DNA from: a virus | Lineage: Duplodnaviria > Caudoviricetes | Reading direction: 5' to 3' (one strand) | Length of the DNA stretch: 50,853 nucleotides | IMG/VR virus record: IMGVR_UViG_3300037468_000175 | Coordinates: 1 to 50,853 of that record | Shown: positions 1 through 50,853 of the stretch, in pieces | How positions within the stretch are numbered: position 1 is the first letter of the stretch | How the letters are laid out: every line of letters begins with the position of its first letter | Notes under the pieces: generated by a model | Databases searched by the model: none | Seen by the model: only the letters and a program-made list of their open reading frames with translations | Told to the model about the DNA's origin: nothing | Made by a program: the position numbers and the translations under genes

Positions 1-127
1 CACCGGAACACTTCACTGTGATTGGCGAAAAAGGGGCTACCAGCCGTAAGAACCGCAAAGAAGTCAGGATAGGACCGGATACGTTCAACCTGTCAGTAAT
101 TGGTAAGGATAACGAAGTCCAGGTCAC
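1..127. repeat. 127-bp terminal direct repeat (copy at 50727-50853); probably assembly overlap of a circular genome
   Basis: Identical sequence caccggaaca...aggtcac at both ends; the portal ORF reads through the junction in frame. Confidence 0.95.
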
Positions 128-689
128 AGTCGGTACGTGGCTGGCCTACACTAAAGGGGCACGCATTGACCGCCTGAAAGAGTTCTACCAATCGGGCTTG
201 ATTGACCAGCAGACCTTCCTGGAACACGCCGAGTTCGCCGATATAGAGGATATCGTGGACAAAACCAGAAAAGAGGAGTTGCTCAAGAAGTTTAGGGGAA
301 CTCCGGCTGCAGGTGCCGAAGGTACGGAAGTTTCAGACGAGGAAATCGCCCAACAGGAGAACCTAATGATGACGGTCGAGAAACGCAATGACGTTGAACC
401 GTTACCGGAAGATAACCATCAAATCCACCTTATGGTGCACCGTGATGCTATTGGTTTCTCAGGAGACCCCATTATTGAGGAGCATATGAGGAAACACGAG
501 GAGATGGCAAAGCAGGGCAGTACTCTACCAGCAAGACCCGGGGCGGTGAATCCTGATTTGTCGGTAATGCAACCACCTCTTGAAGGTGTTGCTCCTGGAG
601 TCCAGGGAACTGCCCCGGTGACTCAGCCAATCGCTTCACCGGAGGAAGCCGCTTTGCAACAAAGTCTCCAAGCCGTAATGGGGGGTTAG
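1..689 (+). CDS. Portal protein, C-terminal part
   Basis: In-frame continuation of the 49289 ORF; DNHQIHLMVH motif and P/Q-rich tail resemble portal C-termini. Confidence 0.8.
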   Translation, partial: PEHFTVIGEKGATSRKNRKEVRIGPDTFNLSVIGKDNEVQVTVGTWLAYTKGARIDRLKEFYQSGLIDQQTFLEHAEFADIEDIVDKTRKEELLKKFRGTPAAGAEGTEVSDEEIAQQENLMMTVEKRNDVEPLPEDNHQIHLMVHRDAIGFSGDPIIEEHMRKHEEMAKQGSTLPARPGAVNPDLSVMQPPLEGVAPGVQGTAPVTQPIASPEEAALQQSLQAVMGG

Positions 690-1454
690 ATGGACAAGGC
701 CAAATTATTAAGGTTACGGAATGACATTACCCGTTATTTAGAAAAGAATGACGTCAATGCCAAGGTAATGTCGTTGGACGGGAAGATTAACGAGTTCACC
801 GCCATAACTGTGGGGAAAGCTTTCGACGACTTGGAAGGGAAGTTAGCTGGACTGTTACGCCAGCCAAACCCTAATGACGACACAGTAGCGGCTATTGAGT
901 CGTTAGGTGAGAGGTTAGAGGGATTATTGAAGCAACCCGACAATACCGAAGGAATAACCCAGGCCATCTCCAACATCCGTTTCCCAGAGGTCAACTTCCC
1001 CGACCACATCTCGGTTGATAACTTCCCTCCTCAAAAAATACCCCAGCCAGTTACTAACATCAAATCAACCTTAGTAGCTGATGATACTGGTTTACTACAG
1101 GACATCATTGATGCTTTGGGTGGTGCGAGTAATGCCGATACGATTTACGAGTTCGGGGAACAGAGCGTAGCTGCCGGCAATACCCTGGTTTTGGCTACCT
1201 ACACCGTTCCGGCACTTAAAGTATTAAGCATTAGCGGTATTTTTGGGGAAGGCATTGATAACGGTTTATTCAAACTCTATATTGACGCGGTTAAGGTGTG
1301 GCAAGGGAGGAACGCCTGGACTGAACGCAATGTCCAGAGTTATTTAGTTTATGAGGCCACCGCTGGTCAGGTGGTCCAATTACGAGTTACTAATATAGTT
1401 ACCGCCACCAGGGTTTACTCAGGAGGATTCTATGGCCGACAAATTGACGCTTAA
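690..1454 (+). CDS. Hypothetical protein, beta-rich C-terminal domain (possibly virion-associated)
   Basis: ORF abutting the portal stop; 254 aa. Confidence 0.5.
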   Translation: MDKAKLLRLRNDITRYLEKNDVNAKVMSLDGKINEFTAITVGKAFDDLEGKLAGLLRQPNPNDDTVAAIESLGERLEGLLKQPDNTEGITQAISNIRFPEVNFPDHISVDNFPPQKIPQPVTNIKSTLVADDTGLLQDIIDALGGASNADTIYEFGEQSVAAGNTLVLATYTVPALKVLSISGIFGEGIDNGLFKLYIDAVKVWQGRNAWTERNVQSYLVYEATAGQVVQLRVTNIVTATRVYSGGFYGRQIDA

Positions 1455-1659
1455 CCAAAAGATTGCTTTATTGGAGTGGGAAAACCGTGTCCCGAGTATG
1501 TTAGTTAAACGCCAACAAATAGAGATTGAAAGGTTGAAATTACAAGAACGCATAGACAACTACACAAACTCCATTAAGGATATTGACGAGGCAATCGTCG
1601 TAGCTAAACAGGAGTTTGCAACTTACAAAGCTAGTTTAAATATGGAAGGGGGTGAGTAA
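1432..1659 (+). CDS. Hypothetical coiled-coil protein
   Basis: SD AGGAGG; heptad-like helix. Confidence 0.55.
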   Translation: MADKLTLNQKIALLEWENRVPSMLVKRQQIEIERLKLQERIDNYTNSIKDIDEAIVVAKQEFATYKASLNMEGGE

Positions 1660-1664
1660 ATTAT

Positions 1665-2261
1665 ATGGCAGATTTTGATAGTTCTTTACCCGTAAGAACC
1701 GAAGTAGATGGGGATGTTGGCTCAAGGATTGTTGGTACAACCATTACTAATGTAGCCGAGGTCAATTCCAATGATGAGTTATTGGTTCACGATGCTGATA
1801 CCCTTACCGCTTTAGGTGATGGTTCAACAATAGTTCAGGTGATAGATGCTAATTCTGATGCTTTAGATGTTAACACCGATGGCTCAATCAACGTAAATGT
1901 GGTGAACACAACCGCAGGAGATCAAATCCACGTTTACGATACGGAAGCTGCTGTAGTGGCAAGTGCTACCCCTGTTGACGTTTTGACATATTCCGTGACC
2001 ACTGGCAAGACATTTTTGCTAAAGTATGTACACGCCTCGGCCTCTGGTAAAGCTAAAGTGATTGTTAAGACAGGAACACCCGCATCAGAAACAGAAAAGG
2101 CAGTCTTCTTTATCAGTACCGCTAATGGGTTTGGGTTTGCAGAATTTCCTAACCCCATTGAAGTTGTTGCTGACGATAATGTTCTAATAGAGATGGCTAA
2201 CCTTGATAAAACAGCGCAGGATTTGTATGCCTACATAAACGGTGTTGAAGTAGCCCCGTAG
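1665..2261 (+). CDS. Hypothetical acidic beta-rich protein (putative virion decoration)
   Basis: SD GGGGGTGA; shares the ELLVHD motif with 2335..2928. Confidence 0.55.
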   Translation: MADFDSSLPVRTEVDGDVGSRIVGTTITNVAEVNSNDELLVHDADTLTALGDGSTIVQVIDANSDALDVNTDGSINVNVVNTTAGDQIHVYDTEAAVVASATPVDVLTYSVTTGKTFLLKYVHASASGKAKVIVKTGTPASETEKAVFFISTANGFGFAEFPNPIEVVADDNVLIEMANLDKTAQDLYAYINGVEVAP

Positions 2262-2331
2262 GCAAACTCTAACGTGGTTGCGGGTGGGGAACACCCTCCC
2301 GCTTCCACTTAGATTATGATAGGATTTGTTT

Positions 2332-2928
2332 ATGGCCGATCTAAATGATGTAACAATGGACGTAACCCTATTTGACGACAATAGTGGCAATTACGCTGAC
2401 ATAAATGCTAACCACGAGTTATTGGTTCACGACGACCACGGATTCGCCGTTCTAGATGGGGACAGGTGGCAAACCTCGGTTAAGTATGGACGGGGGTTTT
2501 CAACGGTCAATGAGTTTGTGACTATATCCGGTCAGGCAGAAACGGACTTCCTTCTAATTACCAACCCCACAGGGTCAGGAAAGATTGCCTACTTCGAGGA
2601 ATGGAACTATACCTATAACAAAGGGGCGGGCATTTCTATTCTTCGGGCGTATTCCGGTCCGACCATTACCGCTAACGGAACGGCTCAGTCCGTTATTAAG
2701 CTCAAACCAAGCAGTGCTATAAGTACGGCGTTGTCGGTTTACCGTGCGCCAACAATTAGTGCGAGGGGAACGTTAACCAGAATTGTCGGTCAATCGGCGG
2801 TTGGGAGCTTTGTGTATCATACGGACTTAGGTGCTATGTTAGAATCAAACTCCTCACTCTTACTTACCATTCAACCGGCGGCCAATAATACCGACCATAG
2901 TTTATTTGTGGAATGGGAGGAACAATAA
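2332..2928 (+). CDS. Hypothetical beta-rich protein, paralogous N-terminus with 1665..2261
   Basis: MADL start; NANHELLVHD motif. Confidence 0.55.
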   Translation: MADLNDVTMDVTLFDDNSGNYADINANHELLVHDDHGFAVLDGDRWQTSVKYGRGFSTVNEFVTISGQAETDFLLITNPTGSGKIAYFEEWNYTYNKGAGISILRAYSGPTITANGTAQSVIKLKPSSAISTALSVYRAPTISARGTLTRIVGQSAVGSFVYHTDLGAMLESNSSLLLTIQPAANNTDHSLFVEWEEQ

Positions 2929-3213
2929 ATGGCAGACTATATGTACCATTGTTACGTTTACCACGAAACCGACGGGGTTATGGGGATAGTGCCGGCCGAT
3001 GAAGATGCCAACAATTTAGATTGGGAAACTAACTATAAAAGCCAGGCATTAGAGGTCAATGACATTATTCCAGCGGCTACTACGTTTGAATTGATTAAGA
3101 CCTGGACTCAATTTAAGGCACTGATTGTCTCCCCTTACACTTGGTCAGACGTTAAGTACGCCCACGAAAGTAACGCTTGGGATATCTATTTGATTACCAG
3201 TACTCAAGCATAG
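2929..3213 (+). CDS. Hypothetical protein
   Basis: ORF coupled to the previous stop; SD GGGAGG. Confidence 0.55.
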   Translation: MADYMYHCYVYHETDGVMGIVPADEDANNLDWETNYKSQALEVNDIIPAATTFELIKTWTQFKALIVSPYTWSDVKYAHESNAWDIYLITSTQA

Positions 3214-3220
3214 GAGGCAT

Positions 3221-3388
3221 ATGGCGGCTAAATACGATTATCGGATTGTCCAGATACCGGCAGGATATACGGCGGCACAAATAGAAACCGCCCTTAAGGC
3301 CCAGGGGCAGTTAGGGTGGTTGCTAATTCACATTCAACAAATCGGTACTAATTATTTTGCTGTTTTATTGAAAACACTCTCGTTATGA
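3221..3388 (+). CDS. Small DUF4177-like protein (55 aa, not in ORF track)
   Basis: SD AGGAGG; MAAKYDYRIV...IETALKAQGQLGWLLI resembles the YEY..E..LN..G..GWELV pattern. Confidence 0.5.
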   Translation: MAAKYDYRIVQIPAGYTAAQIETALKAQGQLGWLLIHIQQIGTNYFAVLLKTLSL

Positions 3389-3567
3389 CCTACGATATCA
3401 ACCAATTACGCAACCTACGGGATACGATTGATACTTATTTGGCTAAAGGTAACGAGGATGAACAACGGATTTATGATGCTTTAGAGAAGTCTATCGCCAA
3501 AGCGGTAGCCGAAGGAATGAAGCCAGTACTCGATGAGTTCGTCAAACAACTCAAAGAGTCTCATTGA
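3385..3567 (+). CDS. Hypothetical protein
   Basis: ATGA overlap; N-terminus (LRNLRDTIDTYL) resembles that of 690..1454 (LLRLRNDITRYL). Confidence 0.5.
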   Translation: MTYDINQLRNLRDTIDTYLAKGNEDEQRIYDALEKSIAKAVAEGMKPVLDEFVKQLKESH

Positions 3568-3592
3568 CGCTATCTAGTAATCGTGATACAAA
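3564..3592 (+). promoter_or_regulatory. Sigma70-type promoter upstream of the head genes
   Basis: TTGACG-17 nt-TACAAA with extended TG. Confidence 0.55.
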
Positions 3593-3605
3593 TTAACTAA
3601 GAGTT

Positions 3606-3641
3606 AACCTCATAGTGAATTGTCGCTATGAGGTTCTTTTT
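3606..3641 (+). terminator. Intrinsic terminator-like hairpin
   Basis: AACCTCATAG...CTATGAGGTT followed by CTTTTT. Confidence 0.65.
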
Positions 3642-3655
3642 GTAAGGAGGCAAGT

Positions 3656-3922
3656 ATGGCTAAATCAGCCAAGTCACCGAAACCCATAATGGGTCCGCAG
3701 AGGCGGGCAGTTCCCCCAGGTATATTCAAAAAGTATGTAGACCCCACTTCGTCAGAAGCGCAGGGTGGTGGAATGTCTAGCTTTTTTGGTATTGAAGTTC
3801 AACCTGTCGATATGAACTATGCCGCAGTACCTACAGAACTCACCCAAGCCGATAAGGAGGGTACGGAGAACCTCCAAAAGGTGATGGACACAACTATGGA
3901 GAGGTTCGGATTAAAGTATTAA
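3656..3922 (+). CDS. Hypothetical protein
   Basis: SD AAGGAGG. Confidence 0.6.
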   Translation: MAKSAKSPKPIMGPQRRAVPPGIFKKYVDPTSSEAQGGGMSSFFGIEVQPVDMNYAAVPTELTQADKEGTENLQKVMDTTMERFGLKY

Positions 3923-3935
3923 GTAAGGAGGTAGT

Positions 3936-4163
3936 ATGCCAGCAACCAAATATGCAGGCAGTCCTATGGGAAGCGGAAATCCTCCGGGCGAACACAGTGA
4001 GGAATATCTAAGTCCTCCTGGTAGCGGTACCGGACATTTTGTCGCTTCTTCGACTTATCGGGCTGATACAGGAAGGGCCGAGTCGGAGAAAGTGGTGGGT
4101 AACCAACCCGCCGAGAAAAAGGAAGATAAGGTAGAGAAGTTCTCTAACCAACCGTCGATTTAG
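3936..4163 (+). CDS. Hypothetical disordered protein
   Basis: SD AAGGAGGT. Confidence 0.6.
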   Translation: MPATKYAGSPMGSGNPPGEHSEEYLSPPGSGTGHFVASSTYRADTGRAESEKVVGNQPAEKKEDKVEKFSNQPSI

Positions 4164-4185
4164 TTCTTTTACAATTTAAGCCAAA

Positions 4186-4263
4186 CTTAAAGGCCGATAC
4201 TGGATTGCGACTTGGGGCATTGTTCCCCCGGGCAGGAGTCGCAATCCGCTACGGGCCTTTAAG
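4186..4263 (+). promoter_or_regulatory. Nested stem-loop in the scaffold 5' leader
   Basis: CTTAAAGGCC/GGCCTTTAAG outer stem; GGATTGCGACT/AGTCGCAATCC inner stem. Confidence 0.55.
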
Positions 4264-4353
4264 GCCACCCTTTCCCTATCGAGTCGTGGGCGTTACCACA
4301 GTAAGGAGAAGGATAGACGGTTCGTACCCGTTACCGTACAGAGAGGAGATAGT

Positions 4354-5079
4354 ATGGCAGATATGCCAAAGGTGGAAGAAACTACCACCCCCGCCCCGTC
4401 AGCGGAAACAGAAAACCAGGAAACCACGCCTGGGGAAGACATAGCAGTAGAGGGTTCGCAACCTCAGTCACCCCAAGAGGAAAGTCCTGCGGAGAGTGGT
4501 TATGATAAGCGGCTTCGCCGTCAGTCTGAGAAGATTAAACGGATGGGCGAGGAATTGGACCACTGGAAGAATATCGCATCGAGGTTCGCGCAAACGGACG
4601 CCAGGGCGGTACAGACACCATCACCCCAATATCCTAGAGCCGAAGTCGACCAAGCCATTAGCACCTTGAAACAGGCCGGAATGGTCACTAAAGATGAATT
4701 GAACGATGTGCTGACCCGGCTTCATTGGGACCAGTTACACACTCGTAACGAGTCACAGGTCAACAGTAACTCCAACTTACCCAAATACAATCGGGATGAG
4801 GTGGAGGAGTACGCCAGGGATAAGGGGATATCAGACCCAATGGCGGCTTACCGAGATATGTACTTTGACGAGATAGTGGACTCAATGAAACGGAACGCGC
4901 CTCGGTCTAAGTCTATGACCACCGAAAGGCCATCGAAACCGAACAATGTCTCCCGTGAACCGCTAACGCTGGATTCATTCAGGGAGAAGTTGCAAGGACC
5001 AGATGGGGCCAAGTTTTATGAGGAACTTGCTAAGGACCCGGCCAAGTTTGACCATATCCTTAAGCAATTGGCTGAATAA
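4354..5079 (+). CDS. Capsid scaffolding protein
   Basis: Acidic disordered N-terminus, helical body, directly upstream of the capsid gene; SD GAGGAG. Confidence 0.75.
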   Translation: MADMPKVEETTTPAPSAETENQETTPGEDIAVEGSQPQSPQEESPAESGYDKRLRRQSEKIKRMGEELDHWKNIASRFAQTDARAVQTPSPQYPRAEVDQAISTLKQAGMVTKDELNDVLTRLHWDQLHTRNESQVNSNSNLPKYNRDEVEEYARDKGISDPMAAYRDMYFDEIVDSMKRNAPRSKSMTTERPSKPNNVSREPLTLDSFREKLQGPDGAKFYEELAKDPAKFDHILKQLAE

Positions 5080-5142
5080 TAACCACACCTCCGGAACTTA
5101 CTAACAAAACACATCAACAGGAATAGTGAGGAGGTGACATTT

Positions 5143-6003
5143 ATGCCTAATTTGACAACGACCACTTCGGCCGTGTTTATTCCCGAAGTTTGGTCAGTTG
5201 AAACCCTGCGAGCTGCAGAACGCGCTTTGGTTCTCGCGCCCCTGGTTAAGCGTTATGACTCCTTGGTCAAGATGCGTGGTGATACCATCCACGTACCCAG
5301 AGTGAGTAACTTATCGGCCAACGATAAGATACAAGACTCCGAGGTGACCTTGCAGACCGTAACTGAAACCGAGGTTGGTATTGATATTGACCAATGGAAA
5401 GAGGTGTCCTTCGAGATTGAAGACATCGTCAAAGTCCAGTCACAATACGACCTGAGAAGCGAGTACACCGCCAAAGCCGGTTACGCCATCGCCCAAGCGG
5501 TTGATACTGACTTATTCGCCCTCTACGCTTCGTTGACCACCACAGATGTCGGCACTTATGGTGTCGATATTGGTGACGACGAGATTGTAGCGGCACTTCA
5601 GGTATTGGATGAGGCCGACGCCCCGTTGGAAGACCGTTTCTTAGTGATTGCGCCTTCGCAAAAAGCCGCGATTATGAAGCTGGACAAGTTCGTTAAGGCC
5701 GATTACCTCGGTCAATACGATATGCCTACTCCGGTTAAGAAAGGCCCCAACAACCGCTATCTATGGGGAGATATTTATGGTGTCCCAACCTACTACACCA
5801 ACCAAGTTCCGGTAACTGCCGGGACTCCAGACCAGACCCACAATATCTTATTCCATAAGGAAGCGTTCGCTTTAGCGATGCAACTCTCACCGAGGACACA
5901 AGCATCGTACTGGCAAAAAGACTTAGCCTGGTTAGTGACAGCAGATACCATCTACGGAGTCTCCGTACTTCGTGACGATTTTGGTGTCGAAATCAGAAGC
6001 TAA
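5143..6003 (+). CDS. Major capsid protein (HK97 fold, P22/T7-like)
   Basis: FIPEVWS, GDTIHVP, IDQWKEVSFEIEDI, AGYAIAQAVD, FHKEAFALA, D.IYGV motifs; SD GAGGAGGTGA. Confidence 0.9.
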   Translation: MPNLTTTTSAVFIPEVWSVETLRAAERALVLAPLVKRYDSLVKMRGDTIHVPRVSNLSANDKIQDSEVTLQTVTETEVGIDIDQWKEVSFEIEDIVKVQSQYDLRSEYTAKAGYAIAQAVDTDLFALYASLTTTDVGTYGVDIGDDEIVAALQVLDEADAPLEDRFLVIAPSQKAAIMKLDKFVKADYLGQYDMPTPVKKGPNNRYLWGDIYGVPTYYTNQVPVTAGTPDQTHNILFHKEAFALAMQLSPRTQASYWQKDLAWLVTADTIYGVSVLRDDFGVEIRS

Positions 6004-6058
6004 TAACGTCCACTGGTAGGGGCTACCTGCCCACCCCTACCGCCGAACGTGAGGACAT

Positions 6059-6235
6059 ATGATTACCGATGAACAATACAACAAGGGAGGTTACGCCAAA
6101 CACAATCTAAAGAAAGAATACATTGAGGAGGTCCACTCCCGCACCGTAGGGCCTGATGGTAAGGTCTACCACGGTGAATCCGGAAAACAGTTACTCCGCC
6201 GGAAACAAGAAATGCAACGGTATTATGAGCGTTAA
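6059..6235 (+). CDS. Hypothetical protein (58 aa, not in ORF track)
   Basis: SD GAGGA; MITDEQYNKGG...QRYYER. Confidence 0.5.
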   Translation: MITDEQYNKGGYAKHNLKKEYIEEVHSRTVGPDGKVYHGESGKQLLRRKQEMQRYYER

Positions 6236-6842
6236 GGTAGTAGCGGCATTACCAACCAGGGGGTTGATATACGCCCGAACCATTACCTCAATGCTCGAGA
6301 ACGGCTTAACAGAATACGTGATTGTGGAGGGGTTACCCATACCCACCTCCCACAACACGGCGATAAAGAAGGCGTTGGCCCTTAACCCGACCCACGTGTT
6401 CCTTATCGAGGAGGACATTTACTTACCTCCAGGCACCTTACAAAGGATGTTAGCGGTAGATGCCCCGGTAGTTTTCGTTAACTACCCCGTACTAGATACG
6501 GGTACAGGTACAGGTACGGTCTATTCGAAACACGGCCAAGTATGGCACGGACCTACCGGATGCGCCCTGGTCAAGAGGGAGGTATTTAGCCAAATGAAAT
6601 ACCCCTGGCTTGAAACCCAATACTCATTTGATGCCAGGGATTGGAAGATGATGAATATCCCTAACAAATACGGAGGCCAAGATATTCATTGGGGGTACAA
6701 GTTACGCAAGTTAGGTATTGAAATGAAACAAGTGACTAATTGGCAAGCCCAACATCTACGGTGCGCCCAATTAGCCAGGATTGAGAACAATAATGGGTGT
6801 TATGACATTAGAAGATTGAAACCATTAAGGAATACACAATGA
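6225..6842 (+). CDS. GT-A (family 2-like) glycosyltransferase
   Basis: HVFLIEEDIYLP (DxD-like), GTGC-like GPTGCALVKREVF, GGQDIHW acceptor motif. Confidence 0.7.
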   Translation: MSVKVVAALPTRGLIYARTITSMLENGLTEYVIVEGLPIPTSHNTAIKKALALNPTHVFLIEEDIYLPPGTLQRMLAVDAPVVFVNYPVLDTGTGTGTVYSKHGQVWHGPTGCALVKREVFSQMKYPWLETQYSFDARDWKMMNIPNKYGGQDIHWGYKLRKLGIEMKQVTNWQAQHLRCAQLARIENNNGCYDIRRLKPLRNTQ

Positions 6843-7066
6843 AACCAATAGTCATAAACAAAAAGAAAATGGTGTACGACCGGGGGCGGTATAAGACTGT
6901 CAATAATGTCGGTAGTGTCAGTGCCAAGAAGGGAATAATCCAGTCATTGTTTAACAGGAAAAGCCGTCTCAAGAGTGAGGGTGACCGGGGTATTGGCGTG
7001 GCTCTTAGCCGAAGGGCAGCTATGATTGACGAAATAGACAAAGAGATACAAAAAAGTTATAAATAA
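6839..7066 (+). CDS. Basic hypothetical protein
   Basis: K/R-rich ORF, overlaps the previous stop. Confidence 0.5.
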   Translation: MKPIVINKKKMVYDRGRYKTVNNVGSVSAKKGIIQSLFNRKSRLKSEGDRGIGVALSRRAAMIDEIDKEIQKSYK

Positions 7067-7075
7067 GGAGGTTGT

Positions 7076-7468
7076 ATGCCATCAATGGGAGACTATCTTG
7101 CAAAATGGAAGAAGCCAGCGATACCTAAGCCAATCCAGTCCAGAATAAAGTCTAGAGAACGGGTTAAGAGTGAAACCCAAGTTACTAAAGACGCTTACGA
7201 ACGAAAAGGGCAAGAACTCAAATACCAAGCCCGTCGGGATATGGCCAAAGCATTTCTAGCTAAAGGAGTTCACAGTGCGGCAAAAGGTGCAGCTTTGGGA
7301 GTTACTCCTGGAGGAGTATCAGCTAGAGGTGTGGCAAAGGGTGCGGCTATGGGAGCCGTTGGTAGGAAGATAATGAAATTAGGCAATAAGAAAATGATAT
7401 TGAACAGGGGGCGGTGGAAGGAATTAAAGAACGCCGGCTCTTGGTCAACCCGTAAAGGGAAAGTATAG
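7076..7468 (+). CDS. Basic hypothetical protein
   Basis: SD AAGGAGG; K/R-rich with AKGAA.G repeats. Confidence 0.6.
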   Translation: MPSMGDYLAKWKKPAIPKPIQSRIKSRERVKSETQVTKDAYERKGQELKYQARRDMAKAFLAKGVHSAAKGAALGVTPGGVSARGVAKGAAMGAVGRKIMKLGNKKMILNRGRWKELKNAGSWSTRKGKV

Positions 7469-7481
7469 AGGAGTTACCTAT

Positions 7482-7766
7482 ATGCCAATAGTTGGTCAGT
7501 CCATTGAGAGCACCCAACTTGACTTTGTTTCCGGTAGTGCCACCTCGGAAACATTTAGGTTGGGCACCGTATCAAACACAGTTCGGAGGTTAACCTTAAC
7601 CACCGATACTGATGTGTATATCAATTTTGATGAGGATGCTGACGATACGTGTTTCGTTCTGCAGCCAGGTTGTCCATTAGTATTCGACAGTCTGACCTTT
7701 ACCATTATTAGTGCACAGGGTGTCAACTCAGGTGGCACGCTGTACATACTAGCACAACGTAATTAA
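7482..7766 (+). CDS. Small beta-sandwich virion protein (putative decoration)
   Basis: SD GAGGAG; located in the structural module. Confidence 0.55.
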   Translation: MPIVGQSIESTQLDFVSGSATSETFRLGTVSNTVRRLTLTTDTDVYINFDEDADDTCFVLQPGCPLVFDSLTFTIISAQGVNSGGTLYILAQRN

Positions 7767-7776
7767 GGAGGTGACT

Positions 7777-8106
7777 ATGGCTTGCGGAGACTTGCCTATC
7801 GGGGCAATAACTTTCAATGAAACTGTAACGACCGCTAATGCAACGGCTGGTCTTACAGTTAAGACCGCTATATCGGGCAAAACTATATTTGTTACTGATA
7901 TTACTATTAGTACCGATACCGAAACCAACATCGAGATACAGGATACGGCCAGTGCGGTAAAGTGCCAACAGATGTACTTTCCGGCTACCAGTATTTGGTC
8001 AAAGACCTGGATGACTCCACTGCAATTCGCAATTAGTACAGGAGTAAAGGTAGTTGCCGCTGATGCGGGAAATGTTTCGGTTACCATTACCGGTTATGTA
8101 AAGTAG
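7777..8106 (+). CDS. Small beta-rich virion protein
   Basis: SD AAGGAGGTGA; located in the structural module. Confidence 0.55.
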   Translation: MACGDLPIGAITFNETVTTANATAGLTVKTAISGKTIFVTDITISTDTETNIEIQDTASAVKCQQMYFPATSIWSKTWMTPLQFAISTGVKVVAADAGNVSVTITGYVK

Positions 8107-8113
8107 AGGAGTT

Positions 8114-11100
8114 ATGGCTGACAAAGTAATTTACACAGCCAACGACGAACCGAGAGACGTAATCGGGGTGGAGTTCGGCGACACTAAACAGACTGACTTT
8201 TATCCCCAATCCAAGGTGATGCGTTGGGATAATGAGGTCAATTTCAGCTTACGTTATGCTGATTCAGACCCTTCCGGTGCCGTTGTGAGTACCGGAGAAA
8301 AGACCGCGACCTACGTTGATGGGGATATTACCGTTAAGACCTACGATAAGCCGGAATTGGAGGAAGGTGGTACGGAGTTTGAGGTCATATTGGCCTCTGC
8401 CCCCGCGAGTAACATCATTCCTTTTACGGTCCGTAGCAAGAGTGTTAGCGTAGCCCAAAACTTACCCTTCACCGAACAGGATTTGACCAACCAACCGTTT
8501 TACACCGAAGATTTGGTAATCACGGAGAATGAGGTCAAGGGTCAGGATGATTTTGTCCACCTTTCAATGGCCCCAGAAGCGGTCAACAGTTACGTTCTCT
8601 ACCATAACGGCAATCCCATCAATTACGAAGGTGGGACACTTTACAAAACCGGCAAGTTCCTAACCCTTTACCGCCCCAAAGCGGTTGACGACAACGGCGT
8701 AGAAACGTGGTGCGACCACGTCTTGGATTTAGAGGCAGAGACTTACACCATTATCGTACCCCAATCATTCCTCGATACGGCGGCTTATCCGGTCACCATT
8801 GACCCCACGATGGGGAACACTGGGATTGGGGTCAACACAATGTTTGTTGGTGGTGGCGAGAATCGCGGGATAACAGTTATCCCTCCGGTCAATGCTCGTG
8901 TCGCCAGTTACTCTTTCTATCTATCAGCCATAACTAATAATGACACTACTCGGGCATCCTTATGGGCTAATTGCGGAAATGCTTCGGCGTTAGAAACATT
9001 AGTTACTGGAACTGATGATGCTAACCCAGGTTGGATTACCCGTACATCGGTTGTGAAACCGCACTTACAAGCTGGTGTTCAGTATATTTACGCTTGTGGC
9101 TATGACCAGGTTGACGGAGTGGCTAATACGGCTATATTTTGGGATGCAATGCCTGGAGGTAGCGGGTTGTATTCATATAGGGGTGGGGGAATTGCCCCTA
9201 CTTGGTTTACTTATCAAAGCGGGATATATTTTTCAATGTATCTCACCTACTCCGAGGTTTACCATAACGGCTACGGCTATAGGCGCACCATCTCTACCGA
9301 TCCCACCAAGGTTGATGCCGACCTAACCAATTACCCGATGTTAGTCAGCGGAACTTACGCCTACCTCAAGACCGTGGCCAACGGGGGATTAGTGGAACAC
9401 GCCAGTGGGTTTGATATCCGGTTTGAAACGACTGACGGCATTAAGCTAGACCACGAGATTGAGTCTTGGGACGCCACGACCGGGGCGATTGTCGCCTGGG
9501 TGCGCCTGCCGTCCGTCAGCAACACCGTAAGTACCCAATTTTACCTTTACTACGGCAAGACAGGGATGACGGTTACCGAAGCCAATCCGACTGGAGTCTG
9601 GTCATCAACGTATAAGGCGGTATGGCATTTGAATACACTTAGCGATAGTACGAGCAATGCTAACACCATAACCAATTATGGGGTCACCTTAAATGTGGCT
9701 GGGGGTAAGATTGGCAATGCTGCAGACTTTGAAACATCCGAAACCGATTATATGGAGGTAGCGGATAGTGCTTCACTTGATACGATCGGGGCTTTCACAA
9801 TCAGTTGTTGGGTTAAGGCAGAAACTACTGCCTATGGCGGGTTATATTACAAGGGACTTGCCCAACAATGGGAGGGTGCGGTTACCAAAACGATTGATTT
9901 TGGCTTTTTCCCGGGTAATTTTGTTATAGGAATTGCCAATGGCGCTACTAACTATGCGGGCAAAACCTCTGGATTTGGACCGACGGTAGGTACTTGGTAT
10001 CATTTTGTAGCTACTTGGGATGGACTCAGTAACGCGGGGCTTAACCTTTATGTTAACGGGGTCAAGTCGACTGTACCTTTGGTTGAAGATGTCGGAAATG
10101 TAACCGCAATTCCCGCCAATACTTACACAGTTATATTGGGAGGCCAAAATAAGGCCGGGGGAACTCAGTATCGTTTAGATGGCTTATTAGAGGAGTTAAG
10201 ACTCCAATGGACAGAGAGGCCGGAGGCGTGGGTTAAGACCGAGTATAACAACCAAAACGACCCAAGCACCTTCTACACCGTCGGTTCGCAGGAGACCCCG
10301 GTCGAGGTTGCCGGCAGTTACTCTTGGAGGCGTAAAATTACCATCAACAGTAGCCAAGTAGCGGCTACCGCCACTAACTTTGCTGTTTGGTTTTCAACTA
10401 CACAGAACTCATTGAAATCAGTCGCCAACGGAGGGAACGTAGTTTATGCCGATGGACGGGACATTATCTTCTCCTCAACCGATGACCCTACCGGAACTAG
10501 CCGGATGGACTTTGAAAAGATTTACTACGACCCAGTTCTAGGCACATTCAAAGCGTGGGTACGAGTACCTTCGTTAAGTTCCTCGGTCAATACAATTATA
10601 TGGTTGTTCTATGGCAACTCTACCCTACTCCATATAAAGCAAAACCAGCGTAAGACCTGGATGGGGTATCAAGAGGTGTTTCATATGGATGTTGCCCCCA
10701 CCTATACCATTGGCGGGGCAAGGGAAGATGGACAATTAGCCGCAGCCAGGGGCGGTCAAACCAGTGGCACGGAAACGCCTGTATTAGACACGGTCAATTA
10801 CAAACTGCACAATTCCTGGGACTTCAATGGCAGTAATCGGCGGGTGTTTATAATGGACACGTTCTTCAACAGTACGCCTACTCCCGTTACCGTGACCGCC
10901 TGGGTGCGTACTGCAATAAACAATGTAGCGCAAAGTGTTTACACTAAGGGGATAAATGCTATCGGCGGCACGGATTATCACGACTTTGGGGTTACTAATA
11001 CCAATAGACTCCGAATACGGGCTAATGGTGCTGACCAACTAACAGGTACAACTGTCTTATCTATCAATACCTGGCATTACGTGGTCTTTGTCTTGGGGAA

Positions 11101-11404
11101 CACAGGCATTTACTCGATATATTTGAATGGGGTATTGGATGGCACCGACACAGGTAATCCCACCTCTTGGTCATTGGATGCCGATAAAGAGGTTACTTTC
11201 GGGACTAAGCAGAACAACAATAATAACTGGAGAGGTCAAATGGAGGAAGTCCGTTGGTACTTCGGTGTATTACCAGGGACTTTTATTCAAACTGAATATA
11301 ACAACCAAAATAGCCCAAATACGTTCTACACCCTTGGCGACCACGAACCTGGAGCCGGAGGCGGTGGTTGGGTGATATTCGGTGACGAAGGACTAATAGC
11401 GTAG
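8114..11404 (+). CDS. Large adhesin/fibre with two tandem DUF2341 + LamG (ConA-like) modules
   Basis: Twice DIRF/DIIF...W....AWVR.PS.S....T..YLYYG, followed by FTISCWVK/W.H.V..../LY.NG/G.LEELR...TEYNNQN.P.TFY. Confidence 0.85.
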   Translation: MADKVIYTANDEPRDVIGVEFGDTKQTDFYPQSKVMRWDNEVNFSLRYADSDPSGAVVSTGEKTATYVDGDITVKTYDKPELEEGGTEFEVILASAPASNIIPFTVRSKSVSVAQNLPFTEQDLTNQPFYTEDLVITENEVKGQDDFVHLSMAPEAVNSYVLYHNGNPINYEGGTLYKTGKFLTLYRPKAVDDNGVETWCDHVLDLEAETYTIIVPQSFLDTAAYPVTIDPTMGNTGIGVNTMFVGGGENRGITVIPPVNARVASYSFYLSAITNNDTTRASLWANCGNASALETLVTGTDDANPGWITRTSVVKPHLQAGVQYIYACGYDQVDGVANTAIFWDAMPGGSGLYSYRGGGIAPTWFTYQSGIYFSMYLTYSEVYHNGYGYRRTISTDPTKVDADLTNYPMLVSGTYAYLKTVANGGLVEHASGFDIRFETTDGIKLDHEIESWDATTGAIVAWVRLPSVSNTVSTQFYLYYGKTGMTVTEANPTGVWSSTYKAVWHLNTLSDSTSNANTITNYGVTLNVAGGKIGNAADFETSETDYMEVADSASLDTIGAFTISCWVKAETTAYGGLYYKGLAQQWEGAVTKTIDFGFFPGNFVIGIANGATNYAGKTSGFGPTVGTWYHFVATWDGLSNAGLNLYVNGVKSTVPLVEDVGNVTAIPANTYTVILGGQNKAGGTQYRLDGLLEELRLQWTERPEAWVKTEYNNQNDPSTFYTVGSQETPVEVAGSYSWRRKITINSSQVAATATNFAVWFSTTQNSLKSVANGGNVVYADGRDIIFSSTDDPTGTSRMDFEKIYYDPVLGTFKAWVRVPSLSSSVNTIIWLFYGNSTLLHIKQNQRKTWMGYQEVFHMDVAPTYTIGGAREDGQLAAARGGQTSGTETPVLDTVNYKLHNSWDFNGSNRRVFIMDTFFNSTPTPVTVTAWVRTAINNVAQSVYTKGINAIGGTDYHDFGVTNTNRLRIRANGADQLTGTTVLSINTWHYVVFVLGNTGIYSIYLNGVLDGTDTGNPTSWSLDADKEVTFGTKQNNNNNWRGQMEEVRWYFGVLPGTFIQTEYNNQNSPNTFYTLGDHEPGAGGGGWVIFGDEGLIA

Positions 11405-11411
11405 GAGGATT

Positions 11412-12146
11412 ATGGCGAAAACATTAGCGTATTTAAGAAACCAAACCCGCACTTACTTGGATGAGTCCACCCAAGCCGACTTTACCGATGCCGAAGTGGA
11501 CCGGGAGATAAACAACGGCTACCACAAAGTCGTAACGGCGGTATTTGAGACTTACGAGGACTTTTACCTGGACACCTTCCTAATGGACTCGGTGGCTGGA
11601 CAACAGGAGTACGATTCAACTGACGGATTACCAGATACCCTATTCAAAATTAGGCGTATTGAAATCAATTACAACCCCTCGACTACGAAGCGGGTAGTAG
11701 CCAAACCAGTCCAACTTGACGAAATCCCTACCGATATTAGCAATACTAACCCCAACATTACCGCCTTCCACGCCCCGGTATGGTATTTGATGGGGATTGG
11801 TTCTGGTAACGAACGTATTGGCTTCATTCCCGTACCTACCGAGAACATTACTGACGCCATTAAGGTGTGGTACGTCTACCAAGTTGAAGATTTAGTCCTA
11901 TCCGCAGACCTCGTGGTGATACCTTATCCTGATAGGTATGCCCAGAGCATATCTCGATATGCCGCTGGTGTCCTAATGAGCAAGGGTCAACAGGAGGAAC
12001 GGGTAGGATTGGTGTATATCGAGTCATTCGAGAAAGATATGCGCCAAATGCAACAACAGTTAGAGGACCGGAGAGCCCAATGGGTCAAGACGGTGGTAGA
12101 TACCGCTGGTCAAGACGTAGATTTTAGTAGTGCTGGACTAATGTAA
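11412..12146 (+). CDS. Head-tail adaptor protein
   Basis: TL..LRNQTR.YLDE.....F.D.E.DR.IN pattern; GFIPVP; genomic position. Confidence 0.7.
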   Translation: MAKTLAYLRNQTRTYLDESTQADFTDAEVDREINNGYHKVVTAVFETYEDFYLDTFLMDSVAGQQEYDSTDGLPDTLFKIRRIEINYNPSTTKRVVAKPVQLDEIPTDISNTNPNITAFHAPVWYLMGIGSGNERIGFIPVPTENITDAIKVWYVYQVEDLVLSADLVVIPYPDRYAQSISRYAAGVLMSKGQQEERVGLVYIESFEKDMRQMQQQLEDRRAQWVKTVVDTAGQDVDFSSAGLM

Positions 12147-13669
12147 TGCAAAACTTAAAGCGAATTATTGAACGCAACTTCTATCTGGGGTACAACAACC
12201 GCGATAAGCCGGAAGACCTGCGGAATACCAAGGATGGGGTAGTGTATATGGCCTTAGTCCAGAATGGTTTATGTGACGAAGGCAAGATAATCAAGCGTGA
12301 CGGATACGACCAGATAGGTAACGTGACTTTCGCTTCTAAGGTATGGGGCCAAGACCGCCACGAACCGTACGGAGGTTCAAAATATATCCTGCGGGCGATT
12401 GATAATGGGCCAAACATTCAGATAGAGGGTTGGTCGGGGTCGGGTAACTTCGTGGCCCTTACCGGAGCGACTACAATGACCCAAAACAACGAGGTTAACT
12501 TCGCAATGGCAAATAACGCTACTTACATATTCAATGGCGTAGATACGGTTCTCAAAACGACTAACGGTACGAGTGCCACAGCCGTAGCCACCATTCCCGT
12601 CGGGAAAGACGGGGTGTGGTTTCACAACTACTTCTTCATATTCGGGGTCGCCAGCAATCCAGACCGCCTTTACTTCTCCAACATTGGTGCCCCGGAAACA
12701 TTCACCGCCTTAACGGGATACCTGGACATTAACCCAGGAGATAATGAACCGATAATCGCCCTTAGTGTCTTAAAGGATGAATTGCTTATCATCAAGCCGT
12801 CACGCCATTGGAGTCTGACAGGGTTCGGTACGACCGACTTTACTCTAGATGACTTGGGGGAACGTGGAACTAATATCGGTACGAGGTCGCACCGTTCGGT
12901 AGTCTCGGTAGGCAACGATGTTTATTATTTGTCCTATCGGGGGTCAGTACCCCACTTCCGGTCAATCAGGAAGACTGAGGACGGCCAAATCGTTGATGGT
13001 GGCCTTATCTCCGATACCATTACAGGCACAATGAAAACACTTAACCTCTCCCAGATTGAAAAGGTAGCCGGGGAGTTTGATGGCCGGAGAGTCTGGTGGG
13101 CTATTCCTACCGGTACGGCTACGGAAAACAACACAGTCGTAGTCCACGATACCAGTACTAAGGGATGGGTAGTAATGACGGGAATTAACGCCTCGGTCAT
13201 TCATATCTCCAGTATTGCTGGTACTACAGACCTCTATTTCGGCAGTTCGGAAGCCGACGGTAAGTCACATAAACTTAACTCCGGTAAGGATGATGACGGT
13301 GATGCTATAGACTTTGTGGTCAAAACACCCCTGTATAATCCCCAACCCGCCTACGAGTCCAGGTACAAATACCTTTACGTCACCGGGGAATCATCTGACG
13401 CTGACCTAGACGTATATGTATCAAAGGACGGGTTCACCGAGGATTACCTGACCACTATCAGTATGGTGGGGTTGGGTGCCAAGTTCGGTTACGCCACTTT
13501 CGGCTACAGCAAGTTCGGCGATACTACCATAGCCAAGAAGCGTATCAATTATGCAGGTGGTAACGCATACTATATGCAATACATATTCAAAAACAATGCC
13601 GCTAACGAAGATATAACCCTTCGGGAGTGGGACATATTCTATTACGACAAAGGACTAAGAGAAATATAA
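12146..13669 (+). CDS. Tail nozzle / packaged-DNA stabilisation protein (beta-propeller)
   Basis: G.NN.D.P, KR.GY, RLYFS...PE motifs; follows the adaptor. Confidence 0.7.
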   Translation: MQNLKRIIERNFYLGYNNRDKPEDLRNTKDGVVYMALVQNGLCDEGKIIKRDGYDQIGNVTFASKVWGQDRHEPYGGSKYILRAIDNGPNIQIEGWSGSGNFVALTGATTMTQNNEVNFAMANNATYIFNGVDTVLKTTNGTSATAVATIPVGKDGVWFHNYFFIFGVASNPDRLYFSNIGAPETFTALTGYLDINPGDNEPIIALSVLKDELLIIKPSRHWSLTGFGTTDFTLDDLGERGTNIGTRSHRSVVSVGNDVYYLSYRGSVPHFRSIRKTEDGQIVDGGLISDTITGTMKTLNLSQIEKVAGEFDGRRVWWAIPTGTATENNTVVVHDTSTKGWVVMTGINASVIHISSIAGTTDLYFGSSEADGKSHKLNSGKDDDGDAIDFVVKTPLYNPQPAYESRYKYLYVTGESSDADLDVYVSKDGFTEDYLTTISMVGLGAKFGYATFGYSKFGDTTIAKKRINYAGGNAYYMQYIFKNNAANEDITLREWDIFYYDKGLREI

Positions 13670-13678
13670 GGAGGACTT

Positions 13679-14278
13679 ATGGCATTTATTAGCCAACAAT
13701 ACGTCGCCATAACGGGGGCTACCCTGACCGCCTCCATCTGGAATGACGAGTTTACCAATTTGATTAACGCCTTTAACGGGGGGATTGATAATGCCAATAT
13801 CGCCTCGGCTGCAGGCATTGCTTATTCTAAACTAGCTCTAACGGGGGCAGTCCTCAACGCTGACTTAGCAGGGAGTATAGCCGCTTCAAAAATAACCGAT
13901 ACAGCGGTCACTTTAACTGCTTCCCAAACACTGACTAATAAGACACTTACCGGGGCAGTAGCCAACGCTACGGTTCACCCGATTACTACAGTGACCTACG
14001 CTGGCTCGTTAGTCTTTGACGGTGATATAAGCAACCATTTCATTTGCACCTTAACTGGTAGCCCGATTATTACCTTCCAAGACTTTGAGGACGGCCAATG
14101 CTGGATTATTCACCTTAAGCAAGACGGTTCAGGCAACCATACCGTTACTTGGCCGACTACCAGATGGGCAGGAGGGGTAACGCCTACCCTAACTACAACG
14201 GGGAATAAGATTGACACCCTCGGATTCATCAAGAACGGGGCAGATTATTACGGTTACGTTATCGGAAAGAATATCTAA
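13679..14278 (+). CDS. Short tail fibre/spike protein
   Basis: N-terminal NDEF.NL anchor; QTLTNKTL; QDGSGNHTVTWP..WAGG.TPTLTT...D C-terminal domain. Confidence 0.7.
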   Translation: MAFISQQYVAITGATLTASIWNDEFTNLINAFNGGIDNANIASAAGIAYSKLALTGAVLNADLAGSIAASKITDTAVTLTASQTLTNKTLTGAVANATVHPITTVTYAGSLVFDGDISNHFICTLTGSPIITFQDFEDGQCWIIHLKQDGSGNHTVTWPTTRWAGGVTPTLTTTGNKIDTLGFIKNGADYYGYVIGKNI

Positions 14279-15603
14279 TGCCGTTCAATTACAAAGTTGG
14301 TAACTTCCAACTAAATACCGTCACAGGCAACCAAGCCATTACCGGAGTGGGGTTTCAACCCAAGGCCATCCTGTTCTTCCACAACTCGGCTACGGTAGAT
14401 GTGGGAGTACCCCAAATTGCTAACCATTACGGGATGGTAGGAATGACCGATGGAACGACCCACCGTTCGGTATGGTGGTTTGAGCCAAACGGCAATGCCG
14501 GACTGGAATCAACGGGATATATTCAAAGTTCTTATCCTATTTGCGGAGGTAATAACCTGTCACCGACTACTTGGTATGCCAATTTAGTTTCCCTTGATGG
14601 CGATGGTTTCACGATTAACGTGACTACCGCCCCTCCAGATGTGTACCGAGTTGGTTATATGGCAATAGGCGGGGCTGATGTGACTGACGTATTTGTCGGG
14701 GAGTTTACGGGTACTTCCGGCTCTCAAGCCGTAACGGGGTTGGGTTTTATGCCTACCGGACTCATTATGACGGGGTTAGGCAGTACCGCTACCTTACTAA
14801 CCTCCGGCAATGCTTATTCTACTAACGCTCATTCCAAACACACCTTCGGGGTTAGTGACGGTACGTTCTCCAGATGTACCGGCTTAAACTTTAGGGATGC
14901 GGCTTTAGGCACTAAGATAAATGGCAAAACCCAGGAAAGTGCCATTGTGGCTTCGGCTAACCATACCGGAGCGAATACTTACGCCTACAAAGCCACCCTA
15001 ACCAGTTTTGACGTAGATGGCTTTACGGTTAACTGGACTGTAGCCGGTGGAGGCAAGTTATTCTTCCTGGCTTTCGCTGGACCACTAACCCAGGTGGGAT
15101 TCTTTACCAACCCCACTTCGACAGGCACGTTCATTCCTGTATCCGGCCTGGCCTTCCAACCAAACGCCCTGATTACTTTGTCCAGTTGCCAAACTACCTT
15201 CGGTAATATCGAGGGGAATAGTGAAGTAGCCAACGGCCCTGGTGCCGCCTATTCGTACGGCTTCGCCACTGACTCGATGGAACAATTCAACATTGAAGCC
15301 GCCAGTTTAGATTTTACCGCAGGGGCAACCTATTCTGGGTTCTACCAAAGCGAATTAGCAGTAATGACCAAGTTTCTTTACAATAACCGGAGTACTCTAC
15401 AGGAACAAATCGCCTTTGATAGTTTCGGTACGGATGACGTCACCTTAGATGCCCTGACAGTCTTGGGTGCGGGTACGAGCCAAGTCTCGTATATGGTTAT
15501 TGAAGGTGATGGCGGTGGACCGCCACCCGTTGACCCCACCGGAGGTTCGGGTGGCCCCGATAGTCCAGACAGTATATTTTTGCAAAGATTTATAGAGCTT
15601 TAG
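14278..15603 (+). CDS. Virion tail protein with three internal repeats
   Basis: Repeated Q..TG.GF.P.A and SFD.DGFT.N units. Confidence 0.6.
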   Translation: MPFNYKVGNFQLNTVTGNQAITGVGFQPKAILFFHNSATVDVGVPQIANHYGMVGMTDGTTHRSVWWFEPNGNAGLESTGYIQSSYPICGGNNLSPTTWYANLVSLDGDGFTINVTTAPPDVYRVGYMAIGGADVTDVFVGEFTGTSGSQAVTGLGFMPTGLIMTGLGSTATLLTSGNAYSTNAHSKHTFGVSDGTFSRCTGLNFRDAALGTKINGKTQESAIVASANHTGANTYAYKATLTSFDVDGFTVNWTVAGGGKLFFLAFAGPLTQVGFFTNPTSTGTFIPVSGLAFQPNALITLSSCQTTFGNIEGNSEVANGPGAAYSYGFATDSMEQFNIEAASLDFTAGATYSGFYQSELAVMTKFLYNNRSTLQEQIAFDSFGTDDVTLDALTVLGAGTSQVSYMVIEGDGGGPPPVDPTGGSGGPDSPDSIFLQRFIEL

Positions 15604-15610
15604 GAGGTTT

Positions 15611-16804
15611 ATGGCATTGTTAACTGACTTAGCCCAATCAACGGTCAAATCTGCTTCGGCTAAGTTACGCCAACCAGCAATTCAGATGCCGTACTTGCCG
15701 GATATTATTGCTAAACTCACGCCTTCCTGGGTACCTCAAGTAATGACCCCCAATGCTCCAGGGTATCTCGGTGCTGCCGGACAAATGGCGAAACAAGAGG
15801 AAGCCAGGTTGAAACACTTACAACAGCAAGCCATCACCCAGGAACAGCAACGCCAACAGATGAAGATGGCTGGCTTATATCCCTTAAATGAGGCAGAAGT
15901 CCAAGCCGGACAAGCCACCAATGCTTCGGTCCAACCGATTTACTATGACCCCAATACCGGACAATACTCTTATACCAAACAAGGGGCGCAGACAACTGCT
16001 GGAGGCGGTGGGGGCGGTGGTGGTGATGTCACCCACGGAACAACTGATGTTGGCGGTGGTGGGGGAACGGTGGCAGGGGCAACAATGCCAGAATACGATT
16101 ATGCCGTTGAAACAGACTTGGCTTACCGGACACTTCAAAACTTTTACAATAAACTACTAGACTTCTCCGGAGGGAGATTGGATTTAGCCAAACGTACGCT
16201 TGAATACATTTATCAGCAAGGTATAAGGGAAACCGCCCAGGAATACGAGCAATCACGTGCCGAACAAGAGTTGCTTTTCCCCAAGGAAACGGCCGAGGCA
16301 CAAACCGGACTTAACCGTAGAGGTGTCTACTTCTCCGGTTTTGGTAAGGAAGATATGGGAAGTGTCCAGAAATCGCAGGACATTAGGAAGTTAGCCGTAG
16401 AACGGGCTAAAGAGAACCGGGAATCAAGGTTAACCAGTGAACGTGATTTAGACCTGGAGAAGTCAACTGGTGCATTTGAGGAAGAAAAGTTCGGCCTGGA
16501 ACGCCAACGCCGACAGGAAGCCCAAGGAATGGCTCGTGATAAGTACGCTATTCAAGCTGAAAAGTACGGTGGTGAGTTAACCAAAGCCGTACAAGGTGAA
16601 GCCAGAGCCGCTTCTACCGCAGGTAATCAAGCCGCAGGTGGCGGGTCTACCGCAGGCGGTTCTACCAGCAACGACAAAACCCGTTTCCGGTCTTGGATGC
16701 AGACTACCGGAAAACAAAATGAGCTTGATGTCGCCACCAGAGGGTCAAAACAGGAGGGTGCCGACTTTTACGCCCTAATGAATAAATACAAAGGTCAATA
16801 CTAA
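15611..16804 (+). CDS. Putative internal virion (ejection) protein
   Basis: Q/G-rich, coiled coil, LNRRG..FSG motif; position after the tail genes. Confidence 0.55.
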   Translation: MALLTDLAQSTVKSASAKLRQPAIQMPYLPDIIAKLTPSWVPQVMTPNAPGYLGAAGQMAKQEEARLKHLQQQAITQEQQRQQMKMAGLYPLNEAEVQAGQATNASVQPIYYDPNTGQYSYTKQGAQTTAGGGGGGGGDVTHGTTDVGGGGGTVAGATMPEYDYAVETDLAYRTLQNFYNKLLDFSGGRLDLAKRTLEYIYQQGIRETAQEYEQSRAEQELLFPKETAEAQTGLNRRGVYFSGFGKEDMGSVQKSQDIRKLAVERAKENRESRLTSERDLDLEKSTGAFEEEKFGLERQRRQEAQGMARDKYAIQAEKYGGELTKAVQGEARAASTAGNQAAGGGSTAGGSTSNDKTRFRSWMQTTGKQNELDVATRGSKQEGADFYALMNKYKGQY

Positions 16805-16812
16805 GGAGGCGT

Positions 16813-18354
16813 ATGGCAGTCAGTACATTAGAAGCACAAGGGGCTATGGCTAACGCTAACCCTAACATTCTTTCGAACACTTATACCGGAGGGGCACAGC
16901 AAAACACTACTATGACCGCACCGCCTCCTAACGTACCGGATGAAACTCCGGAACTACCGCCTGGTTCAGAACAAGCGATGGGATTAGCCCAAGATACGGC
17001 TCAATCGTTATATGACCGAGGTTTTGTAAGTCAACAGGAAGGCCAACGGGAACAATCACTCAACGAATTAGCCGGATACGACCGAATGTTGAATGATGTG
17101 TACCAAGGCAAGTCATTTTTCCCCCAAACCGAGGGGTACGTGGACAATCCGGCAGATTTGACCGGGGGATTATCACGGATTGCCGGACTAACCGGAGGTG
17201 TTGCCAGTCAAACCGCTTCGGCCATTGATACTACCGAACGGTCTTACCAAATGGCGGTCAATTCGGTCTTAGACAGGTTCAACCAATTTGCGGCTATGCA
17301 GTTGGAACGAGAGAAATTAACTCAATCGGGTTCTGGTGGATTTGACATCAATAGTATTCTCTCCATTTTGACTAATAATGAGACTCAACAAGCTATGCCC
17401 GAAGAACCACAAGAAGAAATGTTAGGACCTGCAACCTTCGCTGGTGGTCAGCAGAACGTTCCTACTGCCACTCTAGCGTCTTCACAACCGAGGACGTTGG
17501 GTATCAGTACAGCCGAGACACCAATCGGTTTTCAAGCCAATACAATGGCTCTCCCAACACCTACAGGTCCAAGTCCAGTAATGACTGCACCTGCACCGAC
17601 TCAAGTTGGCTTCCAAGCCCAATCACCCTTAGCTGGTTTACCTACCACCCAACAATTTATGCAACCGGGGGCGGGCAATGTTGAAACTGGGTCAAATAAC
17701 CTCATTAAAGCCCTGCAAATGGCTAAGAATATGGACCAAGTGAATACTATTATCAAATTGAATGAGATTGTCCAGAAATCTAAAGGAACAGGAACGCTGT
17801 CGGAAGGCCAAATGACTTCGGCTAGCGATTTACGCCAAGAGTTCGGGAAGGCAAAGGCGATTGCCGACACAATGCTGGATGCTCACCAAGTAATCTTAAA
17901 TGCCGCACCTACCCACGCTGGAGATTTGGCCTCTATAACGGCCTTTATTAGGATGCTGACTAAGCGGTCAATCGTAACCGAAGCACAATCAGAAGCCGCA
18001 GGAGAAACCGATAGTTTATTGCAAGAAGCTCAACAGCAATATCAAAAATTAGTCGGAGGTGGGCGGTTATTACCGGAACAAAGGATACAATTAAAGGCAG
18101 AAACTAGTCGGATATTTGAGGAACAAATGACTCGCTTCCAAACTGCGGTGAACTATTATGCCAGTATTGCTCCGCAGTACGGAGTACAACCTTACTTAGT
18201 AGTAGGCAGTCAAGACCAATTAAGGCCATATTTTGAAAGGACTCCTCAAATGTCAGTTCAAGAACAAGGCCGTGAACCGATTGAAAACTTTATGGAGCAA
18301 CGCCCTTCACTATGGGAGTCAATCTCCAGAGGTTTGAAAGGAGGAATTGTCTAA
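16813..18354 (+). CDS. Putative ejection protein
   Basis: GDLASITAFIRML...SIVTEAQ resembles the GD..LI..Y.KMLDP.SVVRE.E ejection-protein motif. Confidence 0.55.
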   Translation: MAVSTLEAQGAMANANPNILSNTYTGGAQQNTTMTAPPPNVPDETPELPPGSEQAMGLAQDTAQSLYDRGFVSQQEGQREQSLNELAGYDRMLNDVYQGKSFFPQTEGYVDNPADLTGGLSRIAGLTGGVASQTASAIDTTERSYQMAVNSVLDRFNQFAAMQLEREKLTQSGSGGFDINSILSILTNNETQQAMPEEPQEEMLGPATFAGGQQNVPTATLASSQPRTLGISTAETPIGFQANTMALPTPTGPSPVMTAPAPTQVGFQAQSPLAGLPTTQQFMQPGAGNVETGSNNLIKALQMAKNMDQVNTIIKLNEIVQKSKGTGTLSEGQMTSASDLRQEFGKAKAIADTMLDAHQVILNAAPTHAGDLASITAFIRMLTKRSIVTEAQSEAAGETDSLLQEAQQQYQKLVGGGRLLPEQRIQLKAETSRIFEEQMTRFQTAVNYYASIAPQYGVQPYLVVGSQDQLRPYFERTPQMSVQEQGREPIENFMEQRPSLWESISRGLKGGIV

Positions 18355-20189
18355 TGGCTACATACATCCGTTATCAAGACCTCATTGATGCCGGTTATTC
18401 TCCCCAAGAAATTACCAAATGGGAAACACTTAACACCGACACCAAGATTATTAGGCAACCTGTAAGCCGAGCTACGACTATGATGGGCAATCTGGGTGAA
18501 GTAATGATGCCTGGGAATGTCAAGTTTTGGTCGCAAGCAACAGGTACGGGCGGTGAACAATTACCCTCTACCACTTACCAGCAACAAACCCAACGTCTTA
18601 TCAACCAGCAAGAAACACCTCAAGCCAGGATGGGTACGGCTCTTAAGCGTTTCCCCGGTTATGCCGGAACTTCATTTATGGAGAAACTCCCTGCGGCTGG
18701 AGAATGGGCGGCTATGCTCGCCCCGTCTATCGTGGCTGGTGGACCTGGGGCAACTGCTTCGGTTCAAACAGCCACTAAACCAGGATTGTTAAGGGCCTTA
18801 ACCGCACCAGTCCAAGTGGGTCGAGTAGGAATGGGGGGAAACATAATGCGTGGGGCGTTATCCGGTATGCAAGCCGGAGGGATTTATGGGGGAACTAGGG
18901 AAGCCGAAGGACTAACACAAAGAGCTTTACAGACATTAGGAGGAATGGGAGTTGGTGGAGTAATGGGGGGGTTATTCTCGGCTGGTGCCGAAGGAGTTAA
19001 GGCATTAGGCCGTGGCGTTCAAACCAGAATAGCCGAAGAAGGGGCAAGGAAAGTAGCCCGTCAAGCAGTAGCCCAACCAACTGTAGAAAACTTAGTTCGG
19101 TCTAAAGAGGCACTCACCAAAGCCCAAGTCCAAGGCGGTTTCTACCCCAAATACCGTTCACCCTCATATGCCAAACAACTGATGCAATCAATGTTAACCG
19201 TACCTACCAAGGTCAATAGCCGGATTAAGACGGGAGATACGATTGACGACTTGTTGAGGTACAAGATTACTTTCGACAGTCCGGAACAATTACGCAACCT
19301 GGCTCAACGGGTAACTGGGGCTCACGGTGACGTAACGGTAATGACCCGCAACGCTATATGGCAATCGGCAGGCAATACTCCGATTAACGTCAATGATGTT
19401 ATTCCGGCCGTAGACGACTTTGTTGACAACTCTTTCTATATGAGCGATACCCAAAAGGACATCGTGAAGCGTAAGGTGGCCGAGGAAGTTGGCAAACGCC
19501 TCCAAGCCAAAGGAGTTGGGGCTACCACTGATATATTCAAAATGAATGCCTTAGATGCGTACGACCTGGCTAAACACTTGGAACGCAAGGGATGGAATGA
19601 GATCAACAAATCCACTTACCTGACCCAACGGCTTGATGCCGAGGATTTAGGTCGGGCTTACTTAAGTGCCGCAGACATTCTGACCGACCAATTGAATGAC
19701 GTAGTCAAGCCGGAAGCGATTGCCGCCGTCAAGACTCCAGAGGTAATGGCTCGGATTAACGCCATTTCACCCGTATTAGCCGATGACGTAGCCAAAGCCC
19801 AGACTTGGGCTGACATACGGAGATTAGCCGCCACTTTTGTACGGGCAGACAAAGCCGCCGAACAAACAATGTGGGCGAACTATAGTGCCGCCATCAAGAT
19901 GGGGCAAGCGATTGATAGGCGCAAAGGATTGGGGGCATTGGTGCCGAAAACTGGACCGCTAACTTGGATACCTGGCTCTGAAGCCATCCTCTCCTCTCCG
20001 GCAATCAATACGCGGGTAGCCGTAGCGATGCAGGAAGCCCAACGGAAGATTGCTACTAATCCCCTATTAAGAGGGTTAGCCGAAGGGGCAAATAGGTTAG
20101 TGGAGAACCCGATAGCCAGAAAGTTAGGTCGTTACACCGCTATTAGGACACCAGCTATATTGCAACAATTAGCCAATCCGGAGGAATAA
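18354..20189 (+). CDS. Putative ejection protein
   Basis: Gly/Ala-rich hydrophobic helices followed by a helical body. Confidence 0.55.
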   Translation: MATYIRYQDLIDAGYSPQEITKWETLNTDTKIIRQPVSRATTMMGNLGEVMMPGNVKFWSQATGTGGEQLPSTTYQQQTQRLINQQETPQARMGTALKRFPGYAGTSFMEKLPAAGEWAAMLAPSIVAGGPGATASVQTATKPGLLRALTAPVQVGRVGMGGNIMRGALSGMQAGGIYGGTREAEGLTQRALQTLGGMGVGGVMGGLFSAGAEGVKALGRGVQTRIAEEGARKVARQAVAQPTVENLVRSKEALTKAQVQGGFYPKYRSPSYAKQLMQSMLTVPTKVNSRIKTGDTIDDLLRYKITFDSPEQLRNLAQRVTGAHGDVTVMTRNAIWQSAGNTPINVNDVIPAVDDFVDNSFYMSDTQKDIVKRKVAEEVGKRLQAKGVGATTDIFKMNALDAYDLAKHLERKGWNEINKSTYLTQRLDAEDLGRAYLSAADILTDQLNDVVKPEAIAAVKTPEVMARINAISPVLADDVAKAQTWADIRRLAATFVRADKAAEQTMWANYSAAIKMGQAIDRRKGLGALVPKTGPLTWIPGSEAILSSPAINTRVAVAMQEAQRKIATNPLLRGLAEGANRLVENPIARKLGRYTAIRTPAILQQLANPEE

Positions 20190-20190
20190 T

Positions 20191-23100
20191 ATGGCTTGGT
20201 ATGATGAGGGAGTAACCAGGGTTAAGACAGCCGTAAGAGAAAACCCCTTACAATTCACTCCGTTTGCTTGGCGTGAAGCTGCAGTCCCAATGGCAAAAGG
20301 TTTAGGCACCGGATTAGGCGTACCGCAAGCTGGTGAAGACCTGGGGTATGCAATGCGTGGGGCGTTAAACGTGACCCCTTTCGGTGGATTGAAAACGAGT
20401 GCCATAACCGGGATACCTAAGTCCTACGAACCGACTACGCCACGACAGAGAGCTATACAGGATATCTCACAAGGGATTTATGGGTCGGCTTTAATGTCAC
20501 CGATATTAGGGGCACGAGCCGCAGGTCCATTGGCTAGAACAATGACTGGTTCGCAAATAACTAGGTTAGGGTTAGGTCAGGTGGCTCGGACTATTCCAAG
20601 CGTTGCCACAATGGGTGCGGGATTAGGTGCGGGAATAAGGGCAATAGGAAATGTATTGACAGATCAACCTATATCTTCTGGTTTACCTCAAGCGGTGGGT
20701 CAGGGGGCACAGTTTGCTTTGAAAACAATGCCGACTATGTTAGGTACGCAAGCGTTGGTGGGTAAGGTAGCCGAATCGGTGCCTGCCCTACGCCAGTTAA
20801 CCGAACAAGGGATTAAAGGTTATGCTCCGATTGCCGAACAAACCATTGGTCAGTACGCCAAATCTATTGGTGATGTGGGGATAAGGCGGTTGATACGCGG
20901 TGTCCTATTAGAGACACCCATCGAAGCCATCACCTACGGAGTAGTGAACAAGCGGGGTGAAGAAGGTTTGATGCGGAGTATTGAACGTGAGGCATACGAA
21001 AACCTAATCTACAATATCGGTTTTGCAGGGTTTAATACCGCCTCAAGTGCGATGAGCCCCTTAGTTAGGGGGGCGGTCAAAAATGCAATCGAAACCTTTA
21101 GAGGTGGTGTAGTTGCCGAACCGCAAGCCGGATTTGTCGGAACACCAGAGGCAATGTTTAAGGCATTGACCAAATCACAAGTAGATAGGTTGCCAAAGTT
21201 CGTTCCAGTAGCCGAAGGACCGGGGGCGAAGACACGGGTAATGGTTTCCGATGCCGATTCACGCCTAGCTATACCCACTACCGCACTCAAGAAAGCCCAA
21301 AGCGGGGTTGATATGGTATTACCCCTCAAGAACATTCTCCAGCACGACATTCTTTACAAGGCATACCCCGAAATGGCCGACATTCCGGTAGCCATTATTC
21401 CCCAACGGGGCCAAATGAGGGTACCTGGGGCGGTGGGGTTATTTGACCCCGAACAAGGGAGAATCGAATTATTGGTTGACCCGACTGCCGGCGATATCCG
21501 TAAGAACGTACTCCACGAAATCCAACACGTTATTCAAGATGTCGAGGGCTTCCCTGGAGGCGGTTCACCGGCCAGGTCAATGGATGAACAAACGGCTCAA
21601 ATAATGGATGACTATGCGATGGCAGCTAACCTGCGCCGGATGTACGAGATGGGCGGGAAGAAGTCCTGGGATAGTATTGTTAAGGGGGTAGGCGGGGCGA
21701 CCAAACGGGCAGTCCAGTATGCTATGGACCAACCCCTACAGGAGTTAGATAGGGCCGTCAGGACATTAAAGACCCTCTCGGAAATGGAAGGGTGGCAAGG
21801 TTACCAGGGTACGGTAGGTGAACAGGAAGCCAGGGGTACAGAGTTATTAGCCAGTCTCTCCCAAAGGAAGTTGGCCGGAATTGACCCGTACGACACCGCA
21901 AGACGTTATGCCCAGATGGAAGCCACGGGTACGGTCACGCCGTTACCGAAAGAATTACAAGCCAACGTTTCCAAACCAGATACTTATAGTGTTGAGGGTA
22001 CGCAAAGAGACATAGAAGTAGACCAAAAGCTACTTGCTCAGTATGAAAAGGATATTGCCGACCCAAATACTAATCAGGCAAATCTTGATTACTTAAAGCG
22101 GTCAAGGGATTTGTTGCAAAAAGATTTGCAAAGATTGTGGAAGTTACGGAATCAAAACTGGAATCCCTTACAAGAGGCAACCCTCGTTTATGACGAAAAC
22201 AATGTCCCTCACTACGTTGATGCCAATACCGGAGAGGTGCTTAACCCCCGTGTTGAAAATATACCTACCGATCGTAATGCTCCACTTCCAGTAGTATTAT
22301 CGAAACTTCATTACAACGAAGCGGTTGATAAGTACAACAAAGCATTAGGGGATTATGTTGCGGGTGGAGGGATGCAAGCAAGTACTCACAACAGAACTCC
22401 TACGGCTGAAATTAGGAAGTTGTACGCTAATATTGATTCCGCAAAACAAATGATGGAAGCGGTTGCCTCCGGTGATATTCAAACAATAACTACTCTTAAC
22501 AATAAAATACCTCGTAATATGAGGTTTAGTAAAGCAATGCTTAATCAGGGAGTACAAGCCAACATACCCAAAATGACCAGACAGCAATACATCAACCAAT
22601 TCGGGGAAGACCCAGTTGATATGTTCGGGAGGGATTGGCAGAAGGTGGTTAACGCCAGTCTGCCGGTGAAACAAGGGGCTGAATGGGCTAGGTCGGCAGA
22701 AAAGGCCGTCTATGACCAACCGCAAGTACCTGTGTATGGCGGTCCAGGAGGGTTCGGTCAAGAGATGCCGATGGACGTAGAAGCCAATGTACCCAAAGCA
22801 GGTGAACCTAATTATATTCGTGGTTGGGATAGTACTGGTAAAAATATCACGTTTGTACCAGGACAAGATACGGTATTTGAAATGCCAAAAGAATGGGGTA
22901 ATCAGGTAGTTGTCTCTAAAACATTTACCAAATCACCACAAACAGGCAATATTGATGTGAACATTCGGACAAACGACGGTGAAATATTGATAATGCCTGC
23001 CGAAAGTCTAACCTACAAAGGCAAGTTAGAGTCATTACCCCAAGCCAATGTACCAAAAATCCCCGTTGACCAACAACTCGCTACCTGGATTAAGACTGAA

Positions 23101-23742
23101 TTAGTCAATAATGAGGTGTCTAGCGATGCGGAATTAAGGCAAGCTTTCGCCAACCAGGGAGTATCGGAACGCGGTCTTGATATGCTGATGACCCTTCGGA
23201 ATCAAATACTCGGTGCCGGAGGAATGATTAACTCCCAGGAGTTTGTGAACGATAGTGTTGATGATATTCTGCGGATGTCTAGCGATGTTCAAGCCAACGT
23301 ACCAAAGGCCGTTCGGGTTAAGGAACTCGGTGACTTACAGGCCGAATTAAAGGCGTGGAACGCCAAACTGGCACGCCCCGGATTGAGTGAGGCCGAAACG
23401 AGCGAGGCGTTCAACAAGGTAGGCGACCTGGAGACGGAGATAAGTGTCTTAAAAGGTAGGGGAGTTCAGGCGAATATACCCGGGCCAACCGACCCTTATT
23501 TGGCATATTCCAAGAATACAGGGTTGAATATGGCTAACAACCCGCCACCCACTAAAGAGGATTACCAAGACATAATCAAATCCTTCAAACAAGAAGCTCG
23601 CCATATTCCTAATTCTTGGTCTGGTGTATTGGATTTGGGTAACAAGCAAGAGAACTACCAACAATCAATCAAAGAATTAACCGATGAAATGAATAGTTTG
23701 TTTCCCAAAGGCGGTCCCCTCCCAAAAGTCCGGCCCCGGTAG
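20191..23742 (+). CDS. Large polyvalent ejection protein, short form; LPD23-like zincin domain plus QAN[IV]PK-delimited cassettes
   Basis: ILQHDILYKAYP...LHEIQHVIQDVEGFPGGG...GEQEAR motif. Confidence 0.75.
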   Translation: MAWYDEGVTRVKTAVRENPLQFTPFAWREAAVPMAKGLGTGLGVPQAGEDLGYAMRGALNVTPFGGLKTSAITGIPKSYEPTTPRQRAIQDISQGIYGSALMSPILGARAAGPLARTMTGSQITRLGLGQVARTIPSVATMGAGLGAGIRAIGNVLTDQPISSGLPQAVGQGAQFALKTMPTMLGTQALVGKVAESVPALRQLTEQGIKGYAPIAEQTIGQYAKSIGDVGIRRLIRGVLLETPIEAITYGVVNKRGEEGLMRSIEREAYENLIYNIGFAGFNTASSAMSPLVRGAVKNAIETFRGGVVAEPQAGFVGTPEAMFKALTKSQVDRLPKFVPVAEGPGAKTRVMVSDADSRLAIPTTALKKAQSGVDMVLPLKNILQHDILYKAYPEMADIPVAIIPQRGQMRVPGAVGLFDPEQGRIELLVDPTAGDIRKNVLHEIQHVIQDVEGFPGGGSPARSMDEQTAQIMDDYAMAANLRRMYEMGGKKSWDSIVKGVGGATKRAVQYAMDQPLQELDRAVRTLKTLSEMEGWQGYQGTVGEQEARGTELLASLSQRKLAGIDPYDTARRYAQMEATGTVTPLPKELQANVSKPDTYSVEGTQRDIEVDQKLLAQYEKDIADPNTNQANLDYLKRSRDLLQKDLQRLWKLRNQNWNPLQEATLVYDENNVPHYVDANTGEVLNPRVENIPTDRNAPLPVVLSKLHYNEAVDKYNKALGDYVAGGGMQASTHNRTPTAEIRKLYANIDSAKQMMEAVASGDIQTITTLNNKIPRNMRFSKAMLNQGVQANIPKMTRQQYINQFGEDPVDMFGRDWQKVVNASLPVKQGAEWARSAEKAVYDQPQVPVYGGPGGFGQEMPMDVEANVPKAGEPNYIRGWDSTGKNITFVPGQDTVFEMPKEWGNQVVVSKTFTKSPQTGNIDVNIRTNDGEILIMPAESLTYKGKLESLPQANVPKIPVDQQLATWIKTELVNNEVSSDAELRQAFANQGVSERGLDMLMTLRNQILGAGGMINSQEFVNDSVDDILRMSSDVQANVPKAVRVKELGDLQAELKAWNAKLARPGLSEAETSEAFNKVGDLETEISVLKGRGVQANIPGPTDPYLAYSKNTGLNMANNPPPTKEDYQDIIKSFKQEARHIPNSWSGVLDLGNKQENYQQSIKELTDEMNSLFPKGGPLPKVRPR

Positions 23743-23749
23743 CCGGGGC
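23721..23749 (+). promoter_or_regulatory. Programmed -1 ribosomal frameshift signal
   Basis: C_CCA_AAA in frame, 5-nt spacer, perfect GCCCCGG-TAG-CCGGGGC hairpin; the -1 frame is open to 26174. Confidence 0.85.
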
Positions 23750-26174
23750 AAAACCCCAGGCGAATATTCCCAAACCCATTATTGGCAACCAGGGTAACAA
23801 ATACTATGCGGTACCCAACGACACGGGTAATTACACCGTAGTTGACTCCAAAGGTAACGCCCTCGATAAGTACAGCAATATCCCTTCCGCCAAAGCCCAG
23901 GAAGCCCTGGACAAACTCATTCCCCCGTACCGAGCCGTATTTGATAAAGCCAGGAAAACTTACGCGGTCATTGATAGGCAAGGAGAGGTACTAGACACCG
24001 CCACCACTCGAGCCGGTGCCGAAGGGGTAATAGAGTATTACAAAGAAAGTGGTGTCCAGGCCAATATTCCCAAACCAGACCAATTACCTACCAAAACTCC
24101 TGAAACTAATAAAGAAGCCGCCGAATACATCGGGATTACCGAGAATGAGTTAACGAGTAAATACTCTAAACTTAATGAGGACTTGCAAGATGCAATGGAC
24201 CCCCAAATGAGAGAGGGAGTAACAAGAGATTGGGTAGAAAAACACCAAGATTATCTTGACGACATAGACGAGTTTATGGAGCAACCGGGTGAAGATTATG
24301 GTAGGGGAGGCATTTTAGATATGGAGGAAGCCGAAGAGGCCGGAGAAGTTCCAAAATTACGTGAGTTTACAAGATTAACCAAAGACAAGTTGATGGAATT
24401 GACCAATGATGCCATTTATAACGTCTTTCACAATGACAATTACCCACCCAAACTACTGGAGGTCTGGAGGCGGTGGGAGTTGGCGGATAGTTTAGCCGAA
24501 CCCGTTTTAGGGAAGGCCAAAGCCACTTACGATGAATTACCGGATGAGATACCCCTTTATCGGGGGGACAAGGACTACACCTTGAGTAACCAAACCCAGA
24601 ACTTTACCACCGACCCGGCTATGGCTAAGAAGTTTGCTGGTGAGGATGGGAATGTGTACAAATACCTCATTAAGAAGGATGACCTCCATCCGGAGTTCAA
24701 TAATTGGTACTTAGGAGAAAGTGAAATAGTATTAGAAAAGCCAGCCGAAATATTGAAACAAGTCTCTAAAACACCAGCAAGTAAGTTCTCCGTCAAGTCC
24801 CCTACACCTCCAACTGAGGCAGAAGTATCAGCCAATATCCCCAAACCTATCGGGTCAAAACAAATCCTGTATCGGTCAGGCCAACCAACCAAACAAATAG
24901 GCGAGTTCTATACCAGCAATCCGTATTATGCTAAAACTTACGACTTGGGAAACACTAAAGGATTAACAAAAGGAGTCCTTTCAACTGAAGATTTGAATAT
25001 TGCCGACGTTAGAAGCAAAAATGCTTTATGGAATCAATACCTTCCCGAAGAATCAAGAAACTTCCCTAGCCGCTATACCCCATTAGCCGAAGATGTTCCC
25101 GTACGCCAACGGCAAGTAGATACCAGAATAGCCCAACGTATGGGTGAACAAGGGATTGATGCGGCAATCTACCGGAATGTACCCCTTACAAATTGGCTTC
25201 CGCCAATGTACGGGAGTAAGCCGGATGAACTTACCCTTTTCAGTGAGAAAGCCGGACAACAAATGGCTACCGAACCATTTAGTTTACCCAAACCAAAGTT
25301 TGGTGAGTTTACTCCCAAAGATTGGGGTTCGTGGTCTATGCCGATTGATTTTACTAATACTAGAGGCGATTCATTGAAAATATATCCCGATACAACTATG
25401 TTTGAAACATATACCGGGAAACCGGAGTCGTGGCATTTCGAGGTATTACCTAAAGGGGCGAATAATACCATCACCGAGTACGTACCAGCTACCACTAAAC
25501 TTAATGAGGCAGTAGATATTATTACCCAAAAGCATAACTTAGGTAAGTTCACTATACCAAAGACTAATGAGATTACCGGTTTATTGGAGGCCAATATCCC
25601 TAAACCTCTAGGTGGGTCGCCCATATCAAAACTCACCAACGATGAAATGTTCAAGGAGATAAACTATACCAGACCAACAGGGCCGAAAGGTGTACGCCTA
25701 TCAATACGCGATCAACAACGTCTACCCGAACGTGATGTCAATGAGTTCTTGAGTCTTGTGAAGCGGTATGCCACCATCAATACCAAGTCAGATGCGGAGG
25801 TTGATAGACTTTACAATGAAACCAGAGGGATACTCGATTATGCTTCCAGGCAATTCAGGAACAAAACTACAAGTTTAATGATTGATGAGTTCTTACCAGA
25901 GGAGTTGATAAGTGAACACCGGGGAGCATTGATTAAAACAAATGAGTTACTTAAAGATACAGCCAACGCCTCAACTCGTACCGATAAAATTATTGCCATT
26001 GATAAGATGATGAATGCCCAGCATACGGGCGGAAATATGTTGAGTTGGGGCTACAGATGGGACCCTGACGAGGGAAGAATGTTTGTAAACGACACCTTCG
26101 ATTGGTTGCGTAATCAGGGAAAACATATAGCCACCAATATTCCTAAACCACTCCAATCATTAGTAGGAAAATAA
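23727..26174 (+). CDS. -1 frame extension of the polyvalent protein (includes ORF 24183..26174); two ADP-ribosyltransferase-like domains
   Basis: No stop from 23727 to 26172; five more ANIPK motifs; LYRG..FTTD..A..F...ESEIV and LYRS...FYTSNP.YA..Y. Confidence 0.8.
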   Translation, partial: SPAPVAGAKPQANIPKPIIGNQGNKYYAVPNDTGNYTVVDSKGNALDKYSNIPSAKAQEALDKLIPPYRAVFDKARKTYAVIDRQGEVLDTATTRAGAEGVIEYYKESGVQANIPKPDQLPTKTPETNKEAAEYIGITENELTSKYSKLNEDLQDAMDPQMREGVTRDWVEKHQDYLDDIDEFMEQPGEDYGRGGILDMEEAEEAGEVPKLREFTRLTKDKLMELTNDAIYNVFHNDNYPPKLLEVWRRWELADSLAEPVLGKAKATYDELPDEIPLYRGDKDYTLSNQTQNFTTDPAMAKKFAGEDGNVYKYLIKKDDLHPEFNNWYLGESEIVLEKPAEILKQVSKTPASKFSVKSPTPPTEAEVSANIPKPIGSKQILYRSGQPTKQIGEFYTSNPYYAKTYDLGNTKGLTKGVLSTEDLNIADVRSKNALWNQYLPEESRNFPSRYTPLAEDVPVRQRQVDTRIAQRMGEQGIDAAIYRNVPLTNWLPPMYGSKPDELTLFSEKAGQQMATEPFSLPKPKFGEFTPKDWGSWSMPIDFTNTRGDSLKIYPDTTMFETYTGKPESWHFEVLPKGANNTITEYVPATTKLNEAVDIITQKHNLGKFTIPKTNEITGLLEANIPKPLGGSPISKLTNDEMFKEINYTRPTGPKGVRLSIRDQQRLPERDVNEFLSLVKRYATINTKSDAEVDRLYNETRGILDYASRQFRNKTTSLMIDEFLPEELISEHRGALIKTNELLKDTANASTRTDKIIAIDKMMNAQHTGGNMLSWGYRWDPDEGRMFVNDTFDWLRNQGKHIATNIPKPLQSLVGK

Positions 26175-26175
26175 T

Positions 26176-26409
26176 ATGCCACGAACCAACGGTACCGAAA
26201 CCAAACTAGCCATTGTTGGCCTCCAAAAAGACATTCAATATATGAAGGCCAAGATTGACGAAATGAGTGAAAAAATGGATGAGAAGTTTGTCACTCAAGA
26301 GGAGTTTAATGCCAAGATAGACCCTATTAGCAAGATAGTCTACGGGATTGTCGCCATCATTGTTACGACCGTGGTGGGGGCGTTATTAGGTGTCGTAATC
26401 AACAGGTGA
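26176..26409 (+). CDS. Coiled-coil protein with C-terminal TM helix (holin/XhlA-like)
   Basis: IVYGIVAIIVTTVVGALLGVV TM segment; in the lysis cluster. Confidence 0.6.
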   Translation: MPRTNGTETKLAIVGLQKDIQYMKAKIDEMSEKMDEKFVTQEEFNAKIDPISKIVYGIVAIIVTTVVGALLGVVINR

Positions 26410-26410
26410 T

Positions 26411-26929
26411 ATGAACCAGTACATTTTCGGTCTATTTGTTTTATTAGTAGTAGGTTTTGCGATTTACTACCTTTACCTAATCCTACGCCACCGAGAGAAA
26501 GCTAATGTGCTTAATTTTGCTTCCTATGTCGGTTTAGGAATATCATTTTTCTTCGTTATTCATCTTATTATGTTGATGGTCTACCCTGTTAAAGTTCAAG
26601 AAACAGAATTACCGTTAAAGGTTGAAAATACAGAGGTACGGCGGGGGGAATACCTGAGACTCCAAGTCCATATCAGAAAGTACGTTGATAAGGAGAGTGC
26701 CGTTTCCCCCGCCATTATTTGCGACAACGGTTACTATTATGTCTACCCCAATGTCACCTCCAATATGCCAATGGGGGAGCAGACCTTTACCGTTGCCAAC
26801 ATCTACCTAATCCCCCTAGATGCACCGCTTGGGAAGTGTATAGTCAGGGCTACCGACCACTTCCAACTAAATATATTTAGAGGCATTAATTTCATTCAAG
26901 AGAGTGAGGATTTTACAATTATTGAATAG
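26411..26929 (+). CDS. Membrane protein (two TM helices plus Ig-like ectodomain)
   Basis: Two hydrophobic segments, then a beta-rich domain. Confidence 0.6.
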   Translation: MNQYIFGLFVLLVVGFAIYYLYLILRHREKANVLNFASYVGLGISFFFVIHLIMLMVYPVKVQETELPLKVENTEVRRGEYLRLQVHIRKYVDKESAVSPAIICDNGYYYVYPNVTSNMPMGEQTFTVANIYLIPLDAPLGKCIVRATDHFQLNIFRGINFIQESEDFTIIE

Positions 26930-26937
26930 GAGGTCTT

Positions 26938-27420
26938 ATGCTAGCAGTTAAGCCACTTTCCCAACGCGACCCCCGTTGGAAATTGAAAAAGTTGGGGTTC
27001 TCCGATTACACCATCGGAAGCAAGGGGTGCACTATCACCACCGCCACAATGCTGGTGAATTACGTGTACAACTTCGACCTGGGAGTTGACCAGTTCAATG
27101 AGTCAATGAAAAAGGTGGATGGGTTCGCCAAAGATCAGTACGGCCAAAAGGCACTCCTCATTTGGTACAAGGTAGCCCAAGTTTATCCTCGTCTTAAGTG
27201 GATTGAACGGTTGGTCAATTACAACAACGCCAAAACGTGGTGGTACGTCAACGTCCATAAAATCCCCGTGTGCGTTGAGGTTCACGCTTTCTCAATTGGC
27301 GCACCGAAGCATTGGGTTCTCTTTATAGGTGACAAAAAGATGGCCGACCCGTGGACTGGTGTAATTGAAAGCACAAGCAAGTACCCTGCAACGGGTAATG
27401 CCTTTTATCAAAAAACATAA
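26938..27420 (+). CDS. Peptidase C39-like endolysin
   Basis: SQRDPRW, IG..GC.IT, HWVL, DPW papain-like C/H/D motifs. Confidence 0.75.
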   Translation: MLAVKPLSQRDPRWKLKKLGFSDYTIGSKGCTITTATMLVNYVYNFDLGVDQFNESMKKVDGFAKDQYGQKALLIWYKVAQVYPRLKWIERLVNYNNAKTWWYVNVHKIPVCVEVHAFSIGAPKHWVLFIGDKKMADPWTGVIESTSKYPATGNAFYQKT

Positions 27421-27429
27421 GGAGGTTCT

Positions 27430-27675
27430 ATGGACATCTTTCAAATGGGCTTAGTCGGGTTAGTAGCCCTTGGGGTAGTCAACGTGATTACCTTTTTCAA
27501 ACCCAATATGGATTCACGGGTCAAGTTCGCTATCTCGGCCGTAGTGGCCTTTATTGTGGCTTTCATACCGCCTGACCTGGGGAATATCGTGCTGGACAAG
27601 ATACGGATTGCCTTGGAAGCCGCCTTCGCTGCTTCAGGCACTTACAAGCTTTTCACTAAAGCCGGAGGTGATTAA
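27430..27675 (+). CDS. Holin-like membrane protein
   Basis: Small, 2-3 TM helices, AASG.YK C-terminus; follows the endolysin. Confidence 0.65.
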   Translation: MDIFQMGLVGLVALGVVNVITFFKPNMDSRVKFAISAVVAFIVAFIPPDLGNIVLDKIRIALEAAFAASGTYKLFTKAGGD

Positions 27676-27694
27676 GAGTTAAAGGGAGGTAAAG

Positions 27695-28666
27695 TTGTCC
27701 GAAATCATTATCAATAAGAGTGGAGAAACTAGACAAATACGGGGTGCAATAGACCCCGTTTTTGCTGACAAAAAGATTGTTCCAGATTCACATCAAGTTT
27801 ACTTGACCCAAATGGTGGCTGAACAACGGATGAGGCGGGAGTTTGATACTTCCCAAAATGAGGCAACCGTAGAGATTCAAACAGGCCAACCTTGGATTGC
27901 AGTGTTCGTTACAGGTGACTGGCACATTGGTTCGGAACGTACTGACTACGTTCTCTGGGATAAACACCAGCATATCGTTTTAGAAACTCCGGGGGTATTT
28001 GAATGTATTGTCGGTGATGAACGGGATAACTTTGTTATTCCCAAACACGCCACCGGACGCGATGAACACCTTATCAACCCCCACCAGCAGGCCGAGTTTA
28101 TTGCGTGGCATTTACGCCGTTTGGAAGCCGAAGGGAAACTCCTAGCAAGAACCGGAGGCAATCACGATGGCTGGACTTGGATGATGTCGGGAATACACCT
28201 GGAACAAATCTGGTACCGCGAACTCAAGTCACCCTTATTGGAGAATGGGGGGTTTGTCCATATCAACGTTAACGACACCCTATATGACTTTTACCTGCAC
28301 CACGGTTTGAGTTTGTTCAATTCCAACTTTAACCCCAACCACGCTACCCGCAGGGCGTTTGAGTTCCAAGGACCGTTTGATGTAGGGGCAATGGGACACA
28401 CCCACGTTTCCGAAATAGCCCACGGATACAAGTGGAATGATGAATACCAGAAAGAAATAGTAATGATGCGAACCGGAACGTACAAACTCGATGACCAGTT
28501 TGCCAGGTCGAAACAATTAGGTCGCGGTCAATTACCTGGGGCTACGGTGCTGCTTAACAGCCAGGAAAAGAAAATGATGCCGTTTGCCAAGTTAGAAGAT
28601 GCAGTTACTGTAATGGAGGCATTAAACCTATATGGAATCTCACAGGGAATGCTTGGAAGCGTATAG
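27695..28666 (+). CDS. Calcineurin-like metallophosphoesterase
   Basis: GDWHIG, GD..D, GNHD, HG, GHTH motifs; TTG start with SD GGGAGGT. Confidence 0.85.
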   Translation: MSEIIINKSGETRQIRGAIDPVFADKKIVPDSHQVYLTQMVAEQRMRREFDTSQNEATVEIQTGQPWIAVFVTGDWHIGSERTDYVLWDKHQHIVLETPGVFECIVGDERDNFVIPKHATGRDEHLINPHQQAEFIAWHLRRLEAEGKLLARTGGNHDGWTWMMSGIHLEQIWYRELKSPLLENGGFVHINVNDTLYDFYLHHGLSLFNSNFNPNHATRRAFEFQGPFDVGAMGHTHVSEIAHGYKWNDEYQKEIVMMRTGTYKLDDQFARSKQLGRGQLPGATVLLNSQEKKMMPFAKLEDAVTVMEALNLYGISQGMLGSV

Positions 28667-28901
28667 CGAGGAGTTTTACGACCATATCCGAGCCATACCG
28701 GAATATGGTAATGTAATGGCGATATTGCAGGGGATGGCCGAAGAAGGGAATGAGGAGGCATTAACTACCATCGCCCTTATAAACAGTATTATCCCGGCTA
28801 AACCTCCTAAAGGACCGCCTATTGGTAAGCCACAAGTAGTCCCTCGGCCACCCAAACCGGAAGTACTTAAGAAACATATTAAGAAAGACGGCAAGAAATG
28901 A
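28632..28901 (+). CDS. Hypothetical protein
   Basis: ORF overlapping both neighbours. Confidence 0.5.
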   Translation: MESHRECLEAYSEEFYDHIRAIPEYGNVMAILQGMAEEGNEEALTTIALINSIIPAKPPKGPPIGKPQVVPRPPKPEVLKKHIKKDGKK

Positions 28902-29404
28902 CCCCTCAAATCCTCCAATGGTTGCAACGGACTAAACAGCAGGTCGGCCAACCGCACTCTATTTTGGAAGTAGGGTCATTGAACGTAAACGGGAGTGTCC
29001 GGTCGGTGTACGGACAAGCGGAACGGTATGTCGGGATTGATATGCGTGCCGGAAAAGATGTGGACAAAGTAATGAACGGCCACGACATTTTGAAGGAATA
29101 CGGTCCTGGTAGTTTCGAGATGGTAGTGTGTTGCGAGACCCTGGAACACGACGACCAGTTTTGGGTAACGGTGGAGAATATGAGGGAGGTAACAAGTAAG
29201 TGGATGATAATCACCAATCCAGGTACGGCAGTCATCCGGCATAACTACCCGGGGGATTACTACCGTTTCTTTTCTGACGCTTACAAGTACTTCTTTCGGG
29301 GGTTCAATGACGTCTGGATTCAAGAGACTCCGGACAACAACGCCCCAGCCACGACTCAAATCTGCGGAATAGGTCAGAAGATATCACTCCAGACCACACT
29401 CTGA
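28898..29404 (+). CDS. Class I SAM-dependent methyltransferase (Methyltransf_11/23-like)
   Basis: ILEVGS.NVNG, YVGID...G..VD, ETLEHD, H.YP.DY.RF. Confidence 0.85.
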   Translation: MTPQILQWLQRTKQQVGQPHSILEVGSLNVNGSVRSVYGQAERYVGIDMRAGKDVDKVMNGHDILKEYGPGSFEMVVCCETLEHDDQFWVTVENMREVTSKWMIITNPGTAVIRHNYPGDYYRFFSDAYKYFFRGFNDVWIQETPDNNAPATTQICGIGQKISLQTTL

Positions 29405-29441
29405 TAGACAAGTAGTTCCCCAAATAGGTACCTAACACCAA

Positions 29442-30170
29442 TCAATGTTGGTGGTGCTTAATGAACTGGCGTAAGTAGCGTTCCCAACGGGGGAGTGATA
29501 AGCCGGATAGCTCCAAAATAGGCAGAAAGTCACCTAATAATTCCGGTTGGTGGTTGCCAACCATCCAATATAGCCACATAAGCCGTTCCAAGGCGGTCTT
29601 TTTGTCAATTTTATGGGCATATTCACGGAGAGCGTCTTGACTAACCTTAATTCGGCTTAGTAATTCTAAAGGCAGGTATACCTGTCCAATAGTGAAATAA
29701 GCCGTTTTAGAGCCATTGTAGTCAGGAGTTTCTGAGAAAGTACCATTGAAAAATAGACGGGGGCGGTCAGGCACTATCAAATGGGGATTATTGGCATTCT
29801 GGTAGTTTAACTTCCACGTTTTGCGTGAATGGCGGGTGTACACCAAACTACGGTCGGGTGAATATACCAAATCGTGAGGACCTTCCTTGCATTGGCGTAC
29901 CACGTTGGGGTCATAAATGAGAGTATCGGGGTGCAACCGCAAGACTTCCTGGTTAACGGGGAAGTGACGGAGTTGGTGAATGTAATCGGGAGTATTCGGT
30001 TCGCGGATGACCCTTAACCGAGGTAGGGTACGGGTGAAGTGCCAGCCGTCATCAATGACCAGCCACTCATCCACGTAATTAGACCACGCTTTGGCGTAAT
30101 CAAAAAAGGTTGCCTCTAAAGACCGGGAGTGGGTGGTTGTCCCGTAGTGTTTGAAAATAACAAATACAAC
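29442..30170 (-). CDS. Possible divergent glycosyltransferase-like protein
   Basis: VDEWLVIDDG and LHPDTLIYD echo GT-A motifs; start uncertain. Confidence 0.35.
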   Translation of the reverse strand, partial: VVFVIFKHYGTTTHSRSLEATFFDYAKAWSNYVDEWLVIDDGWHFTRTLPRLRVIREPNTPDYIHQLRHFPVNQEVLRLHPDTLIYDPNVVRQCKEGPHDLVYSPDRSLVYTRHSRKTWKLNYQNANNPHLIVPDRPRLFFNGTFSETPDYNGSKTAYFTIGQVYLPLELLSRIKVSQDALREYAHKIDKKTALERLMWLYWMVGNHQPELLGDFLPILELSGLSLPRWERYLRQFIKHHQH

Positions 30171-30318
30171 CATATTGGGTGCTGGCCGGTTGTTCGACGG
30201 TTTGGTTCTTGTAGCATACCGCCTTGCTTTGTCGCAACCTTGCATCTACAAGTGCTTAGTCTTAACGACGTTACCCAGGGTTCAGCTTATCCTGGCACCA
30301 GCAGTTACATTATACATA

Positions 30319-30726
30319 TTAGTCATCAATAGGGAATAAGAGGGAGTGCCATAGGAAAAAGGCGTTATCACCGCCCAAGTTCTGCCACAAGCTTTGGCTG
30401 GTCTCCCTGGCCTTCCGGTAATCCCACCCGTTGGACTGGAGGTGGTCCGGATACTTGACCGAGTTGCGGAGTAGTTTTAGTTCCAGGGCGTCCTCCGGTC
30501 TTATGCCCAGTTCGTCGCACAGCTTTAGAGTTAGATACAAAACGTCCCCTATCTCCCCGACTAGGTGGTACTCGGCGTTTTGGGTGGACTCGAACTCCCT
30601 GGCTGACTTCTCCAGTTCCAGGGCTTCCTCCACTATTTGCTTTATCAGCGTCTCCGGTGAGTCGTTCTCCCGCCACCTTTTCCGGTTGTGGTTTTGGTCG
30701 ATTATCTGCTGGTACTGGTCTTTCAT
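30319..30726 (-). CDS. MazG-like nucleotide pyrophosphohydrolase
   Basis: IVEEALEL...GEIGDVLYL...K...N..KYP; start at MKDQYQQ. Confidence 0.8.
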   Translation of the reverse strand: MKDQYQQIIDQNHNRKRWRENDSPETLIKQIVEEALELEKSAREFESTQNAEYHLVGEIGDVLYLTLKLCDELGIRPEDALELKLLRNSVKYPDHLQSNGWDYRKARETSQSLWQNLGGDNAFFLWHSLLFPIDD

Positions 30727-30904
30727 TATCGTATTGGGGTAAGTATTGGCCTGGCTTGACTCCTGGTGGGGGATAAATAAATCCCCGGTGCAGGCACTTA
30801 GCCACACTCGGAGATTCTATAGCAACAACTTTCCCACGAGTATTGACCATTAAGACTTTGGGTTCAACTGGTACTTTTTGTATCTGTTGTTCCTGTTCCC
30901 ACAT
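30368..30904 (-). CDS. Hypothetical protein; 3' part overlaps the MazG gene in another frame
   Basis: SD GGAGGTG before ATG at 30904. Confidence 0.4.
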   Translation of the reverse strand: MWEQEQQIQKVPVEPKVLMVNTRGKVVAIESPSVAKCLHRGFIYPPPGVKPGQYLPQYDNERPVPADNRPKPQPEKVAGERLTGDADKANSGGSPGTGEVSQGVRVHPKRRVPPSRGDRGRFVSNSKAVRRTGHKTGGRPGTKTTPQLGQVSGPPPVQRVGLPEGQGDQPKLVAELGR

Positions 30905-31295
30905 AACGCACCTCCACTTCCAGGCCATCTTCCTTGGCCGGATAGATTTTATCGGTTTCTAAATGAAAGATTTGTTTATCGTTCTTAATTACCTGGGCGA
31001 ACTCCAGGGTATCAAGCAGAAGTTTATGGGAGGAATCAATATCACGGTTGCGGATAAGATACAGCGTCACCTTAACACTGACTGGAGTTTCAATTAGGGG
31101 TTTTTGTTTCCTAGCACCTCGGATAATAAAGGTTGCCTCTTGTTGCCACGCCTTAGCCGTATTGCGTTTGTAGATATAGGAACGCCCGGTCTTGGTAGAA
31201 AAAGTCCCGTAAGAATGGTTGAGAGTGGGCGGGAGGGGTAATCTAACCCTCAATTCCCCGGGCTTGAGTAAAGACTCGTTGAGTGAGTTCGGCAT
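30864..31295 (-). CDS. rusA: RusA-like Holliday junction resolvase
   Basis: LPLPPTLNH.Y, RDIDS..K.LLD.L....I.NDKQI. Confidence 0.85.
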   Translation of the reverse strand: MPNSLNESLLKPGELRVRLPLPPTLNHSYGTFSTKTGRSYIYKRNTAKAWQQEATFIIRGARKQKPLIETPVSVKVTLYLIRNRDIDSSHKLLLDTLEFAQVIKNDKQIFHLETDKIYPAKEDGLEVEVRYVGTGTTDTKSTS

Positions 31296-31530
31296 CGTAT
31301 TCCATTTTAGTATGGCAAGCTTGACAGCACCCAATCCATTGGTCCAGGTCGGACAAACGGGTAGCTTCCTTGTCATAATACCACGTCCGTTTGTGCCTAT
31401 GCGCTGGCGCGTGTGCCTCACCCATACAGCCAAGTAATCTTGCCTCACACCGTGTTATGCCCAGTTCTCTAGCGGTATCCGCTATCTTGCGTCGGGCGGT
31501 TCGATTGATGGAGGTGCGGTTCACCTCCAA
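31243..31530 (-). CDS. HNH/NinG-like zinc-binding nuclease
   Basis: CE.R..GC....AHRH...C..CH. Confidence 0.6.
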   Translation of the reverse strand: MEVNRTSINRTARRKIADTARELGITRCEARLLGCMGEAHAPAHRHKRTWYYDKEATRLSDLDQWIGCCQACHTKMEYDAELTQRVFTQARGIEG

Positions 31531-31536
31531 AGTATA

Positions 31537-31881
31537 TCATTCAACTTTTCGGCTTAGTACGTCAAAGTAATGGTACGGGTTGCCACCACTTTGGGAGGGT
31601 TTCTTACCCCCGTAAGCGATATAGACCGAGTACCCAAGGGGAATACTCTTGAATACGTCGTTAAGCATTATTGACCCCCAGAAGCGGTGGGTATTCCCGT
31701 CTTCCGTCTTAACGTGGTAGACGTTCTGGTCCTTCCGCAGACCTTGGTTCTCCTCTTTAAGGGTGTATATCCCCTCCAAGATGGGTTCGGTTTCCCAATC
31801 GTGCATATCGCCTCCTGACATTTGAGCAGTATGTAACGTATAACCTTTGGCCTCCAATTCGGCCAAGTCTTTGGTGTCCAT
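31537..31881 (-). CDS. Putative ssDNA-binding (OB-fold) protein
   Basis: W......EG.Y, FWGS..L, V.I.Y.G.K; next to the exonuclease; SD AAGGAGG. Confidence 0.55.
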   Translation of the reverse strand: MDTKDLAELEAKGYTLHTAQMSGGDMHDWETEPILEGIYTLKEENQGLRKDQNVYHVKTEDGNTHRFWGSIMLNDVFKSIPLGYSVYIAYGGKKPSQSGGNPYHYFDVLSRKVE

Positions 31882-31890
31882 AAGACCTCC

Positions 31891-32556
31891 TTACTTAAAA
31901 TAACCTACTTTGTATAACTTCTCGGTGTTCTGCCATTCCCACAGTTTCTTAGCAGCTAGGAAATAGTCGAACTTGTCCTTGCCGTACTCGAACTTGTAGG
32001 TACCATCCTCACCGAGCAGGACTACCGCTATTTTATCGGCCTTGATATCGTCTCCGTGCCAATAGGCACTGGTTTGAAGCCACGCCTCGTCATAAATCCC
32101 CTTGCCCGTCTTAACATCAACCAAGATAGTTTCCTTATCCCGATTACTGACGAGCAAATCCAATGTTCCGGCGTAGCGGTGGGCCTTGTTGACGACGGTC
32201 TTTTCGTGTTCCTGTACCCGAATATCAAAGTCCGAGACCCATTGTTTGAAAGCCCTGGCATATCCCTTATATGGTTCAACCACATCTTCAAGAATAATGC
32301 CTGTCGTTTTGTACGACTCAACAATCGAGTGAACGGTACTGCCCCGGGTAAGGGCCTTGTCACTCGTTTTGTAGGGGGCAGATAAAGCTTCTTTCTCTCC
32401 CAGGGTGGGGTCTTTGACCATCGCTAGGTACACCTCACGGCCATACCAGTAACGCAGTTGCGGTTTGTCAATAATGCCAAGTACGTTAGTTACCGATACA
32501 AAGGGTTCACCACTTAACCAATAAAAGCCACCGCGTCTATTTTTTCTATCATCCAT
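31891..32556 (-). CDS. PD-(D/E)XK exonuclease (RecB/Cas4-like)
   Basis: SVT.VL..IDKP.L..W, RGS.VH, YAGTLDL, DVKTG, Q..AY. Confidence 0.85.
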   Translation of the reverse strand: MDDRKNRRGGFYWLSGEPFVSVTNVLGIIDKPQLRYWYGREVYLAMVKDPTLGEKEALSAPYKTSDKALTRGSTVHSIVESYKTTGIILEDVVEPYKGYARAFKQWVSDFDIRVQEHEKTVVNKAHRYAGTLDLLVSNRDKETILVDVKTGKGIYDEAWLQTSAYWHGDDIKADKIAVVLLGEDGTYKFEYGKDKFDYFLAAKKLWEWQNTEKLYKVGYFK

Positions 32557-32602
32557 TTGTGAATCACCTCCCTCCTATAATCATTATATTACAAACTGGT
32601 CA

Positions 32603-33016
32603 TTAGTATACAAGTAACTCAAGTACACTTTGTATCCACGGGTCGTCATACATCATTTCTAATTGTTTCAGTTTCTCCTCATAATCGGGATGGTTGGGGT
32701 TGTCATTCAACCACATCTCCAGTTGCTTGATACCGTCTTGTTTGGGCGGTGATTCCACTTTCGGCTGGAGTTTCACCAGCCGTCTCCGGCGCACCTCTTT
32801 GAAGATGTCGGCGAAACCAATAGCCAATTCTTCTATCTCTTTCCGGCTTCCGGCAATACGGACAAATTGTTCTACGGCATCATCACAGAAACCAATAACA
32901 AAATCCTTCCCCGGATACGGGTCATATATCAAGTCCTCGGGGTAATTCTCCGGATATGGCTCGGTCTTAATCGGGTAGTCTAAAAGAAAGTGGACAACCT
33001 CGCTTATTTCTCCCAT
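32603..33016 (-). CDS. Hypothetical replication-associated protein
   Basis: Coupled to the DnaB gene. Confidence 0.5.
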   Translation of the reverse strand: MGEISEVVHFLLDYPIKTEPYPENYPEDLIYDPYPGKDFVIGFCDDAVEQFVRIAGSRKEIEELAIGFADIFKEVRRRRLVKLQPKVESPPKQDGIKQLEMWLNDNPNHPDYEEKLKQLEMMYDDPWIQSVLELLVY

Positions 33017-34278
33017 TTTTCGCCACTGGCATCCTTAATTATTCCGTTGGCAAATAGTACTCGGGTTTGAACGTCTCCAATTGGTCCATTTCGGTTCTTC
33101 CCCACGACTAACGTGCGTCTATTGTCATCGTATTCCTTGGTGACCGTTTTGAATACAATGGCAACGTCTGCGGCATTCTCTAAGTTACCGCTACCCTTGA
33201 AACCGAATACTTTGTCCGATTCATTTTGTACGTACGAACGGGATAATTGGGAGAGGGCGAGAATGAATATATGGTTGTCCACCGCCATCCGTTGCAAGTC
33301 CCTAATAATCACGTTCAAGCTGTCATATTCCGCAGGGCTTTTCTCGACCACGATATTCTGGACATAATCCACGATGACTGCGTCAACCTTGTGGGCGAAG
33401 ATGTGGTACAGGATGGCCAGCTTCGCTTCCGACCAAGTAGTCATATTGTCAACGATATAGAGGGATTTGGTTTTAAGGGTCTTGACCCGGTCTTGGAATA
33501 GGGCTTCCTCCTCCTTACTCAACCCCTTACCAATCTTCAATGCCTCGATGGTGAGGTTGGGGCTTTCAAGGTGGGAAGCCGTTAACCGCCATAGGAGTTC
33601 TTGGCCGGACATCTCGAACGAGAGCCAAAGTAACCGTTTCTTGGCGAGTAAGAATTGTTTAGCTGCCATCACTCCGAGCCAGGACTTGCCGACCGAAGTG
33701 TACCCGCCAATAATCCATAAATGGTTCGGTTGCATTCCCCTGGTAATGAAGTCGAGCTTCTGGAGTCCAGTCCTGACCCCGAATAGTTCCTTGCCGTAAT
33801 AGAGTTTGTCCCGGTCCTCCATCATTTTGTCAAAAAAGTATTCGGCCTTGGTTTCGACAGTCCGGCCCTGGAGTTTAGAGAGGTAGGAGATAAGGTCAAC
33901 CAGGTGGCGTTTGGGGTCGGTCTTGGTGTCGTTAGTCACCTGCGCCCCTTTGGTGTGGAGTTTTTGTAACCTGGCTAACAAAGTCCGGTCCTTGATATAG
34001 TTGATGGCCTCGTCAATTTTGGTAGGCGAATAGACTTGGTTCCAGGTATCGAGAATAGCGTTATGGGGGACTCCGGCTAAGTTGACCGCGTCTATCAAAT
34101 CAATCTGGTCAATCTTGTTATTCTTAGCCGACTCCAGGATGGCCTCGAAAGCCAGTCGCCATTGGCGGTCGTTAAAGTCGCTCGCTTGCAGGGCGTAAAT
34201 CACACGGTGCAAAACATCTTCGGGGTAAAGTAACACGGACCTCAAAACTCGGCCCTCATAATCGGCTCGGCGTGGCAT
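33004..34278 (-). CDS. dnaB: DnaB-like replicative helicase
   Basis: TG..KLD....G, GGYTSVGKS, SFEMS, VDYVQ, LSQLSR, GSG.LE..AD, KNRNGP.G. Confidence 0.92.
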   Translation of the reverse strand: MPRRADYEGRVLRSVLLYPEDVLHRVIYALQASDFNDRQWRLAFEAILESAKNNKIDQIDLIDAVNLAGVPHNAILDTWNQVYSPTKIDEAINYIKDRTLLARLQKLHTKGAQVTNDTKTDPKRHLVDLISYLSKLQGRTVETKAEYFFDKMMEDRDKLYYGKELFGVRTGLQKLDFITRGMQPNHLWIIGGYTSVGKSWLGVMAAKQFLLAKKRLLWLSFEMSGQELLWRLTASHLESPNLTIEALKIGKGLSKEEEALFQDRVKTLKTKSLYIVDNMTTWSEAKLAILYHIFAHKVDAVIVDYVQNIVVEKSPAEYDSLNVIIRDLQRMAVDNHIFILALSQLSRSYVQNESDKVFGFKGSGNLENAADVAIVFKTVTKEYDDNRRTLVVGKNRNGPIGDVQTRVLFANGIIKDASGEKWEK

Positions 34279-34339
34279 TGTTCCCTCCTTACAGCAGTTA
34301 TAATAAACTTATAACATAACTAGGAAGTGAGTAAACTAC

Positions 34340-34615
34340 CTCGTTCCGGTTCTCGGTACTGCGTGCCGGAGTATTCCCCTTAAAGGCGGTAATGCCTTGG
34401 AAGTTGGTTGCATTCCGGTATGTATTCCTATTAAAGGAAGGTAGTTACTGCGTTCCGGAACACCATCCCTATAACTTGGGTATTACCCCCACCCTTCCCT
34501 CGGTATTCCCGGTGTTTGTATTGTATATGTACATCATAACCTCGTTATGATATTGTGGAAAAGGCCCGCGGGCCGTAATGTAACCAATAATCCGTTACTT
34601 TAATTATTATATTAT
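34340..34615. other. Putative replication origin / regulatory region
   Basis: Non-coding; repeated TTCCGG/TATTCC; TACTGCGTKCCGGA twice; palindromes at 34533-34551 and 34563-34574; AT-rich end; adjacent to dnaB. Confidence 0.35.
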
Positions 34616-34853
34616 TGCGTGGTATCTTTTTTGAAATCTCCCCGAGTAGCCCCAAAATCTATTCGCCTTTTTCAGATTTTGAATTATTATATGCATTTTT
34701 CGGGGTATCATATTATAACTATCATAATCATAGGGTATCAGATTTTGGCGTAGAATATAACTTACTGTATCATCATTTTTAGCCATCAAAAACCGCCTTA
34801 CAGAATAGCTGTCCAGTGCCATTCTTTGGGGCGGTTAGAAGGGAAGTAAGCGC

Positions 34854-34892
34854 AAGTTATCACATTGACACAAGTGCGTCAAGGTATACAAT
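34854..34892. promoter_or_regulatory. Overlapping divergent promoters with a palindromic operator
   Basis: + TTGACA-16-TACAAT; - TTGACG-17-TAACTT; TTGACACAAGTGCGTCAA is nearly palindromic. Confidence 0.6.
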
Positions 34893-34901
34893 GGCACTAT
34901 T

Positions 34902-35075
34902 ATGAAACGGGTTTGTTTGTACATTCCAGAGGAAGAATACCTTGCGTTGCGGAGTTACCTGATTTTAGATAAGATGGCAGTATCCGAATGGATGCGGAGA
35001 CGGGTCAGGTCTTATATCGAAAGAAAGGAACGAAACAATGGAGGTCTACGGCAGGTGGCATCAACTCAAAACTAG
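34902..35075 (+). CDS. Ribbon-helix-helix (Arc/CopG-like) regulator, 57 aa, probably leaderless
   Basis: MKRVCLYIPEEEYLALR...MAVSEWMRRRVRSYI pattern; not in ORF track. Confidence 0.7.
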   Translation: MKRVCLYIPEEEYLALRSYLILDKMAVSEWMRRRVRSYIERKERNNGGLRQVASTQN

Positions 35076-35226
35076 GTGCCAGCGGTGTGGCCGGCCTCGT
35101 GACCGCGTCTATGTAGTCAATGATGGCCCTACTACGGGCATCTTTTGTGGCTTATTTTGTTACCAATCAGCTAGAAAGGAAATGGACAATGCCAAAACCG
35201 AAAAGATACACGCTGACCAACGATGA
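35038..35226 (+). CDS. Small zinc-finger protein
   Basis: CxxC...FCxxxC. Confidence 0.55.
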   Translation: MEVYGRWHQLKTRCQRCGRPRDRVYVVNDGPTTGIFCGLFCYQSARKEMDNAKTEKIHADQR

Positions 35227-35461
35227 GTTCCTTTACGTCTCCGAACGTGACAGTTTTATCGTCTTAAATGACACCCTAATTAAGAGGTATATTACGGCCA
35301 AGGTCTTAAAGCGCCTCAACATTAACCCTGCCGGTAAGCTAATCAAGTTTATAGACAACAAGCAGGCCATTACGGTCGAGGATGACCTTAATGCGAAGCT
35401 TTCTCCCGCAAGTGAGGATACAAAGACTCCTGGTTCAACTCCCCCGCCTGAGCCAAAATAA
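35189..35461 (+). CDS. Hypothetical protein
   Basis: SD AAGGA; start MPKPK. Confidence 0.5.
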   Translation: MPKPKRYTLTNDEFLYVSERDSFIVLNDTLIKRYITAKVLKRLNINPAGKLIKFIDNKQAITVEDDLNAKLSPASEDTKTPGSTPPPEPK

Positions 35462-35921
35462 ACTTGACGGCGTGGACGGCAGCTACAGAATGACCGCCAA
35501 TATGCCAGTTACGAATCTCCTCTACTGGTAGACCGCTACTCCCATTGTAATTTACCCCATCTTTATAGTTGTAGATGGTAAAGGGAACTCCTTGGAACTT
35601 TAAGTCCCATTCGGCGTCCACCTTATAGTCATCGGTTTGGCCTTCCGGTTGGCCGAAGACTTTGACTAAGGTGGCGTAAGGGATATCAATAGACCCCTGG
35701 AGGCAGGTTGCCCCGGTTTCGTCATCAGTCGCTTTAGTAAACATAGTCACCTCCTTTCCCAAGTAACGCCCCATAAAATTACCCCGAAGGTAGTACTTCT
35801 CGTTGGTGGTATAGATAATCCGTTTGAGTTCCCGCATCAACGCCCCGAGCTTGGCCTCGTTCTTATAGGCACGAACCAAGACCGAGCGTAGTTGCTGGTT
35901 CACGGATTGGTCGTTACTCAT
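35388..35921 (-). CDS. Hypothetical protein (strong internal start at 35744)
   Basis: CLQG.I...Y..LV..FG.P....DDYKVDAEW...FTIYNYK...WHIGG looks like a conserved phage family. Confidence 0.6.
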   Translation of the reverse strand: MSNDQSVNQQLRSVLVRAYKNEAKLGALMRELKRIIYTTNEKYYLRGNFMGRYLGKEVTMFTKATDDETGATCLQGSIDIPYATLVKVFGQPEGQTDDYKVDAEWDLKFQGVPFTIYNYKDGVNYNGSSGLPVEEIRNWHIGGHSVAAVHAVKFILAQAGELNQESLYPHLREKASH

Positions 35922-36267
35922 TTTGACTCCGTGCCTGCTCGTAAATCCGTTCGAGCAAGATTACCTGCTTTTGTAGGTTAAACTCAATGGCTTTCAGTAA
36001 GGCGATAGACGTATTGACGGTGTCCAGGGCGGTAGGTTCTTCGGTGACCGTCTTTTTGCTAGGCCGGTATTTGTCATTGAACTCCTGTATAAGTTGGCGA
36101 TATTTGGTTTCGTCGCCACCCGCTTCAATAACGAGGCGGATAGTTTGAATCCCCCGGCCAGTTGCCTGGCGAATCATTGGGGTTTTCAAACCATTCTCGT
36201 GGAGTAACCAGATTAAAGCAATGTCCTCTTTGGACAAATGTTTGTGTTTATTATTCGTAGGTATCAC
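35914..36267 (-). CDS. HTH DNA-binding protein
   Basis: KHLS.ED...I..L...G....I....GR...TI (IS30/HTH_38-like). Confidence 0.6.
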   Translation of the reverse strand: MIPTNNKHKHLSKEDIALIWLLHENGLKTPMIRQATGRGIQTIRLVIEAGGDETKYRQLIQEFNDKYRPSKKTVTEEPTALDTVNTSIALLKAIEFNLQKQVILLERIYEQARSQNE

Positions 36268-36701
36268 CCCCTTTCAAGTTGTTCACGGCATTCTTCTTTA
36301 GTGCCGTGATAAATGTTGAATTGGTCAGAAGCGGTAATGACGGCCATAAACCCCTCGTAGTCACGGGCGTTCTTGGGGATATCTACCTCAAAGCGGTGTA
36401 CCACTTTCAAATCTACGTTGTCCAGTTTCTTGAATTGGGAGATTACGTACTCCAGTTGGCTATCAATCTCGATTTGGAGGGAGAGCAGGGTGGTCCTAAT
36501 GCCGGTGGCAATAACGGTTTTGTTACCGGAAGGGAAGCGGAAACGGAAACGGGCGTGGTAGTCCCTCCGGCCTTCCAGGAATACCGCCCCAAAGACGTTG
36601 AAATCAAACTCTTTGGCTTCGTAGTCTCGAACAAAAATACTCACGGGTTTGGTTTTCTCAAAGTCTATCTCCTCACCCAAGAAAACAATTTTGTCATTCA
36701 T
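36264..36701 (-). CDS. Hypothetical protein
   Basis: SD GGAGGG before MNDK. Confidence 0.55.
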   Translation of the reverse strand: MNDKIVFLGEEIDFEKTKPVSIFVRDYEAKEFDFNVFGAVFLEGRRDYHARFRFRFPSGNKTVIATGIRTTLLSLQIEIDSQLEYVISQFKKLDNVDLKVVHRFEVDIPKNARDYEGFMAVITASDQFNIYHGTKEECREQLERG

Positions 36702-36756
36702 AATTCCCTCCGGAGGAGGTTGGGCTTCTGCGCCAACCCCCACCCGGAAGCAACTA

Positions 36757-37041
36757 TCAGTCGAGGCAGGTCATATAGGCGTTGCTATCCTGGTCAGCAA
36801 CGAAGTACCGGATACGGTCGAAATCAGCCACCTTGATTTTGTGGTCGTTTCTTTCATAAGCATTGTTGGTGGAATACACCCATTGGATTAGGTAGGCAAT
36901 AAGGGGTGTAGTTTCGCAGTCGCCGAAGCCAAAGCGATTATAGGCAGTCACCTTGTCGGTGCGGTCTATCAATTCCTCATAAGGAATACCAACACGCTTG
37001 AATGTATTGATGACGGATGGTTTAATGGTCGTAAGTCTCAC
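36757..37041 (-). CDS. Hypothetical protein
   Basis: NRF.......TPL...DFDR.RYF....D..AYM..LD; start near SD AAGGAGGTGA. Confidence 0.55.
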   Translation of the reverse strand: MRLTTIKPSVINTFKRVGIPYEELIDRTDKVTAYNRFGFGDCETTPLIAYLIQWVYSTNNAYERNDHKIKVADFDRIRYFVADQDSNAYMTCLD

Positions 37042-37120
37042 CTCCTTTCTTAAAGTGCTAGAGGGGTAATTCCCTCTGGTGGTGCGGTGTAGGACATTAC
37101 CCCGCACCTCCCAGAAGCAA

Positions 37121-37354
37121 TTATGCTGTTGGCATTTTTGCACTGACCTCGTACCGAACGTCTTTAGGGTGGCCTTCGTAGTAATCGTCTTCAGCATCGT
37201 GGACCATTATCAAGAGATTGCCTAACGCCCTAGCCCGTTGTGTCGGAGTAGCGGTGCGCCAATCTTCGGGATAATAATATCGGCTGACGATGCGTCCAGT
37301 ATCAGTGTAAGCAACGCTGACCTGTACGAGTTTGTGGTAGTCCTCTAGGGACAA
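37121..37354 (-). CDS. Hypothetical protein
   Basis: ORF with upstream AAGGAGGTGA; start uncertain. Confidence 0.45.
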   Translation of the reverse strand: MSLEDYHKLVQVSVAYTDTGRIVSRYYYPEDWRTATPTQRARALGNLLIMVHDAEDDYYEGHPKDVRYEVSAKMPTA

Positions 37355-37456
37355 ACCTTGGAGTTTAGCGTGTTTCGTAGGTGTTCACCTCCTTTTAAGC
37401 AAAAATCCCGGGTAAGAACGTATGCGCTATCTTAACCGGACTATTACTATAGGGGG

Positions 37457-37526
37457 ATTATACCATATTAGGGTACAAAGTAAACAATGACCCCATAGTA
37501 TACAAGTACCCAAGATATGGTAAAAT
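37457..37526. promoter_or_regulatory. Twin divergent extended -10 promoters
   Basis: - strand GTACCCTAATATGGTATAAT; + strand GTACCCAAGATATGGTAAAAT. Confidence 0.6.
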
Positions 37527-37535
37527 GGCCCTAAT

Positions 37536-37862
37536 ATGAAATCCTACGTCACCCTAGAAACTTGTAGAATCTGCGGTGGCGATACAGGTACATTATTCCT
37601 AGACAGGCGGTTACGGGAACAGTTCGAGATGCACACCTCTTTTCCGGCTTCACTCTGCGACAAGTGCCGGAAAAAGTACCTCACTTTGGGGGTATTATTA
37701 GTTAACCCAAAGTCCGGTGATTTGGTAGTCCTCAAGAACGAGGCGTTCAAAAGAATATTCGGTAAGGAATTGCCTAAGCAACGGATTGCTTACTGCGACC
37801 AAGAGGTGATTGACCAATTAAACCGGGGGGCGAATGAAACAGCGCAAGTGTCCGATTTGTAA
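37536..37862 (+). CDS. Zinc-ribbon hypothetical protein
   Basis: CxxC...CxxC. Confidence 0.6.
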   Translation: MKSYVTLETCRICGGDTGTLFLDRRLREQFEMHTSFPASLCDKCRKKYLTLGVLLVNPKSGDLVVLKNEAFKRIFGKELPKQRIAYCDQEVIDQLNRGANETAQVSDL

Positions 37863-37995
37863 GAAATCTTACAAGAACCACCCTGCCTTGAGCCGGAAGG
37901 ACAACAAGACCGAGATATGCCCCGAATGCGGTCAGCGGGAGGCGTTCGATATCTTTTATGAGGACTTTCGCAAGCGTCACAGTTTTACTAATTAG
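37834..37995 (+). CDS. Small zinc-ribbon protein (53 aa, not in ORF track)
   Basis: CPIC...PALSR.DN.T.ICPECG..EA resembles a common phage family. Confidence 0.65.
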   Translation: MKQRKCPICKKSYKNHPALSRKDNKTEICPECGQREAFDIFYEDFRKRHSFTN

Positions 37996-38007
37996 TCAGG
38001 AGGTTTT

Positions 38008-38211
38008 ATGTCCACTCCGGTAAGCGGGAGAAGTTTAAGAATTAGTGGGGCGAAGGTCGAAATCCCCGACGACCTTGAATGGCCGAGTTACGATGTCAAG
38101 GTTAAGGTAACGGGCGATATTGTTCAAAGAATTGATAATGACAATCAAGACGGCAAGGTTGAAAGGGTGTTTGTCCTCCGAGCCACCTACGTTGAGGTGG
38201 TCAACGAATAA
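38008..38211 (+). CDS. Hypothetical protein
   Basis: SD AGGAGG. Confidence 0.6.
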   Translation: MSTPVSGRSLRISGAKVEIPDDLEWPSYDVKVKVTGDIVQRIDNDNQDGKVERVFVLRATYVEVVNE

Positions 38212-38233
38212 TGTTATACAATGAAAGCCACCT

Positions 38234-38476
38234 ATGAAAGACCAACAACTCCAGCAAGTAGCTAAAGCCCTGATTGATGCCGAGGATTACAAGACCCACC
38301 TGTTCCAGTACTACATCGAGCGTTACAAGGGCCACCCGCCCCAGATTAACGAGGTAGTCAGTAACTTTTTAGACGACTTATCCCAGTCCCTCACTTTAGT
38401 TTACCAAGCGTATGAGGGGAAGGGGGGTGAGAAAAATGTCGAAAAAGGAAAACAAAGCCAAGAAGGCGGAGTTTAA
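38234..38476 (+). CDS. Hypothetical protein
   Basis: ORF. Confidence 0.5.
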   Translation: MKDQQLQQVAKALIDAEDYKTHLFQYYIERYKGHPPQINEVVSNFLDDLSQSLTLVYQAYEGKGGEKNVEKGKQSQEGGV

Positions 38477-39596
38477 GGTCCGCCAAGTTACAGAACAAGA
38501 GAAAGCCCACGATAGGTTATGGGTAAGGGTAATGCTTGGACTGATGTTGATACTCGGTTTAATTGCCTTATGGTTTTGGGTTATTAGTCCGGCCATAGCT
38601 GTTGAGGTATGTCCTGACGGCGGTGCTTGGCAGAAGGATGATACAAATAACGGGTTTGATGAAACTTGTAACTCCGGAAAGAAAGTCACCCAGATTTGTA
38701 TAAAGGGTGGCACTAATATTGCCTACTACACCACTAACGGAAATGACGGTTGTTGGGCTAGGTCAGGTATTGGAACTAACGAAGGCGATGCTTGGAAGAT
38801 TGGCGATGGACCATCGTGTAAGGATATATCCCACGCTTCTTTTAAGTGTGAGACTGTTTCACCGACTCCTACGCCTACCCCTACCCCAACACCGACTCCG
38901 ACAAAGACTGATGGTGTGTGTGGCAGCGAACCAGAAACTTGCGATGCTGGTACCTGGAAAGAAAAGAAAGATACCGACAAAGAGTACAAGTGGTATTGCG
39001 AGGGGATTAACGGCGGTAAGAAGATCGAGTGCAAAATGGATATACCCGTTTGTGGCGATCTAACTTACACGTGCAACGAGTGCGAGGCAAAACCAACCGA
39101 AGAATACTGCGGAGAATGGAAATATGAATATTGCACAGGCGAGTACAAGTGCGGCTATGAGGATGACTCCTGGTCGTGTGACTGTCCAGTCGAACCGACC
39201 CCAACCCCGACCCAACCTCCCGTGGTCACTACTCAAAGCAAGCCGGAAGGGTGCACACAAAATTGTTCTGCACCAACTTGTGAGGATGCCATACCAGAGC
39301 CAGTAGTTAACCCCCACGTCTACCGTCAAAACGGGACTGCCCTAGTAAAATGGTACCCCAAGCAAGGTGACAAGGTTCATATTTATTGGCGGTTGACTAG
39401 TGCGAGTGATTGGCAACACTCTATAGCTAATAGTCCCAATGATGGGTATGAGGAGATTAAAGAATTAGGAAATGAAGATTGGGTTTTTGGCCTGCAATCG
39501 GTTAACGGATGCCGACCAAACGGAATTGTTAACGCCTCGACTATTACCGAAATAGTTGATGGTGCTTGCCAAGATTGGGTCTTATTCAGACCCTAA
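38436..39596 (+). CDS. Membrane-anchored Cys-rich extracellular protein with PT linkers and FN3-like C-terminus
   Basis: TM/signal segment, (PT)n tracts, many Cys, C-terminal W...SVNGC.P. Confidence 0.65.
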   Translation: MSKKENKAKKAEFKVRQVTEQEKAHDRLWVRVMLGLMLILGLIALWFWVISPAIAVEVCPDGGAWQKDDTNNGFDETCNSGKKVTQICIKGGTNIAYYTTNGNDGCWARSGIGTNEGDAWKIGDGPSCKDISHASFKCETVSPTPTPTPTPTPTPTKTDGVCGSEPETCDAGTWKEKKDTDKEYKWYCEGINGGKKIECKMDIPVCGDLTYTCNECEAKPTEEYCGEWKYEYCTGEYKCGYEDDSWSCDCPVEPTPTPTQPPVVTTQSKPEGCTQNCSAPTCEDAIPEPVVNPHVYRQNGTALVKWYPKQGDKVHIYWRLTSASDWQHSIANSPNDGYEEIKELGNEDWVFGLQSVNGCRPNGIVNASTITEIVDGACQDWVLFRP

Positions 39597-39614
39597 CGCA
39601 CTTTGACAGGGTAA

Positions 39615-39678
39615 GGCAGTTGGGGTTGGGAGCGTATCGTTGAGGCGGGTAATGGAGTTATAAGGTGCGTTTCGGTTT
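39615..39678 (+). ncRNA. Solo GGCA-(GGY/GTY-NN)12 guide-like unit
   Basis: Same grammar as the 41223-42070 array; intergenic; flanked by hairpins. Confidence 0.65.
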
Positions 39679-39721
39679 TTGATAGTGGGGCGTAGTTATA
39701 CGCCCTACCAATCAGGAACTT

Positions 39722-39898
39722 ATGCCAATACAATATTGCGAGATATGCGACCAGTACATTGACCTAGATACAGACGTGGAACATTTTGACGACCACTTAC
39801 CGGAGTATTTTTCTTGGAAGGACGCGTATAAGCATATGTTGAATAGTGCCGATAAGTTGATAGCCGGCCTCAAGGAGTCAAAATCCAATGGCACTTGA
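39722..39898 (+). CDS. Small zinc-finger protein (58 aa, not in ORF track)
   Basis: CEIC...H...H. Confidence 0.5.
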   Translation: MPIQYCEICDQYIDLDTDVEHFDDHLPEYFSWKDAYKHMLNSADKLIAGLKESKSNGT

Positions 39899-40076
39899 AC
39901 GTATAATCCATTGGCTAAAGGGAGAAAAGCCGTTTTCGACGTATTACGTGATGTTTGAAGTAGACGGAGAGATATACACTACCAATGACTTGCCGAAAGA
40001 GATGGCTGACCACCTTGCTACTCAAATAGGGGGGATAGTAATGCCTACGGAGTTACCCAATGAAAAAGAAGTGTGA
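39888..40076 (+). CDS. Hypothetical protein
   Basis: SD AAGGAG. Confidence 0.5.
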   Translation: MALERIIHWLKGEKPFSTYYVMFEVDGEIYTTNDLPKEMADHLATQIGGIVMPTELPNEKEV

Positions 40077-40251
40077 ACACGATTGGCACGAAGACCCGCT
40101 ATTCAAGTCGGGGGCAATTCGGATAGTAGCCGGAACTCCCAAAGCATTAGGGGAGGAAACTATTGACGTATGTAGTGAGTGCGGAGAACGGCGGTACCGG
40201 GTGATTAAGAAGTTGGGTTCGTTAGTTGATATGTACAAAGACACCCTATAA
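40060..40251 (+). CDS. Small zinc-ribbon protein
   Basis: C.H.W...CSECG. Confidence 0.55.
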   Translation: MKKKCEHDWHEDPLFKSGAIRIVAGTPKALGEETIDVCSECGERRYRVIKKLGSLVDMYKDTL

Positions 40252-40296
40252 TATATTTCCTCGAGGGCTTGGGTTATAATACCCTCAAGAAGGGGG

Positions 40297-40494
40297 GTGA
40301 TTTATATTAACACGCGTTTTCAAAACAAATATCTGGACAAAGACGTTAAGCGTATGGTCGAGAAGGGTTATATGGACACCGGTTTAGCCCTGACCAGCGA
40401 TGGTATTCGGTTCTTATGCGAATACGTTTATGAGGTCAACAAAAAGGACATTAGCAAATTGCTCAATGACCAAGACCTCAACAAACCTTACTAG
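40297..40494 (+). CDS. Hypothetical protein
   Basis: SD AAGGGGGGTGA; exact start uncertain. Confidence 0.5.
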   Translation: MIYINTRFQNKYLDKDVKRMVEKGYMDTGLALTSDGIRFLCEYVYEVNKKDISKLLNDQDLNKPY

Positions 40495-40525
40495 CAATTA
40501 GCACTCACAGAAGGGGGGTGATAAT

Positions 40526-41194
40526 ATGGCAGAAATCATCCAGATACCAGCACCAAACATTCAAATGATTGAGGTCGAGATTAAAGGGACTACTCCCTTA
40601 ATGTTCCACAAATGGTCGGAAAAGGCCAAGGCACAGATAAGGGATAAGCAACAGAAAAAGGCCAAGACCGGCAGACCCAAGAGAGAGCCGGAGGTCGAGT
40701 ACCTGAACTCGTTTTACTATACGCAAGACGGGTTCGTCTCTTTCCCCGCATTGGCGATTAAACAAGCAATTGTGGGGGCGGCTCGGTCAATTGATGGCTT
40801 ACAAATGACGATTATCCGGGGCAACATCTTCGTCGTAGGCGACGTTGATGGCCTGGTACCCGTCTTGGTTGACGGCAAGCCCGTCAAACCCAGTAAGAAG
40901 CTGACACCAGCTAACGGTACTCAAGGTGAAAACATTTTCGCGATTGATACGGCCAACACTAACTTGGTAATGATGGAACATATGGTCAGGGTTGCTCGAG
41001 GGGCAGCCGACCTGCGTTACCGAGGGGCGATTAAGTCTTGGTCAATGAACTTGATGGTCAAGTTTAACGCCGATATGTTCAGCCAAGAACAAGTCGTGAA
41101 TCTCATCCAAACCGCAGGTTTCTCTCAAGGACTCGGCGAATGGAGGCCGGAACGGAACGGCGACAGCGGAACATTTGAGGTCGTACAATCTTAA
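40526..41194 (+). CDS. RAMP/Cas7-like RNA-binding effector (Vipr-like)
   Basis: N-terminal strand IEVEIKGTTPLMFH; C-terminal Gly-rich loop AGFSQGLGEWRPERNGDSGTFEV; directly upstream of the pentamer array. Confidence 0.7.
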   Translation: MAEIIQIPAPNIQMIEVEIKGTTPLMFHKWSEKAKAQIRDKQQKKAKTGRPKREPEVEYLNSFYYTQDGFVSFPALAIKQAIVGAARSIDGLQMTIIRGNIFVVGDVDGLVPVLVDGKPVKPSKKLTPANGTQGENIFAIDTANTNLVMMEHMVRVARGAADLRYRGAIKSWSMNLMVKFNADMFSQEQVVNLIQTAGFSQGLGEWRPERNGDSGTFEVVQS

Positions 41195-41195
41195 A

Positions 41196-41226
41196 TGCCT
41201 GGGGCGCCTGCCCGCCCCACAAGGCA
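41196..41226 (+). promoter_or_regulatory. Leader hairpin of the guide array
   Basis: TGGGGCG-CCTGCC-CGCCCCA stem-loop, extendable by TGCCT/AGGCA. Confidence 0.6.
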
Positions 41227-42070
41227 GTCGTGGAATGGAGTTGTACGATTCGGAGAGGCGGGGGAGGATTGCCAGTAGTGGTTACGAGAGGCCCGGTGCG
41301 TTGTCTGGGGCTCGTTGGGGCGGTGAAATGGTTTGGCAGTAAAGGAATGTTATGTCGGGTACCGGACGTATTTGGTTGGTTTGATTAGGCAGTAGGGGAG
41401 AGTTTTGGTTGGTAAGGTTGGAACGTCTTGTTGAGGTATGGAGTGCCAGTAGAGGAGAGGCAATGTACGGCGGGGCGGGGAGATGAGTTGCTTAGTATGG
41501 CGAGTCACGGCGGGGCAGTCGGGGATGGGTGCGTGACGGAGTGTGTAGGTCGGGCAGTATAGGTGGGTCGAGGCATAATGGGGTTCGTGGCGGTAAGGTC
41601 GGTACGGCAGTCAAGGACCGGATAGGTGGGGTTCGGAAAGGCAATCCGAGTCGGGGTATGTTAGGGCAGTCGTGGCAGTTCACGTCGAGGCCGTATCAGG
41701 CGAAATAAGGTGAGGCGGGGCCAGTTTTGGCAGTAGGGGTAAGGCACGGCTTGGACATTAAGCGGTGGGGTGCCGAATGGCGAGGACTGGCAGTTAGGGA
41801 ACGGAGTGTTAAGGTGTTGTTCGCCTGGGCTGTAAAGGTGTGTATCGGTACTGCAAGGCACTGTTTGGCCGGGACGGGTTGGCCGAGGTCGGGCAGTTAT
41901 GGGGGGCACGGTTCTGGTAGGCAGGTCTAGGAAAGGCAGTCGGGGAGAGTATGGGAGGTATTGGGAACGTAATGGTGTGTTACCGCGAGGTGAGGCAAGG
42001 TTTCGCCAGGATGGAATGGTTGGGCAGTAATGGGTGGTACGGTTGGACAGGTTCGTCAATTTAAGGCAGG
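41223..42070 (+). ncRNA. Array of ~15 guide-like RNA units: GGCA/GCCA delimiter + 7-17 (GGY/GTY/NGY)-NN pentamers
   Basis: GGCAGT/GCCAGT at 41223, 41271, 41335, 41388, 41445, 41514, 41553, 41606, 41665, 41729, 41789, 41892, 41935, 42023 (GGCTGT at 41828, GGCAGG at 42065); strong 5-nt G periodicity; no credible ORF. Confidence 0.85.
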
Positions 42071-42132
42071 GCTTGGTTATGTACCTAGACTAGATTATGA
42101 ATATAATCAAATTAGGAAGGGAGGTGATTCAA

Positions 42133-42552
42133 ATGGATGAAGTAATCAATATCTTAAAAGCAATTGAACAACGTGATGGCGTTCTCCGACCGGAAGTGTT
42201 GGTGGACGAGGCGTCTCAGTCTTCCCATCCCTTACACGGGTACTTTGAATGGGAGGATACGGAAGCCGCCCGCAAGTGGCGCATACATCAAGCCAGGACT
42301 ATGATTATCAAGGTCAAGGTGAGAATAGCTGAAACCACGACCCAGGCATTTCACAACGTCAGGGTCGAGATAAACAAAGTCCCGGTGAGGGGCTATTTTT
42401 CTACCGAACGGGTCTTATCCGATAAGGATATGCTCGGCCAAGTCCTAGCCAGGGCGTTGGATGAATTGGAATACTGGCAGAAAAAATACGAGACTATCAA
42501 AGAATTGGCCGGTATTATCAACCACGATGTCCTCAGCCAAGTCAAAAAATGA
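42133..42552 (+). CDS. Conserved accessory protein of the array locus
   Basis: SD AAGGGAGGTGA; G.L.PE..VD.A....HPLH..FEW.D..AA..WR..QAR..I motif. Confidence 0.65.
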   Translation: MDEVINILKAIEQRDGVLRPEVLVDEASQSSHPLHGYFEWEDTEAARKWRIHQARTMIIKVKVRIAETTTQAFHNVRVEINKVPVRGYFSTERVLSDKDMLGQVLARALDELEYWQKKYETIKELAGIINHDVLSQVKK

Positions 42553-42866
42553 ACAAACTCCAACGGATTCTCTACCAAGTGGCGCACCGTGAATTGGGTG
42601 AATTGGAAGCCGAACGGCAGATTGAGGCGTTATATTCCAGTCAGTATTTGGAAGGAATTAGGGTGGGAATGAAACCGCCCAAAGAGTACGAGTGTTTATG
42701 CGCCAGGTGTGGCCACCTCTTGTTTCCGCAAGCCGATACAGATAAACTAAATGGCATAACCGCAACAAAGGGTACTTGTCAGCGGTGTGGGACTAAGGAC
42801 ACATTCTTAGTTCCGGTCAATGATTTTATGTATGCTAGCGGAGAAGGAGGCGGTGTATGGGATTAA
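42549..42866 (+). CDS. Zinc-ribbon protein
   Basis: CARCG...CQRCG. Confidence 0.55.
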   Translation: MNKLQRILYQVAHRELGELEAERQIEALYSSQYLEGIRVGMKPPKEYECLCARCGHLLFPQADTDKLNGITATKGTCQRCGTKDTFLVPVNDFMYASGEGGGVWD

Positions 42867-43606
42867 AGGAGTATCGGGATATAGAGTCGCTACACATTTG
42901 GGAAAAGAATCCCAGGACTATATCCCAAAAAGACTTTGGCCGTCTCAAGAAGCAACTGAAAAAGTTAGGGCAGTATAAGCCATTGGTCATTACCGAGGAT
43001 GGTACGGTTTTGGGCGGTAATATGCGCCTCAAGGCGTACCAAGAGATGGGAATTAAGGACATCTGGGTCTCGGTAGTCGAGGCCGATACGGAAGTTAAGA
43101 AAGTCGAGTACGCCTTATCGGATAATGACCGAGCCGGTACGTACATTGAAGATGATTTGTTGGCTTTGGTGAAGGATTTAGACCTGGACTTGGACTTATA
43201 CGCGGTAGACCTGGGAGAGATGTCTTCCTTATCAGATTTGTTCAAGGACCAAGAGGTGTTCGATGAGGACTACAGTGACAACCTCGGGGAGATAGTGTAC
43301 GAACCGAAGGAGACCCACCACAAAGTCTCGGATTTGTACCAACCGGACAATAAATACGACGCCGATATCGAGAGTCTGGAGAACGAGGAATTGAAACAGA
43401 TGCTTCGGGCCAGGGCGGCTAACTTCCATAACTTCAACTACGAAAAGATTGCCGATTATTATGCCTACCAGGCGACACCGGAGGAACAGCGGGTGTTTGA
43501 GAAACTGGCGTTGGTCCTCTTGGACCGGAATAAACTTATCGAGAATGGCTTTTCTAAACTCATAGACAAGATTGACCTGGGAGAGACAGAATATGAAGCT
43601 GAGTGA
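42857..43606 (+). CDS. ParB-like nuclease domain protein
   Basis: W.KNPR.I, L...G..KPLVI, GGNMRL.A, DN..AG. Confidence 0.8.
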   Translation: MGLKEYRDIESLHIWEKNPRTISQKDFGRLKKQLKKLGQYKPLVITEDGTVLGGNMRLKAYQEMGIKDIWVSVVEADTEVKKVEYALSDNDRAGTYIEDDLLALVKDLDLDLDLYAVDLGEMSSLSDLFKDQEVFDEDYSDNLGEIVYEPKETHHKVSDLYQPDNKYDADIESLENEELKQMLRARAANFHNFNYEKIADYYAYQATPEEQRVFEKLALVLLDRNKLIENGFSKLIDKIDLGETEYEAE

Positions 43607-44453
43607 AGCGTATGAGAAACTTAACACCATTTACATCATCTCCAAAGGCAGACCCAGGTGCCTGACGGCTCGGACACTAACCAGGATTGGCTACCCAGGC
43701 CAATGGTTTATTGTCTGCGGCAATAATGACAATACTATCGAGAAGTACCAACAGAATTGGGGTAAGGACAAGATACTGATATTTGATTGGTATGAGGAAG
43801 TGAAACATACGGATTTTATGGACAACCTGGGAGTTGAGAAGTATTCGTCTGGGGCGGCACCAGTCAGGAACGCCACGATGGAGATTAGCCGTCAGCGGGG
43901 AGAGATACGGCATTGGCAACTGGATGACGACTATCCGGCTTTCGTTAAGTTCAATACCAAACGAAAGAAGTATGACCGGGTTAGGGATGGGAGGGTACTC
44001 CAGTTTGAAATGGCGAAGATTGCCCTATTCGGCTATGAGGCCGACCTGACTAACGTGGGGTACCAACCCACCTCCAATACCTACCCCGACCAAGCATTTA
44101 ATTTCACCAAGCGGGTGTTCAACGCCCATAACCTACCAAGCGACCCGGATAAGTTTGTCCGGTGGCGTGCCCGAATGAATGACGATACGGTGAACGCTTT
44201 AGATGTATTGGTGGGCGGTGGTTATGAGATATCGGTCAATTATTTGGGAATGGGTACCATCAAAACACAGACAGAAACCGGGGGGAATACTGACCTGTAT
44301 AAGGACAACGGAACGGTTATGAAGACCGCCTATGCGGTTATGAGGTCGCCTAAATCCGTCTCTTTAGTGATTAAGTTCAAGCGTTACCACCACCAGAACA
44401 ATTGGGCTCCAGTTTCGCCCAAACTGATAAGAGACCATTATGCCCGATTATGA
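43593..44453 (+). CDS. TET/JBP-associated (GREB1-like) glycosyltransferase
   Basis: IYIISKGRP, GA...RN, HWQLDDD, W..R.N.D, Q...GGNTD.Y, RYHH..N. Confidence 0.7.
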   Translation: MKLSEAYEKLNTIYIISKGRPRCLTARTLTRIGYPGQWFIVCGNNDNTIEKYQQNWGKDKILIFDWYEEVKHTDFMDNLGVEKYSSGAAPVRNATMEISRQRGEIRHWQLDDDYPAFVKFNTKRKKYDRVRDGRVLQFEMAKIALFGYEADLTNVGYQPTSNTYPDQAFNFTKRVFNAHNLPSDPDKFVRWRARMNDDTVNALDVLVGGGYEISVNYLGMGTIKTQTETGGNTDLYKDNGTVMKTAYAVMRSPKSVSLVIKFKRYHHQNNWAPVSPKLIRDHYARL

Positions 44454-45540
44454 TTATCTTATTGTAGGTGCCGGACTTTTTGGTTCAACTTTTGCTTATC
44501 AAATGACTAAGCAGGGGAAGCGGTGTCTGGTGATTGACCAGCGGTCGCATACCGGAGGCAACTGCCACACCAGCAACCAGGATGGGATTATTGTCCACGA
44601 TTACGGAGCTCATATCTTCCATACCAGCAACCAACGGGTATGGGATTTTGTTAACCAATTCGGGGAGTTCAATCATTATATCAACCAACCTATCGCTATG
44701 GTGGAAGGTGTACCTTACAATATGCCGTTCAATATGAATATGTTTAGCCGGGTGTTCGGGGTGACCAAACCGAGTGAGGCATTCGATATTATCGAGGAGG
44801 AGACGAAGCCGTATCAAACCTTAGTACCGAAGTCATTGGAGGACCAAGCCCTCCAGATGGTCGGCAAAACCATTTTTGAAAAGTTCATCAGGGGATACAG
44901 CGAAAAGCAATGGGGTAGCCCCTGTTCCGACTTGCCGGCCAGTTTTATCAAGCGGTTGCCGTTGCGGTTCACTTACGATAATAATTATTATGACGATACT
45001 TACCAGGGCATACCAATAGACGGATACTCCGGCCTATTTGACCGGATGCTCAGGGGAATAGAGGTGGAGGTGAACGTCAAATACAATGAGGTAAAGAGCC
45101 ACATTGAGGCCAAGAAAACTATTTACACCGGAATGATTGACGAGTTCTTTGACTTCCAGTTCGGTTCACCGGAGTACCGGAGTCTGCATTTCGTTCACCT
45201 GTATAAGGATTGCTACAACTACCAAGGGTGTGCTGTGATTAACTACCCAGGTCTTGATGTGCCGTACACCCGCAGTATCGAGCATAAGCATTTCGCTTTG
45301 GACACCACCTCACCGACCACGATAGTCACGTATGAGTTCCCCGTACCTTACAAGGAAGGTCTTATCCCCTATTATCCGGTAGGCAATAGCCGAGATGTCA
45401 AGATTTATGACAAATATTTGACATTAGCTTCACAGATGTCAAATATAGTTTTTGCTGGTAGATTGGGAAGTTACCAGTACTACGATATGGATGACACGAT
45501 TGACCACGCCTTACAGTTAGCCGATAAGGAATTGCAATGA
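44440..45540 (+). CDS. glf: UDP-galactopyranose mutase
   Basis: YLIVGAGLFG, GGNC, H.YGAHIFHT, Y..KQWG, RLPLR..YDNNY..D.YQGIP, YTR.IEHKHF, PYYP, GRLG.YQYYDMD. Confidence 0.95.
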   Translation: MPDYDYLIVGAGLFGSTFAYQMTKQGKRCLVIDQRSHTGGNCHTSNQDGIIVHDYGAHIFHTSNQRVWDFVNQFGEFNHYINQPIAMVEGVPYNMPFNMNMFSRVFGVTKPSEAFDIIEEETKPYQTLVPKSLEDQALQMVGKTIFEKFIRGYSEKQWGSPCSDLPASFIKRLPLRFTYDNNYYDDTYQGIPIDGYSGLFDRMLRGIEVEVNVKYNEVKSHIEAKKTIYTGMIDEFFDFQFGSPEYRSLHFVHLYKDCYNYQGCAVINYPGLDVPYTRSIEHKHFALDTTSPTTIVTYEFPVPYKEGLIPYYPVGNSRDVKIYDKYLTLASQMSNIVFAGRLGSYQYYDMDDTIDHALQLADKELQ

Positions 45541-45989
45541 AACCCAAGAAACTCCCTACGGGTAGGCCACCCAAACTCAGTTTAGAGCCGGAGATAATGG
45601 ACAAGCTGGAGAGTGTTCTCCGTCTGGGGGTGTCAGACAAAATGGCTTGCGAGTATGCAAATGTCTCTAGGGATACGTATTATAAGTGGCTAAAAATTGA
45701 CAAATCTTTTTCCGACAGAATGATGACGGCCAAGAACTACGCCAGGATAGCGGCTGGACAGGTGGTCGTTCAGGCCATTGTGAAGGACAAGGACGTGGCC
45801 TCGGCCAGGTGGTGGTTAGAGAAGAAACACTCGGACGAGTTTAAGAGCAAGCCGGACTTTGTAACCGAGAACAAGACACAAATTAACTTCTTTAGCAACT
45901 ATGAGCAACTTGCCGAACAACTCTATCGCCTCTCTCGCCACGTTGTCCAAGGCGGACATCTTGAACCGAATCAAGACCTTAACAAGTGA
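45537..45989 (+). CDS. Terminase small subunit
   Basis: GRPPKL, AC..A.VSR.TYY.W, A..W.LE+....EF. Confidence 0.8.
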   Translation: MKPKKLPTGRPPKLSLEPEIMDKLESVLRLGVSDKMACEYANVSRDTYYKWLKIDKSFSDRMMTAKNYARIAAGQVVVQAIVKDKDVASARWWLEKKHSDEFKSKPDFVTENKTQINFFSNYEQLAEQLYRLSRHVVQGGHLEPNQDLNK

Positions 45990-46650
45990 CGAGTTAGAGA
46001 CATTCGCCTACCAGAGTGCCGTTGAGGAGGTACGGGTAGCGGCTAACGACCTCCATTATTACCTGGAGCATTTTGTAGTAACCCAGGATGAACACGATAA
46101 GGACCTTCCTTTTAAGGCACTCCCCTACCAGGAGAAGCCGTACCTCCACGAATTGGCCGACCTATTCTTGACCGAACCCTTGTTATTAGTCGAGAAATCA
46201 CGGCAGATGTTAGTGACTTGGATTATGATTGCCTGCCACCTCTGGGATGCTCAGTTCCACGAAGGGAGGCGTATATTCTTACAGTCCAAGAAAGAGTTAG
46301 ATGCCAACGCTTTGGTTGATAGAGCCAAGTTTATCTACCAGAACTACCCAGAACCGTACCGGACTATCATTCACGCCTCGTTCTCGGCCCGTGACCCGAT
46401 GGCTTACCTCCGGTTGGAGTTCCCCAAGCAAAAGTCTATTGTCCAGGGAACGCCCCAAGGGGCAGACGTACTCCGGCAATACACCGCTTCCCGTATCTTT
46501 TCAGACGAGATGGCCTTCCAAGACCGGGCAGAGGAGGCGTACATAGCCGCCCGACCCACTATTACCGGAGGCGGTTCGTTCATTGGGGTCAGTTCGCCTA
46601 ACTTTAAGAACTTCTTTTGGCGGTTAGTGAAGGACATTCACAGCCCATAA
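45901..46650 (+). CDS. Terminase large subunit, ATPase half
   Basis: EKSRQM..TW (Walker A variant), FSDEMAF (Walker B), VSSP coupling motif. Confidence 0.85.
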   Translation: MSNLPNNSIASLATLSKADILNRIKTLTSDELETFAYQSAVEEVRVAANDLHYYLEHFVVTQDEHDKDLPFKALPYQEKPYLHELADLFLTEPLLLVEKSRQMLVTWIMIACHLWDAQFHEGRRIFLQSKKELDANALVDRAKFIYQNYPEPYRTIIHASFSARDPMAYLRLEFPKQKSIVQGTPQGADVLRQYTASRIFSDEMAFQDRAEEAYIAARPTITGGGSFIGVSSPNFKNFFWRLVKDIHSP

Positions 46651-46741
46651 TATACTTGAGCCAAAAAGTATTCGGGAGTTTCTTAACCAAGGGGAGGCAG
46701 AAACCCTCAGCGCACGGATGAAAATAACGAAGTAACCTATA

Positions 46742-46978
46742 ATGAAATACCAAAAAAGCTTTACCGTCTATCCTCAAGTAGAATGGAACTACCCCCTGAT
46801 ACTCAAGAAAGAGGAAGCCGGATTGATGGGGGTTACTCGTATCGGGTGTGAGGATATAGAGGGAAACAAGTTAGACTATTTAGACAAGAGCGATTACCTG
46901 TTCATCAATGCCCCGGACTTGGAGGCAGATAAGCCGTACAAAATAGTTATTACGTATGAAAGGGGTGAAATCAAATGA
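46742..46978 (+). CDS. Hypothetical protein
   Basis: ORF. Confidence 0.5.
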   Translation: MKYQKSFTVYPQVEWNYPLILKKEEAGLMGVTRIGCEDIEGNKLDYLDKSDYLFINAPDLEADKPYKIVITYERGEIK

Positions 46979-47391
46979 GTTACTTATGTGAGAAGTGCGG
47001 GGCCGAGTTTGAGGAGTTGTCGGAGTACAAGGACCATCGGGTTAACCACCAGTTAGGCCGGATACCGGCCAAATCAGTGGAGGAGTTAACCGGATTTGAG
47101 CCACCTGAGATGGGTGTACCCGGACCTACAGCTACCGGTGAACAAATTACGGCCGAACCATTACAACCGACCACCGCCCCCACCAAAGCCCCGTGGCACG
47201 AACCGGAGAAACTCGACTTGGTGTACAAATATGAAGGCGAATGCCCCACCTGCCGGAATCAAGTCGAAACTTTAGTCTTGGATGACGTTCTCCAAAAGGG
47301 TGAGGTGACCATTAAGAGTAAAGTAATAGTAGTGGCTTGGTGCAACCATTGTCATAAGAAGTTACGCCAACGGATTGTTACCAAGTTATGA
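46975..47391 (+). CDS. C2H2 plus zinc-ribbon protein
   Basis: CEKC...H...H; CPTC...CNHC. Confidence 0.65.
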   Translation: MSYLCEKCGAEFEELSEYKDHRVNHQLGRIPAKSVEELTGFEPPEMGVPGPTATGEQITAEPLQPTTAPTKAPWHEPEKLDLVYKYEGECPTCRNQVETLVLDDVLQKGEVTIKSKVIVVAWCNHCHKKLRQRIVTKL

Positions 47392-47406
47392 GGGGGGGTG
47401 GTAATT

Positions 47407-47550
47407 ATGCCAGTCAAAGTCTCAAAGGCCAAAGGCGGGTACCGAGTCAGCACGCCAGGTGGAGTTAAGGCCAAACACACGACCAAGAAAAAAGCTATGA
47501 AACAGAAACGCCTGCTTAACGCGATTGAACACGGATACAAACCAAAATGA
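47407..47550 (+). CDS. Small basic protein (47 aa, not in ORF track)
   Basis: MPVKVSK..GGYRV.TP..VKAK.TTKKKA.KQ.RLL.AIEH; SD GGGGGTGG; ATGA overlap. Confidence 0.6.
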   Translation: MPVKVSKAKGGYRVSTPGGVKAKHTTKKKAMKQKRLLNAIEHGYKPK

Positions 47551-48443
47551 TACTACCGGTAGTCCACAATAAGAACAATAACTTCACCGTAGTCAGGGTG
47601 CATTATTCGTCTGACCCTGAAAAGAACACTCCGGAATGGGTGGCTATGGCGAAACAGGGGATGCCGGAACTGGGGTGGAATCGGGAATATGAATTGGACT
47701 ACACCGTATTCGAAGGCAAGCCATTCTTTCCGGAGTTCAAAGAGTACAACATCGGCCAGTTTGAGTACTACCCCAGGGAGACTTTGTACCGAGGATGGGA
47801 CTACGGCTTCCACCGCCCTTGTTGTTTAGTAACCCGTATCAACCCCTTTGACCAGTGGTGTTGGTTAGAGGCCATCCTGGGTGAGGATGAGGGCATAATG
47901 GAGTTCGGGAAACGGGTGCAACGCTACTGTCACGCTACCTATCCGGGGGCTAAGTACGTTGATGTGGGCGACCCTGCCGGTGAACAAGTCTCGGACAAGA
48001 GTGAGAAAACCTCGGTCCAGATACTCCAGGCATTGGGGATATACGTCAGAAGCCGGAGGCAACCGATTAAGCAGGGGTCAGAGATTATCAGGCAGAAACT
48101 TATAATGCGTGCCGATGGCAAGGTGGGATTGTTAGTCCACGTCTCCCAGAGTTATGTGATTGACGGGTTTAAGGGGGGATTGCATTACCCCGAAACTAAG
48201 GAGGGGTTGTTTAAGAGCGAGTTTTACGAGAAGGACGGGTATTACGACCACGTCTTTGATGCAGGGCGGTACTTGGCTACCGACCTCTTTACCGTTATCG
48301 GCCAGCAAGAGATGCCTAACCAACTGACTAGCGACCCTAACCGCTACGATTACCGGATGGGTAGACCGGAAGAACCGCAACAAATAGTCGACTTATCTAC
48401 CGACTTGTTCAACGATACTACCGACTTAGGAGGCGGTTTCTAA
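47547..48443 (+). CDS. Terminase large subunit, nuclease half
   Basis: W.REYE, RGWDYGF..P, GDPAG, DH..DA.RY (RNase H fold). Confidence 0.85.
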   Translation: MILPVVHNKNNNFTVVRVHYSSDPEKNTPEWVAMAKQGMPELGWNREYELDYTVFEGKPFFPEFKEYNIGQFEYYPRETLYRGWDYGFHRPCCLVTRINPFDQWCWLEAILGEDEGIMEFGKRVQRYCHATYPGAKYVDVGDPAGEQVSDKSEKTSVQILQALGIYVRSRRQPIKQGSEIIRQKLIMRADGKVGLLVHVSQSYVIDGFKGGLHYPETKEGLFKSEFYEKDGYYDHVFDAGRYLATDLFTVIGQQEMPNQLTSDPNRYDYRMGRPEEPQQIVDLSTDLFNDTTDLGGGF

Positions 48444-48670
48444 TGGATGACCAGATATTGATGGCGTTGCTTAAGGAACGCTTCCCCCATCTCTATGATG
48501 TGGAGACGCAAGTCCGGCGGGTGATTAAGGAAACTGGTTTTGGCGATGTGAGTATGGTGTTACATATTACTGGAGGATTGGTTGACCGGGGAGAAATCCT
48601 GGGGTCGTCTAAAAGAATATACTACCGGAGGGTGGGGAATAAACTAATCCGGCTTGACGCGTTCAATTAA
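48443..48670 (+). CDS. Hypothetical protein (DUF2292-like)
   Basis: GFG.V...I..G.V. Confidence 0.5.
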   Translation: MDDQILMALLKERFPHLYDVETQVRRVIKETGFGDVSMVLHITGGLVDRGEILGSSKRIYYRRVGNKLIRLDAFN

Positions 48671-48682
48671 CAGACGTATAGT
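48654..48682 (+). promoter_or_regulatory. Sigma70-type promoter upstream of the portal operon
   Basis: TTGACG-17 nt-TATAGT. Confidence 0.65.
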
Positions 48683-48715
48683 GGAAGGCAGATATATTCG
48701 TGCTTATAAGGGATA

Positions 48716-48742
48716 ACCCCACCGAGAGAGTGGGGTATTTTT
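48716..48742 (+). terminator. Intrinsic terminator-like hairpin
   Basis: ACCCCAC-CGAGAGA-GTGGGGT followed by ATTTTT. Confidence 0.6.
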
Positions 48743-48746
48743 GTAA

Positions 48747-49046
48747 ATGGACGAACAATCATTATTAGCCGAAGTTCAAACCGCCAAAGAAGCGGAAGAT
48801 TACCCCCTACTCAAAGAAAAGATGCGGGCCTTGATTGAGTACCAGAAAACACTCCCCGTTCACGGCTTCACGGATGAGGAACTAGCGGAGATGGGGGTTG
48901 ACCTGGTATTGTTAGCAAGGGAAAGGGAATTAGCGCATAATATCAAACAAGCGGAACAGGACGGAGACTTTACTACCTCCCTCCAACTCCGCAGGGAATT
49001 GGTGAAGGTCCAGCACGACCAACCCAAACTACGGGAGGTAAAATGA
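48747..49046 (+). CDS. Hypothetical protein (UVR-like helical repeats)
   Basis: A...EDY and A...GDF..A..LR patterns. Confidence 0.5.
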   Translation: MDEQSLLAEVQTAKEAEDYPLLKEKMRALIEYQKTLPVHGFTDEELAEMGVDLVLLARERELAHNIKQAEQDGDFTTSLQLRRELVKVQHDQPKLREVK

Positions 49047-49285
49047 CCAACACTGATAAGATGGTCGAGTTTGTTCTAAAGAATACTAATGACTTACCGC
49101 CATCAAAGATACACGCCTTGGCTGATGTTATTCGGGCCTTGGGTGGAGAAGTCGAAAAAGCTCCCAACCGGTTGCCAGTCAAGAACGACCCCTTAATGGA
49201 GGAGGAAGCCCCAATTGACCTATCAGAGGTCCAGGGGTTAGTCATTGATGGTCAGGCAAAACCTATCAAAATATATTCGGAGTAA
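49043..49285 (+). CDS. Hypothetical protein
   Basis: SD GGGAGGT. Confidence 0.55.
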   Translation: MTNTDKMVEFVLKNTNDLPPSKIHALADVIRALGGEVEKAPNRLPVKNDPLMEEEAPIDLSEVQGLVIDGQAKPIKIYSE

Positions 49286-49288
49286 CCT

Positions 49289-50853
49289 ATGGCTGAAGAC
49301 CTTGTACGTATTGCCCGATTGTTAGACGACAGACAAAAAGCCGAACGGTTATTCCAATCGGCCTCAGATGCCCGAAGGCGGTACGACTGGGAGTGGCTAA
49401 CCCGTGACCTATTCAGGCGTGGCTACCAGTTTAGCCGGTATGACCCGAACAACCGCACGATTATTCTGTCTACCCGTTCAATGGTCAAAATCCCCATAAA
49501 TATTACTAATGCCCAGATGCGGACCATCAAAAACCAGATTACTTCTATCCGGCCTAAATGGGAGGTCTTGCCTCGGTCGTTAAGCGAGGAGTCCAGGGAC
49601 AATGCTCGGTACAGTGGGCGAACCTTGGACTATTATTACGACCACCTTAACTTACGTAGGTTACTCAAAGAGACGATTATTCAAGGGTTGATGTATTCGG
49701 TGGGTGGCCCTTGGCAGATAGGGTATGACCCAATGGGCGGTGAGAATGGCGAGGGAAGCGTATTTGTGTGGCTGTTAGACCCGTTCGACTTCTATATTGA
49801 CCCGGCGGCTAGTTCCTTAAAAGACGCCCAATTCGTTATTAAGGCAGTCAGAACCTCATTGAACAAGATTAAAGCCAATCCGGAGTATTCCTTCTTTGAA
49901 GACTTGGCTAATATCAGGGGAGAGTTCCGGTTAGCAGCTTCGGAGTACAAGCAATTCCTGTTACAGGCACTCAAATACTACCAACCCAAGACCACCTTAG
50001 AGGAGGAGGAAGGGGTTATTCTCAAAGAGGCGTGGATTCCAGTGTACGTAACGGAGGACAACACCGATGTCATTACCGAGGAATTGAAACTGGCCGACCA
50101 AGACTTTAAGAACCTCAGAATGGGTGAAATGGTAATGAAGGTAATTACCTATATTGACAGCTTAGAAATGCCGTTAAAGTACCGCTACCAACGCCAGGAC
50201 TACTATCCCTTTACCCTGTACCAAGCCGACGTTAACCCGATGGAGATATACGGGGAGTCGTGGATTAAGCACGTCATACCAATGAACCGTGTCTTAAATG
50301 CGTTGGAGAGTTCCATATTCAAATACAATTACAAATACGCTATTGGCCGGATTGTGGTAGATAAGAATAGCGGGGTGCGGATAATCACCAATGAACACGG
50401 CGATATCGTTGAAAAGAATGCCGGTGCAGAGGTCTTTTCTTTACCCCTACAGCCGTTGCCTTCCTCTTACCAAGTCCAGATTGGCAATATGCGCCAATAT
50501 ATGGAAGACGTAGGCGGGGCGCACGAAGTCTCAATGGGGCGTATTCCGGCAGGTGTGAAGTCAGGCATCGGGATTGCCGAACTGAAAGCCGCCGATGCGG
50601 TCAACCAGCAAGACTTGGTAGACGCTTTAGAGGAGTTCCTGGGTGATGTGGGTTACAAGGTGTTAAGGGTAATTGCCGAATACTACGACATTCCCAAGGT
50701 GATTAAGGTCTTGGGTAAGACTGGTGCACCGGAACACTTCACTGTGATTGGCGAAAAAGGGGCTACCAGCCGTAAGAACCGCAAAGAAGTCAGGATAGGA
50801 CCGGATACGTTCAACCTGTCAGTAATTGGTAAGGATAACGAAGTCCAGGTCAC
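49289..50853 (+). CDS. Portal protein, N-terminal part (continues through the junction to the stop at 689; ~708 aa)
   Basis: ATG at 49289 is in frame with ORF 18..689 (50744 = position 18); lies after the terminase; podovirus portal-like sequence (DPFDFYIDP, SMGRIPAGVKSGIGIAEL). Confidence 0.85.
   Translation, partial: MAEDLVRIARLLDDRQKAERLFQSASDARRRYDWEWLTRDLFRRGYQFSRYDPNNRTIILSTRSMVKIPINITNAQMRTIKNQITSIRPKWEVLPRSLSEESRDNARYSGRTLDYYYDHLNLRRLLKETIIQGLMYSVGGPWQIGYDPMGGENGEGSVFVWLLDPFDFYIDPAASSLKDAQFVIKAVRTSLNKIKANPEYSFFEDLANIRGEFRLAASEYKQFLLQALKYYQPKTTLEEEEGVILKEAWIPVYVTEDNTDVITEELKLADQDFKNLRMGEMVMKVITYIDSLEMPLKYRYQRQDYYPFTLYQADVNPMEIYGESWIKHVIPMNRVLNALESSIFKYNYKYAIGRIVVDKNSGVRIITNEHGDIVEKNAGAEVFSLPLQPLPSSYQVQIGNMRQYMEDVGGAHEVSMGRIPAGVKSGIGIAELKAADAVNQQDLVDALEEFLGDVGYKVLRVIAEYYDIPKVIKVLGKTGAPEHFTVIGEKGATSRKNRKEVRIGPDTFNLSVIGKDNEVQV
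50727..50853. repeat. Second copy of the 127-bp terminal repeat
   Basis: Identical to 1-127. Confidence 0.95.

Follow-up and report, generated by a model that had tools for sequence, protein, structure and literature searches.

A probable programmed -1 ribosomal frameshift in a giant modular protein gene of a podovirus-like phage

Results

The window, the whole 50,853-nucleotide stretch of DNA analysed here, is a phage genome from a sediment metagenome assembly. Downstream of the genes for a portal, capsid, Laminin_G fibre, SU10-type adaptor and tail proteins, on the same strand and preceded by four other large unannotated ORFs, lies the gene described here (Table 1); the portal and adaptor are of podovirus type. 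Its 0-frame ORF begins with a region common to many large phage proteins, continues with an HEIQH zincin-type motif and then runs through modules separated by [QE]AN[IV]P linkers. Three contigs have the identical 1183-aa product on record. Region 340-580 of the window protein is common to most of 1261 protein matches and to 6 phage records, which tblastn of P0001 against GenBank phages returned and which cover just 10-20% of the protein, around the zincin region. The ORF matches phrog_13543, of unknown function, at E 6.8e-5, and with the Pfam family DUF6782 ('putative metallopeptidase') it reaches just E 0.043 and 13.5 bits, under the cut-off of 27.

Table 1. Features of the frameshift locus (window coordinates, except for the relative G001)
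Feature	Position	Strand	Remark
0-frame ORF, 1183 aa, 128.9 kDa	20191-23742	+	ends ...FPKGGPLPKVRPR, then stop
HEIQH zincin-type motif, residue 442	21514-21528	+	in the 0-frame ORF
Five AN[IV]P linkers, 0 frame	22558-23481	+	A at 22558, 22783, 23044, 23293, 23470
Slippery heptamer C_CCA_AAA	23721-23727	+	in register with the 0 frame (CTC CCA AAA)
-1 frame extension, 815 codons plus stop	23727-26174	+	carries further ANIPKP linkers
Spacer GUCCG, 5 nt	23728-23732	+	between heptamer and hairpin
Hairpin, perfect 7-bp G-C, 3-nt loop, -15.0 kcal/mol	23733-23749	+	predicted frameshift stimulator
TAG, 0-frame stop	23740-23742	+	hairpin loop UAG, 4 codons past the heptamer
Apparent gap, 440 nt	23743-24182	+	-1 frame without ATG/GTG/TTG, coding-type codon usage
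ANIPKP linkers, -1 frame	A at 23760, 24060, 24831, 25590	+	plus ATNIPKP at 26133
Conserved C-terminal module (...DKIIAIDKMMNAQH..GG..L...)	25593-26171	+	ends IPKP plus 7 residues
G001 heptamer	L030:17178-17184		in overlap 17070-17190

Overlapping the end of this ORF, the -1 frame is open from stop to stop over 826 codons (23697-26174), or 815 when counted from the slip site at 23727. Joined to 1179 codons of the 0 frame, these would give a long form of 1994 aa and 220.5 kDa with the predicted junction peptide GGPLPK/SPAPVAG, close to the roughly 1,990 aa proposed in the earlier note. That note had also found no good start in the -1 frame, and indeed ATG, GTG and TTG are all absent from it between 23697 and 24182, which leaves a start-less run of 152 codons after the slip site. 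Because the earliest starts are TTG 24183, ATG 24195 and ATG 24207, the region presents itself as a 440-nt gap between two genes. Its codon usage is nevertheless of coding type in the -1 frame, with log-odds of +0.337 per codon versus -0.317 and -0.822 in the other two frames and about +0.2 where the coding frame of the gene is not in dispute. Between 23598 and 23795 the higher log-odds pass from the 0 frame to the -1 frame.

The linker architecture is continuous across the junction. In a six-frame translation of the 50.8-kb genome, all nine AN[IV]P motifs fall within this gene, five in the 0 frame and four in the -1 frame, with the first of the latter 27 nt past the slip site, and at least ten linker-delimited modules are spread over both frames. 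The QANIPK motifs at 23757 and 24057, to which attention had been drawn before, lie inside the apparent gap and are both encoded in the -1 frame.

The signal itself has the anatomy first described for it, an in-frame C_CCA_AAA, a 5-nt spacer and a 7-bp GC hairpin with the TAG in its loop. The last codons of the 1183-aa ORF read CTC CCA AAA GTC CGG CCC CGG TAG, which places the heptamer in the slippery register, and the hairpin arms GCCCCGG (23733-23739) and CCGGGGC (23743-23749) pair with each other. The heptamer falls inside the 44-nt overlap of the 0 and -1 frames (23697-23742) and is the sole in-register X_XXY_YYZ in it. CCCAAAA is not enriched across the genome (15 observed, 14.35 expected); in-frame X_XXY_YYZ heptamers number 33 in the 13,704 codons of 44 ORFs, two of them CCCAAAA. 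By arithmetic from these genome-wide counts, the overlap, with its ~14 positions, would hold ~0.03 in-frame heptamers of any kind and ~0.002 of the CCCAAAA type by chance. One of the 23 xPK tripeptides encoded in the window gene has the C_CCA_AAA arrangement, and it is the one at the junction. A scan of 23500-24000 against Rfam gave no matches at E <= 1, no pseudoknot was found by eye at the signal, and terminator and promoter scans returned nothing at the hairpin. According to PMC4066793, C_CC.A_AA.A is one of 18 heptamers that are under-represented in E. coli genes and that shift at >0.10% without stimulators, and C_CC.A_AA.G reaches 54% shifting with a pseudoknot in E. coli.

The earlier note had proposed checking the reads for an indel. 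Contigs from three run-level assemblies span 23200-24400 without gaps (X1 at depth 41, X3 at 57 and X4 at 11), and all of them carry the junction stretch free of any indel. Their sole difference over this region is a T>C at 23765 in X3 and X4, which sets these two assemblies apart from the window, so that they are no byte copies of it, and which is synonymous (AAT>AAC) only in the -1 frame. The source sample may be among those behind X1 and X3, and a single campaign may have produced the runs; a further run, X5, covers part of the stretch, the junction not included. An assembly indel at the junction is therefore very unlikely. No RNA run is listed among the sequencing runs that hold this stretch.

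The junction was compared with that of G001, a relative whose complete genome of 50,884 bp has direct terminal repeats and whose capsid is 84% identical. Its syntenic ORF encodes 1603 aa with about 25-27% identity over about 300 aa, and ends ATC CCA AAA CGG TAG, with an in-register C_CCA_AAA one codon before the stop. The heptamer is followed by a 6-nt spacer and a G+C-rich, bulged hairpin of 11 bp (-22.1 kcal/mol), the sequence of which is unrelated to that of the window hairpin. A -1 extension of 244 codons bears the linker of that phage, AGKIPKP, codon usage changes frame at the same point, and the junction again holds the one C_CCA_AAA arrangement among the xPK tripeptides of the gene (1 of 16). 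The flanks of the two junctions do not align, and because they are unrelated MAFFT misaligned both heptamers. The combination of heptamer, close TAG and hairpin is thus conserved in this diverged relative, the one relative for which junction DNA is available (1 of 1); as it is a single relative and fairly close by its capsid, the signal may have a single inherited origin instead of two independent ones. The -1 frame of G001 offers possible starts soon past the stop (GTG 17214, GTG 17238 and ATG 17265), with the AGKIPKP linker upstream of ATG 17265, so that a start-less -1 continuation is a feature of the window only.

Taken alone, both predicted hairpins moderately beat shuffled sequences, with 5 of 200 shuffles equally stable or better for the window (z -2.28) and 10 of 200 as good for G001 (z -1.82); in longer context the z-scores are -0.6 to -1.1, and just -0.61 for the 86 nt around the window signal. 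Such moderate values are expected in linker sequence that is rich in G+C. A comparison by eye found no upstream Shine-Dalgarno-like stimulator common to the two phages.

A further relative, P0006, is encoded in a single frame of 1672 aa, is 40-43% identical at the N-terminus and has QANIP linkers, so that the family can do without a frameshift. Its C-terminal domain aligns with the last module of the window and with the G001 extension, and the three are homologous. The direct similarity between the window and G001 in this domain depends on P0006 as a bridge, as it is weak by itself (BLASTP E 0.003 over 26 residues). P0005 and P0018, available as proteins only, terminate directly past [LI]PK (...ILPKR and ...GIPKVQPR, compared with ...PLPKVRPR in the window); these ends are weaker evidence than they appear, because the genuine C-termini likewise finish with IPKP and a few more residues. 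Module content varies among the window, G001, P0005, P0006 and P0018. A more distant relative, P0009, carries the Pfam domain LPD38, 'large polyvalent protein associated domain 38'.

Searches for additional junctions covered several collections. Residues 1-480 of P0001 retrieved P0001 itself, P0006 and P0154, and a homologue search with P0002 retrieved the window's own 655-aa call and no longer protein. Single-protein searches of viral contigs with P0001, P0002, P0005 and P0006 found no relative, no GenBank phage matched P0002 by tblastn, and alignments A1 and A4 found none among genome contigs. The N-terminal alignment A1 identified the same single 16-kb contig among metagenome and viral contigs, which ends at residue 338, before the junction, and the upstream-neighbour alignment A3 identified 4 loci, of which G001 is the sole one to reach the junction. 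There were 26 capsid-related loci; among their 5 longest records P0001 matched one and P0002 none, and the other four are uninformative because by their coordinates they are fragments that end before the gene.

As for the content of the extension, the earlier note had read it as carrying ADP-ribosyltransferase (ART)-bearing effector cassettes, dosed by the frameshift. No tool identified an ADP-ribosyltransferase there. Pfam gave no match on the isolated ART-like module up to E 10 and none on the whole extension; searches of the extension against PHROGs returned nothing of use and against PDB sequences chance-level rows only. A single-sequence fold of extension residues 117-366 had a pLDDT of 36.3, too low for use. 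The protein atlas placed the ART-like module with DUF4765 at 0.94 (157 of 256 features shared), which we treat as a lead only. The same module shows a YRG...FTT...ESE pattern when read by eye. The dosing of effectors found no support either, as the frameshift-dependent part of G001 consists of a linker and the conserved C-terminal helical domain, without effector-like cassettes. In both phages, what the frameshift would gate is this C-terminal helical domain. A fold of the module from a 3-row alignment gave an all-helical model (pLDDT 58.7), Foldseek of this model against the PDB gave no matches at E <= 0.001, and the protein atlas placed the module with unnamed viral clusters alone (0.90).

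Discussion

From this arrangement of sequence features we consider it likely that the gene of a giant modular, putative virion cargo protein in this podovirus-like phage contains a conserved programmed -1 ribosomal frameshift. Of the original interpretation, the joining of the 1183-aa ORF to 815 further codons was supported by every test run, and the ART gloss was not confirmed. Most ribosomes would read CTC CCA AAA in the 0 frame, meet the hairpin and stop at the TAG, yielding the 1183-aa product (129 kDa). A fraction would pause at the hairpin while tRNA-Pro occupies CCA and tRNA-Lys occupies AAA, both tRNAs would re-pair one base back, on CCC and AAA, and the slipped ribosomes would translate 815 more codons in the -1 frame. 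The resulting 1994-aa protein (220 kDa) would share its N-terminus with the short form and add further modules and the conserved C-terminal helical domain. As slippage would generate two products, the frameshift would set the ratio of copies without and with the C-terminal part. That ribosomes shift here, how efficiently they do so and what role the C-terminal domain plays are matters that we infer from these features. The protein is probably a cargo protein of polyvalent type, internal or ejected. Its gene position and size suggest that it may be packaged and ejected, and the term 'ejection protein' derives from these; the AN[IV]PKP linkers may be processing sites.

Two separate genes would be the conventional annotation, with the upstream one ending at TAG 23740, the downstream one starting at TTG 24183, ATG 24195 or ATG 24207, and 440 nt left untranslated between them. 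The gene caller's 655-aa downstream product (P0003) is on record, a GAGGA lies 8 nt upstream of ATG 24195, and G001 has its GTG and ATG codons shortly past the stop; with this ATG and GAGGA, a separate downstream product could exist as well. Yet no other part of the region shows coding-type codon usage as strong as that of the supposed gap in the -1 frame. The gap also stays open over 152 codons and encodes the gene-private linker QANIPKP twice; these copies make sense only if joined to the upstream polypeptide. The G001 linker likewise precedes its ATG, and a relative in a single frame exists, all of which makes two genes improbable. An unprogrammed one-base mutation in a once continuous gene, after which the 1183-aa truncation would be enough for the phage and the frame behind it would be decaying, would fit the continuous form of P0006 and a junction within short C and A runs that are prone to indels. 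We regard it as somewhat less probable still, since 815 and 244 codons remain open with coding-type codon usage in the window and G001, in both phages the frame breaks at an identical in-register heptamer with a hairpin behind it despite unrelated flanks, and the only strain polymorphism within 1.2 kb is synonymous in the -1 frame.

Recoding of another kind, by transcriptional slippage on the A and C runs or by a shift elsewhere in the 44-nt overlap, could draw on further short homopolymers there (TTT CCC AAA at 23701). These runs are just 3-4 bases long; known transcriptional slippage sites have far longer ones. With CCCAAAA as the one in-register candidate, and an element common with G001, we give such alternatives a very small chance. 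The smallest falls to an indel, introduced by sequencing or assembly, in a gene of 1994 continuous codons. The record comes from a metagenome assembly, and runs of CCCC, CCC, AAAA and CCCC occur at the site; this explanation is largely refuted by the three concordant run-level assemblies, two of which differ by a SNP, and by the independently assembled G001, which breaks frame at the same heptamer.

To our knowledge, programmed frameshifting in tailed phages has been annotated almost solely for tail assembly chaperones and a few capsid genes. Tail chaperones are also what the PRFect paper gives as the 'joined' genes of its training set (PMC10885494), and our search of the open-access literature found no reports of frameshifting in internal virion, ejection or polyvalent proteins. 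If a programmed frameshift does operate here, recoding would also set the dose of what phages bring into the cell, and the 'orphan' frames lacking a start that follow such genes in metagenomic phage genomes would have an explanation. The frameshift would also correct the annotation of a 1994-aa product, here split into calls of 1183 aa and 655 aa with a 440-nt gap between them, and would provide a compact natural signal in which heptamer, spacer and hairpin occupy 29 nt.

A more far-reaching proposal, which we offer tentatively and think doubtful, is that the heptamer-stop-hairpin cassette within a repeated linker of a shuffling, protease-processed cargo polyprotein is a stoichiometry device. 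All copies would bear the zincin module and, at the N-terminus, the conserved part for packaging, and the frameshifted minority alone would bear the C-terminal helical domain and the modules behind the cassette. Were this so, the C-terminal domain would be a copy-number-limited assembly or ejection element, AN[IV]PKP and AGK[IV]PxP would represent a previously undescribed class of processing sites, and a lineage of uncultured podoviruses would apply a G/GT-like logic to injected cargo.

Comparison with known systems

The protein resembles the polyvalent proteins of phages and conjugative elements (Iyer, Burroughs, Anand, de Souza and Aravind 2017, PMC5512222) in its very large size, its many modules and its putative zincin-type module with an HEXXH motif; for those proteins, processing and delivery with the DNA have been proposed (PMC5512222). 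It differs from them in its repeated short linker and its C-terminal part under putative frameshift control, neither of which is described in the main text of that paper, where the words 'frameshift' and 'linker' each occur 0 times (PMC5512222). The candidate signal has features in common with the bacterial-type signals of IS3/IS911 orfA-orfB and dnaX: tRNA-Lys reads an A_AAN codon in the A site, a hairpin or pseudoknot lies downstream, and the 0-frame stop is nearby. Unlike those systems, it has no common Shine-Dalgarno-like stimulator or pseudoknot that we could find, and its biological context is another one.

A minor, C-terminally extended form is also made from the capsid gene of T7-like phages (10A/10B) by a -1 shift near the normal stop. 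Here, as there, a structural gene of a podovirus type would be recoded; however, the T7 case concerns a capsid protein with a short extension, and ours a probable cargo protein that would be extended by 244-815 codons. The capsid gene of the window has no T7-like extension and no overlapping -1 frame.

A parallel in the form of the signal's products is the lambda G/GT frameshift, which has many homologues in tailed phages and in which a -1 shift occurs on an X_XXY_YYZ near the 3' end of a gene of the structural module (PMC5009743). As in lambda, a fixed ratio of short and C-terminally extended products with a common N-terminus would result, the extension carrying a separate domain. The lambda products are small and absent from virions, whereas those predicted here, of 129 and 220 kDa, are modular and probably virion cargo. 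The window also differs in being podovirus-like, with no tape-measure gene seen and no sequence similarity to G/GT, and in having its slip site within a repeated inter-module linker. Membership in the G/GT family of tail assembly chaperones was considered and rejected, given products of 1183 and 1994 aa, the lack of similarity, and a portal and adaptor of podovirus type. The frameshift proposed here would work like that of G/GT while standing outside its family.

A putative frameshift signal at the end of the largest ORF

The window, a complete virus record (50,853 bp, direct terminal repeats), has a podovirus-like structural module, and the putative frameshift site lies at the end of its 1183-aa ORF (20191-23742), the last and largest of a same-strand series that follows the tail genes (Table). 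This ORF has the C-terminus ...FPKGGPLPKVRPR* and closes with the codons CTC CCA AAA GTC CGG CCC CGG TAG, a reading that places the heptamer C_CCA_AAA in the register required for tandem tRNA slippage. The earlier note had described a heptamer, a 5-nt spacer, a hairpin with TAG in its loop and an open -1 frame, all of which are present. In the proposed mechanism the hairpin would hold the ribosome on the heptamer, where tRNA-Pro would move from CCA to CCC in tandem with tRNA-Lys from AAA to AAA, giving a predicted long form of 1994 aa and 220.5 kDa versus 128.9 kDa for the short form. Sharma et al. (PMC4066793) list C_CC.A_AA.A among 18 heptamers that are under-represented in E. coli genes and shift above 0.10% without a stimulator; the sister motif C_CC.A_AA.G outperformed every other heptamer, reaching 54% when combined with the IS3 pseudoknot.

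Table. Position of the frameshift signal and of structural genes in the window
Feature	Position	Strand	Description
Slippery heptamer C_CCA_AAA	23721-23727	+	In 0-frame register
Spacer			5 nt, between heptamer and hairpin
Hairpin (predicted fold)	23733-23739 with 23743-23749	+	GCCCCGG paired with CCGGGGC; loop UAG is the 0-frame stop
Open -1 frame	23697-26174	+	815 residues counted from the slip site
P22/SU10-type portal	49289-end
Major head protein	5134-6003
Fibre			1096 aa; Laminin_G_3 and DUF2341 domains
SU10-type adaptor and tail proteins			In the structural module
Large unannotated ORFs		same strand	After the tail genes; 441, 397, 513, 625, 1183 aa

Four features of the sequence suggest that the -1 frame is translated from the junction, namely the absence of start codons, codon usage, the linker motif and the codon choice at xPK tripeptides. 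No ATG, GTG or TTG occurs in the -1 frame from 23697 to 24182, and the gene caller's start at 24207 (655-aa product) leaves a 440-nt 'gap', though the genome is tightly packed. Codon usage was scored as log-odds after training on 27 other ORFs of this genome, and the favoured frame changes from 0 to -1 within the interval 23598-23795; over 23745-24182 the -1 frame scores +0.337 per codon, exceeding undisputed gene parts (about +0.2), with -0.317 and -0.822 for the other frames. The giant protein consists of modules with a short linker motif, [QE]AN[IV]PK, between them. When the entire window is translated in six frames, AN[IV]P appears nine times, always inside this gene, five times in the 0 frame (22552-23464) and four in the -1 frame (23754-25584), the first of the latter beginning 27 nt past the slip site, and ATNIPKP stands at the extreme end of the -1 frame. 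The window linkers use ATT, ATC, ATA or GTA, then CCC, CCT or CCA and AAA or AAG, in non-slippery combinations; among the 23 xPK tripeptides in both frames of the gene, the junction one alone reads C CCA AAA.

Elsewhere in the window, one other in-register C_CCA_AAA was found among the 44 ORFs scanned, at 30578-30584 on the minus strand, 72 codons from the end of ORF 30368-30928 (186 aa). Just upstream of the 1183-aa ORF, ORFs 16813-18354 and 18312-20189 overlap by 43 nt, the second in the -1 frame; since the ORF scan listed no in-register slippery heptamer nearby, this looks like an ordinary overlap with an ATG start. The counterparts in the related phage G001 (9198-10646 and 10624-12303) overlap by 23 nt in another relative frame. 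A portal-like ORF (49289-50851) leaves the record at its 3' end and an open frame comes in at the 5' end (3-689), the gene probably continuing across the record ends via the terminal repeat or a permuted assembly.

The signal in a related phage

Direct searches with the two window proteins gave almost no relatives. A capsid protein search returned 26 related viral loci and, among the five longest records with a related capsid, G001 alone extends to this part of the genome. It is complete (50,884 bp, direct terminal repeats), shares gene order with the window and has a capsid 84% identical to the window's. Its 1603-aa ORF aligns with the window protein at 25-27% identity in a stretch of about 300 residues that surrounds the HEXXH module, carries a different module linker, [AS]GK[IV]P[QKAS]P, and ends ...TCT GGA AAG ATC CCG CTC ATC CCA AAA CGG TAG. 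C_CCA_AAA is thus in register as in the window, with TAG one codon after it; bacterial -1 signals commonly have a 0-frame stop 1-4 codons past the heptamer. An 11-bp, bulged hairpin, CCCCCACCCCC...GGGG..GUGGGGG, unrelated in sequence to the window's, starts 6 nt past the heptamer (predicted -22.1 kcal/mol, with 10 of 200 shuffles equally good). The -1 frame continues for 244 more codons (TVAPTPVGGEVGGEIPGGVAGKIPKPLMVNEQ....), its own linker motif precedes the first ATG, codon usage changes frame at the slip site, and only the junction xPK tripeptide is slippery (1/16). MAFFT failed to align the two heptamers, the flanks being too different. By our own arithmetic, the chance of C_CCA_AAA arising in the G001 overlap 17070-17190 (~40 in-frame positions) is about 0.006, and the signal is probably inherited because the two phages are related. 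It was retained while its surroundings changed and 244-815 downstream codons stayed open.

The frame break could instead be an indel introduced during assembly, a reading we consider extremely improbable. The earlier note had raised this possibility, and no indel was found: Logan contigs from three runs (depth 41, 57, 11) each span 23200-24400 unbroken with 0 gaps. The independence of these run assemblies is partial, because the source sample may be among the material of X1 and X3 (two of the contigs) and all the runs may stem from one campaign. The sole difference over 1.2 kb is T>C at 23765. Of the three run assemblies spanning the site, two have this change and are therefore not copies of the window record; as a single data point, the change (AAT to AAC) keeps Asn in the -1 frame and is non-synonymous in the remaining two. 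The exact 1183-aa product is also recorded from 3 contigs. We give more weight to the independently assembled G001, in which the frame is lost at this motif too. With fairly high confidence, we regard a conserved programmed -1 frameshift as the best explanation of these sequences.

Relatives known as proteins

A full HMMER search with the 1183-aa protein gave 1261 matches (E <= 0.001); the best 150 of these were considered, 32 were read individually, and a pattern scan covered 154 proteins. Beyond the window's own P0001-P0003, the linker architecture was present in four of the proteins so covered: P0004, which is the G001 ORF, P0005, P0006 and P0018. P0005 (999 aa, N-terminal identity 41%) ends ...AKNIPKAPILPKR, and P0018 (1193 aa, G001-like) ends ...EYGIPKVQPR, closely resembling the window end ...GGPLPKVRPR, in which the final four residues are simply the 0-frame reading of the hairpin. 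From protein sequence, the ends of P0005 and P0018 could be read as terminal linkers, because true C-termini also close with IPKP and a few residues; a loose terminal pattern, [LIV]PK and at most 6 further residues, also matches 4 unrelated proteins of the 154. Linkers are lineage-specific, with [QE]AN[IV]PK(P) in the window (22552-26150), [AS]GK[IV]PxP in G001 (12379-17918), AKNIP in P0005 and Q[AT]NVP in P0018, and they share the core [NK]-[IV]-P.

P0006 (1672 aa, N-terminal identity 40-43%) has the linker QANIP[KMP]P and forms a single uninterrupted frame. Its terminal domain, ...ASKVIAFDDFMHAMHLRKGTVLSADLD...RIPKPVGAK, aligns with the frameshift-dependent extension of G001, ...GKDKVIAFDKLINMIHSNDGSVLAANLD...LPKPKGVR, and with the module that closes the -1 frame of the window, ...RTDKIIAIDKMMNAQHTGGNMLS...NIPKPLQSLVGK. 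A fused form therefore occurs as a normal protein, and the breaks in the split forms fall precisely at the putative frameshift signal. Window and G001 C-terminal domains are weakly similar (E 0.003 over 26 residues), and a search of the window extension against the five longest capsid-related records gave no match between them. Their similarity depends on the P0006 bridge, in whose alignment identity relative to the window row is 20% and 29%, and on a further match in another phage (tblastn E 5e-9). The domain is predicted to be all-helical with modest confidence (pLDDT 58.7), and the model had no structural match in the PDB at E <= 0.001. In an unrelated phage (IMG/VR record of 56,697 bp, 6013-9726), the 1237-aa protein P0153 carries two tandem 'KDKxIAIDNF..T.HTSG' helical domains, the same as the domain closing the frameshift products, two HExxH-like motifs and a weakly prohead-protease-like N-terminus (Peptidase_S78, E 0.0085, under the cut-off).

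What the proposed frameshift would add

In G001, the frameshift-dependent part is a linker and the C-terminal helical domain, nothing else; the window has four more modules ahead of this domain, and P0006 has it joined on with no recoding. What all three share is the C-terminal domain, and the comparison points there rather than to ART. The sequence features in the earlier note are confirmed and its programmed frameshift is the preferred explanation, and its proposal that frameshifting sets the dose of ART-bearing effector cassettes is unconfirmed: no ART could be confirmed in the extension by sequence, family, atlas and fold searches, and the YRG...FTT...ESE pattern in the window extension is suggestive by eye alone. 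The occurrence of the C-terminal domain in P0153 suggests a module of the head interior that several phage lineages use; its role could be attachment to the portal or core, incorporation, or a post-ejection function.

The window protein carries a HEIQH zincin-type motif at residue 442 and a weak DUF6782 match, and the linker looks like a candidate processing or cleavage site, perhaps for this embedded module or a head protease. The N-terminal region (20191-21200; residues about 100-330) is common to very many 1100-1770-aa proteins of otherwise different architecture, one of which carries Pfam LPD38, and is probably a packaging or anchoring domain general to phage cargo proteins.

Comparison with known systems

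The 5-6 nt spacer and G+C-rich hairpin of both phages fit bacterial -1 signals. The mechanism is textbook; what is new is the gene class, the position inside one of several recurring linkers and how long the extension is, as we found no report of frameshifting in phage ejection, internal virion or polyvalent proteins in the open-access literature searched. The HEIQH module and the recurring linkers agree with the polyvalent-protein concept put forward by Iyer et al. (PMC5512222), who propose processing by embedded metallopeptidases and whose main text mentions neither frameshifting nor linker motifs. The best analogy is with lambda G/GT and T7 10A/10B, where the short form is the majority and the long form the minority; by this likeness, the domain added to the long form would have a distinct, copy-number-limited role.

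Follow-up and report, generated by a model that had tools for sequence, protein, structure and literature searches.

A lone pentamer-repeat unit beside a phage VIPR locus and its predicted target in homologues of the adjacent gene

The presence of a single pentamer-periodic tract in an intergenic gap, apart from a longer array of the same period, raises the question of whether this lone unit is a guide and, if so, of what it is aimed at. The window considered throughout is the whole stretch of DNA that was analysed (50,853 bp), and the features discussed are collected in Table 1. A sequence-only reading had described the unit as a 'solo' guide with a short stem ahead of it and a hairpin behind it, lying upstream of the array. 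Its letters, stem, hairpin and place are as described, the header being 1608 nt upstream of the first array header (41223). The GGGCGTA/TACGCCC hairpin occupies 39688-39705, and RNAfold lengthens it to 10 bp.

The system against which this locus can be compared is the Viral Interference Programmable Repeat (VIPR), a CRISPR-related DNA silencer reported in 2026 (10.64898/2026.04.26.720920; 10.64898/2026.10.15.759431; 10.64898/2026.04.26.720927). According to the accessible portions of these preprints, Vipr filaments carry one GGY/NN pentamer per subunit and base-pair with DNA through NN, passing over every third base of the target, usually the wobble position of a codon; the outcome is the transcriptional silencing of rival phages and satellites. 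The guide RNAs (vrRNAs) are defined in the same passages as at least four tandem 5-nt units, typically 9-16, composed of 'GGY or a related consensus' followed by a hypervariable NN, and VIPR is divided into seven types, whose repeat consensuses are called 'related'. In the preprint text available, a few clades have known natural targets, namely SUSP1, P. fulva and types III and V.

Table 1. Position and character of the lone unit, its neighbouring gene and the VIPR module in the window
Feature	Position	Strand	Remarks
Genome window	50,853 bp		Complete phage genome; direct repeats at its termini
394-aa gene immediately ahead of the unit	38412-39596	+	ORF; predicted target site present in its homologues from other phages
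Phage's own copy of the target site	39507-39541	+	Codons G-C-R-P-N-G-I-V-N-A-S-T; aligned to the homologous target sites
5' stem ACCCT/AGGGT	39590-39594 / 39608-39612	+	Overlaps the upstream gene's stop codon; ends 2 nt before the header; read from sequence
Intergenic gap holding the lone unit	125 nt, between ORF 38412-39596 and ORF 39722-39898		
Header GGCAG	39615-39619 (GGCA = 39615-39618)	+	The same punctuation starts or ends every array unit
Guide tract, 12 pentamers	39619-39678	+	Scaffold G / G-or-T / mostly T-or-A, then NN
3' hairpin, 10-bp stem GUGGGGCGUA / UACGCCCUAC, loop GUUA	39685-39708	+	RNAfold; U-run absent behind
vipr gene, 222-aa Cas7/RAMP-like protein	40526-41194	+	Matches phrog_4652; no Pfam family
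Main vrRNA array	41195-42075	+	About 18 G[GC]CA[GA]T headers, 149 pentamers; long ORF absent
Candidate vap, 151 aa, FEWED motif	42097-42552	+	Matches phrog_15946

Judged by homology and repeat structure, the locus is a VIPR system and its 222-aa gene encodes Vipr. A profile of 22 Vipr homologues retrieved one solved structure, PDB 36pp_D 'SUSP1 Vipr protein' (E 2.7e-12), with the HMM match spanning residues 51-187 of the SUSP1 protein. The contact residues named for Vipr in the available part of the structural preprint, R138 and D177-W178-R179 (10.64898/2026.04.26.720927), have counterparts here: R138 aligns with an invariant YR and D177-W178-R179 with E-W-R. An AF2 model of the 222-aa protein (pLDDT 83) finds its best folds in type VII Cas7 and in Csm3 (type III), at E 1e-6 to 1e-4. 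The gene has 26 relatives in viral contigs and belongs to a distant Vipr clade that has Mycobacterium and Gordonia phages among its members. In 23 of 23 related loci examined (the 26 less 3 near-duplicates), a period-5 tract, either G-rich or C-rich, lies near vipr, within about 2 kb, and may be downstream, upstream or split by genes. The proposal that a separate, dispersed guide-like unit lies near a RAMP-like gene is in keeping with both the SUSP1 Vipr match and the varied placement of these tracts.

The remainder of the module follows vipr directly. The ORF-free stretch from 41195 to 42097 is 42% G and 15% C, and its G autocorrelation peaks at lags 5, 10, 15 and 20 (0.23 at lag 5 and 0.25 at lag 10). 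When the array was parsed by anchoring on the headers, with each tract begun at the G of CAG, the header G doubled as the first base of the next pentamer. Among the 149 array pentamers, position 1 is G in 70%, position 2 is G in 48% and T in 33%, and position 3 is A in 32% and T in 33% (C+T, 48%); positions 4 and 5 are variable. A search of 28 related loci found the 151-aa partner gene beyond the array kept beside vipr in 10, Saal gp52 and UmaThurman gp41 among them, and because of this conservation next to vipr it is likely vap. In those loci the four small ORFs that separate the lone unit from vipr show no such conservation.

The lone unit is built in the same manner as the array. Its pentamers read, in order, GTTGG GGTTG GGAGC GTATC GTTGA GGCGG GTAAT GGAGT TATAA GGTGC GTTTC GGTTT, which gives the NN series GG TG GC TC GA GG AT GT AA GC TC TT; G occupies scaffold position 1 in 11/12 pentamers, and G or T occupies position 2, again in 11/12. 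As in the array, there is a 1-nt overlap at the header, the last G of GGCAG being the first base of the first pentamer. A log-odds matrix for the three scaffold positions was derived from the 149 array pentamers and summed over 12 units. With this matrix, the tract beginning at 39619 scores 25.3, the top of the whole genome on both strands and in exactly the register that the header sets, whereas the rest of the genome, again on both strands, has a mean of -13.0 (sd 6.4) and a maximum of 15.9. Even the best window within the array, at 22.6, scores below the lone unit, and the earlier claim of a shared grammar is thereby upheld by a matrix that was derived from the array.

The header motif itself is also rare outside the locus. 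The window contains 14 copies of GGCAGTNNNGG where 1.26 would be expected (11-fold enriched), a count reached by 0 of 100 shuffles, and these are distributed as 12 in the array, one at the lone unit and one within a small ORF at 3306. The last of these, GGCAGTTAGGG, lies inside a 55-aa ORF where a periodic tract is absent and was rejected as chance. Measured against the published consensus in its strict form, GGY, just 4 of the lone tract's 12 units conform, and a strict 10-unit GGY count gives the lone unit 20/30, with a maximum of 21 elsewhere and several coding sites doing at least as well. Because this strict score is unexceptional, the lone-unit signal rests on the phage's own relaxed scaffold. 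General searches gave the following outcomes: an Rfam gathering scan of the window returned 0 families, a tRNA scan of the window found none, and blastn of positions 38000-43000 against cultured phages gave no match. Tandem Repeats Finder reported no tandem array at the locus, the sole periodic unit being 5 nt. A look for RNA sequencing runs that contain the region listed none. Contigs from four DNA runs contained the same phage only, at low depth, and no informative variants were seen at the unit.

The region around the unit is strongly structured, positions 39585-39725 having a minimum free energy of -55.8 kcal/mol (z -5.7, RNAfold). The ACCCT/AGGGT stem is uncertain, because the minimum-energy fold pairs GACCCUAAC with the first pentamers instead. 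The 3' hairpin was not called as a terminator in the terminator scan; its role may be that of a tail, of a processing element or of a stabiliser, and the array units are without a tail hairpin of this kind.

A predicted target of the unit emerges when its free bases are decoded with a 1-nt skip. Eleven of the 12 dinucleotides are then the first two codon letters of G-C-A-S-D-G-I-V-N-A-S, a motif that lies close to the C-terminus in proteins homologous to the 394-aa product of the gene directly upstream. The sequence-only reading had taken the dinucleotides as the first two letters of codons, which is the same as the published VIPR 1-nt-skip rule, and its decoded G[CW]AS[DE]G[IM]V[KN]AS[FL] proves to correspond to the conserved GCA(S/A/T)DGIVNAS of these homologues. 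Two viral contigs, G001 and G002, were found only by way of protein homology, and at the aligned site each matches the guide at 21/22 informative bases (21/24 over 12 units). The G001 protein is 65% identical over the aligned C-terminal region and 71% within the C-terminal domain; the G002 protein is 55% identical. With a skip of 1, none of 500 shuffled guides reaches 21 at these two sites (null maximum 17), and under skips of 0, 2 and 3 the scores remain at null. A guide pattern with 21 specified bases, run against a viral collection of 2.9 million contigs, found solely G001 and G002.

A third site comes from a metagenome contig, L040, which was found with a 20-base gapped pattern and matches at 22/22 over 11 units and 23/24 over 12. 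The site falls close to the end of a 290-aa ORF whose product shares 35-39% identity with the 394-aa protein. Because this contig was found with the skip-1 pattern itself, its 22/22 is no independent test of the skip-1 rule. At each of the three sites the guide follows the coding strand in frame, the skipped base being that of the wobble position, and it spells G-C-A-(S/T/A)-D-G-I-V-N-A-S; unit 12 (TT) is fully matched in none of the three.

Several further pattern searches were made. The exact 24-base guide pattern had 0 matches in viral, genome and metagenome contigs, and the pattern of units 3-12 had 0 matches in viral contigs. A pattern of units 2-10 gave 8 matches in genome contigs (unrelated MAGs and one Pseudomonas) at 18-20/24; tblastn found no homology to the 394-aa gene in any of them (best E 0.08), and they were taken as chance. 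The other metagenome contig that the 20-base pattern found, L039, matches at 22/24; its site lies in no ORF of at least 60 aa, with homology absent, and was likewise set aside as chance. As for the array, 14 parsed guides gave no match above the shuffled null in the phage's own genome or in the three target contigs, in a parsing that may hold register errors, and two array-guide patterns had 0 matches in viral contigs. The skip rule therefore rests here on one guide, since the array guides gave no matches. The evidence from that guide suggests that the 1-nt-skip and wobble logic extends well beyond the tested VIPR systems, even with a relaxed scaffold; one clean guide in a distant Vipr clade yields a specific target prediction that obeys the published skip logic.

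A gapped search that took in the phage's own genome had been proposed as a check. Foreign alleles match the guide at 21-22/22, and its best match in the phage's own genome, at 39507, reaches 18/22 (82%) over 11 units or 18/24 (75%) over 12. This own site lies 110 nt upstream of the unit, in the gene beside it, and its score is reached by 1 of 500 shuffled guides. Its four mismatches to the guide are clustered in units 3-5, where the own allele encodes R-P-N in three neighbouring codons in place of A-S/A/T-D. The accessible preprint text gives a self-targeting cut-off of 80% NN match, below which native guides stay, and reports that the self scores of native vrRNA guides are lower than their non-self scores (10.64898/2026.10.15.759431); the pattern at the own allele agrees with this relation of self below non-self. 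The own RPN allele presumably escapes the guide, and we infer that four clustered mismatches would be enough to protect the gene. Because the 82% self match sits at the published 80% cut-off, self-sparing is a surmise, and no passage stating a mismatch tolerance for VIPR was found in the published texts.

The family to which the target belongs gives these matches their setting. The 394-aa protein has an N-terminal membrane anchor, a Cys-rich region and PT linkers, and probably a C-terminal FN3-like domain, which is only a lead; in a Pfam search, no family passed the cutoff for this protein. The motif GC[AS][AST]DG[IV][VI][NST]AS is present in 10 of 14 further protein homologues and RPN in none of the 14. 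Across the 18 family members examined, RPN at the mismatched codons occurs in the own allele only (0 of the 17 others). G001 shares 7 ORFs with the phage and G002 shares 3, at 32-65% identity, and since so few are shared, the target is a cassette common to otherwise distant phages. A search for a Vipr match in G001 gave none in a contig that is 43% complete, so that absence is not implied. One relative of the upstream gene (L030) is without such a unit behind it. This is the sole evidence that bears on the earlier suggestion of a 'mobile' guide, and it shows gain or loss of the unit, not mobility.

These observations are best accounted for if the lone unit is a detached vrRNA of the phage's own VIPR system, aimed at the alleles of the adjacent gene that rival phages carry, a reading that we regard as likely. 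Since no promoter-like site was found ahead of the unit in the scan, read-through from the upstream gene is presumed, and the unit would probably be transcribed with the rightward operon as a 3' trailer of the 394-aa gene. The GGCAG header may be where its RNA is trimmed, and the 3' hairpin may shield that RNA. About 11-12 Vipr subunits, supplied by the gene whose start (40526) lies 818 nt past the hairpin, would then coat the RNA, one per pentamer, each hiding the three scaffold bases and presenting the two free bases. By the published rule, the free bases would pair with letters one and two of each successive codon, the wobble base being skipped, and the guide would read GCASDGIVNAS near the 3' end of the adjacent gene's homologues in other phages. 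Binding there would block transcription of the homologous gene, and of the operon that follows, in a rival that co-infects the cell or already resides in it. We infer in this way the transcription and processing of the unit, its loading with Vipr in trans and its silencing of the target. Because changes to GGY abolished silencing in SUSP1, according to the accessible text (10.64898/2026.04.26.720920), and only 4/12 units are GGY here, this Vipr would need a looser pocket.

Other explanations of the unit must be weighed against this one. It is very unlikely that the unit has nothing to do with VIPR and is either G-rich intergenic DNA that resembles a guide by chance or a common structural element, for instance a terminator or an attenuator. 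The strong fold of the region speaks for such an element, as does the chance occurrence of one header motif inside the ORF at 3306, but neither accounts for a header that stands in exact register with the top-ranked periodic tract of the genome, nor for the fact that 21-22/22 is attained under no skip but the published one and at sites confined to the adjacent gene's homologues. Other alternatives were considered and were dropped on the Vipr homology and the target matches: a TRAP- or CsrA-like protein sponge RNA, an iteron or R-loop origin, a primase-site cluster and a G-quadruplex tract. We also think it unlikely that the unit is a one-time guide, now decayed or silent, whose transcription, processing or loading has ceased. 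Consistent with decay are the absence of an own promoter and of a canonical terminator in the scan, a scaffold looser than GGY, the four unrelated small ORFs that separate the unit from vipr and the relative of the upstream gene that has no unit. Against it, the conformity of the scaffold is the best in the genome and above that of any array window, all 12 units are still in one register behind an intact header, and 22 informative bases match perfectly a homologue of only 35% identity, which would be hard to keep without selection.

It could also be supposed that the unit is a working vrRNA whose true target is the phage's own upstream gene and operon, so that the 394-aa gene and those that follow it, vipr included, come under its feedback in cis, and that the better matches in relatives reflect nothing other than family conservation. 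The best own-genome match does fall at the homologous site, at the published 80% threshold when 11 units are counted and with a score that shuffled guides seldom attain, but the foreign alleles match better than the own one, and the substitution that lowers the own match, RPN, is unique to that allele in the family. Moreover, with 12 units the self match is 75%, and the preprints, in the portions available, describe native guides as not self-targeting at 80% or above and as scoring lower on self than on non-self. We consider this own-target explanation improbable.

If the detached vrRNA is indeed aimed at rivals, its position beside a mismatched allele of its own target may be more than incidental. 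The guide and the own-target allele form a linked pair less than 120 nt apart, probably on one transcript, and it is possible, as a tentative proposal, that they constitute a 'poison-antidote' cassette which silences the locus, together with its operon, of any relative, co-infecting or resident, that has the common GCA(S/A/T)DGIVNAS allele, while the own RPN allele escapes. Were this so, the tight linkage would keep recombination from separating the guide from the immunity allele. VIPR guides could then drive allele replacement among related phages, and discrimination between self and non-self would come down to a few non-synonymous changes that a wobble-skipping code cannot ignore. A guide paired with a resistant neighbouring allele would also offer a model for aiming VIPR at relatives without self-damage.

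The kind of system, the detached position of a vrRNA and the existence of solo guides are all published already, as the accessible preprint text makes plain; what the present locus appears to add is a concrete predicted target and a guide that lies beside a presumably resistant self allele. The closest comparison is with the type II VIPR of Escherichia phage SUSP1, which comprises Vipr, vap1 and vrRNAs (10.64898/2026.04.26.720920; 10.64898/2026.04.26.720927; PDB 36pp). As far as those sources describe it, SUSP1 shares with this phage a small Cas7-like Vipr (E 2.7e-12), guides made up of about 9-16 pentamers, in each of which two free bases accompany a fixed three-base scaffold, and the placement of one vrRNA apart, upstream of the genes, while the rest form an array (in SUSP1, one upstream and three downstream). 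Also in common are targets in rival mobile elements that are read with 1-nt skips at the wobble base, which for the present phage are predicted. The two systems differ in that the scaffold here is G, then G or T, then mostly A or T, as opposed to GGY, and in that the array units here are short and butt-joined at the GGCAG header, whereas each SUSP1 unit has a long pseudoknot tail. Four unrelated small ORFs lie between the detached unit and vipr here, unlike in SUSP1 as described, and the order here is vipr, array, vap. The present Vipr is just distantly related to that of SUSP1.

Other published variants share some of these forms. In the 'staggered' arrays described in a figure legend of the first preprint, neighbouring vrRNAs overlap by 1 nt (10.64898/2026.04.26.720920, fig. 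S18 legend), and here adjacent units likewise share a boundary base, the G of GGCAG. The alternative consensuses given for other VIPR types in the same preprint (NNNGG, YNNNG and NNNNG) resemble the present scaffold in that its third position is not limited to pyrimidine. Solo vrRNAs, as the available text of another preprint has it, occur on satellites and VIPR-null phages, with no vipr on the contig or within 20 kb (10.64898/2026.10.15.759431). Those of F5 satellites and of 346 VIPR-null phages of the SUSP1 family resemble the lone unit in being single guides in an intergenic gap, with a predicted target in the genomes of relatives and a self score below the non-self score. The lone unit differs from them in having vipr 0.8 kb away, so that the label 'solo' given to it by the sequence-only reading does not apply in the published sense, and in that its predicted target is the rivals' allele of the guide-adjacent gene, in place of the vipr, vrRNA or satellite targets described for solo vrRNAs in that text.

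At a greater distance stand the Class 1 CRISPR crRNAs assembled on a Cas7 backbone (types I, III and VII), which have the same protein fold, one subunit per fixed RNA step and flipped bases that are excluded from pairing. The step in VIPR is 5 nt with 3 bases hidden and the guide is noncontiguous, in contrast to the 6 nt with 1 base hidden in Class 1 CRISPR. A CRISPR array proper consists of direct repeats of 20-40 nt with unique spacers, accompanied by cas genes; a repeat-spacer array is absent here, and neither cas1/cas2 nor a nuclease was seen among the ORFs searched.

Among the relatives of the window's Vipr protein, variation in the protein seems to go together with variation in the header and scaffold of the arrays. 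In one Vipr subclade (viral contigs L009-L026, e.g. L015 6571-7155) the C-terminus reads ...ALGWGRFERV and EGRPE replaces the E/D-W-R G-loop; the arrays of this subclade are far more regular, consisting of GGC/GGT-NN pentamers with GGCAGG as punctuation. The punctuation of L006, a further contig with a Vipr relative, is GTCAGAT. Because the period-5 tracts of contig L007 (3616-3940 and 4761-4825) are C-rich on the vipr strand, its arrays would be read from the opposite strand.

Within the window, the hairpin between vipr and its array resembles that following the detached guide unit at 39685-39708 (GGGGCGTA...TACGCCCT), and the two may represent a shared boundary or processing element. A promoter-like site is also present at this junction, but shuffled versions of the region yield such sites no less often. 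The 14th copy of GGCAGTNNNGG in the window (3306-3316) lies within a 55-aa ORF (3221-3388) and is followed by no periodic tract, in keeping with a chance expectation of 1.26 copies.

Features of the window and tracts adjoining vipr in two cultured actinophages
Feature	Location	Setting	Matches
Hairpin GGGGCG...CGCCCC	window 41199-41218	directly after vipr stop codon, 4 nt before first array header	
Promoter-like site GCGACA-18-TACAAT	window 41160-41189	extreme end of vipr, just upstream of array	9/12
ParB-like protein, TET-associated glycosyltransferase, phrog_9677 protein	window 42857-45540	just after VIPR module	
Period-5 G-rich tract, UmaThurman	L029 3628-3951	annotated gp40	
Period-5 G-rich tract, Saal	L028 about 2501-2800	gap between gp50 and gp51	

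The genes following the VIPR module, including the glycosyltransferase (PF20691, E 3e-16), look like a DNA base-hypermodification module. In the family of the 394-aa protein encoded directly upstream of the detached unit, the PT linkers of other members have as their counterpart in the homologue P0013 a set of collagen triple-helix repeats (PF01391, E 1.5e-6), which suggests that an extended, surface-exposed stalk precedes the conserved C-terminal domain.

The same Vipr family is found in cultured actinophages, namely as gp39 of Gordonia phage UmaThurman and gp51 of Mycobacterium phage Saal, and in both a periodic tract adjoins vipr. The UmaThurman tract, although annotated as protein-coding, exhibits a period-5 power of 23 and a nearly nil period-3 signal; gp40 is probably a misannotated vrRNA array.

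Follow-up and report, generated by a model that had tools for sequence, protein, structure and literature searches.

The window analysed here, a stretch of 50,853 bases (47.8% G+C) that makes up a whole virus record, carries an RNA-guided phage VIPR system that is probably aimed in part at genes of the phage's own host. The targets of its guides point most strongly to Microgenomates (Patescibacteria), a group of ultra-small bacteria, as the source of this host. The locus has the minimal VIPR layout of a vipr gene, an accessory gene and a long intergenic RNA region (Table 1). A sequence-only reading of the same DNA had noted a likeness to VIPR and left its novelty to be checked against the literature; the VIPR system is indeed in print (10.64898/2026.04.26.720920), as are staggered arrays (2026 preprints), and what is new here is the predicted target class, together with a variant scaffold. 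Known VIPRs have been described as weapons between viruses, the natural targets on record in the accessible parts of the published texts being rival phages, satellites, prophages, vipr genes, vrRNAs, viral sequences and REP decoys (10.64898/2026.04.26.720920; 10.64898/2026.04.26.720927; 10.64898/2026.10.15.759431). Host surface or restriction genes are not reported as VIPR targets in these parts, a statement that data S3/S4, supplementary tables and subscription journals could alter. If the matches presented below hold, phages would turn VIPR on host restriction and surface structures, which would represent a new class of counter-defence with one guide per gene family.

Table 1. Features of the VIPR locus in the window and of two Vipr loci encoded by Microgenomates-class genomes
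Feature	Position	Strand	Basis or predicted target
vipr gene, 222-aa RAMP-fold protein	40526..41194	+	Sequence match to SUSP1 Vipr; fold match to Cas7/Csm3/Cmr
Leader hairpin	41196..41225	+	Predicted fold; loop and unit head are reverse complements
Staggered vrRNA array, 15 units, scaffold G-(G/T)-(not G) plus NN	41223..42069	+	Periodicity and parse
Unit 2	41271..41334	+	Predicted: motif I (DPACGSGG) of type I/IIG restriction methyltransferase genes, sense
Unit 5	41445..41513	+	Predicted: internal repeats of a secreted ~420-aa Microgenomates protein, sortase operon, sense
Unit 8	41606..41664	+	Probable glycosyltransferase genes, antisense, weak
Unit 9	41665..41728	+	Putative recombinase reading; no target match
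Unit 10	41729..41788	+	Predicted: SipW-dependent TasA/camelysin-like genes, sense
Unit 12	41828..41891	+	Predicted: N-terminal MerR-type HTH of very long host ORFs, sense
Unit 14	41935..42022	+	Putative zinc-ribbon reading; no target match
TATAAT box and ribosome-binding site ahead of the accessory gene	42102..42127	+	Kept in related phage L027; absent from promoter-scan calls
vap-like accessory gene, 139 aa	42133..42552	+	phrog_15946, E 1.3e-30
Host-encoded Vipr loci	L429/L431:9313-14300 (G121) and L430/L432:9792-12532 (G062)		Both genomes also carry the repeat-protein target

The vipr ORF has no Pfam family and 1,204 homologues. Its only significant match among solved structures is the Vipr of SUSP1 (PDB 36pp; E 5.8e-5, phmmer with the single sequence), and a profile of 102 sequences matched SUSP1 Vipr over nearly its full length (positions 17-194 of 198) with an E value of 1.8e-11. 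In both fold searches of the predicted model (pLDDT 92.9) the top matches were Cas7/Csm3/Cmr RAMPs (best Z 10.7, rmsd 3.8, 155 residues aligned); Vipr itself is absent from these matches because the fold libraries are older than the Vipr structures. According to the accessible part of its description, SUSP1 Vipr grips the scaffold bases by H17, R138, D177, W178 and R179 (10.64898/2026.04.26.720927). Counted by hand on the alignments, H17, R138 and D177-W178-R179 align with H28, R166 and E205-W206-R207 here, and R166 and R207 are invariant among the 102 homologues. Judged by its sequence, the product is Vipr, a RAMP protein. The RAMP/Cas7 fold proposed in the sequence-only reading is thus borne out by the fold searches and the likeness to VIPR by the profile match. 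The Cas7/Csm3 backbone of Class 1 CRISPR-Cas shares the RAMP fold, whereas the locus described here has no repeat-spacer array, no cas operon beside the RAMP gene and a non-contiguous code. Cas families were found neither among 7 neighbouring ORFs (Pfam) nor among 51 ORFs (PHROGs).

Autocorrelation of G along the intergenic tract peaked at lag 5 (z 6.0), as had been predicted, and also at lag 10 (z 6.9), both compared with dinucleotide shuffles. GGCAGT hexamers on the plus strand occur 34 times in the whole 50.9-kb window, and 13 of these fall inside the tract. The final parse covers 847 nt in 15 units of 7-17 steps each, in line with the ~850 nt, ~15 units and 7-17 steps estimated before; a first parse into 17 units was dropped, as three short pieces are one 64-nt unit. 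Unit heads are GGCAGT in twelve cases, GCCAGT in two and GGCTGT in one. The GGCA/GCCA opener suggested earlier therefore stands, but the boundary is really the hexamer G[GC]C[AT]GT and not GGCA alone. Five-base steps prevail (147, besides ten of four and two of six bases), and the unit lengths are 5n+4 (seven units), 5n+3 (five), 5n+2 (two) and 5n (one), so that twelve of 15 fall into the two classes (5n+3 or 5n+4) to which most had been assigned. At the six-base head the closing pentamer of one unit overlaps the opening pentamer of the next by one base, and the invariable stretch separating units is limited to these 6 bases, which, together with the lack of cas genes nearby, agrees with the earlier conclusion that this is not a CRISPR repeat-spacer array.

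Among the 132 non-first pentamers, 54 start with GGY, 27 with GGA, 21 with GT[ACT] and 30 otherwise, and position 3 is a G in only five. The steps thus combine a constant trinucleotide with a variable NN, the trinucleotide following a consensus related to GGY, and such a related, non-GGY scaffold is allowed in the definition of VIPR (10.64898/2026.04.26.720920); non-canonical scaffolds have already been noted in the literature, as far as the accessible texts go (10.64898/2026.04.26.720920; 760802). With the VIPR systems of SUSP1 and P. fulva (type II), as described in the accessible parts of their reports (10.64898/2026.04.26.720920; 10.64898/2026.04.26.720927), the locus shares a phage RAMP homologue with a small accessory gene, pentamer guides and the wobble-position skip. 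In contrast to these, it has 15 head-to-tail guides, a scaffold of which GGY makes up only the 54 steps mentioned, an array that sits between vipr and vap, and predicted targets that include cellular genes. The strict GGY and the conserved structured 3' tail of VIPR type II (the SUSP1 clade) are not found, as the units abut without a tail. The share of GGA steps counts against the preferred reading of a VIPR system directed partly at host genes, since GGA was among the substitutions tested in SUSP1, where disturbing GGY abolished silencing (10.64898/2026.04.26.720920). A one-base overlap between unit end and next start also occurs in the published staggered vrRNA arrays (legend to fig. S18, 10.64898/2026.04.26.720920); here the head is GGCAGT, and the accessible text gives no targets for staggered arrays. 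A scaffold tolerating GGA, GTN and 4- or 6-base steps would broaden the design rules for VIPR tools.

An assembly artefact is not at issue, because contigs of two sequencing runs (X2 and X3) cover the whole array without a break, although X2 may be the run from which the record derives; in other runs the array shows four single-position differences. One low-depth contig of run X4 is without 55 bases (11 pentamers) between two heads, suggesting that units can fuse in register. A search of Rfam returned no matches, and a promoter scan remained at chance level. The predicted leader hairpin in front of the array also occurs in the related phage L027 (8662-8688), and in both phages its loop corresponds to the unit head read as reverse complement; the folding energy is not significant (z -0.95 and -1.53). 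The loop could pair with the heads during processing. For the accessory gene, 42133 is the most likely start, behind a ribosome-binding site shared with L027, rather than 42097. No known domain, Pfam match or significant PDB match was obtained for the accessory protein.

Homologous vipr loci numbered 106, and the 51 that extend 1 kb or more to either side were used for neighbourhood counts. A pentamer array lies beside the vipr homologue at 47 of the 51, which supports the earlier interpretation, and the accessory family is found within 3 kb of vipr at 25. As to the heads of homologous arrays, GGCAGG is present in at least 3 copies in 64 of 81, and GGCAGT reaches 3 in 6 of 81. Homologues of vipr and the accessory gene also occur in 27 Mycobacterium and 5 Gordonia phage records (H31/H13, Saal and relatives), which represent culturable members of the clade. 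In mycobacteriophages such as Saal the accessory homologue adjoins vipr, and cluster-type mycobacteriophages are among the cultured phages with both genes. A further homologous locus (L006:3600-4700) has a GCA/GCC-rich pentamer scaffold on both sides of vipr.

In phage L027, Vipr is 82% identical to that of the window, the gene order is unchanged and the array has 21 units. The genes of the two phages align at 73-76%, whereas the array gave no blastn match. Four of 15 window guides of the first parse share 7-10 NN steps with an L027 guide, a level that none of 500 shuffles reached. Over the 41 paired steps, identity at positions 1-5 was 0.83, 0.51, 0.39, 0.85 and 0.88, with 0.74, 0.49, 0.32, 0.28 and 0.26 expected from composition; the NN identity is inflated because the pairs were picked for NN sharing, and the scaffold side alone is unbiased. 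L027 keeps the NN letters of four guides under changed scaffold letters, the scaffold identity being no more than composition would give. Another of its guides (8699) corresponds to the Toprim motif found in primase-helicases of phages; it matched at least 120 viral contigs and was in frame in 80 of 80 fetched, indicating that anti-phage guides are also present in this clade. The antisense reading of L027:8816-8863 resembles what we take to be a RadC/JAB motif.

According to the published target rule, NN pairs and one base is then skipped (10.64898/2026.04.26.720920). Eight guides were tested across Microgenomates-class genomes with reversed patterns as controls. Five of them (units 5, 12, 10, 2 and, weakly, 8), and thus five of the 15 units, match codon positions 1-2 of cellular genes, the reversed controls being zero. 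At the matched sites the skipped base is the wobble base, so that each guide would address a conserved protein motif, and these NN-plus-skip matches to real genes speak for the earlier model in which each protomer takes one pentamer and NN serves as address. Four of the five matched guides are sense to the mRNA and can therefore pair only with DNA. Except for unit 5, the best matches range from 20/22 to 22/24, in motifs conserved far beyond one host. In units 2 and 10 the codon series continues through irregular steps, and steps of 4 and 6 bases appear to be tolerated.

Unit 5 has no irregular step. The pattern that it has in common with its L027 partner was searched in viral contigs and a genome collection; it was found at 46 loci on 43 contigs of the collection, with 0.07 expected for uniform bases, and had no exact match in 2.9 million viral contigs. 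By hand count, 79 of 79 matches read in frame and in sense orientation, skip the wobble base and belong to one protein family, which consists of secreted acidic repeat proteins with named members from Patescibacteria. The full unit matches perfectly (26/26) in L128 and L136 and was found in 12 of 151 class genomes, with as many as 3 sites in a gene and a control of 0, a count in which G001, G003 and G005 are seeds and G072 is unpublished. The titles of the 46 loci, again counted by hand, name Patescibacteria or Microgenomates lineages in 27 cases, 'uncultured Gammaproteobacteria' or Pseudomonadales in 17 and Nanoarchaeia in one. Two of the 17 coincide with genomes drawn from the class of G001 (L110 = G137, L137 = G062), and because of this and of the named homologues in Patescibacteria these 17 titles were taken as unreliable. 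In all six of the 46 loci that were opened, the target gene heads a repeat-protein cluster with a sortase-like gene (sortase/CAP operon), confirmed by Pfam in 3 of 3 sent. Within the 12 commonest mismatch classes 138 of 186 mismatches could form G-U or G-T wobbles, the sites overlapping and thus not being independent. The repeat protein has no significant Pfam or NCBIfam family, and its predicted model reached a pLDDT of only 35.

For unit 2, the first parse gave matches in 0 of 201 genomes and 0 viral contigs. With one four-base step moved to where the L027 partner has it, the search returned 8 sites, spread over 7 of the 201 genomes, at up to 3 mismatches (control 0); the viral scan, having been run with the first parse, says nothing on the corrected one. 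All 8 sites lie in genes with the Pfam family N6_Mtase (N6-adenine methyltransferases) and 6 of 8 also with HsdM_N, mostly in operons with R and S subunits. Large serine recombinases occur near the methyltransferase operons in at least 3 of 7 regions, and the targets may hence be mobile islands. For unit 12, matches at 21/24 came from 4 of 251 genomes (control 0) and in every case fell within a MerR-type HTH at the N-terminus. Five hand-picked genomes gave none, and the 2.9 million viral contigs contained no exact match. Three of the four target ORFs of unit 12 lie beside the ATP synthase operon. The one at L226:5931-20000 comprises at least 4,690 codons, with the MerR-type HTH at its start and no other Pfam family, and is divergent from the ATP synthase operon.

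Unit 10 matched in 2 of 121 genomes (control 0; best 20/22), in genes that belong to PF12389 and TIGR04088 and adjoin a SipW-like peptidase; a reading of this unit as an SNF2 motif was given up for the TasA-like one. In the same TasA-like genes a second motif is matched by the L027 guide 9618, whose sequence is unrelated, at 21-24 of 26 in 6 gene copies from 3 genomes, all of them fetched for other guides. The best score of this guide was 24/26 with a skip of one base, compared with 19 without a skip and 20 with a skip of two. TasA homologues in Patescibacteria are on record (PMC9245690, accessible in part). Unit 8 matched in 4 of 151 genomes (control 0), at best 20/22 in a GT5/GT1 protein. 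The other three matches are in membrane proteins without Pfam match that we take to be glycosyltransferase-like, which weakly suggests glycosyltransferase genes as the target.

The class-wide tests of units 7, 9 and 14 were negative. Unit 7, which presumably reads like a Walker A motif, was rejected with 5 matches compared with 6 in the control and none in viral contigs. Unit 9 resembles, as we assume, the catalytic motif of serine recombinases and unit 14 the zinc ribbon of recombinases; both matched in 0 of 151 genomes, with best local matches of 18/24 and 24/34, respectively, at null level. Units 1, 3, 4, 6, 11, 13 and 15 had no credible match in a scan of 3.0 Mb of host-class DNA. A reading of unit 1 as a Toprim guide reached at best 15/16 with one step left out and was not accepted. 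Targets were found neither above the shuffled level in the phage itself nor above chance in the 106 vipr loci. The idea that guides are copied from the DNA they target, scaffold base 3 then being the same as the skipped base, was not supported (0.38, with 0.32 expected).

The matches could also be explained by conflict between mobile elements, the true targets being gene copies on satellites, prophages and integrative defence islands and the chromosomal matches by-products of motif conservation. The recombinase-like readings of units 9 and 14, the serine recombinases close to the methyltransferase operons and the Toprim guide of L027 are in accordance with such a role. So are the published natural targets, which in the accessible texts comprise satellites and prophages (10.64898/2026.04.26.720920; 10.64898/2026.10.15.759431). 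However, the patterns of units 5 and 12 are missing from the viral contigs, their target genes reside in conserved housekeeping contexts, and the perfect matches of unit 5 are in two cellular genomes, and we therefore consider this explanation unlikely. Less probable still is that host DNA is bound but its genes are not repressed, the guides being decoys, chromosome tethers or leftovers of acquisition from host DNA. A decoy would blunt the phage's own Vipr, single-copy methyltransferase and MerR targets would be poor sinks, and two phages arrive at the same functional class and, within a single gene family, at two sites. This has to be set against the satellite vrRNAs that act as decoys on multicopy host REP elements (10.64898/2026.10.15.759431, accessible in part), and against the repeated sites in the unit 5 target. 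A degenerate repeat without guide function, with matches by chance or over-reading of motifs, would accommodate the parsing freedom at 12 of 159 steps and the 10 of 15 units without confirmed target, but is already largely refuted by unit 5, whose regular steps led to 46 loci in one family, and is further contradicted by the zero counts of the reversed controls for units 12, 2, 10, 8 and 5. We regard it as very improbable.

Under the preferred reading, a VIPR system directed partly at host genes, Vipr protomers would coat each array unit, one per pentamer, burying the three scaffold bases, while the exposed NN bases would pair with DNA and every third target base would be skipped, as homology to SUSP1 suggests. 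The array would probably be cut into unit RNAs at the one-base-overlap heads. Bound filaments would block transcription without cutting, probably strengthened by the accessory protein in analogy to SUSP1 vap1. For SUSP1, the accessible texts describe a filament on RNA, a triplex, repression on either strand and help by vap1 (10.64898/2026.04.26.720920; 10.64898/2026.04.26.720927). One set of guides would be directed at cell-surface genes, namely those for the repeat protein, the TasA-like fibres, the giant MerR-HTH protein and probably glycosyltransferases, and their repression would most plausibly lead to loss of phage receptors or traps. Another set would act on type I restriction operons as counter-defence, where repression of the methyltransferase gene would be useful only if the co-transcribed restriction subunits also fall. 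Other guides would probably be aimed at primase and recombinases of rival elements, in the manner of known VIPRs. We thus infer repression of host genes and a benefit to the phage from lost receptors or fibres and lost restriction. The chances appear evenly balanced that the multiplexed, codon-aware RNA code constitutes a programmable regulon over an episymbiotic Microgenomates host, by which several classes of surface-fibre or adhesin genes and whole families of restriction operons would be repressed at once through conserved protein motifs. If so, RNA-guided counter-defence would be combined with surface remodelling, and VIPR arrays would provide a readout of phage hosts and of infection-relevant unannotated host genes in uncultured lineages.

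Guides at codon positions 1-2 of conserved motifs, including that of recombinase, are likewise known from the anti-satellite VIPR of SUSP1 and from satellite solo vrRNAs, some of which bind host DNA (10.64898/2026.10.15.759431). In the accessible part of that report the host sites are non-coding REP decoys and the satellite is without Vipr, whereas here a Vipr-encoding phage matches protein-coding surface and restriction genes of the host. The nuclease-dead TIGR-Tas repressors of Patescibacteria, described from the same group of bacteria, are likewise guided by RNA and repress without cleaving (10.64898/2026.09.09.750476, accessible in part). Decoding of the array gives an orphan phage a probable host class and flags unannotated Patescibacteria genes as phage-relevant, namely those for the sortase-operon repeat protein, the TasA-like fibres and the giant MerR-HTH protein. 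Independently of the guides, a search with the capsid found no match and no prophage relatives in 116 genomes, and another phage protein gave one weak match (E 2e-4) in one of the 116. Two of 231 Microgenomates-class genomes encode a distant Vipr of their own, with hairpin-separated guide units and a DEAD/Helicase_C_2 gene (Table 1); the guides of one such array (L431) showed no match to the phage.

The record is a tailed-phage contig, with major head, terminase, tail and DnaB families among the 44 ORFs scanned. The VIPR locus is flanked by small early-type ORFs on one side and by a ParB/glycosylation/terminase block on the other. Families of the terminase large subunit are split over two ORFs (45901-46650 and 47547-48443) with small genes in between. 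Just downstream of the locus (42857-45540) lie ParB-like, glucosyltransferase-like and flavoprotein (phrog_9677) genes, the flavoprotein presumably being mutase-like, and this gene set is possibly a DNA or virion glycosylation module.

What the first reader, a model, noticed from the sequence alone, without database searches (positions are those of the whole stretch)
41227..42064. NN dinucleotides decode as codon positions 1-2 (wobble skipped) of conserved protein motifs
Seen: concatenating the NN of each unit as NNx-NNx gives recognisable peptides. The best strict-pentamer cases are 41832-41891 (AA GT TC AC AA AC TT CG CG TG GA CG = KVSTKTLRRW[DE]R) and 41669-41728 (VST[DE]RQ[DE]K[DE]G). Others need an occasional 4- or 6-nt step. 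Inference: the guides recognise a gapped target that skips every third base, aligned to the wobble position. This would make them insensitive to synonymous escape and let one guide hit a whole gene family. The NNs equal the sense strand, so a + strand RNA would pair with the template DNA strand rather than mRNA, implying dsDNA binding and transcriptional silencing. Caveat: two-base codons are degenerate and I chose residues by eye.
Basis: partly seen in the sequence, partly recalled or inferred. Interest (0 to 1): 0.95.

Follow-up and report, generated by a model that had tools for sequence, protein, structure and literature searches.

The report
Phage VIPR gapped-guide RNA array

Summary
Window 41223-42075 is a G-rich non-coding array of about 15 units. 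Each unit is built of 5-nt steps (H-N-N-G-G), and units are separated by a 4-nt GGCA|GT step. It lies between a stand-alone Cas7-like gene (40526-41194) and a small conserved partner gene (42133-42552). A profile of the Cas7-like protein family hits the solved 'SUSP1 Vipr protein' at E 2e-12.

VIPR preprints (bioRxiv 10.64898/2026.04.26.720920, .720927, 2026.10.15.759431) describe GGY/NN guides that bind dsDNA by a 1-nt-skip rule, with the skipped base on the codon wobble position.

I tested the rule here:
- **Unit 41277-41335.** Read as NNx, it exactly matches at least 120 genome sites and 35 viral sites, all in frame on the HsdM motif DPACGSGGM[FL]. Skips of 0, 2 and 3 nt gave 0, 0 and 0 viral hits. 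A backward control gave 0 of 401 genomes against 36 of 401.
Its core matches 36 metagenome sites, 35 of them encoding VSTKTLRRW[DE] of MerR-type HTHs. Its two end dinucleotides never matched.
It got no support.

This scan has already noted VIPR loci in at least 406 other genomes. This is a new member of a known kind.

The parts
39612..39716 (+). Solo vrRNA-like unit. It opens with GGCAGT, runs through 12 five-nt steps, and ends with a GC-rich hairpin.
   Evidence: Read directly from the sequence. It has the same grammar as the array. Its target was not searched.
40526..41194 (+). vipr: a stand-alone Cas7-like RAMP protein of 222 aa (P0001).
   Evidence: phmmer hit the PDB chain 36pp_D 'SUSP1 Vipr protein' at E 5.8e-5. 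A profile of 24 homologues hit it at E 2.2e-12 over about 130 residues, and it was the only hit at E<=0.01. The AF2 model has pLDDT 79 and pTM 0.76. Its top Foldseek hits are type VII Cas7, Csm3 and Cmr4, from E 2e-6. R166, E205, W206 and R207 align with SUSP1 R138, D177, W178 and R179 (residue roles).
41201..41218 (+). A 6-bp GC hairpin between the vipr stop codon and the first GGCAGT.
   Evidence: Seen by eye. It was not folded or otherwise tested.
41223..42075 (+). vrRNA array of about 15 head-to-tail units of 7-17 pentamers (H-N-N-G-G). Units are separated by a 4-nt step GGCA|GT.
   Evidence: GCAGT occurs 13 times in this 0.85 kb against 38 times in the other 50 kb. There was no Rfam match at gathering threshold.
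41277..41335 (+). Guide unit whose 12 NN spell codon positions 1-2 of VYDPACGSGGM[FL], which is HsdM-type N6-methylase motif I.
   Evidence: All 12 NN match at 29 of 120 genome sites and at 6 of 35 viral sites.
41671..41720 (+). Its target is unknown.
   Evidence: Searches gave no support. The unit is missing in one low-depth contig of one sediment run, which skips 41681-41735.
41834..41893 (+). Guide unit of 12 strict pentamers. NN 2-11 spell VSTKTLRRW[DE], a MerR-type HTH motif.
42133..42552 (+). Candidate vipr-accessory gene (vap) of 139 aa counted from the ATG behind a GGAGG site.
   Evidence: Homologues lie within 1.3 kb downstream of vipr in 8 of 26 related loci. It matches phrog_15946, of unknown function. 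There was no Pfam hit. No fold match reached E<=0.001.

Best explanation
The region is the guide-RNA array of a VIPR (Viral Interference Programmable Repeat) system in an uncultivated phage from sediment metagenomes.

The likely mechanism has these steps:
- The + strand is transcribed and cut or trimmed at the GGCA|GT steps into about 15 vrRNAs (inferred).
- Vipr protomers (40526-41194) bind one per pentamer. They sequester the G-G-H scaffold bases and present the two variable bases (inferred from the SUSP1 structures).
- The presented dinucleotides pair with a DNA strand while every third target base is flipped out. A guide therefore reads codon positions 1-2 and ignores the wobble base. The sequence-match part of this step is shown here for two guides.
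- Binding to dsDNA blocks transcription of the target gene (literature only).

At least one guide is matched to the invariant motif I of type I restriction-modification methylase genes. Another is matched to the recognition helix of MerR-type HTH domains, which are found on IS607-like serine recombinases and Mu-like transposases. The array is therefore probably aimed at defence and mobile-element genes of hosts or rival elements.
For: **Protein.**
- P0001 is homologous to the solved SUSP1 Vipr protein.
- Its model folds as a Cas7-type RAMP.

**Synteny.**
- 22 of 26 related viral loci carry a GG-period-5 tract on the vipr strand, mostly directly after vipr.
- The unit boundary there is GGCA|GG.

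**Array grammar.**

**Skip rule and phase.**
- Skip-rule test.
- Backward control.
- Codon phase and wobble-type variation at skipped bases.

**Target families.** Pfam found MerR in 6 of 6 ORFs tested. One also carried Resolvase, and one carried the Mu-transposase C-terminal domain.

**Self-targeting.** No unit matched the phage's own genome better than its own shuffled-order controls, as the first preprint reports for its systems.

**Composition.** The first variable base is 70% purine, like a first codon position.

**Mechanism.** It comes from the papers read.
Against: - **Expression.** Nothing shows expression or processing. No RNA run holds the locus.
- **Host and targets.** The host and the true targets are unknown.
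- **Coverage.** Only 2 of about 15 units found matches.
  - Units 41229-41271 and 41669-41720 found none.
  - The best-case unit matches only 10 of its 12 NN anywhere I looked.
- **Motif matches are not targets.** Hits to pan-bacterial motifs show that a guide could bind such genes. They do not show that it does, or that this benefits the phage.
- **Scaffold.** It departs from the published GGY.
  - Position 1 is A in 28% of steps.
  - Many steps end in GT or TG.
  - 26 of 185 steps are 4 nt long.
- **Irregular linkers.** The HsdM-matching unit keeps register only if linkers of 2 and 4 nt are tolerated. No paper I read tests this.
- **Partner gene.** Its fold is unassigned.
Confidence: 0.9

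Rival explanations
1. The locus is a VIPR relic or an orphan array. The grammar and the motif matches survive from past function or from how guides arise, but the RNAs no longer direct anything.
For: - Many scaffold positions are degenerate, with GT/TG ends and 26 four-nt steps.
- The HsdM unit has irregular linkers.
- Two tested units found no target.
Against: - The vipr ORF is intact, and the residues aligned to the GGY-binding residues of SUSP1 are conserved.
- A 12-of-12 NN match to a real motif is kept.
- The locus is near-identical in four sediment runs. Of 4 array SNPs, 3 fall on NN positions and none falls on a GG position, though the numbers are small.
Confidence: 0.06
2. The peptide decodings are a by-eye artefact of a degenerate two-base code. 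The array is a G-rich structural or protein-sponge element (TRAP/CsrA-like RNA sponge, G-quadruplex or R-loop DNA).
For: - I first thought of TRAP-like (G/U)AG-N2-3 repeats, from recall.
- Two decodings (41229-41271 and 41669-41720) found no support.
Against: - One pattern gave 36 of 401 genomes against 0 of 401 for the backward control.
- The same pattern gave 35 hits at 1-nt skip against 0, 0 and 0 at the other skips.
- Every hit is in codon phase.
- The adjacent gene is a Vipr homologue.
Confidence: 0.02
3. The guides act on RNA (antisense or RNA cleavage, like type III CRISPR Cas7 filaments) rather than on DNA.
For: - The nearest solved folds outside VIPR are RNA-targeting Csm3, Cmr4 and type VII Cas7.
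- SUSP1 VIPR can form a guide-RNA duplex in vitro.
Against: - For both matched units the NN string equals the coding strand, so the guide has the same sense as the mRNA.
- The published assays show repression from either DNA strand, and filament completion needs a DNA third strand.
Confidence: 0.02

Closest known systems
Type II VIPR of Escherichia phage SUSP1 (Vipr + vrRNAs + Vap1; bioRxiv 10.64898/2026.04.26.720920 and .720927)
   Same: - A lone RAMP protein that is homologous by sequence profile.
- 5-nt repeats with a fixed GG and a variable NN.
- The 1-nt-skip reading, aligned to the wobble position.
- A small partner gene.
- One solo unit upstream and an array downstream of vipr.
- Carried on a phage.
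   Different: - There is no conserved 3' tail or pseudoknot after each repeat tract. Units abut through a 4-nt GGCA|GT step.
- About 15 guides here against 4 in SUSP1.
- Position 1 is H (A 28%), not Y.
- D177 is replaced by E.
- The protein is too distant for tblastn (one search found no Escherichia phage).
- The partner gene has no detectable similarity to anything solved.
VIPR 'staggered' arrays and NNNGG-type repeats (same preprint; legend of fig. S18 and methods section 20, seen)
   Same: The array is continuous, and the end of one guide marks the start of the next. The scaffold has a relaxed first position.
   Different: I could not see the figures or the data tables because supplements are closed. 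I therefore cannot assign this locus to one of the seven types or say whether its clade is already listed.
Class 1 CRISPR Cas7 backbone filaments (type III Csm3/Cmr4, type VII Cas7)
   Same: The fold is the same. One protomer binds per repeat of the guide, and a thumb breaks the duplex periodically.
   Different: - There is no repeat-spacer array.
- No other cas genes were found among the ten flanking ORFs scanned.
- The period is 5 with 2 bases read, not 6 with 5 read.
- The guides are hard-coded.
Earlier notes of this scan on other genomes (for example e1-5345848 and e1-5205340)
   Same: VIPR arrays whose guides spell conserved motifs of type I restriction or DNA-methylase genes.
   Different: These are other phages and other guides. 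They are unchecked AI notes. A later check of one note left what was seen standing but lowered the bold 'panel against many' reading.

Membership tests
VIPR system | Stand-alone Vipr protein: a RAMP homologous to the described Vipr | tested here: met
   The profile of 24 homologues hit the SUSP1 Vipr chain at E 2.2e-12, the only PDB hit at E<=0.01. The single sequence hit it at E 5.8e-5. The fold hits Cas7-type RAMPs.
VIPR system | G-loop and thumb residues that hold the GGY bases (SUSP1 R138, D177, W178, R179) | tested here: met
   These residues align to R166, E205, W206 and R207. R166 and R207 are invariant and E205 is at least 90% conserved in 24 homologues. A second subclade has G in place of W.
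VIPR system | At least 4 tandem YNNGG (GGY/NN) repeats next to vipr on the same strand | tested here: met
   There are about 185 steps in about 15 units. Position 1 is C/T in 68% of steps, A in 28% and G in 4%. This fits the relaxed NNNGG variant named in the preprint.
VIPR system | Targets are read with one skipped base per dinucleotide | tested here: met
   For unit 41277-41335 in viral contigs, skip 0, 1, 2 and 3 gave 0, 35, 0 and 0 stretches. Only one unit was tested for all four skips.
VIPR system | Skipped base falls on the codon wobble position | tested here: met
   The match is in frame at 120 of 120, 35 of 35 and 35 of 36 sites. Variation at skipped positions is of synonymous type.
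VIPR system | No self-targeting of the source contig | tested here: met
   No unit exceeded the maximum of its own 30 shuffled-order controls on the masked window.
VIPR system | Accessory vap gene | tested here: inconclusive
   The 139-aa neighbour has homologues beside vipr in 8 of 26 loci. No family or fold could be assigned.
VIPR system | vrRNAs are expressed, processed and bound by Vipr, and repress dsDNA targets | not testable with these tools
   This needs wet-lab work. No RNA run is listed as holding the locus.
VIPR type II (SUSP1 clade) | Each repeat tract is followed by an invariable 3' tail with a pseudoknot | tested here: not met
   Units are separated only by GGCA|GT. No conserved tail sequence lies between units.
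CRISPR-Cas class 1 | Repeat-spacer array and further cas genes | tested here: not met
   Tandem Repeats Finder found no such array. Pfam and PHROGs scans of ten flanking ORFs found no cas family.

The most novel reading that the evidence does not exclude
The phage carries broad-spectrum RNA-guided anti-defence. Because a guide reads only codon positions 1-2, a single hard-coded vrRNA matched to the invariant motif I of HsdM could silence type I restriction-modification operons in very different hosts or rival elements. It matches 36 of 401 sampled genomes of one phylum and 103 distinct sequences. A second guide would likewise hit MerR-HTH recombinase or transposase genes of many mobile elements. 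The 2-nt and 4-nt linkers in the HsdM guide would then show that the Vipr filament tolerates irregular scaffold lengths without losing target register.
Probability: 0.25. Interest if true: 0.6.

Novelty: new member of a known kind. Interest (0 to 1): 0.3.

Why it matters
That is a useful check that the code is legible without experiments.

For biology, the locus adds three things:
- A divergent, uncultivated-phage member with a tail-less, continuous array of about 15 guides.
- Direct evidence that the 1-nt-skip rule holds outside the clades tested experimentally.
- Two guides aimed at very widely conserved motifs, HsdM motif I and a MerR-type HTH.

The main text of the two VIPR papers I searched does not mention methylase or restriction genes as targets (0 occurrences of 'hsdM' and 'methyltransferase', and of 'methyl'). 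If guides against defence genes work, VIPR is an anti-defence tool as well as a weapon between mobile elements.

Tried and rejected
- **Rfam.** A gathering-threshold scan of the whole window found nothing.
- **Tandem repeats.** Tandem Repeats Finder does not see the array. Its only row there is a 24-nt period-10 stretch.
- **First periodicity scan.** A Fourier scan in 200-nt windows missed even the window's own array, because 4-nt steps break phase. I replaced it with a GG lag-5 count.
- **DNA similarity.** blastn of 39600-43600 against the phage collection found no match.
- **Host inference failed.**
  - DnaB-like helicase hits were at most 27.5% identical.
  - The portal protein hit 3 records at 23-28% identity.
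  - Glf hits were about 50% identical and spread over unrelated hosts.
- **Promoter and terminator scan.** It found no more sites than shuffled sequence.
- **RNA evidence.** No RNA holder is listed for the locus.
- **Other units against fetched loci.** No unit other than the one used to fetch the loci exceeded shuffled controls.
- **Solo unit.** Its row was mis-phased by my slicing and is void. The solo unit's target was never searched.
- **Partner protein.** I found no Pfam family, no fold match at E<=0.001, and only chance-level PDB sequence hits.
- **TRAP/CsrA-like sponge idea.** I dropped it once the Vipr hit appeared.

Full report
**What is there.**

Window 41223-42075 is non-coding, with + strand ORFs of only 52-67 aa. 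It is strongly G-skewed, with GC skew of 0.42-0.63 in the 200-nt windows that lie within it, against mostly 0.0-0.3 in the flanks.

It is periodic at 5 nt. G autocorrelation is 0.24 at lag 5 and 0.25 at lag 10, and -0.20 and -0.25 at lags 2 and 7. A dynamic-programming parse gives 158 five-nt, 26 four-nt and 1 six-nt steps.

Over 146 strict pentamers the composition is as follows:
- Position 1 is A .28, C .32, G .04, T .36.
- The two middle positions vary. The first is 70% purine.
- Positions 4 and 5 are G at .84 and .77.

GCAGT occurs 13 times in these 0.85 kb and 38 times in the remaining 50 kb. In the pentamer frame GGCAGT is a 4-nt step GGCA followed by GT. It divides the tract into about 15 units of 7-17 pentamers. 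A single further unit, followed by a GC-rich hairpin, lies at 39612-39716.

**What it belongs to.**

The upstream ORF 40526-41194 (P0001, 222 aa) has no Pfam family. It hits one solved chain, 36pp_D 'SUSP1 Vipr protein', at E 5.8e-5. A profile of 24 homologues from viral contigs (A1) hits the same chain at E 2.2e-12 over about 130 residues, and nothing else at E<=0.01.

The alignment puts R166, E205, W206 and R207 on SUSP1 R138, D177, W178 and R179. The structure preprint says those residues hold the two guanines and the pyrimidine of each repeat.

The AlphaFold model has pLDDT 79 and pTM 0.76. It finds Cas7-type RAMPs first: type VII Cas7, Csm3 and Cmr4, from E 2e-6, with 66 matches at E<=0.001. 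That structure library ends on 2026-04-08 and listed no VIPR entry among its matches.

**Literature.**

A search for 'Vipr' led to three preprints from one laboratory and a fourth that catalogues arrays.
- For 10.64898/2026.04.26.720920 I read the Results and methods sections 20, 26 and 27, plus passages found by term search.
- For 10.64898/2026.04.26.720927 I read part 1 of the Results.
- For 10.64898/2026.10.15.759431 I read the abstract and passages found by term search.

These papers describe the following:
- Vipr is a stand-alone RAMP.
- vrRNAs consist of 9-16 YNNGG repeats.
- A '1 nt skip rule' applies: each NN pairs with two target bases and the third is flipped out.
- Skip bases fall overwhelmingly on the codon wobble position.
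- The complex binds dsDNA and silences transcription from either strand.
- Natural targets lie in rival phages and satellites, including a recombinase active site that cannot escape by synonymous change.

**Comparative support.**

Using P0001 as query, 26 related loci were fetched from viral contigs. Of these, 22 carry a GG lag-5 tract on the vipr strand, mostly starting at the end of vipr. In several loci GGCAGG is the commonest 6-mer, which is the same GGCA 4-nt boundary.

This continuous, tail-less layout is unlike the SUSP1 type, where a tract is followed by a pseudoknot tail. It fits the preprint's 'staggered arrays', of which I saw only the legend of fig. S18.

Homologues of the downstream ORF (42133-42552) lie beside vipr in 8 of the 26 loci. 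These include the window's closest Vipr relatives, at 38-40% tblastn identity. I could not assign its fold or family.

tblastn also finds Vipr homologues annotated 'hypothetical protein' in 34 phage records: 27 Mycobacterium, 5 Gordonia, 1 cyanophage and 1 Pseudomonas.

**Testing the code on this array.**

I turned it into an NNx pattern of its last 10 dinucleotides.
- All 120 sites are in frame: DPACGSGGMF 116 times, DPACGSGGML 3 times and DPACGSGGIL once. They sit in an HsdM-like context, and only 1 of 120 has a stop codon nearby.
- 29 of the 120 sites also match the two upstream dinucleotides, so all 12 NN match.
- In an even sample of one phylum, 36 of 401 genomes have a match. The tool's backward-read control found 0 of 401.
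- In viral contigs the same ten dinucleotides gave 35 stretches with one skipped base. They gave 0 stretches with two, zero or three skipped bases.
- All 35 viral sites are in frame, and 6 match all 12 NN.
- The 120 genome sites are 103 distinct sequences. The skipped positions vary as third codon positions do, for example C/T after GA and only G after AT in 119 of 120.

- It gave no exact hit with 12 NN in viral contigs or with 11 NN in genomes.
- Its central 10 NN gave 36 sites in 34 metagenome contigs. Of these, 35 encode VSTKTLRRW[DE] near the N-terminus of proteins with the context LGVSTKTLRRW. One (L153) looks like a chance hit.
- Pfam finds MerR (PF00376) in 6 of 6 such ORFs tested out of the 34 contigs. 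One is a 201-aa MerR+Resolvase protein, which I read as IS607-like from recall. One also has a Mu-transposase C-terminal domain.
- None of the 36 sites matches the first or last dinucleotide of the guide. The true target, if it exists in these data, was therefore not found.

- It gave 0 exact hits in viral contigs.
- With up to 2 mismatches it gave 4 hits in 251 genomes against 0 for the control, close to the roughly 2.5 expected by chance.
- The three hits I read are not recombinase genes.

Unit 41229-41271 gave 0 hits in viral contigs.

No unit matches the phage's own genome better than its shuffled-order controls.

**Population data.**

The 2-kb locus is near-identical in contigs of four sediment or metagenome runs, two of which may be the source of this DNA. 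Six variable sites were listed: two in vipr and four in the array.
- Three of the four array sites fall on NN positions (41904, 41918, 41933), all in one unit.
- One falls on position 1 (41735).
- None falls on a GG position.

These numbers are too small for a test. One low-depth 60-nt contig skips 41681-41735. That removes most of one unit, with both ends of the gap lying just after a GCAGT.

**Verdict.**

This is a VIPR locus: vipr, a tail-less array of about 15 guides, a solo guide and a candidate accessory gene.
- **Shown here:** homology of the protein, the repeat grammar, synteny in relatives, the 1-nt skip, wobble phase and sense orientation for two guides, and the absence of self-matches.
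- **Inferred:** transcription of the + strand, processing at GGCA|GT, filament assembly, dsDNA binding and silencing, and that hsdM-type and MerR-HTH genes are real targets.
- **Not supported:** the recombinase and NYN decodings.

The principle is in print, and this scan has already noted VIPR-type loci in at least 406 genomes. Some of those notes report guides on restriction or methylase motifs. One such bold reading was later marked down. I therefore rate the locus a new member of a known kind, with modest interest.

Noticed in passing
window 41681-41735: One low-depth 60-nt contig of one sediment run joins 41680 to 41736. This deletes most of one guide unit, and both ends of the gap lie just after a GCAGT. 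It may be unit-level gain or loss by recombination at the boundary motif.
   Followed up: partly
window 41904, 41918, 41933: Three of the four array SNPs seen among natural variants fall on variable NN positions of a single unit (41898-41936). That guide may be diverging.
   Followed up: no
window 39612-39716: A solo guide unit lies 0.8 kb upstream of vipr. It is preceded by an ACCCT/AGGGT stem and followed by a GC-rich hairpin. My one local check of it was mis-phased and is void.
   Followed up: no
window 42857-45989: Four genes sit in a row: a ParB-like protein, a TET-associated glycosyltransferase (PF20691, E 3e-16), a UDP-galactopyranose mutase (PF03275, E 2e-69) and the small terminase. 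This suggests sugar hypermodification of the phage DNA.
   Followed up: no
L177:634-803 and L178:2095-2333: Two metagenome ORFs carry the MerR-type HTH twice in tandem, 141 and 210 nt apart. One guide would therefore have two sites in one gene.
   Followed up: no
alignment A1: The Vipr homologues split into two subclades by G-loop sequence: GxGEWRP, as in the window, and GICEGRP. The partner-gene homologue was found in 8 of the 26 loci, including L001, L003, L021 and L026, which carry the first kind.
   Followed up: partly
phage records: Vipr homologues annotated 'hypothetical protein' occur in 27 Mycobacterium and 5 Gordonia phage records. These are cultivable systems in which this clade could be tested.
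   Followed up: no
L005:4560-5200: One relative has a pentamer-like tract with mostly GT/TT in place of GG, and GTCAGA as its recurring motif. It fell below my GG-based detector and may be a non-canonical scaffold.
   Followed up: no

What the first reader, a model, noticed from the sequence alone, without database searches (positions are those of the whole stretch)
41275..41334. Guide unit 2 spells VYDPACGSGGMF, the type I R-M HsdM SAM-binding motif
Seen: gtaGT ggtTA cgaGA ggcCC ggtGC gtTG tctGG ggcTC gttGG ggcGG tgaaAT ggtTT = V Y [DE] P A [CW] G S G G [IM] [FL]. Established: VYDPACGSGGMF/L is motif I of type I restriction-modification N6-methyltransferases. Inference: the phage silences the host hsdM(SR) operon, a programmable anti-restriction strategy aimed at host defence rather than at rival phages. 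The parse needs one 4-nt and one 6-nt step.
Basis: partly seen in the sequence, partly recalled or inferred. Interest (0 to 1): 0.92.

Follow-up and report, generated by a model that had tools for sequence, protein, structure and literature searches.

The report
Phage VIPR guide spelling hsdM motif
This stretch is one guide RNA unit of a phage VIPR system, a CRISPR-like gapped-code DNA silencer first described in 2026. Its variable bases spell the SAM-binding motif of the methylase gene of type I restriction systems, so the phage may aim RNA guidance at a defence gene.

Summary
That gapped pattern matched at least 120 stretches in genome contigs. All 120 were in frame as VYDPACGSGGMF/L, and all 10 ORFs tested carried HsdM_N + N6_Mtase. 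I expect about 0.004 matches by chance.

The system is not new. The upstream 222-aa gene is a Vipr protein (PDB 36pp SUSP1 Vipr, profile E 7e-12). The 900-nt G-rich tract is a staggered VIPR vrRNA array.

A relative with 82% identical Vipr (L153) carries the same core, DPACGSGG, in strict pentamers. Its NN positions are conserved while the scaffold varies.

Still open:
- Who owns the target, host or a rival element.
- Whether silencing helps against restriction.
- Whether the window's guide works, since it has a 4-nt and a 6-nt step.
- The host, which this motif cannot identify.

The main texts of the three VIPR preprints do not mention methylase targets, and I could not see their supplements. 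This scan has already noted hsdM-spelling VIPR guides on at least 8 other genomes.

The parts
40526..41194 (+). vipr gene (222 aa): the RAMP/Cas7-like protein that polymerises on the vrRNA
   Evidence: A profile of 47 homologues hits PDB 36pp_D 'SUSP1 Vipr protein' at E 7.1e-12; the single sequence gives E 5.8e-5. The AF2 model has pLDDT 91.4. Its best Foldseek PDB matches are Cas7/Csm3 chains, E about 1e-6, TM 0.4-0.5. It matches phrog_4652 and no Pfam family. The protein search found 1204 homologues.
41195..42095 (+). Staggered vrRNA array: about 15-19 units opened by GGCAGT or GCCAGT, built of GGY-NN pentamers
   Evidence: The 5-nt G periodicity is shown. The fitted scaffold PWM is G 0.80, G 0.71, C/T 0.71. 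Of 185 steps, 25 are 4-nt and 2 are 6-nt; as I read the printed parse, most 4-nt steps follow ggcAG. The pattern [GC]CAGT occurs 16 times. There is no Rfam family and no tRNA. By my criterion, 24 of 26 distant Vipr loci have a G-rich 5-periodic tract beside the gene. The fig. S18 legend of the paper describes staggered arrays with 1-nt overlap.
41271..41339 (+). Unit 2, from its GCCAG opener to the next GGCAG. The guide steps lie at 41275-41334 and read NN = GT TA GA CC GC TG GG TC GG GG AT TT
   Evidence: See for the parse, and for the hsdM matches. The unit is unchanged in contigs of three sediment runs, one of which may be the source of this DNA.
42097..42552 (+). Candidate vap (Vipr-accessory) gene, 151 aa
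   Evidence: tblastn homologues occur in 43 of 106 Vipr-bearing loci, and lie directly after vipr in several, for example L158. It matches phrog_15946 and has no Pfam or PADLOC hit. PDB sequence hits are not significant (E 0.7-0.9).
41160..41189 (+). Weak sigma-70-like site just upstream of the array
   Evidence: It matches 9 of 12 consensus positions. The number of such sites in the region (3) is not above the shuffles (mean 2.2). This is a lead only.

Best explanation
Unit 2 is one vrRNA guide of a phage VIPR system.

Known for the class, from the papers: Vipr protomers polymerise along the RNA. Each sequesters a GGY trinucleotide and presents the next two bases. The presented NN pairs bind double-stranded DNA while every third target base is skipped. 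This forms a gapped R-loop or triplex that blocks transcription.

Shown here: the window has the Vipr gene, the pentamer array and a conserved accessory gene. The NN series of unit 2 equals codon positions 1 and 2 of twelve codons, VYDPACGSGGMF, of the SAM-binding motif I of type I restriction-modification methylase genes (hsdM).

Inferred: the guide was shaped by selection to bind hsdM genes carrying this motif. Where it binds, it would repress the hsdM-hsdS operon in the infected cell. Whether that operon sits on the host chromosome or on a resident mobile element is unresolved. Whether the window's copy still works, with its 4-nt and 6-nt steps, is also unresolved. A relative keeps a clean copy.
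For: System identity:
- Vipr homology and a Cas7-like fold.
- GGY/NN periodicity.
- Gene-array linkage in 24 of 26 distant loci.
- A vap-like gene in 43 of 106 loci.
- The mechanism and the skip rule, read in bioRxiv 10.64898/2026.04.26.720920 (Results, Discussion and methods sections) and in 10.64898/2026.04.26.720927 (abstract and one section).

Target match:
- At least 120 exact genome hits, 120 of 120 in frame.
- 10 of 10 tested ORFs carry HsdM_N + N6_Mtase.
- hsdS lies adjacent in 4 of 4 loci checked.
- The reversed-pattern control gave 0 of 201 and 0 of 81 genomes.
- With up to 3 mismatches, 18 of 81 genomes of one phylum sample match, or 17 of 80 without the centre genome.

Selection on the guide:
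- L153 (Vipr 82% identical) has, as the second unit of its array, [IM][FL]DPACGSGG[FL] in strict pentamers.
- Over the 8 core steps the NN bases are identical at 16 of 16 positions, against 14 of 24 for the scaffold (Fisher p 0.0026).

No self-target: 0 matches in the phage genome at up to 3 mismatches.
Against: - The guide needs a 4-nt and a 6-nt step. In strict register it matches 19 of 24 bases (79%), just under the published 80% gap-free criterion.
- My parser places the irregular steps differently and gives 10 of 12 steps.
- Exact targets are rare in samples. Only 1 of 201 genomes matched in one phylum sample, and that one was the centre genome itself.
- None of the other 12 guides of this array matches the 126 hsdM loci above shuffles.
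- Three other hsdM motif series are not found as guides in 107 sources.
- Outside the window and L153, no Vipr locus among those 107 sources has the core guide.
- Repressing transcription does not remove restriction enzyme already in the cell (established biology of type I systems, my knowledge).
Confidence: 0.72

Rival explanations
1. The target is the host's own chromosomal type I R-M operon, and the guide is a programmable anti-restriction device aimed at host defence rather than at rival elements.
For: - The 10 of 10 tested genome hits are typical hsdM genes, and hsdS lies adjacent in 4 of 4 loci checked (two genome, two viral).
- The motif is widespread. At up to 3 mismatches, 17 of 80 genomes in one sample match.
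- The phage also carries DNA-modification genes, TAGT glycosyltransferase and Glf, which fits pressure from restriction.
- No integrase appeared among the 10 ORFs of the minus-strand module that I tested.
Against: - The host is unknown.
- Published natural VIPR targets are satellites, prophages and other VIPRs.
- Silencing comes too late to stop enzyme that is already made.
- Only one of 13 guides points at hsdM.
- The guide is irregular.
Confidence: 0.3
2. The target is a type I R-M operon carried by a competing mobile element (prophage, satellite, island or plasmid). This would be the usual inter-element warfare of VIPR, with the R-M module as the rival's weapon or addiction module.
For: - Six IMG/VR viral contigs carry the exact pattern. 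Five sit in ORFs of 521-619 aa, and two of these have hsdS beside them.
- In L028 an integrase-family gene sits between hsdM and hsdS.
- The published target spectrum of VIPR is mobile elements (abstract of 10.64898/2026.10.15.759431).
Against: - No other guide of this array hits within the flanks of the 126 hsdM loci, so targets do not converge on one element as they do for SUSP1.
- IMG/VR proviral contigs may include host flanks.
Confidence: 0.3
3. The window's copy is a decaying relic. Two indels have broken the register of a once-functional hsdM guide, so it no longer directs binding.
For: - Relative to L153, the window has a 1-nt deletion and a 6-nt insertion.
- The strict register gives 79% match.
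- Irregular 4-nt steps are common in this array, 25 of 185 steps.
Against: - The two indels compensate. The unit is 64 nt, which is 5n+4 like clean units in other arrays.
- All 12 NN pairs are intact in one scaffold-guided parse.
- The unit is unchanged in contigs of three runs.
- vipr and the vap candidate are intact.
Confidence: 0.25
4. Chance resemblance produced by a flexible parse of G-rich sequence.
For:
- Three GG steps are favoured by the base composition.
Against: - Chance expectation is about 0.004 hits, against at least 120 found, all in frame.
- Alternative parses give 0 hits.
- Shuffles never reach the strict-register score.
- An independent clean copy exists in L153.
Confidence: 0.02

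Closest known systems
VIPR systems (Vipr + vap + vrRNA), type II of Escherichia phage SUSP1 and a Pseudomonas fulva prophage (bioRxiv 10.64898/2026.04.26.720920; structures in 10.64898/2026.04.26.720927)
   Same: - A Vipr homologue.
- A GGY/NN pentamer RNA with 12 steps, within the published range of 9-16.
- NN read with a 1-nt skip that falls on the wobble base.
- A small accessory gene.
- Phage-borne, and no self-target.
   Different: - No invariant 3' tail or pseudoknot lies between units. Units abut at GGCAGT with a 4-nt step.
- Vipr is only distantly related to the SUSP1 protein (single-sequence E 5.8e-5 over 50 residues).
- The gene order is vipr, array, vap.
- The candidate target is an R-M methylase, not a satellite or prophage regulator.
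Staggered vrRNA arrays of other VIPR types (legend of fig. S18 of the same preprint, read)
   Same: Consecutive guides overlap by one nucleotide. Here the final G of GGCAG or GCCAG is also the first scaffold base of the next unit.
   Different: The figure and the type assignment are not visible to me, so I cannot name the type. This array is more irregular than those of L014 and L015.
Class 1 CRISPR backbones (Cas7/Csm3 filaments on crRNA)
   Same: A RAMP fold and a periodic thumb that interrupts guide-target pairing.
   Different: - The period is 5 nt with 2 paired bases, against 6 nt with 5 paired.
- The guide is gapped.
- The locus has no repeat-spacer array, no cas1/cas2 and no nuclease.
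Protein anti-restriction factors of phages and plasmids against type I systems (Ocr, ArdA; recalled, no call)
   Same: If the host-defence reading is right, they have the same adversary, type I R-M.
   Different: Those factors are DNA-mimic proteins that inhibit the assembled enzyme at once. This guide would act on the gene, by RNA-guided repression.

Membership tests
VIPR system | A Vipr protein homologous to the characterised Vipr, with an ancestral RAMP fold | tested here: met
   The profile hits PDB 36pp_D SUSP1 Vipr at E 7.1e-12. Foldseek's top hits are Cas7/Csm3.
VIPR system | A vrRNA made of tandem pentamers with a conserved GGY and a variable NN | tested here: met
   Lag-5 and lag-10 G autocorrelation are +0.23 and +0.24. 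The fitted scaffold is G 0.80, G 0.71, C/T 0.71.
VIPR system | Conserved linkage of the vipr gene and the pentamer array across relatives | tested here: met
   24 of 26 viral loci with 31-40% identical Vipr have a G-rich 5-periodic tract beside the gene. L153 has one too.
VIPR system | NN pairs with the target under the 1-nt skip rule, with the skipped base mostly on the codon wobble position | tested here: met
   The NNx pattern of unit 2 hits at least 120 genome stretches, and 120 of 120 are in frame. This is sequence agreement only. Binding was not tested.
VIPR system | An accessory vap gene | tested here: inconclusive
   The 151-aa ORF is conserved in 43 of 106 Vipr loci. It could not be matched to a named vap1-6, because no sequences are available to me.
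VIPR system | vrRNAs are expressed, processed, bound by Vipr, and repress transcription | not testable with these tools
   No RNA holder is listed.
VIPR type II (SUSP1-like) | An invariant 3' tail with a pseudoknot after each repeat tract | tested here: not met
   Units follow each other directly. The only conserved element is GGCAGT or GCCAGT. I therefore do not file this locus under type II.
Type I R-M HsdM (the proposed target) | Genes holding the pattern carry HsdM_N + N6_Mtase domains and sit beside hsdS | tested here: met
   10 of 10 ORFs tested carry both domains. Methylase_S is next door in 4 of 4 loci checked. These 10 and 4 were taken from 126 loci.
Phage anti-restriction function | The target lies in the actual host, and its repression improves phage yield | not testable with these tools
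   The host is unknown. The nearest cultured-phage Vipr relatives infect Mycobacterium and Gordonia at 34-36% identity. The portal is only 23-28% identical to those of actinophages.

The most novel reading that the evidence does not exclude
Phage VIPR arrays carry wobble-skipping guides against the invariant SAM-binding motif of hsdM. One small RNA could then repress type I restriction-modification operons across many hosts. That would make VIPR an RNA-guided anti-defence weapon as well as a tool of inter-element warfare. The main texts of the three VIPR preprints do not mention this target class: 'restriction-modification', 'methyltransferase', 'methyl' and 'hsd' gave no relevant hit. Their supplements were not visible to me.
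Probability: 0.3. Interest if true: 0.7.

Novelty: new member of a known kind. Interest (0 to 1): 0.45.

Why it matters
The class is already described, so the locus itself is a new member, from a sediment phage with a staggered array. What could matter is the target.

A guide that reads only codon positions 1 and 2 of a catalytic motif cannot be escaped by synonymous change. At the published mismatch tolerance it could bind hsdM in roughly a fifth of the genomes in one phylum sample. If it acts on host defence, it would extend VIPR from rivalry between mobile elements to RNA-guided counter-defence.

The pair formed by the window and L153 offers a natural test. It can show whether 4-nt and 6-nt steps are tolerated by the Vipr filament.

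Tried and rejected
- A known RNA family or tRNA: none found.
- Nucleotide relatives of the region in cultured phages: no blastn match.
- Defence-system models for Vipr, the vap candidate and the 394-aa upstream ORF: no PADLOC hit.
- A first literature search on 'pentanucleotide periodicity' gave nothing relevant. The PDB hit name 'Vipr' then led to the papers.
- Convergence of the array's other guides on the hsdM loci: none above shuffles.
- Exact viral-contig scans gave 0 hits for the MerR-like unit (41833-41891), for the 13-step unit at 41449 and for the L153 guide. These were exact-match scans only, so a target with mismatches is not excluded.
- Three further hsdM motif series as guides in my 107 sources (two motifs reported by earlier scan notes and a shorter sub-motif): none found.
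- Host inference from the portal and from Vipr relatives was inconclusive.
- Expression: no RNA holder is listed.
- I did not fold or name the vap candidate. I did not check the 'solo unit' at 39590-39716.
- Supplements of the three preprints (data S3 and the supplementary tables of predicted targets) were not read. They may list methylase targets.

Full report
**What is there.**
The window is a complete 50,853-bp virus record with direct terminal repeats. Between a 222-aa ORF (40526-41194) and a 151-aa ORF (42097-42552) lies about 900 nt without a convincing ORF. The tract is G-rich and C-poor: G 382, T 207, A 177 and C 135 of 901 bases. Its G autocorrelation is +0.23 at lag 5 and +0.24 at lag 10, while a coding control stays near 0. 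The motif [GC]CAGT recurs 16 times. No Rfam family or tRNA matches.

A Viterbi parser fitted to the tract gives a scaffold of G 0.80, G 0.71 and C/T 0.71, followed by two free bases. It steps, of which 25 are 4-nt and 2 are 6-nt. As I read the printed parse, most 4-nt steps come directly after ggcAG.

**The observation.**
The parse needs one 4-nt and one 6-nt step. My parser also needs one of each, but sets them one step later, so that 10 of 12 steps equal the motif. In strict 5-nt register 19 of 24 bases equal the motif. That is more than the maxima (15-18) of 60 step-order shuffles over 27 sources.

All 120 read in frame as VYDPACGSGGMF (113) or VYDPACGSGGML (7), inside ORFs that are mostly about 500 aa when complete, usually in the context G-R-VYDPACGSGGMF-V-Q-S. 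My arithmetic for 24 fixed bases on both strands of 596 Gb gives a chance expectation of about 0.004.

Further checks agree:
- 10 of 10 ORFs tested carry HsdM_N + N6_Mtase.
- Methylase_S is adjacent in 4 of 4 loci checked.
- The reversed-pattern control is 0 in 201 and in 81 genomes.

**What it is.**
A profile of 47 homologues of the 222-aa protein hits PDB 36pp, 'SUSP1 Vipr protein', at E 7.1e-12. The AF2 model (pLDDT 91.4) resembles Cas7/Csm3 chains. That name led to three 2026 preprints.

From 10.64898/2026.04.26.720920 I read the Results, the Discussion and three methods sections. That preprint reports:
- VIPR systems consist of Vipr, an ancestral RAMP, plus vrRNAs of 9-16 YNNGG repeats.
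- The NN bases specify a dsDNA target with one skipped base per step, usually the codon wobble position.
- The outcome is transcriptional silencing.
- Natural targets are satellites, prophages and other VIPRs.
- There are seven types, some with 'staggered arrays' whose vrRNAs overlap by 1 nt (fig. S18 legend).

From the structure preprint I read the abstract and one section. Each GGY is sequestered, N4N5 pair with target N1N2, and x3 is flipped out.

The linkage is conserved. By my criterion, 24 of 26 viral loci with 31-40% identical Vipr have a G-rich 5-periodic tract beside the gene. L014, L015 and L022 show clean GGYNN units of 5n+4 nt cut by GGCAGG. The 151-aa ORF has homologues in 43 of 106 Vipr loci and is the likely vap. 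There is no tail or pseudoknot between units, so this is not the SUSP1-like type II architecture. It fits the staggered kind.

**Independent support for the hsdM guide.**
The metagenome scan gave L153, whose Vipr is 82% identical. Its array has the same GGCAGT openers but mostly different NN content. Its second unit reads gttAT ggcTT gacGA ggaCC ggtGC gttTG tgtGG ggaTC gtcGG gatGG ggaTT. This is [IM][FL]DPACGSGG[FL] in strict pentamers, with no irregular step.

Over the eight core steps the NN bases are identical at 16 of 16 positions. The scaffold bases agree at 14 of 24 (Fisher p 0.0026). That is the reverse of the usual VIPR pattern and argues for selection on the guide content.

Among 107 sources (512 kb) the core guide in strict register occurs only in L153, where shuffles give a mean of 0.43 hits. 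The guide is thus a trait of this small clade and not of the whole Vipr family sample.

**Results against, or limiting, the reading.**
- By the published criterion (80% or more NN match, no gaps) the window's guide in strict register scores 79%.
- Exact targets are rare in samples. Only 1 of 201 genomes matched in one phylum sample, and that was the centre genome itself.
- With up to 3 mismatches, 18 of 81 genomes match in another sample, or 17 of 80 without the centre.
- None of the other 12 guides of the array matches the 126 hsdM loci above shuffles.
Neither does the L153 guide.
- Three other hsdM motif series, two of them reported by earlier scan notes, are not found as guides in my loci.
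- The host is unknown.
- Six viral contigs carry the exact site, so a mobile owner of the target is possible.
- No integrase was seen among 10 ORFs tested. I did not test all ORFs.

**Population data.**
Contigs from three sediment runs carry unit 2 unchanged. One of those runs may be the source of this DNA. Four single-base differences lie elsewhere in the array, and one low-depth contig skips 41680-41736 between two GGCAGT openers. No RNA holder was listed.

**Mechanism, and what is shown or inferred.**
- Shown here: Vipr homology, the array grammar, the conserved linkage, the exact agreement of the NN series with hsdM motif I codons, and conservation of that series in a relative.
- Taken from the papers: filament assembly, gapped pairing and silencing.
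- Inferred: that this unit is processed and loaded, that irregular steps are tolerated, that the bound gene is in the host and not on a rival element, and that repression benefits the phage.

**Novelty.**
The system is known, so the locus is a new member. An R-M methylase as a VIPR target is not mentioned in the main texts I searched. 'Restriction-modification', 'methyltransferase', 'methyl' and 'hsd' returned no relevant passage. Supplements were not seen.

This scan has already noted hsdM-spelling VIPR guides on at least 8 other genomes. Those are AI notes that I did not verify, and one records that a claim of broad targeting partly fell on checking.

Noticed in passing
window 41680-41736: A 60-nt, low-depth contig of run X4 joins 41680 to 41736, skipping 55 nt between two GGCAGT openers. 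This looks like loss of one array unit by recombination between openers.
   Followed up: no
window 41735, 41904, 41918, 41933: Near-identical strains in other sediment runs differ at four array positions. By my reading of the parse, three of them fall on NN positions and one on a scaffold base.
   Followed up: partly
Its exact gapped pattern has 0 hits in viral contigs. Its target remains unidentified.
   Followed up: partly
window 41449-41513 and L153 3991-4064: Another unit pair looks homologous between the two arrays. They share the NN run GA AA AC GG GG GA GT, and the window has one extra GA step. The window unit has no exact hit in viral contigs.
   Followed up: partly
cultured phages, hits H4-H28: Vipr homologues at 34-36% identity lie in 27 Mycobacterium phage records, 5 Gordonia phage records and one cyanophage record. 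In the 25 records listed, the gene is annotated 'hypothetical protein'.
   Followed up: no
window 42857-45540: A ParB-like protein, a TET-associated glycosyltransferase and a UDP-galactopyranose mutase follow the VIPR locus. This may be a DNA-modification module, another way round restriction.
   Followed up: no
The October 2026 preprint describes solo vrRNAs (abstract). I did not examine it.
   Followed up: no
L028 3696-4688: In a Dysgonomonas hsdM locus, a tyrosine-recombinase gene lies between hsdM and hsdS. This arrangement resembles phase-variable type I systems (the resemblance is recalled).
   Followed up: no

Follow-up and report, generated by a model that had tools for sequence, protein, structure and literature searches.

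The locus described here raises two questions: what is encoded by a G-rich stretch between two genes of a phage, and at what might one of its segments be aimed? The window, i.e. the whole stretch of DNA that was analysed, spans 50,853 bp and carries direct terminal repeats; it is a complete record of an uncultivated phage, whose DNA is present in sediment and groundwater metagenomes (8 sequencing runs listed, no RNA run among them). Two plus-strand genes are separated by a gap of 902 nt (41195-42096) that contains 382 G, 208 T, 177 A and 135 C, and the G autocorrelation of this gap peaks at lag 5 (0.23), lag 10 (0.25) and lag 15 (0.12), a periodicity beyond what chance would give. No ORF family or Rfam match was found over 41195-42096. 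Rfam, applied to the whole window at gathering thresholds, returned 0 matches, and blastn and megablast searches with the region and 12 kb around it gave no match among phage records. Comparable G-rich pentamer regions are absent from the rest of the window, so that the array is unique there. The locus is composed as follows:

40526-41194, plus strand: vipr gene (222 aa), encoding a RAMP/Cas7-like putative guide-binding protein (assigned by homology and fold)
41160-41189, plus strand: weak sigma-70-like promoter match just 5' of the array (9 of 12 consensus positions)
41195-42096, plus strand: vrRNA array, about 14 units of pentamers (NN + GGY-like triplet) with G[GC]CAGT punctuation
42097-42552, plus strand: vap-like accessory gene, 151 aa from ATG 42097 (phrog_15946)

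Three sigma-70-like sites occur in the region, where 2.2 are expected in shuffles; consequently, the promoter match at 41160-41189 is no evidence alone.

The identity of the upstream gene product was addressed by sequence and structure comparison. In a phmmer search, the 222-aa protein matched PDB chain 36pp_D, annotated as 'SUSP1 Vipr protein', with an E value of 5.8e-5, and a profile built from 22 homologues matched SUSP1 Vipr over chain residues 2-188 with an E value of 1.1e-14. In a Foldseek search, the AF2 model (pLDDT 82.4) was closest to Cas7/Csm3 chains from complexes of types VII and III; 54 matches had E<=0.001, and the E values were about 1e-5 for 8z4j, 6xn3 and 9g9g. In one of the VIPR preprints, SUSP1 Vipr is described as holding the GGY scaffold of its RNA with residues H17, R138, D177, W178 and R179 (10.64898/2026.04.26.720927). 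The window's R166, E205, W206 and R207 align with R138, D177, W178 and R179, respectively, the glutamate opposite D177 being a conservative change, and H28 within GTTPLMFH sits opposite H17 within GTRPFLSH. All 22 homologues share R166 and R207, and W206 is almost always conserved.

VIPR was first described in 2026 as a CRISPR-related DNA silencer (10.64898/2026.04.26.720920, 10.64898/2026.04.26.720927, 10.64898/2026.10.15.759431). According to these VIPR preprints, each GGY/NN pentamer of a vrRNA is bound by one Vipr protomer. Pairing with double-stranded DNA is left to the NN dinucleotides, one target base being skipped, usually at the codon wobble position; the bound complex silences transcription (10.64898/2026.04.26.720920). 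The 902-nt array of the window can be read in these terms. It holds 16 G[GC]CAGT motifs, 13 of which are GGCAGT, and the GG-to-GG spacing at its delimiters is 9 nt, i.e. a phase shift of -1. Its approximately 14 units comprise 7-15 pentamers each, more than the four tandem pentamers beside a vipr gene that are the minimum for a VIPR locus. The scaffold of the array takes the looser form G-[G/T]-Y and is partly degenerate, and nine of the 14 inter-delimiter units are out of register. Because of the homology and fold of the Vipr protein, its conserved GGY-reading residues and the pentamer array, the locus is almost certainly a member of the VIPR systems.

To place the array in a wider context, viral sequences were searched with a delimiter-based pattern, which yielded at least 120 loci. 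Among the matches listed (120 loci), 33 carry G-rich pentamer arrays, and a homology search covered 32 of these 33, L006 being left out. A Vipr homologue lies beside the array in 25 of the 32 loci and a homologue of the vap-like protein adjoins it in 22. The position of the array varies across the family, being before, between or after the two genes, and the module of array plus two genes recurs in about 30 unrelated viral contigs. In the well-formed members L056, L109 and L036, a unit consists of GGCAGT, one linker base and n x (NN + GGY); the terminal GGC merges into the next GGCAGT, giving the 9-nt GG-to-GG step at each boundary. Well-formed arrays of the family often use G-T-Y scaffolds (gtc, gtt).

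The cleanest array was observed in L109 (3225-4400), with about 17 units of 13 x (NN+GGT/GGC), AGTT separators and a lag-5 autocorrelation of 0.57; its Vipr homologue is 23% identical to that of the window. In the Mycobacterium phage Saal (NC_023580.1, cluster F), a clean (NN+GGC) pentamer array of 250 bp with GGCAGG punctuation is located at about 36573-36822 (L122 2475-2724). It reaches a lag-5/10 autocorrelation of up to 0.59 and sits upstream of the Vipr-like gp51. Both gp51 and gp52, annotated as hypothetical proteins, are homologues of the window's two genes.

A G-rich, strand-skewed region may also be a DNA element, such as a packaging site, iterons, a Chi-like cluster or an R-loop origin, or it may give rise to a protein sponge RNA. 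The strand skew, a small terminase gene 3.4 kb downstream of the region and a nearby ParB-like gene fit this explanation, yet the array is flanked by a gene for a Vipr homologue with GGY-reading residues, the module recurs across the contigs described above, and published vrRNAs have the same unit structure of NN followed by G-[G/T]-Y. We therefore hold a DNA element or sponge to be most improbable. Candidates considered and dropped after the Vipr match were a pac or terminase-binding site, a ParB centromere, a Chi-like cluster, an R-loop replication origin, G-quadruplex beads and a TRAP-like ring-protein sponge RNA. Across the window, GGCAGT itself is strand-biased, occurring 34 times on the plus strand (21 of them outside the array) and 8 times on the complement.

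The region directly 3' of the VIPR locus (42857-45540) is likely a DNA-modification cluster, with genes for a ParB-like protein, a TET-associated glycosyltransferase (PF20691) and a UDP-galactopyranose mutase, and it is followed by the small terminase gene at 45537. A Tet_JBP domain was not found in the window; the control for that search was silent too, and the search is hence uninformative. Between 45901 and 48443, the sole large-terminase-like ORF (249 aa, weak PHROG match) precedes two ORFs (138 and 298 aa) without family match; a split or interruption of the terminase gene is possible.

The gene downstream of the array appears from its sequence to be a conserved accessory partner of 151 aa. 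The likelier start is probably ATG 42133, since GGAGGTG precedes it and homologues align from residue 11. The AF2 model of the protein has a pLDDT of 90.8. Residues 1-108 display a weak likeness to winged-helix DNA-binding domains (VIA Z <= 6.0, Foldseek E >= 0.26); neither Foldseek nor VIA gave a significant fold match, and a search for related loci with the vap-like protein alone returned no relative.

Within the array, one unit is of particular interest. The preliminary description had placed it at 41669-41728 and had read from it the catalytic motif of serine recombinases. The unit and its borders are as follows:

41665-41671, plus strand: 5' delimiter, GGCAGT plus linker c, with the standard 9-nt GG-to-GG spacing to 41674
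41672-41731, plus strand: guide unit of 12 pentamers, in register from the delimiter at 41665 to the delimiter at 41729
41674-41679, plus strand: internal GGCAGT, a possible alternative unit boundary that lacks the 9-nt shift
41729-41734, plus strand: 3' delimiter GGCAGT, which opens the next unit

From 41672, the plus strand reads GTggc AGttc ACgtc GAggc CGtat CAggc GAaat AAggt GAggc GGggc CAgtt TTggc. The strict 5-nt spacing reported for the twelve dinucleotides (GT AG AC GA CG CA GA AA GA GG CA TT) was confirmed, and the distance from 41665 to 41729 is 64 nt (9 + 11x5), which places the unit in register. As for the earlier coordinates, the end is correct, TT occupying 41727-41728, while the start was 3 nt early, the true frame beginning at 41672. 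Under the rule of NN pairs with one skipped base, the unit decodes to V-[S/R]-T-[D/E]-R-[Q/H]-[D/E]-[K/N]-[D/E]-G-[Q/H]-[F/L], as AG may stand for Ser or Arg, CA for Gln or His, AA for Lys or Asn and GA for Asp or Glu. Thus, the spelling VST[DE]RQ[DE]K[DE]G is an allowed reading, but it is not the unique one, given the Ser/Arg, Gln/His and Lys/Asn alternatives.

The internal GGCAGT, thought earlier to make the boundary ambiguous, is a real motif without the 9-nt step of true delimiters. It is composed of the scaffold GGC, the second dinucleotide (NN2, AG) and the T of an unusual T-initial scaffold, and a GCCAGT likewise lies inside the unit at 41720. Being part of the internal motif, NN2 may be punctuation rather than guide; a cut of the RNA at 41674 would leave a guide that begins at NN3 and reads T-D/E-R-Q and onwards.

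These features bear on whether the unit is a decaying or dispensable member of a degenerate array, one that either escapes processing into a guide of 12 units or has lost its live target. GGY is retained in only seven of its 12 scaffold triplets, three scaffolds (ttc, tat, aat) are of rare type, nine of the 14 units of the array are out of register, and the internal GGCAGT could split the unit. Moreover, a 60-nt contig from one metagenome run connects 41680 directly with 41736, 55 nt (41681-41735) being absent, and in the same run this deleted form has a depth of 3.1 versus 5.3 for the full form. Against decay, all 12 triplets have a pyrimidine as their third base, the 12 pentamers stand in register between standard delimiters, and gtc and gtt are common scaffolds in well-formed arrays elsewhere. 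No base differences were found within 41681-41728 across the four metagenome runs compared, and a positional fit to a protein motif, as set out below, is not expected to persist in a decaying unit. On balance, we judge decay to be decidedly unlikely. The 55-nt deletion is a unit-level polymorphism between two TGGCAGT copies that coexists with the full form. Four of the six base differences seen over 2.1 kb fall in the array, at 41735, 41904, 41918 and 41933.

Sequence collections were then scanned for candidate targets of the guide. The exact pattern of NN1-10 had 0 matches in the viral, genome and metagenome collections, and the guide showed no self match to its own phage genome at <=3 mismatches. 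NN1-8, when required to be exact, gave nine viral matches, one of which is a clear serine-recombinase N-terminus (L125, 18/24 read bases), and NN5-12 gave 17 viral matches, 0 of them in recombinases; both counts are essentially at chance level. A homologue search with the N-terminal 40 residues of the L125 recombinase returned the query only. With NN2 and NN5 left free, 22 matches were obtained, two in recombinases (VSTDKQEKEGYS).

With NN7-8 left free (GT.AG.AC.GA.CG.CA.......GA.GG), 20 viral matches were obtained. Fifteen of these 20 are in frame on xRVST[DE]RQ. The gapped-pattern search of serine recombinases that the preliminary description had proposed thus does yield in-frame matches, and the outcome it had named as counting against the idea, no in-frame match to recombinases, did not occur. 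One of the 15 RVST[DE]RQ sites agrees with the guide at 21/24 read bases, seven at 20/24 and seven at 19/24. Pfam Resolvase (PF00239) was found in all nine ORFs tested, starting from profile position 1-3, and four of these nine also contain the domain set of large serine recombinases. The guide footprint begins at codon 10-19, near the 5' end of the gene, in eight of the ten ORFs measured. Judged by eye, the 15 sites represent about nine lineages. No recombinase was found at >=22/24, the best recombinase being the one at 21/24.

The closest match of all lies elsewhere. Requiring NN3-12 to be exact produced one genome and one metagenome match of identical sequence, in frame and at 23/24, in a GGDEF-EAL gene (VITERHDKEGQL) that is situated among housekeeping genes; the genome is a Pseudolabrys MAG, and the metagenome contig is identical to it in sequence. 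When all matches of >=80% that are wobble-aligned are considered together, eight recombinase sites stand at 20-21/24 and the GGDEF-EAL site at 23/24, and at this collection size chance also yields such matches. The unit may also be a functional VIPR guide whose natural target is another gene, the recombinase likeness being a coincidence of a purine-rich, codon-like string. Besides the better score of the GGDEF-EAL gene over any recombinase, this explanation draws on the behaviour of the other guides. Ten other array guides scanned on recombinase-bearing loci and eight scanned on 2.5 Mb of collected loci did not rise above shuffled guides, so there is no convergence of guides on recombinase loci. 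Furthermore, VSTxxQ is spelled by only one of 152 in-register units from 29 loci, the window's own, and is thus not a recurrent theme in the family sample.

The GGDEF-EAL match itself, however, probably arises by chance. About one chance occurrence of an exact 20-base pattern is expected in 596 Gb (calculated), and the gene lies among housekeeping genes. Two other guides of the array had no match in the same genome, and in 400 further genomes of its phylum no match at <=3 mismatches was present, neither in a recombinase nor in a GGDEF gene. Also weighing against another target is the outcome of the controls on the recombinase fit described next; all in all, we consider it unlikely that the guide is meant for a different gene.

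For these controls, 106 unique viral recombinase N-termini were collected by the pattern IYxRVS(TCN)TxxQ alone, which avoids the guide's Ser codon. It should be kept in mind for all statistics on the recombinase fit that the VSTxxQ motif was selected post hoc. When V-S-T-x-x-Q is kept constant, the remaining eight dinucleotides reach +11.0 bits against the profile of the 106 N-termini. None of 268 windows from other guides reached this value (maximum 9.3), the P value against random background is 2.5e-5, and a score this high is attained by a fraction of 3.1e-4 among 390,737 in-frame coding windows. The true order of the dinucleotides ranks 7 of 6720 permutations. The mean best match of the guide to the 106 sequences is 13.25, compared with 11.45 +/- 0.30 for 300 shuffled guides (maximum 13.11) and at most 12.12 for 88 other natural guide windows. 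A score of >=16/24 is reached with 16 of the 106 N-termini, as opposed to a shuffle mean of 0.25 and a shuffle maximum of 5. The positional fit to recombinases therefore exceeds that of shuffled and unrelated guides and survives composition-preserving controls.

One of the nearest known systems is the type II VIPR of Escherichia phage SUSP1, made up of Vipr, vap1 and vrRNA1-4; its vrRNA4 targets the excision recombinase of the F5 satellite and covers the codons just upstream of the catalytic Ser of that recombinase (10.64898/2026.10.15.759431). The window resembles SUSP1 in its homologous Vipr with conserved GGY-reading residues, in GGY/NN pentamer guides of 9-16 units and in a two-gene locus with flanking guide genes on an integrase-less phage. 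In both, the bases read by the guide fall on codon positions 1 and 2 at a serine-recombinase active site, albeit as a candidate in the window. As regards the phage itself, a window-wide search found neither a PF00239 nor a PF00589 recombinase; its genome is without detectable integrase.

The two systems also differ. The identity of the Vipr proteins is low, the single-sequence match (E 5.8e-5) spanning only residues 160-209. The SUSP1 vrRNAs measure about 100 nt and possess a structured 3' tail plus a pseudoknot, whereas the window's units are divided only by GGCAGU and a linker base, with the -1 shift. Unlike SUSP1, the window has its roughly 14 units in a single array between vipr and vap and uses a relaxed scaffold. 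The SUSP1 target has been proven experimentally, while the recombinase target in the window is a sequence-based candidate. A counterpart to the layout may be the 'staggered' vrRNA arrays of other VIPR types, in which abutting units lack long tails and the end of one unit marks the start of the next (legend of fig. S18, 10.64898/2026.04.26.720920). Their 1-nt overlap may correspond to the 9-nt boundary spacing observed here. With the Cas7 backbone of Class 1 CRISPR complexes (Csm3, type VII Cas7), VIPR shares the fold, one protomer per short RNA segment and periodic base flipping. In contrast to CRISPR, the VIPR locus is devoid of a repeat-spacer array, of Cas1/2 and of other cas genes; its RNA period is 5 nt and its target period 3 nt, versus 6 and 6 in CRISPR, and its guide information is noncontiguous.

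How the unit would act can be outlined by analogy with SUSP1 and P. fulva. The array would be transcribed on the plus strand and cut into units at or near GGCAGU. One Vipr protomer would bind each pentamer, burying the GGY-like triplet and exposing NN. The exposed NN would pair with double-stranded DNA, every third target base being skipped, and the resulting R-loop triplex would block transcription. With the skipped base on the wobble position, the unit would read V-S-T-D/E-R-Q-D/E-K-D/E-G, the catalytic-serine motif at the 5' end of a recombinase gene. Most likely, the unit would serve to shut down the recombinase of a rival integrative element, for instance a satellite or a prophage.

The preliminary description had gone as far as naming the integrase of a prophage or other competing element as the target. 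The fit and its controls agree with this, but the best recombinase reaches only 21/24 and no competing element was found. We lean towards a serine recombinase as the candidate target of the unit, because the fit survives the controls, actual recombinase genes differ from the guide at 3-5 read bases, the phage itself lacks a recombinase and SUSP1 provides a precedent. Our confidence is held back by the post hoc motif, the lack of a near-perfect match, the location of the best match in another gene and the lack of guide convergence.

If the catalytic motif is indeed targeted, escape would require changes of active-site residues. The guide may even be a class-level anti-integrase weapon against many unrelated large serine recombinases: since only codon positions 1 and 2 of the near-universal V-S-T-D/E-R-Q-x-x-E-G, right at the 5' end of the gene, are read, one vrRNA of an integrase-less phage could silence many recombinases, and candidate targets within 3-5 mismatches are found in about nine viral lineages. 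In this scenario, GGCAGU with its -1 phase shift would be the signal at which one Vipr filament stops and the next begins. We regard this broader reading as possible, if rather doubtful.

The 2026 preprints already contain this type of system, the rule for decoding it and guides aimed at recombinase active sites. Possibly new, or sparsely described, may be the GGCAGU punctuation and the placement of a guide on the catalytic-serine motif itself. A GGCAG-punctuated array family of about 30 viral loci is defined here, and the array of phage Saal would offer a tractable laboratory system. The one experimentally proven natural target of VIPR is the active-site region of a satellite serine recombinase in E. 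coli. If the target proposed here is true, aiming at recombinase active sites would be a general strategy of VIPR phages, those with distant Vipr proteins included, and the noncontiguous code would lock onto residues that cannot mutate. Should the guide act at the level of the class, whole classes of satellites and prophages, and not one rival, would be immobilised.
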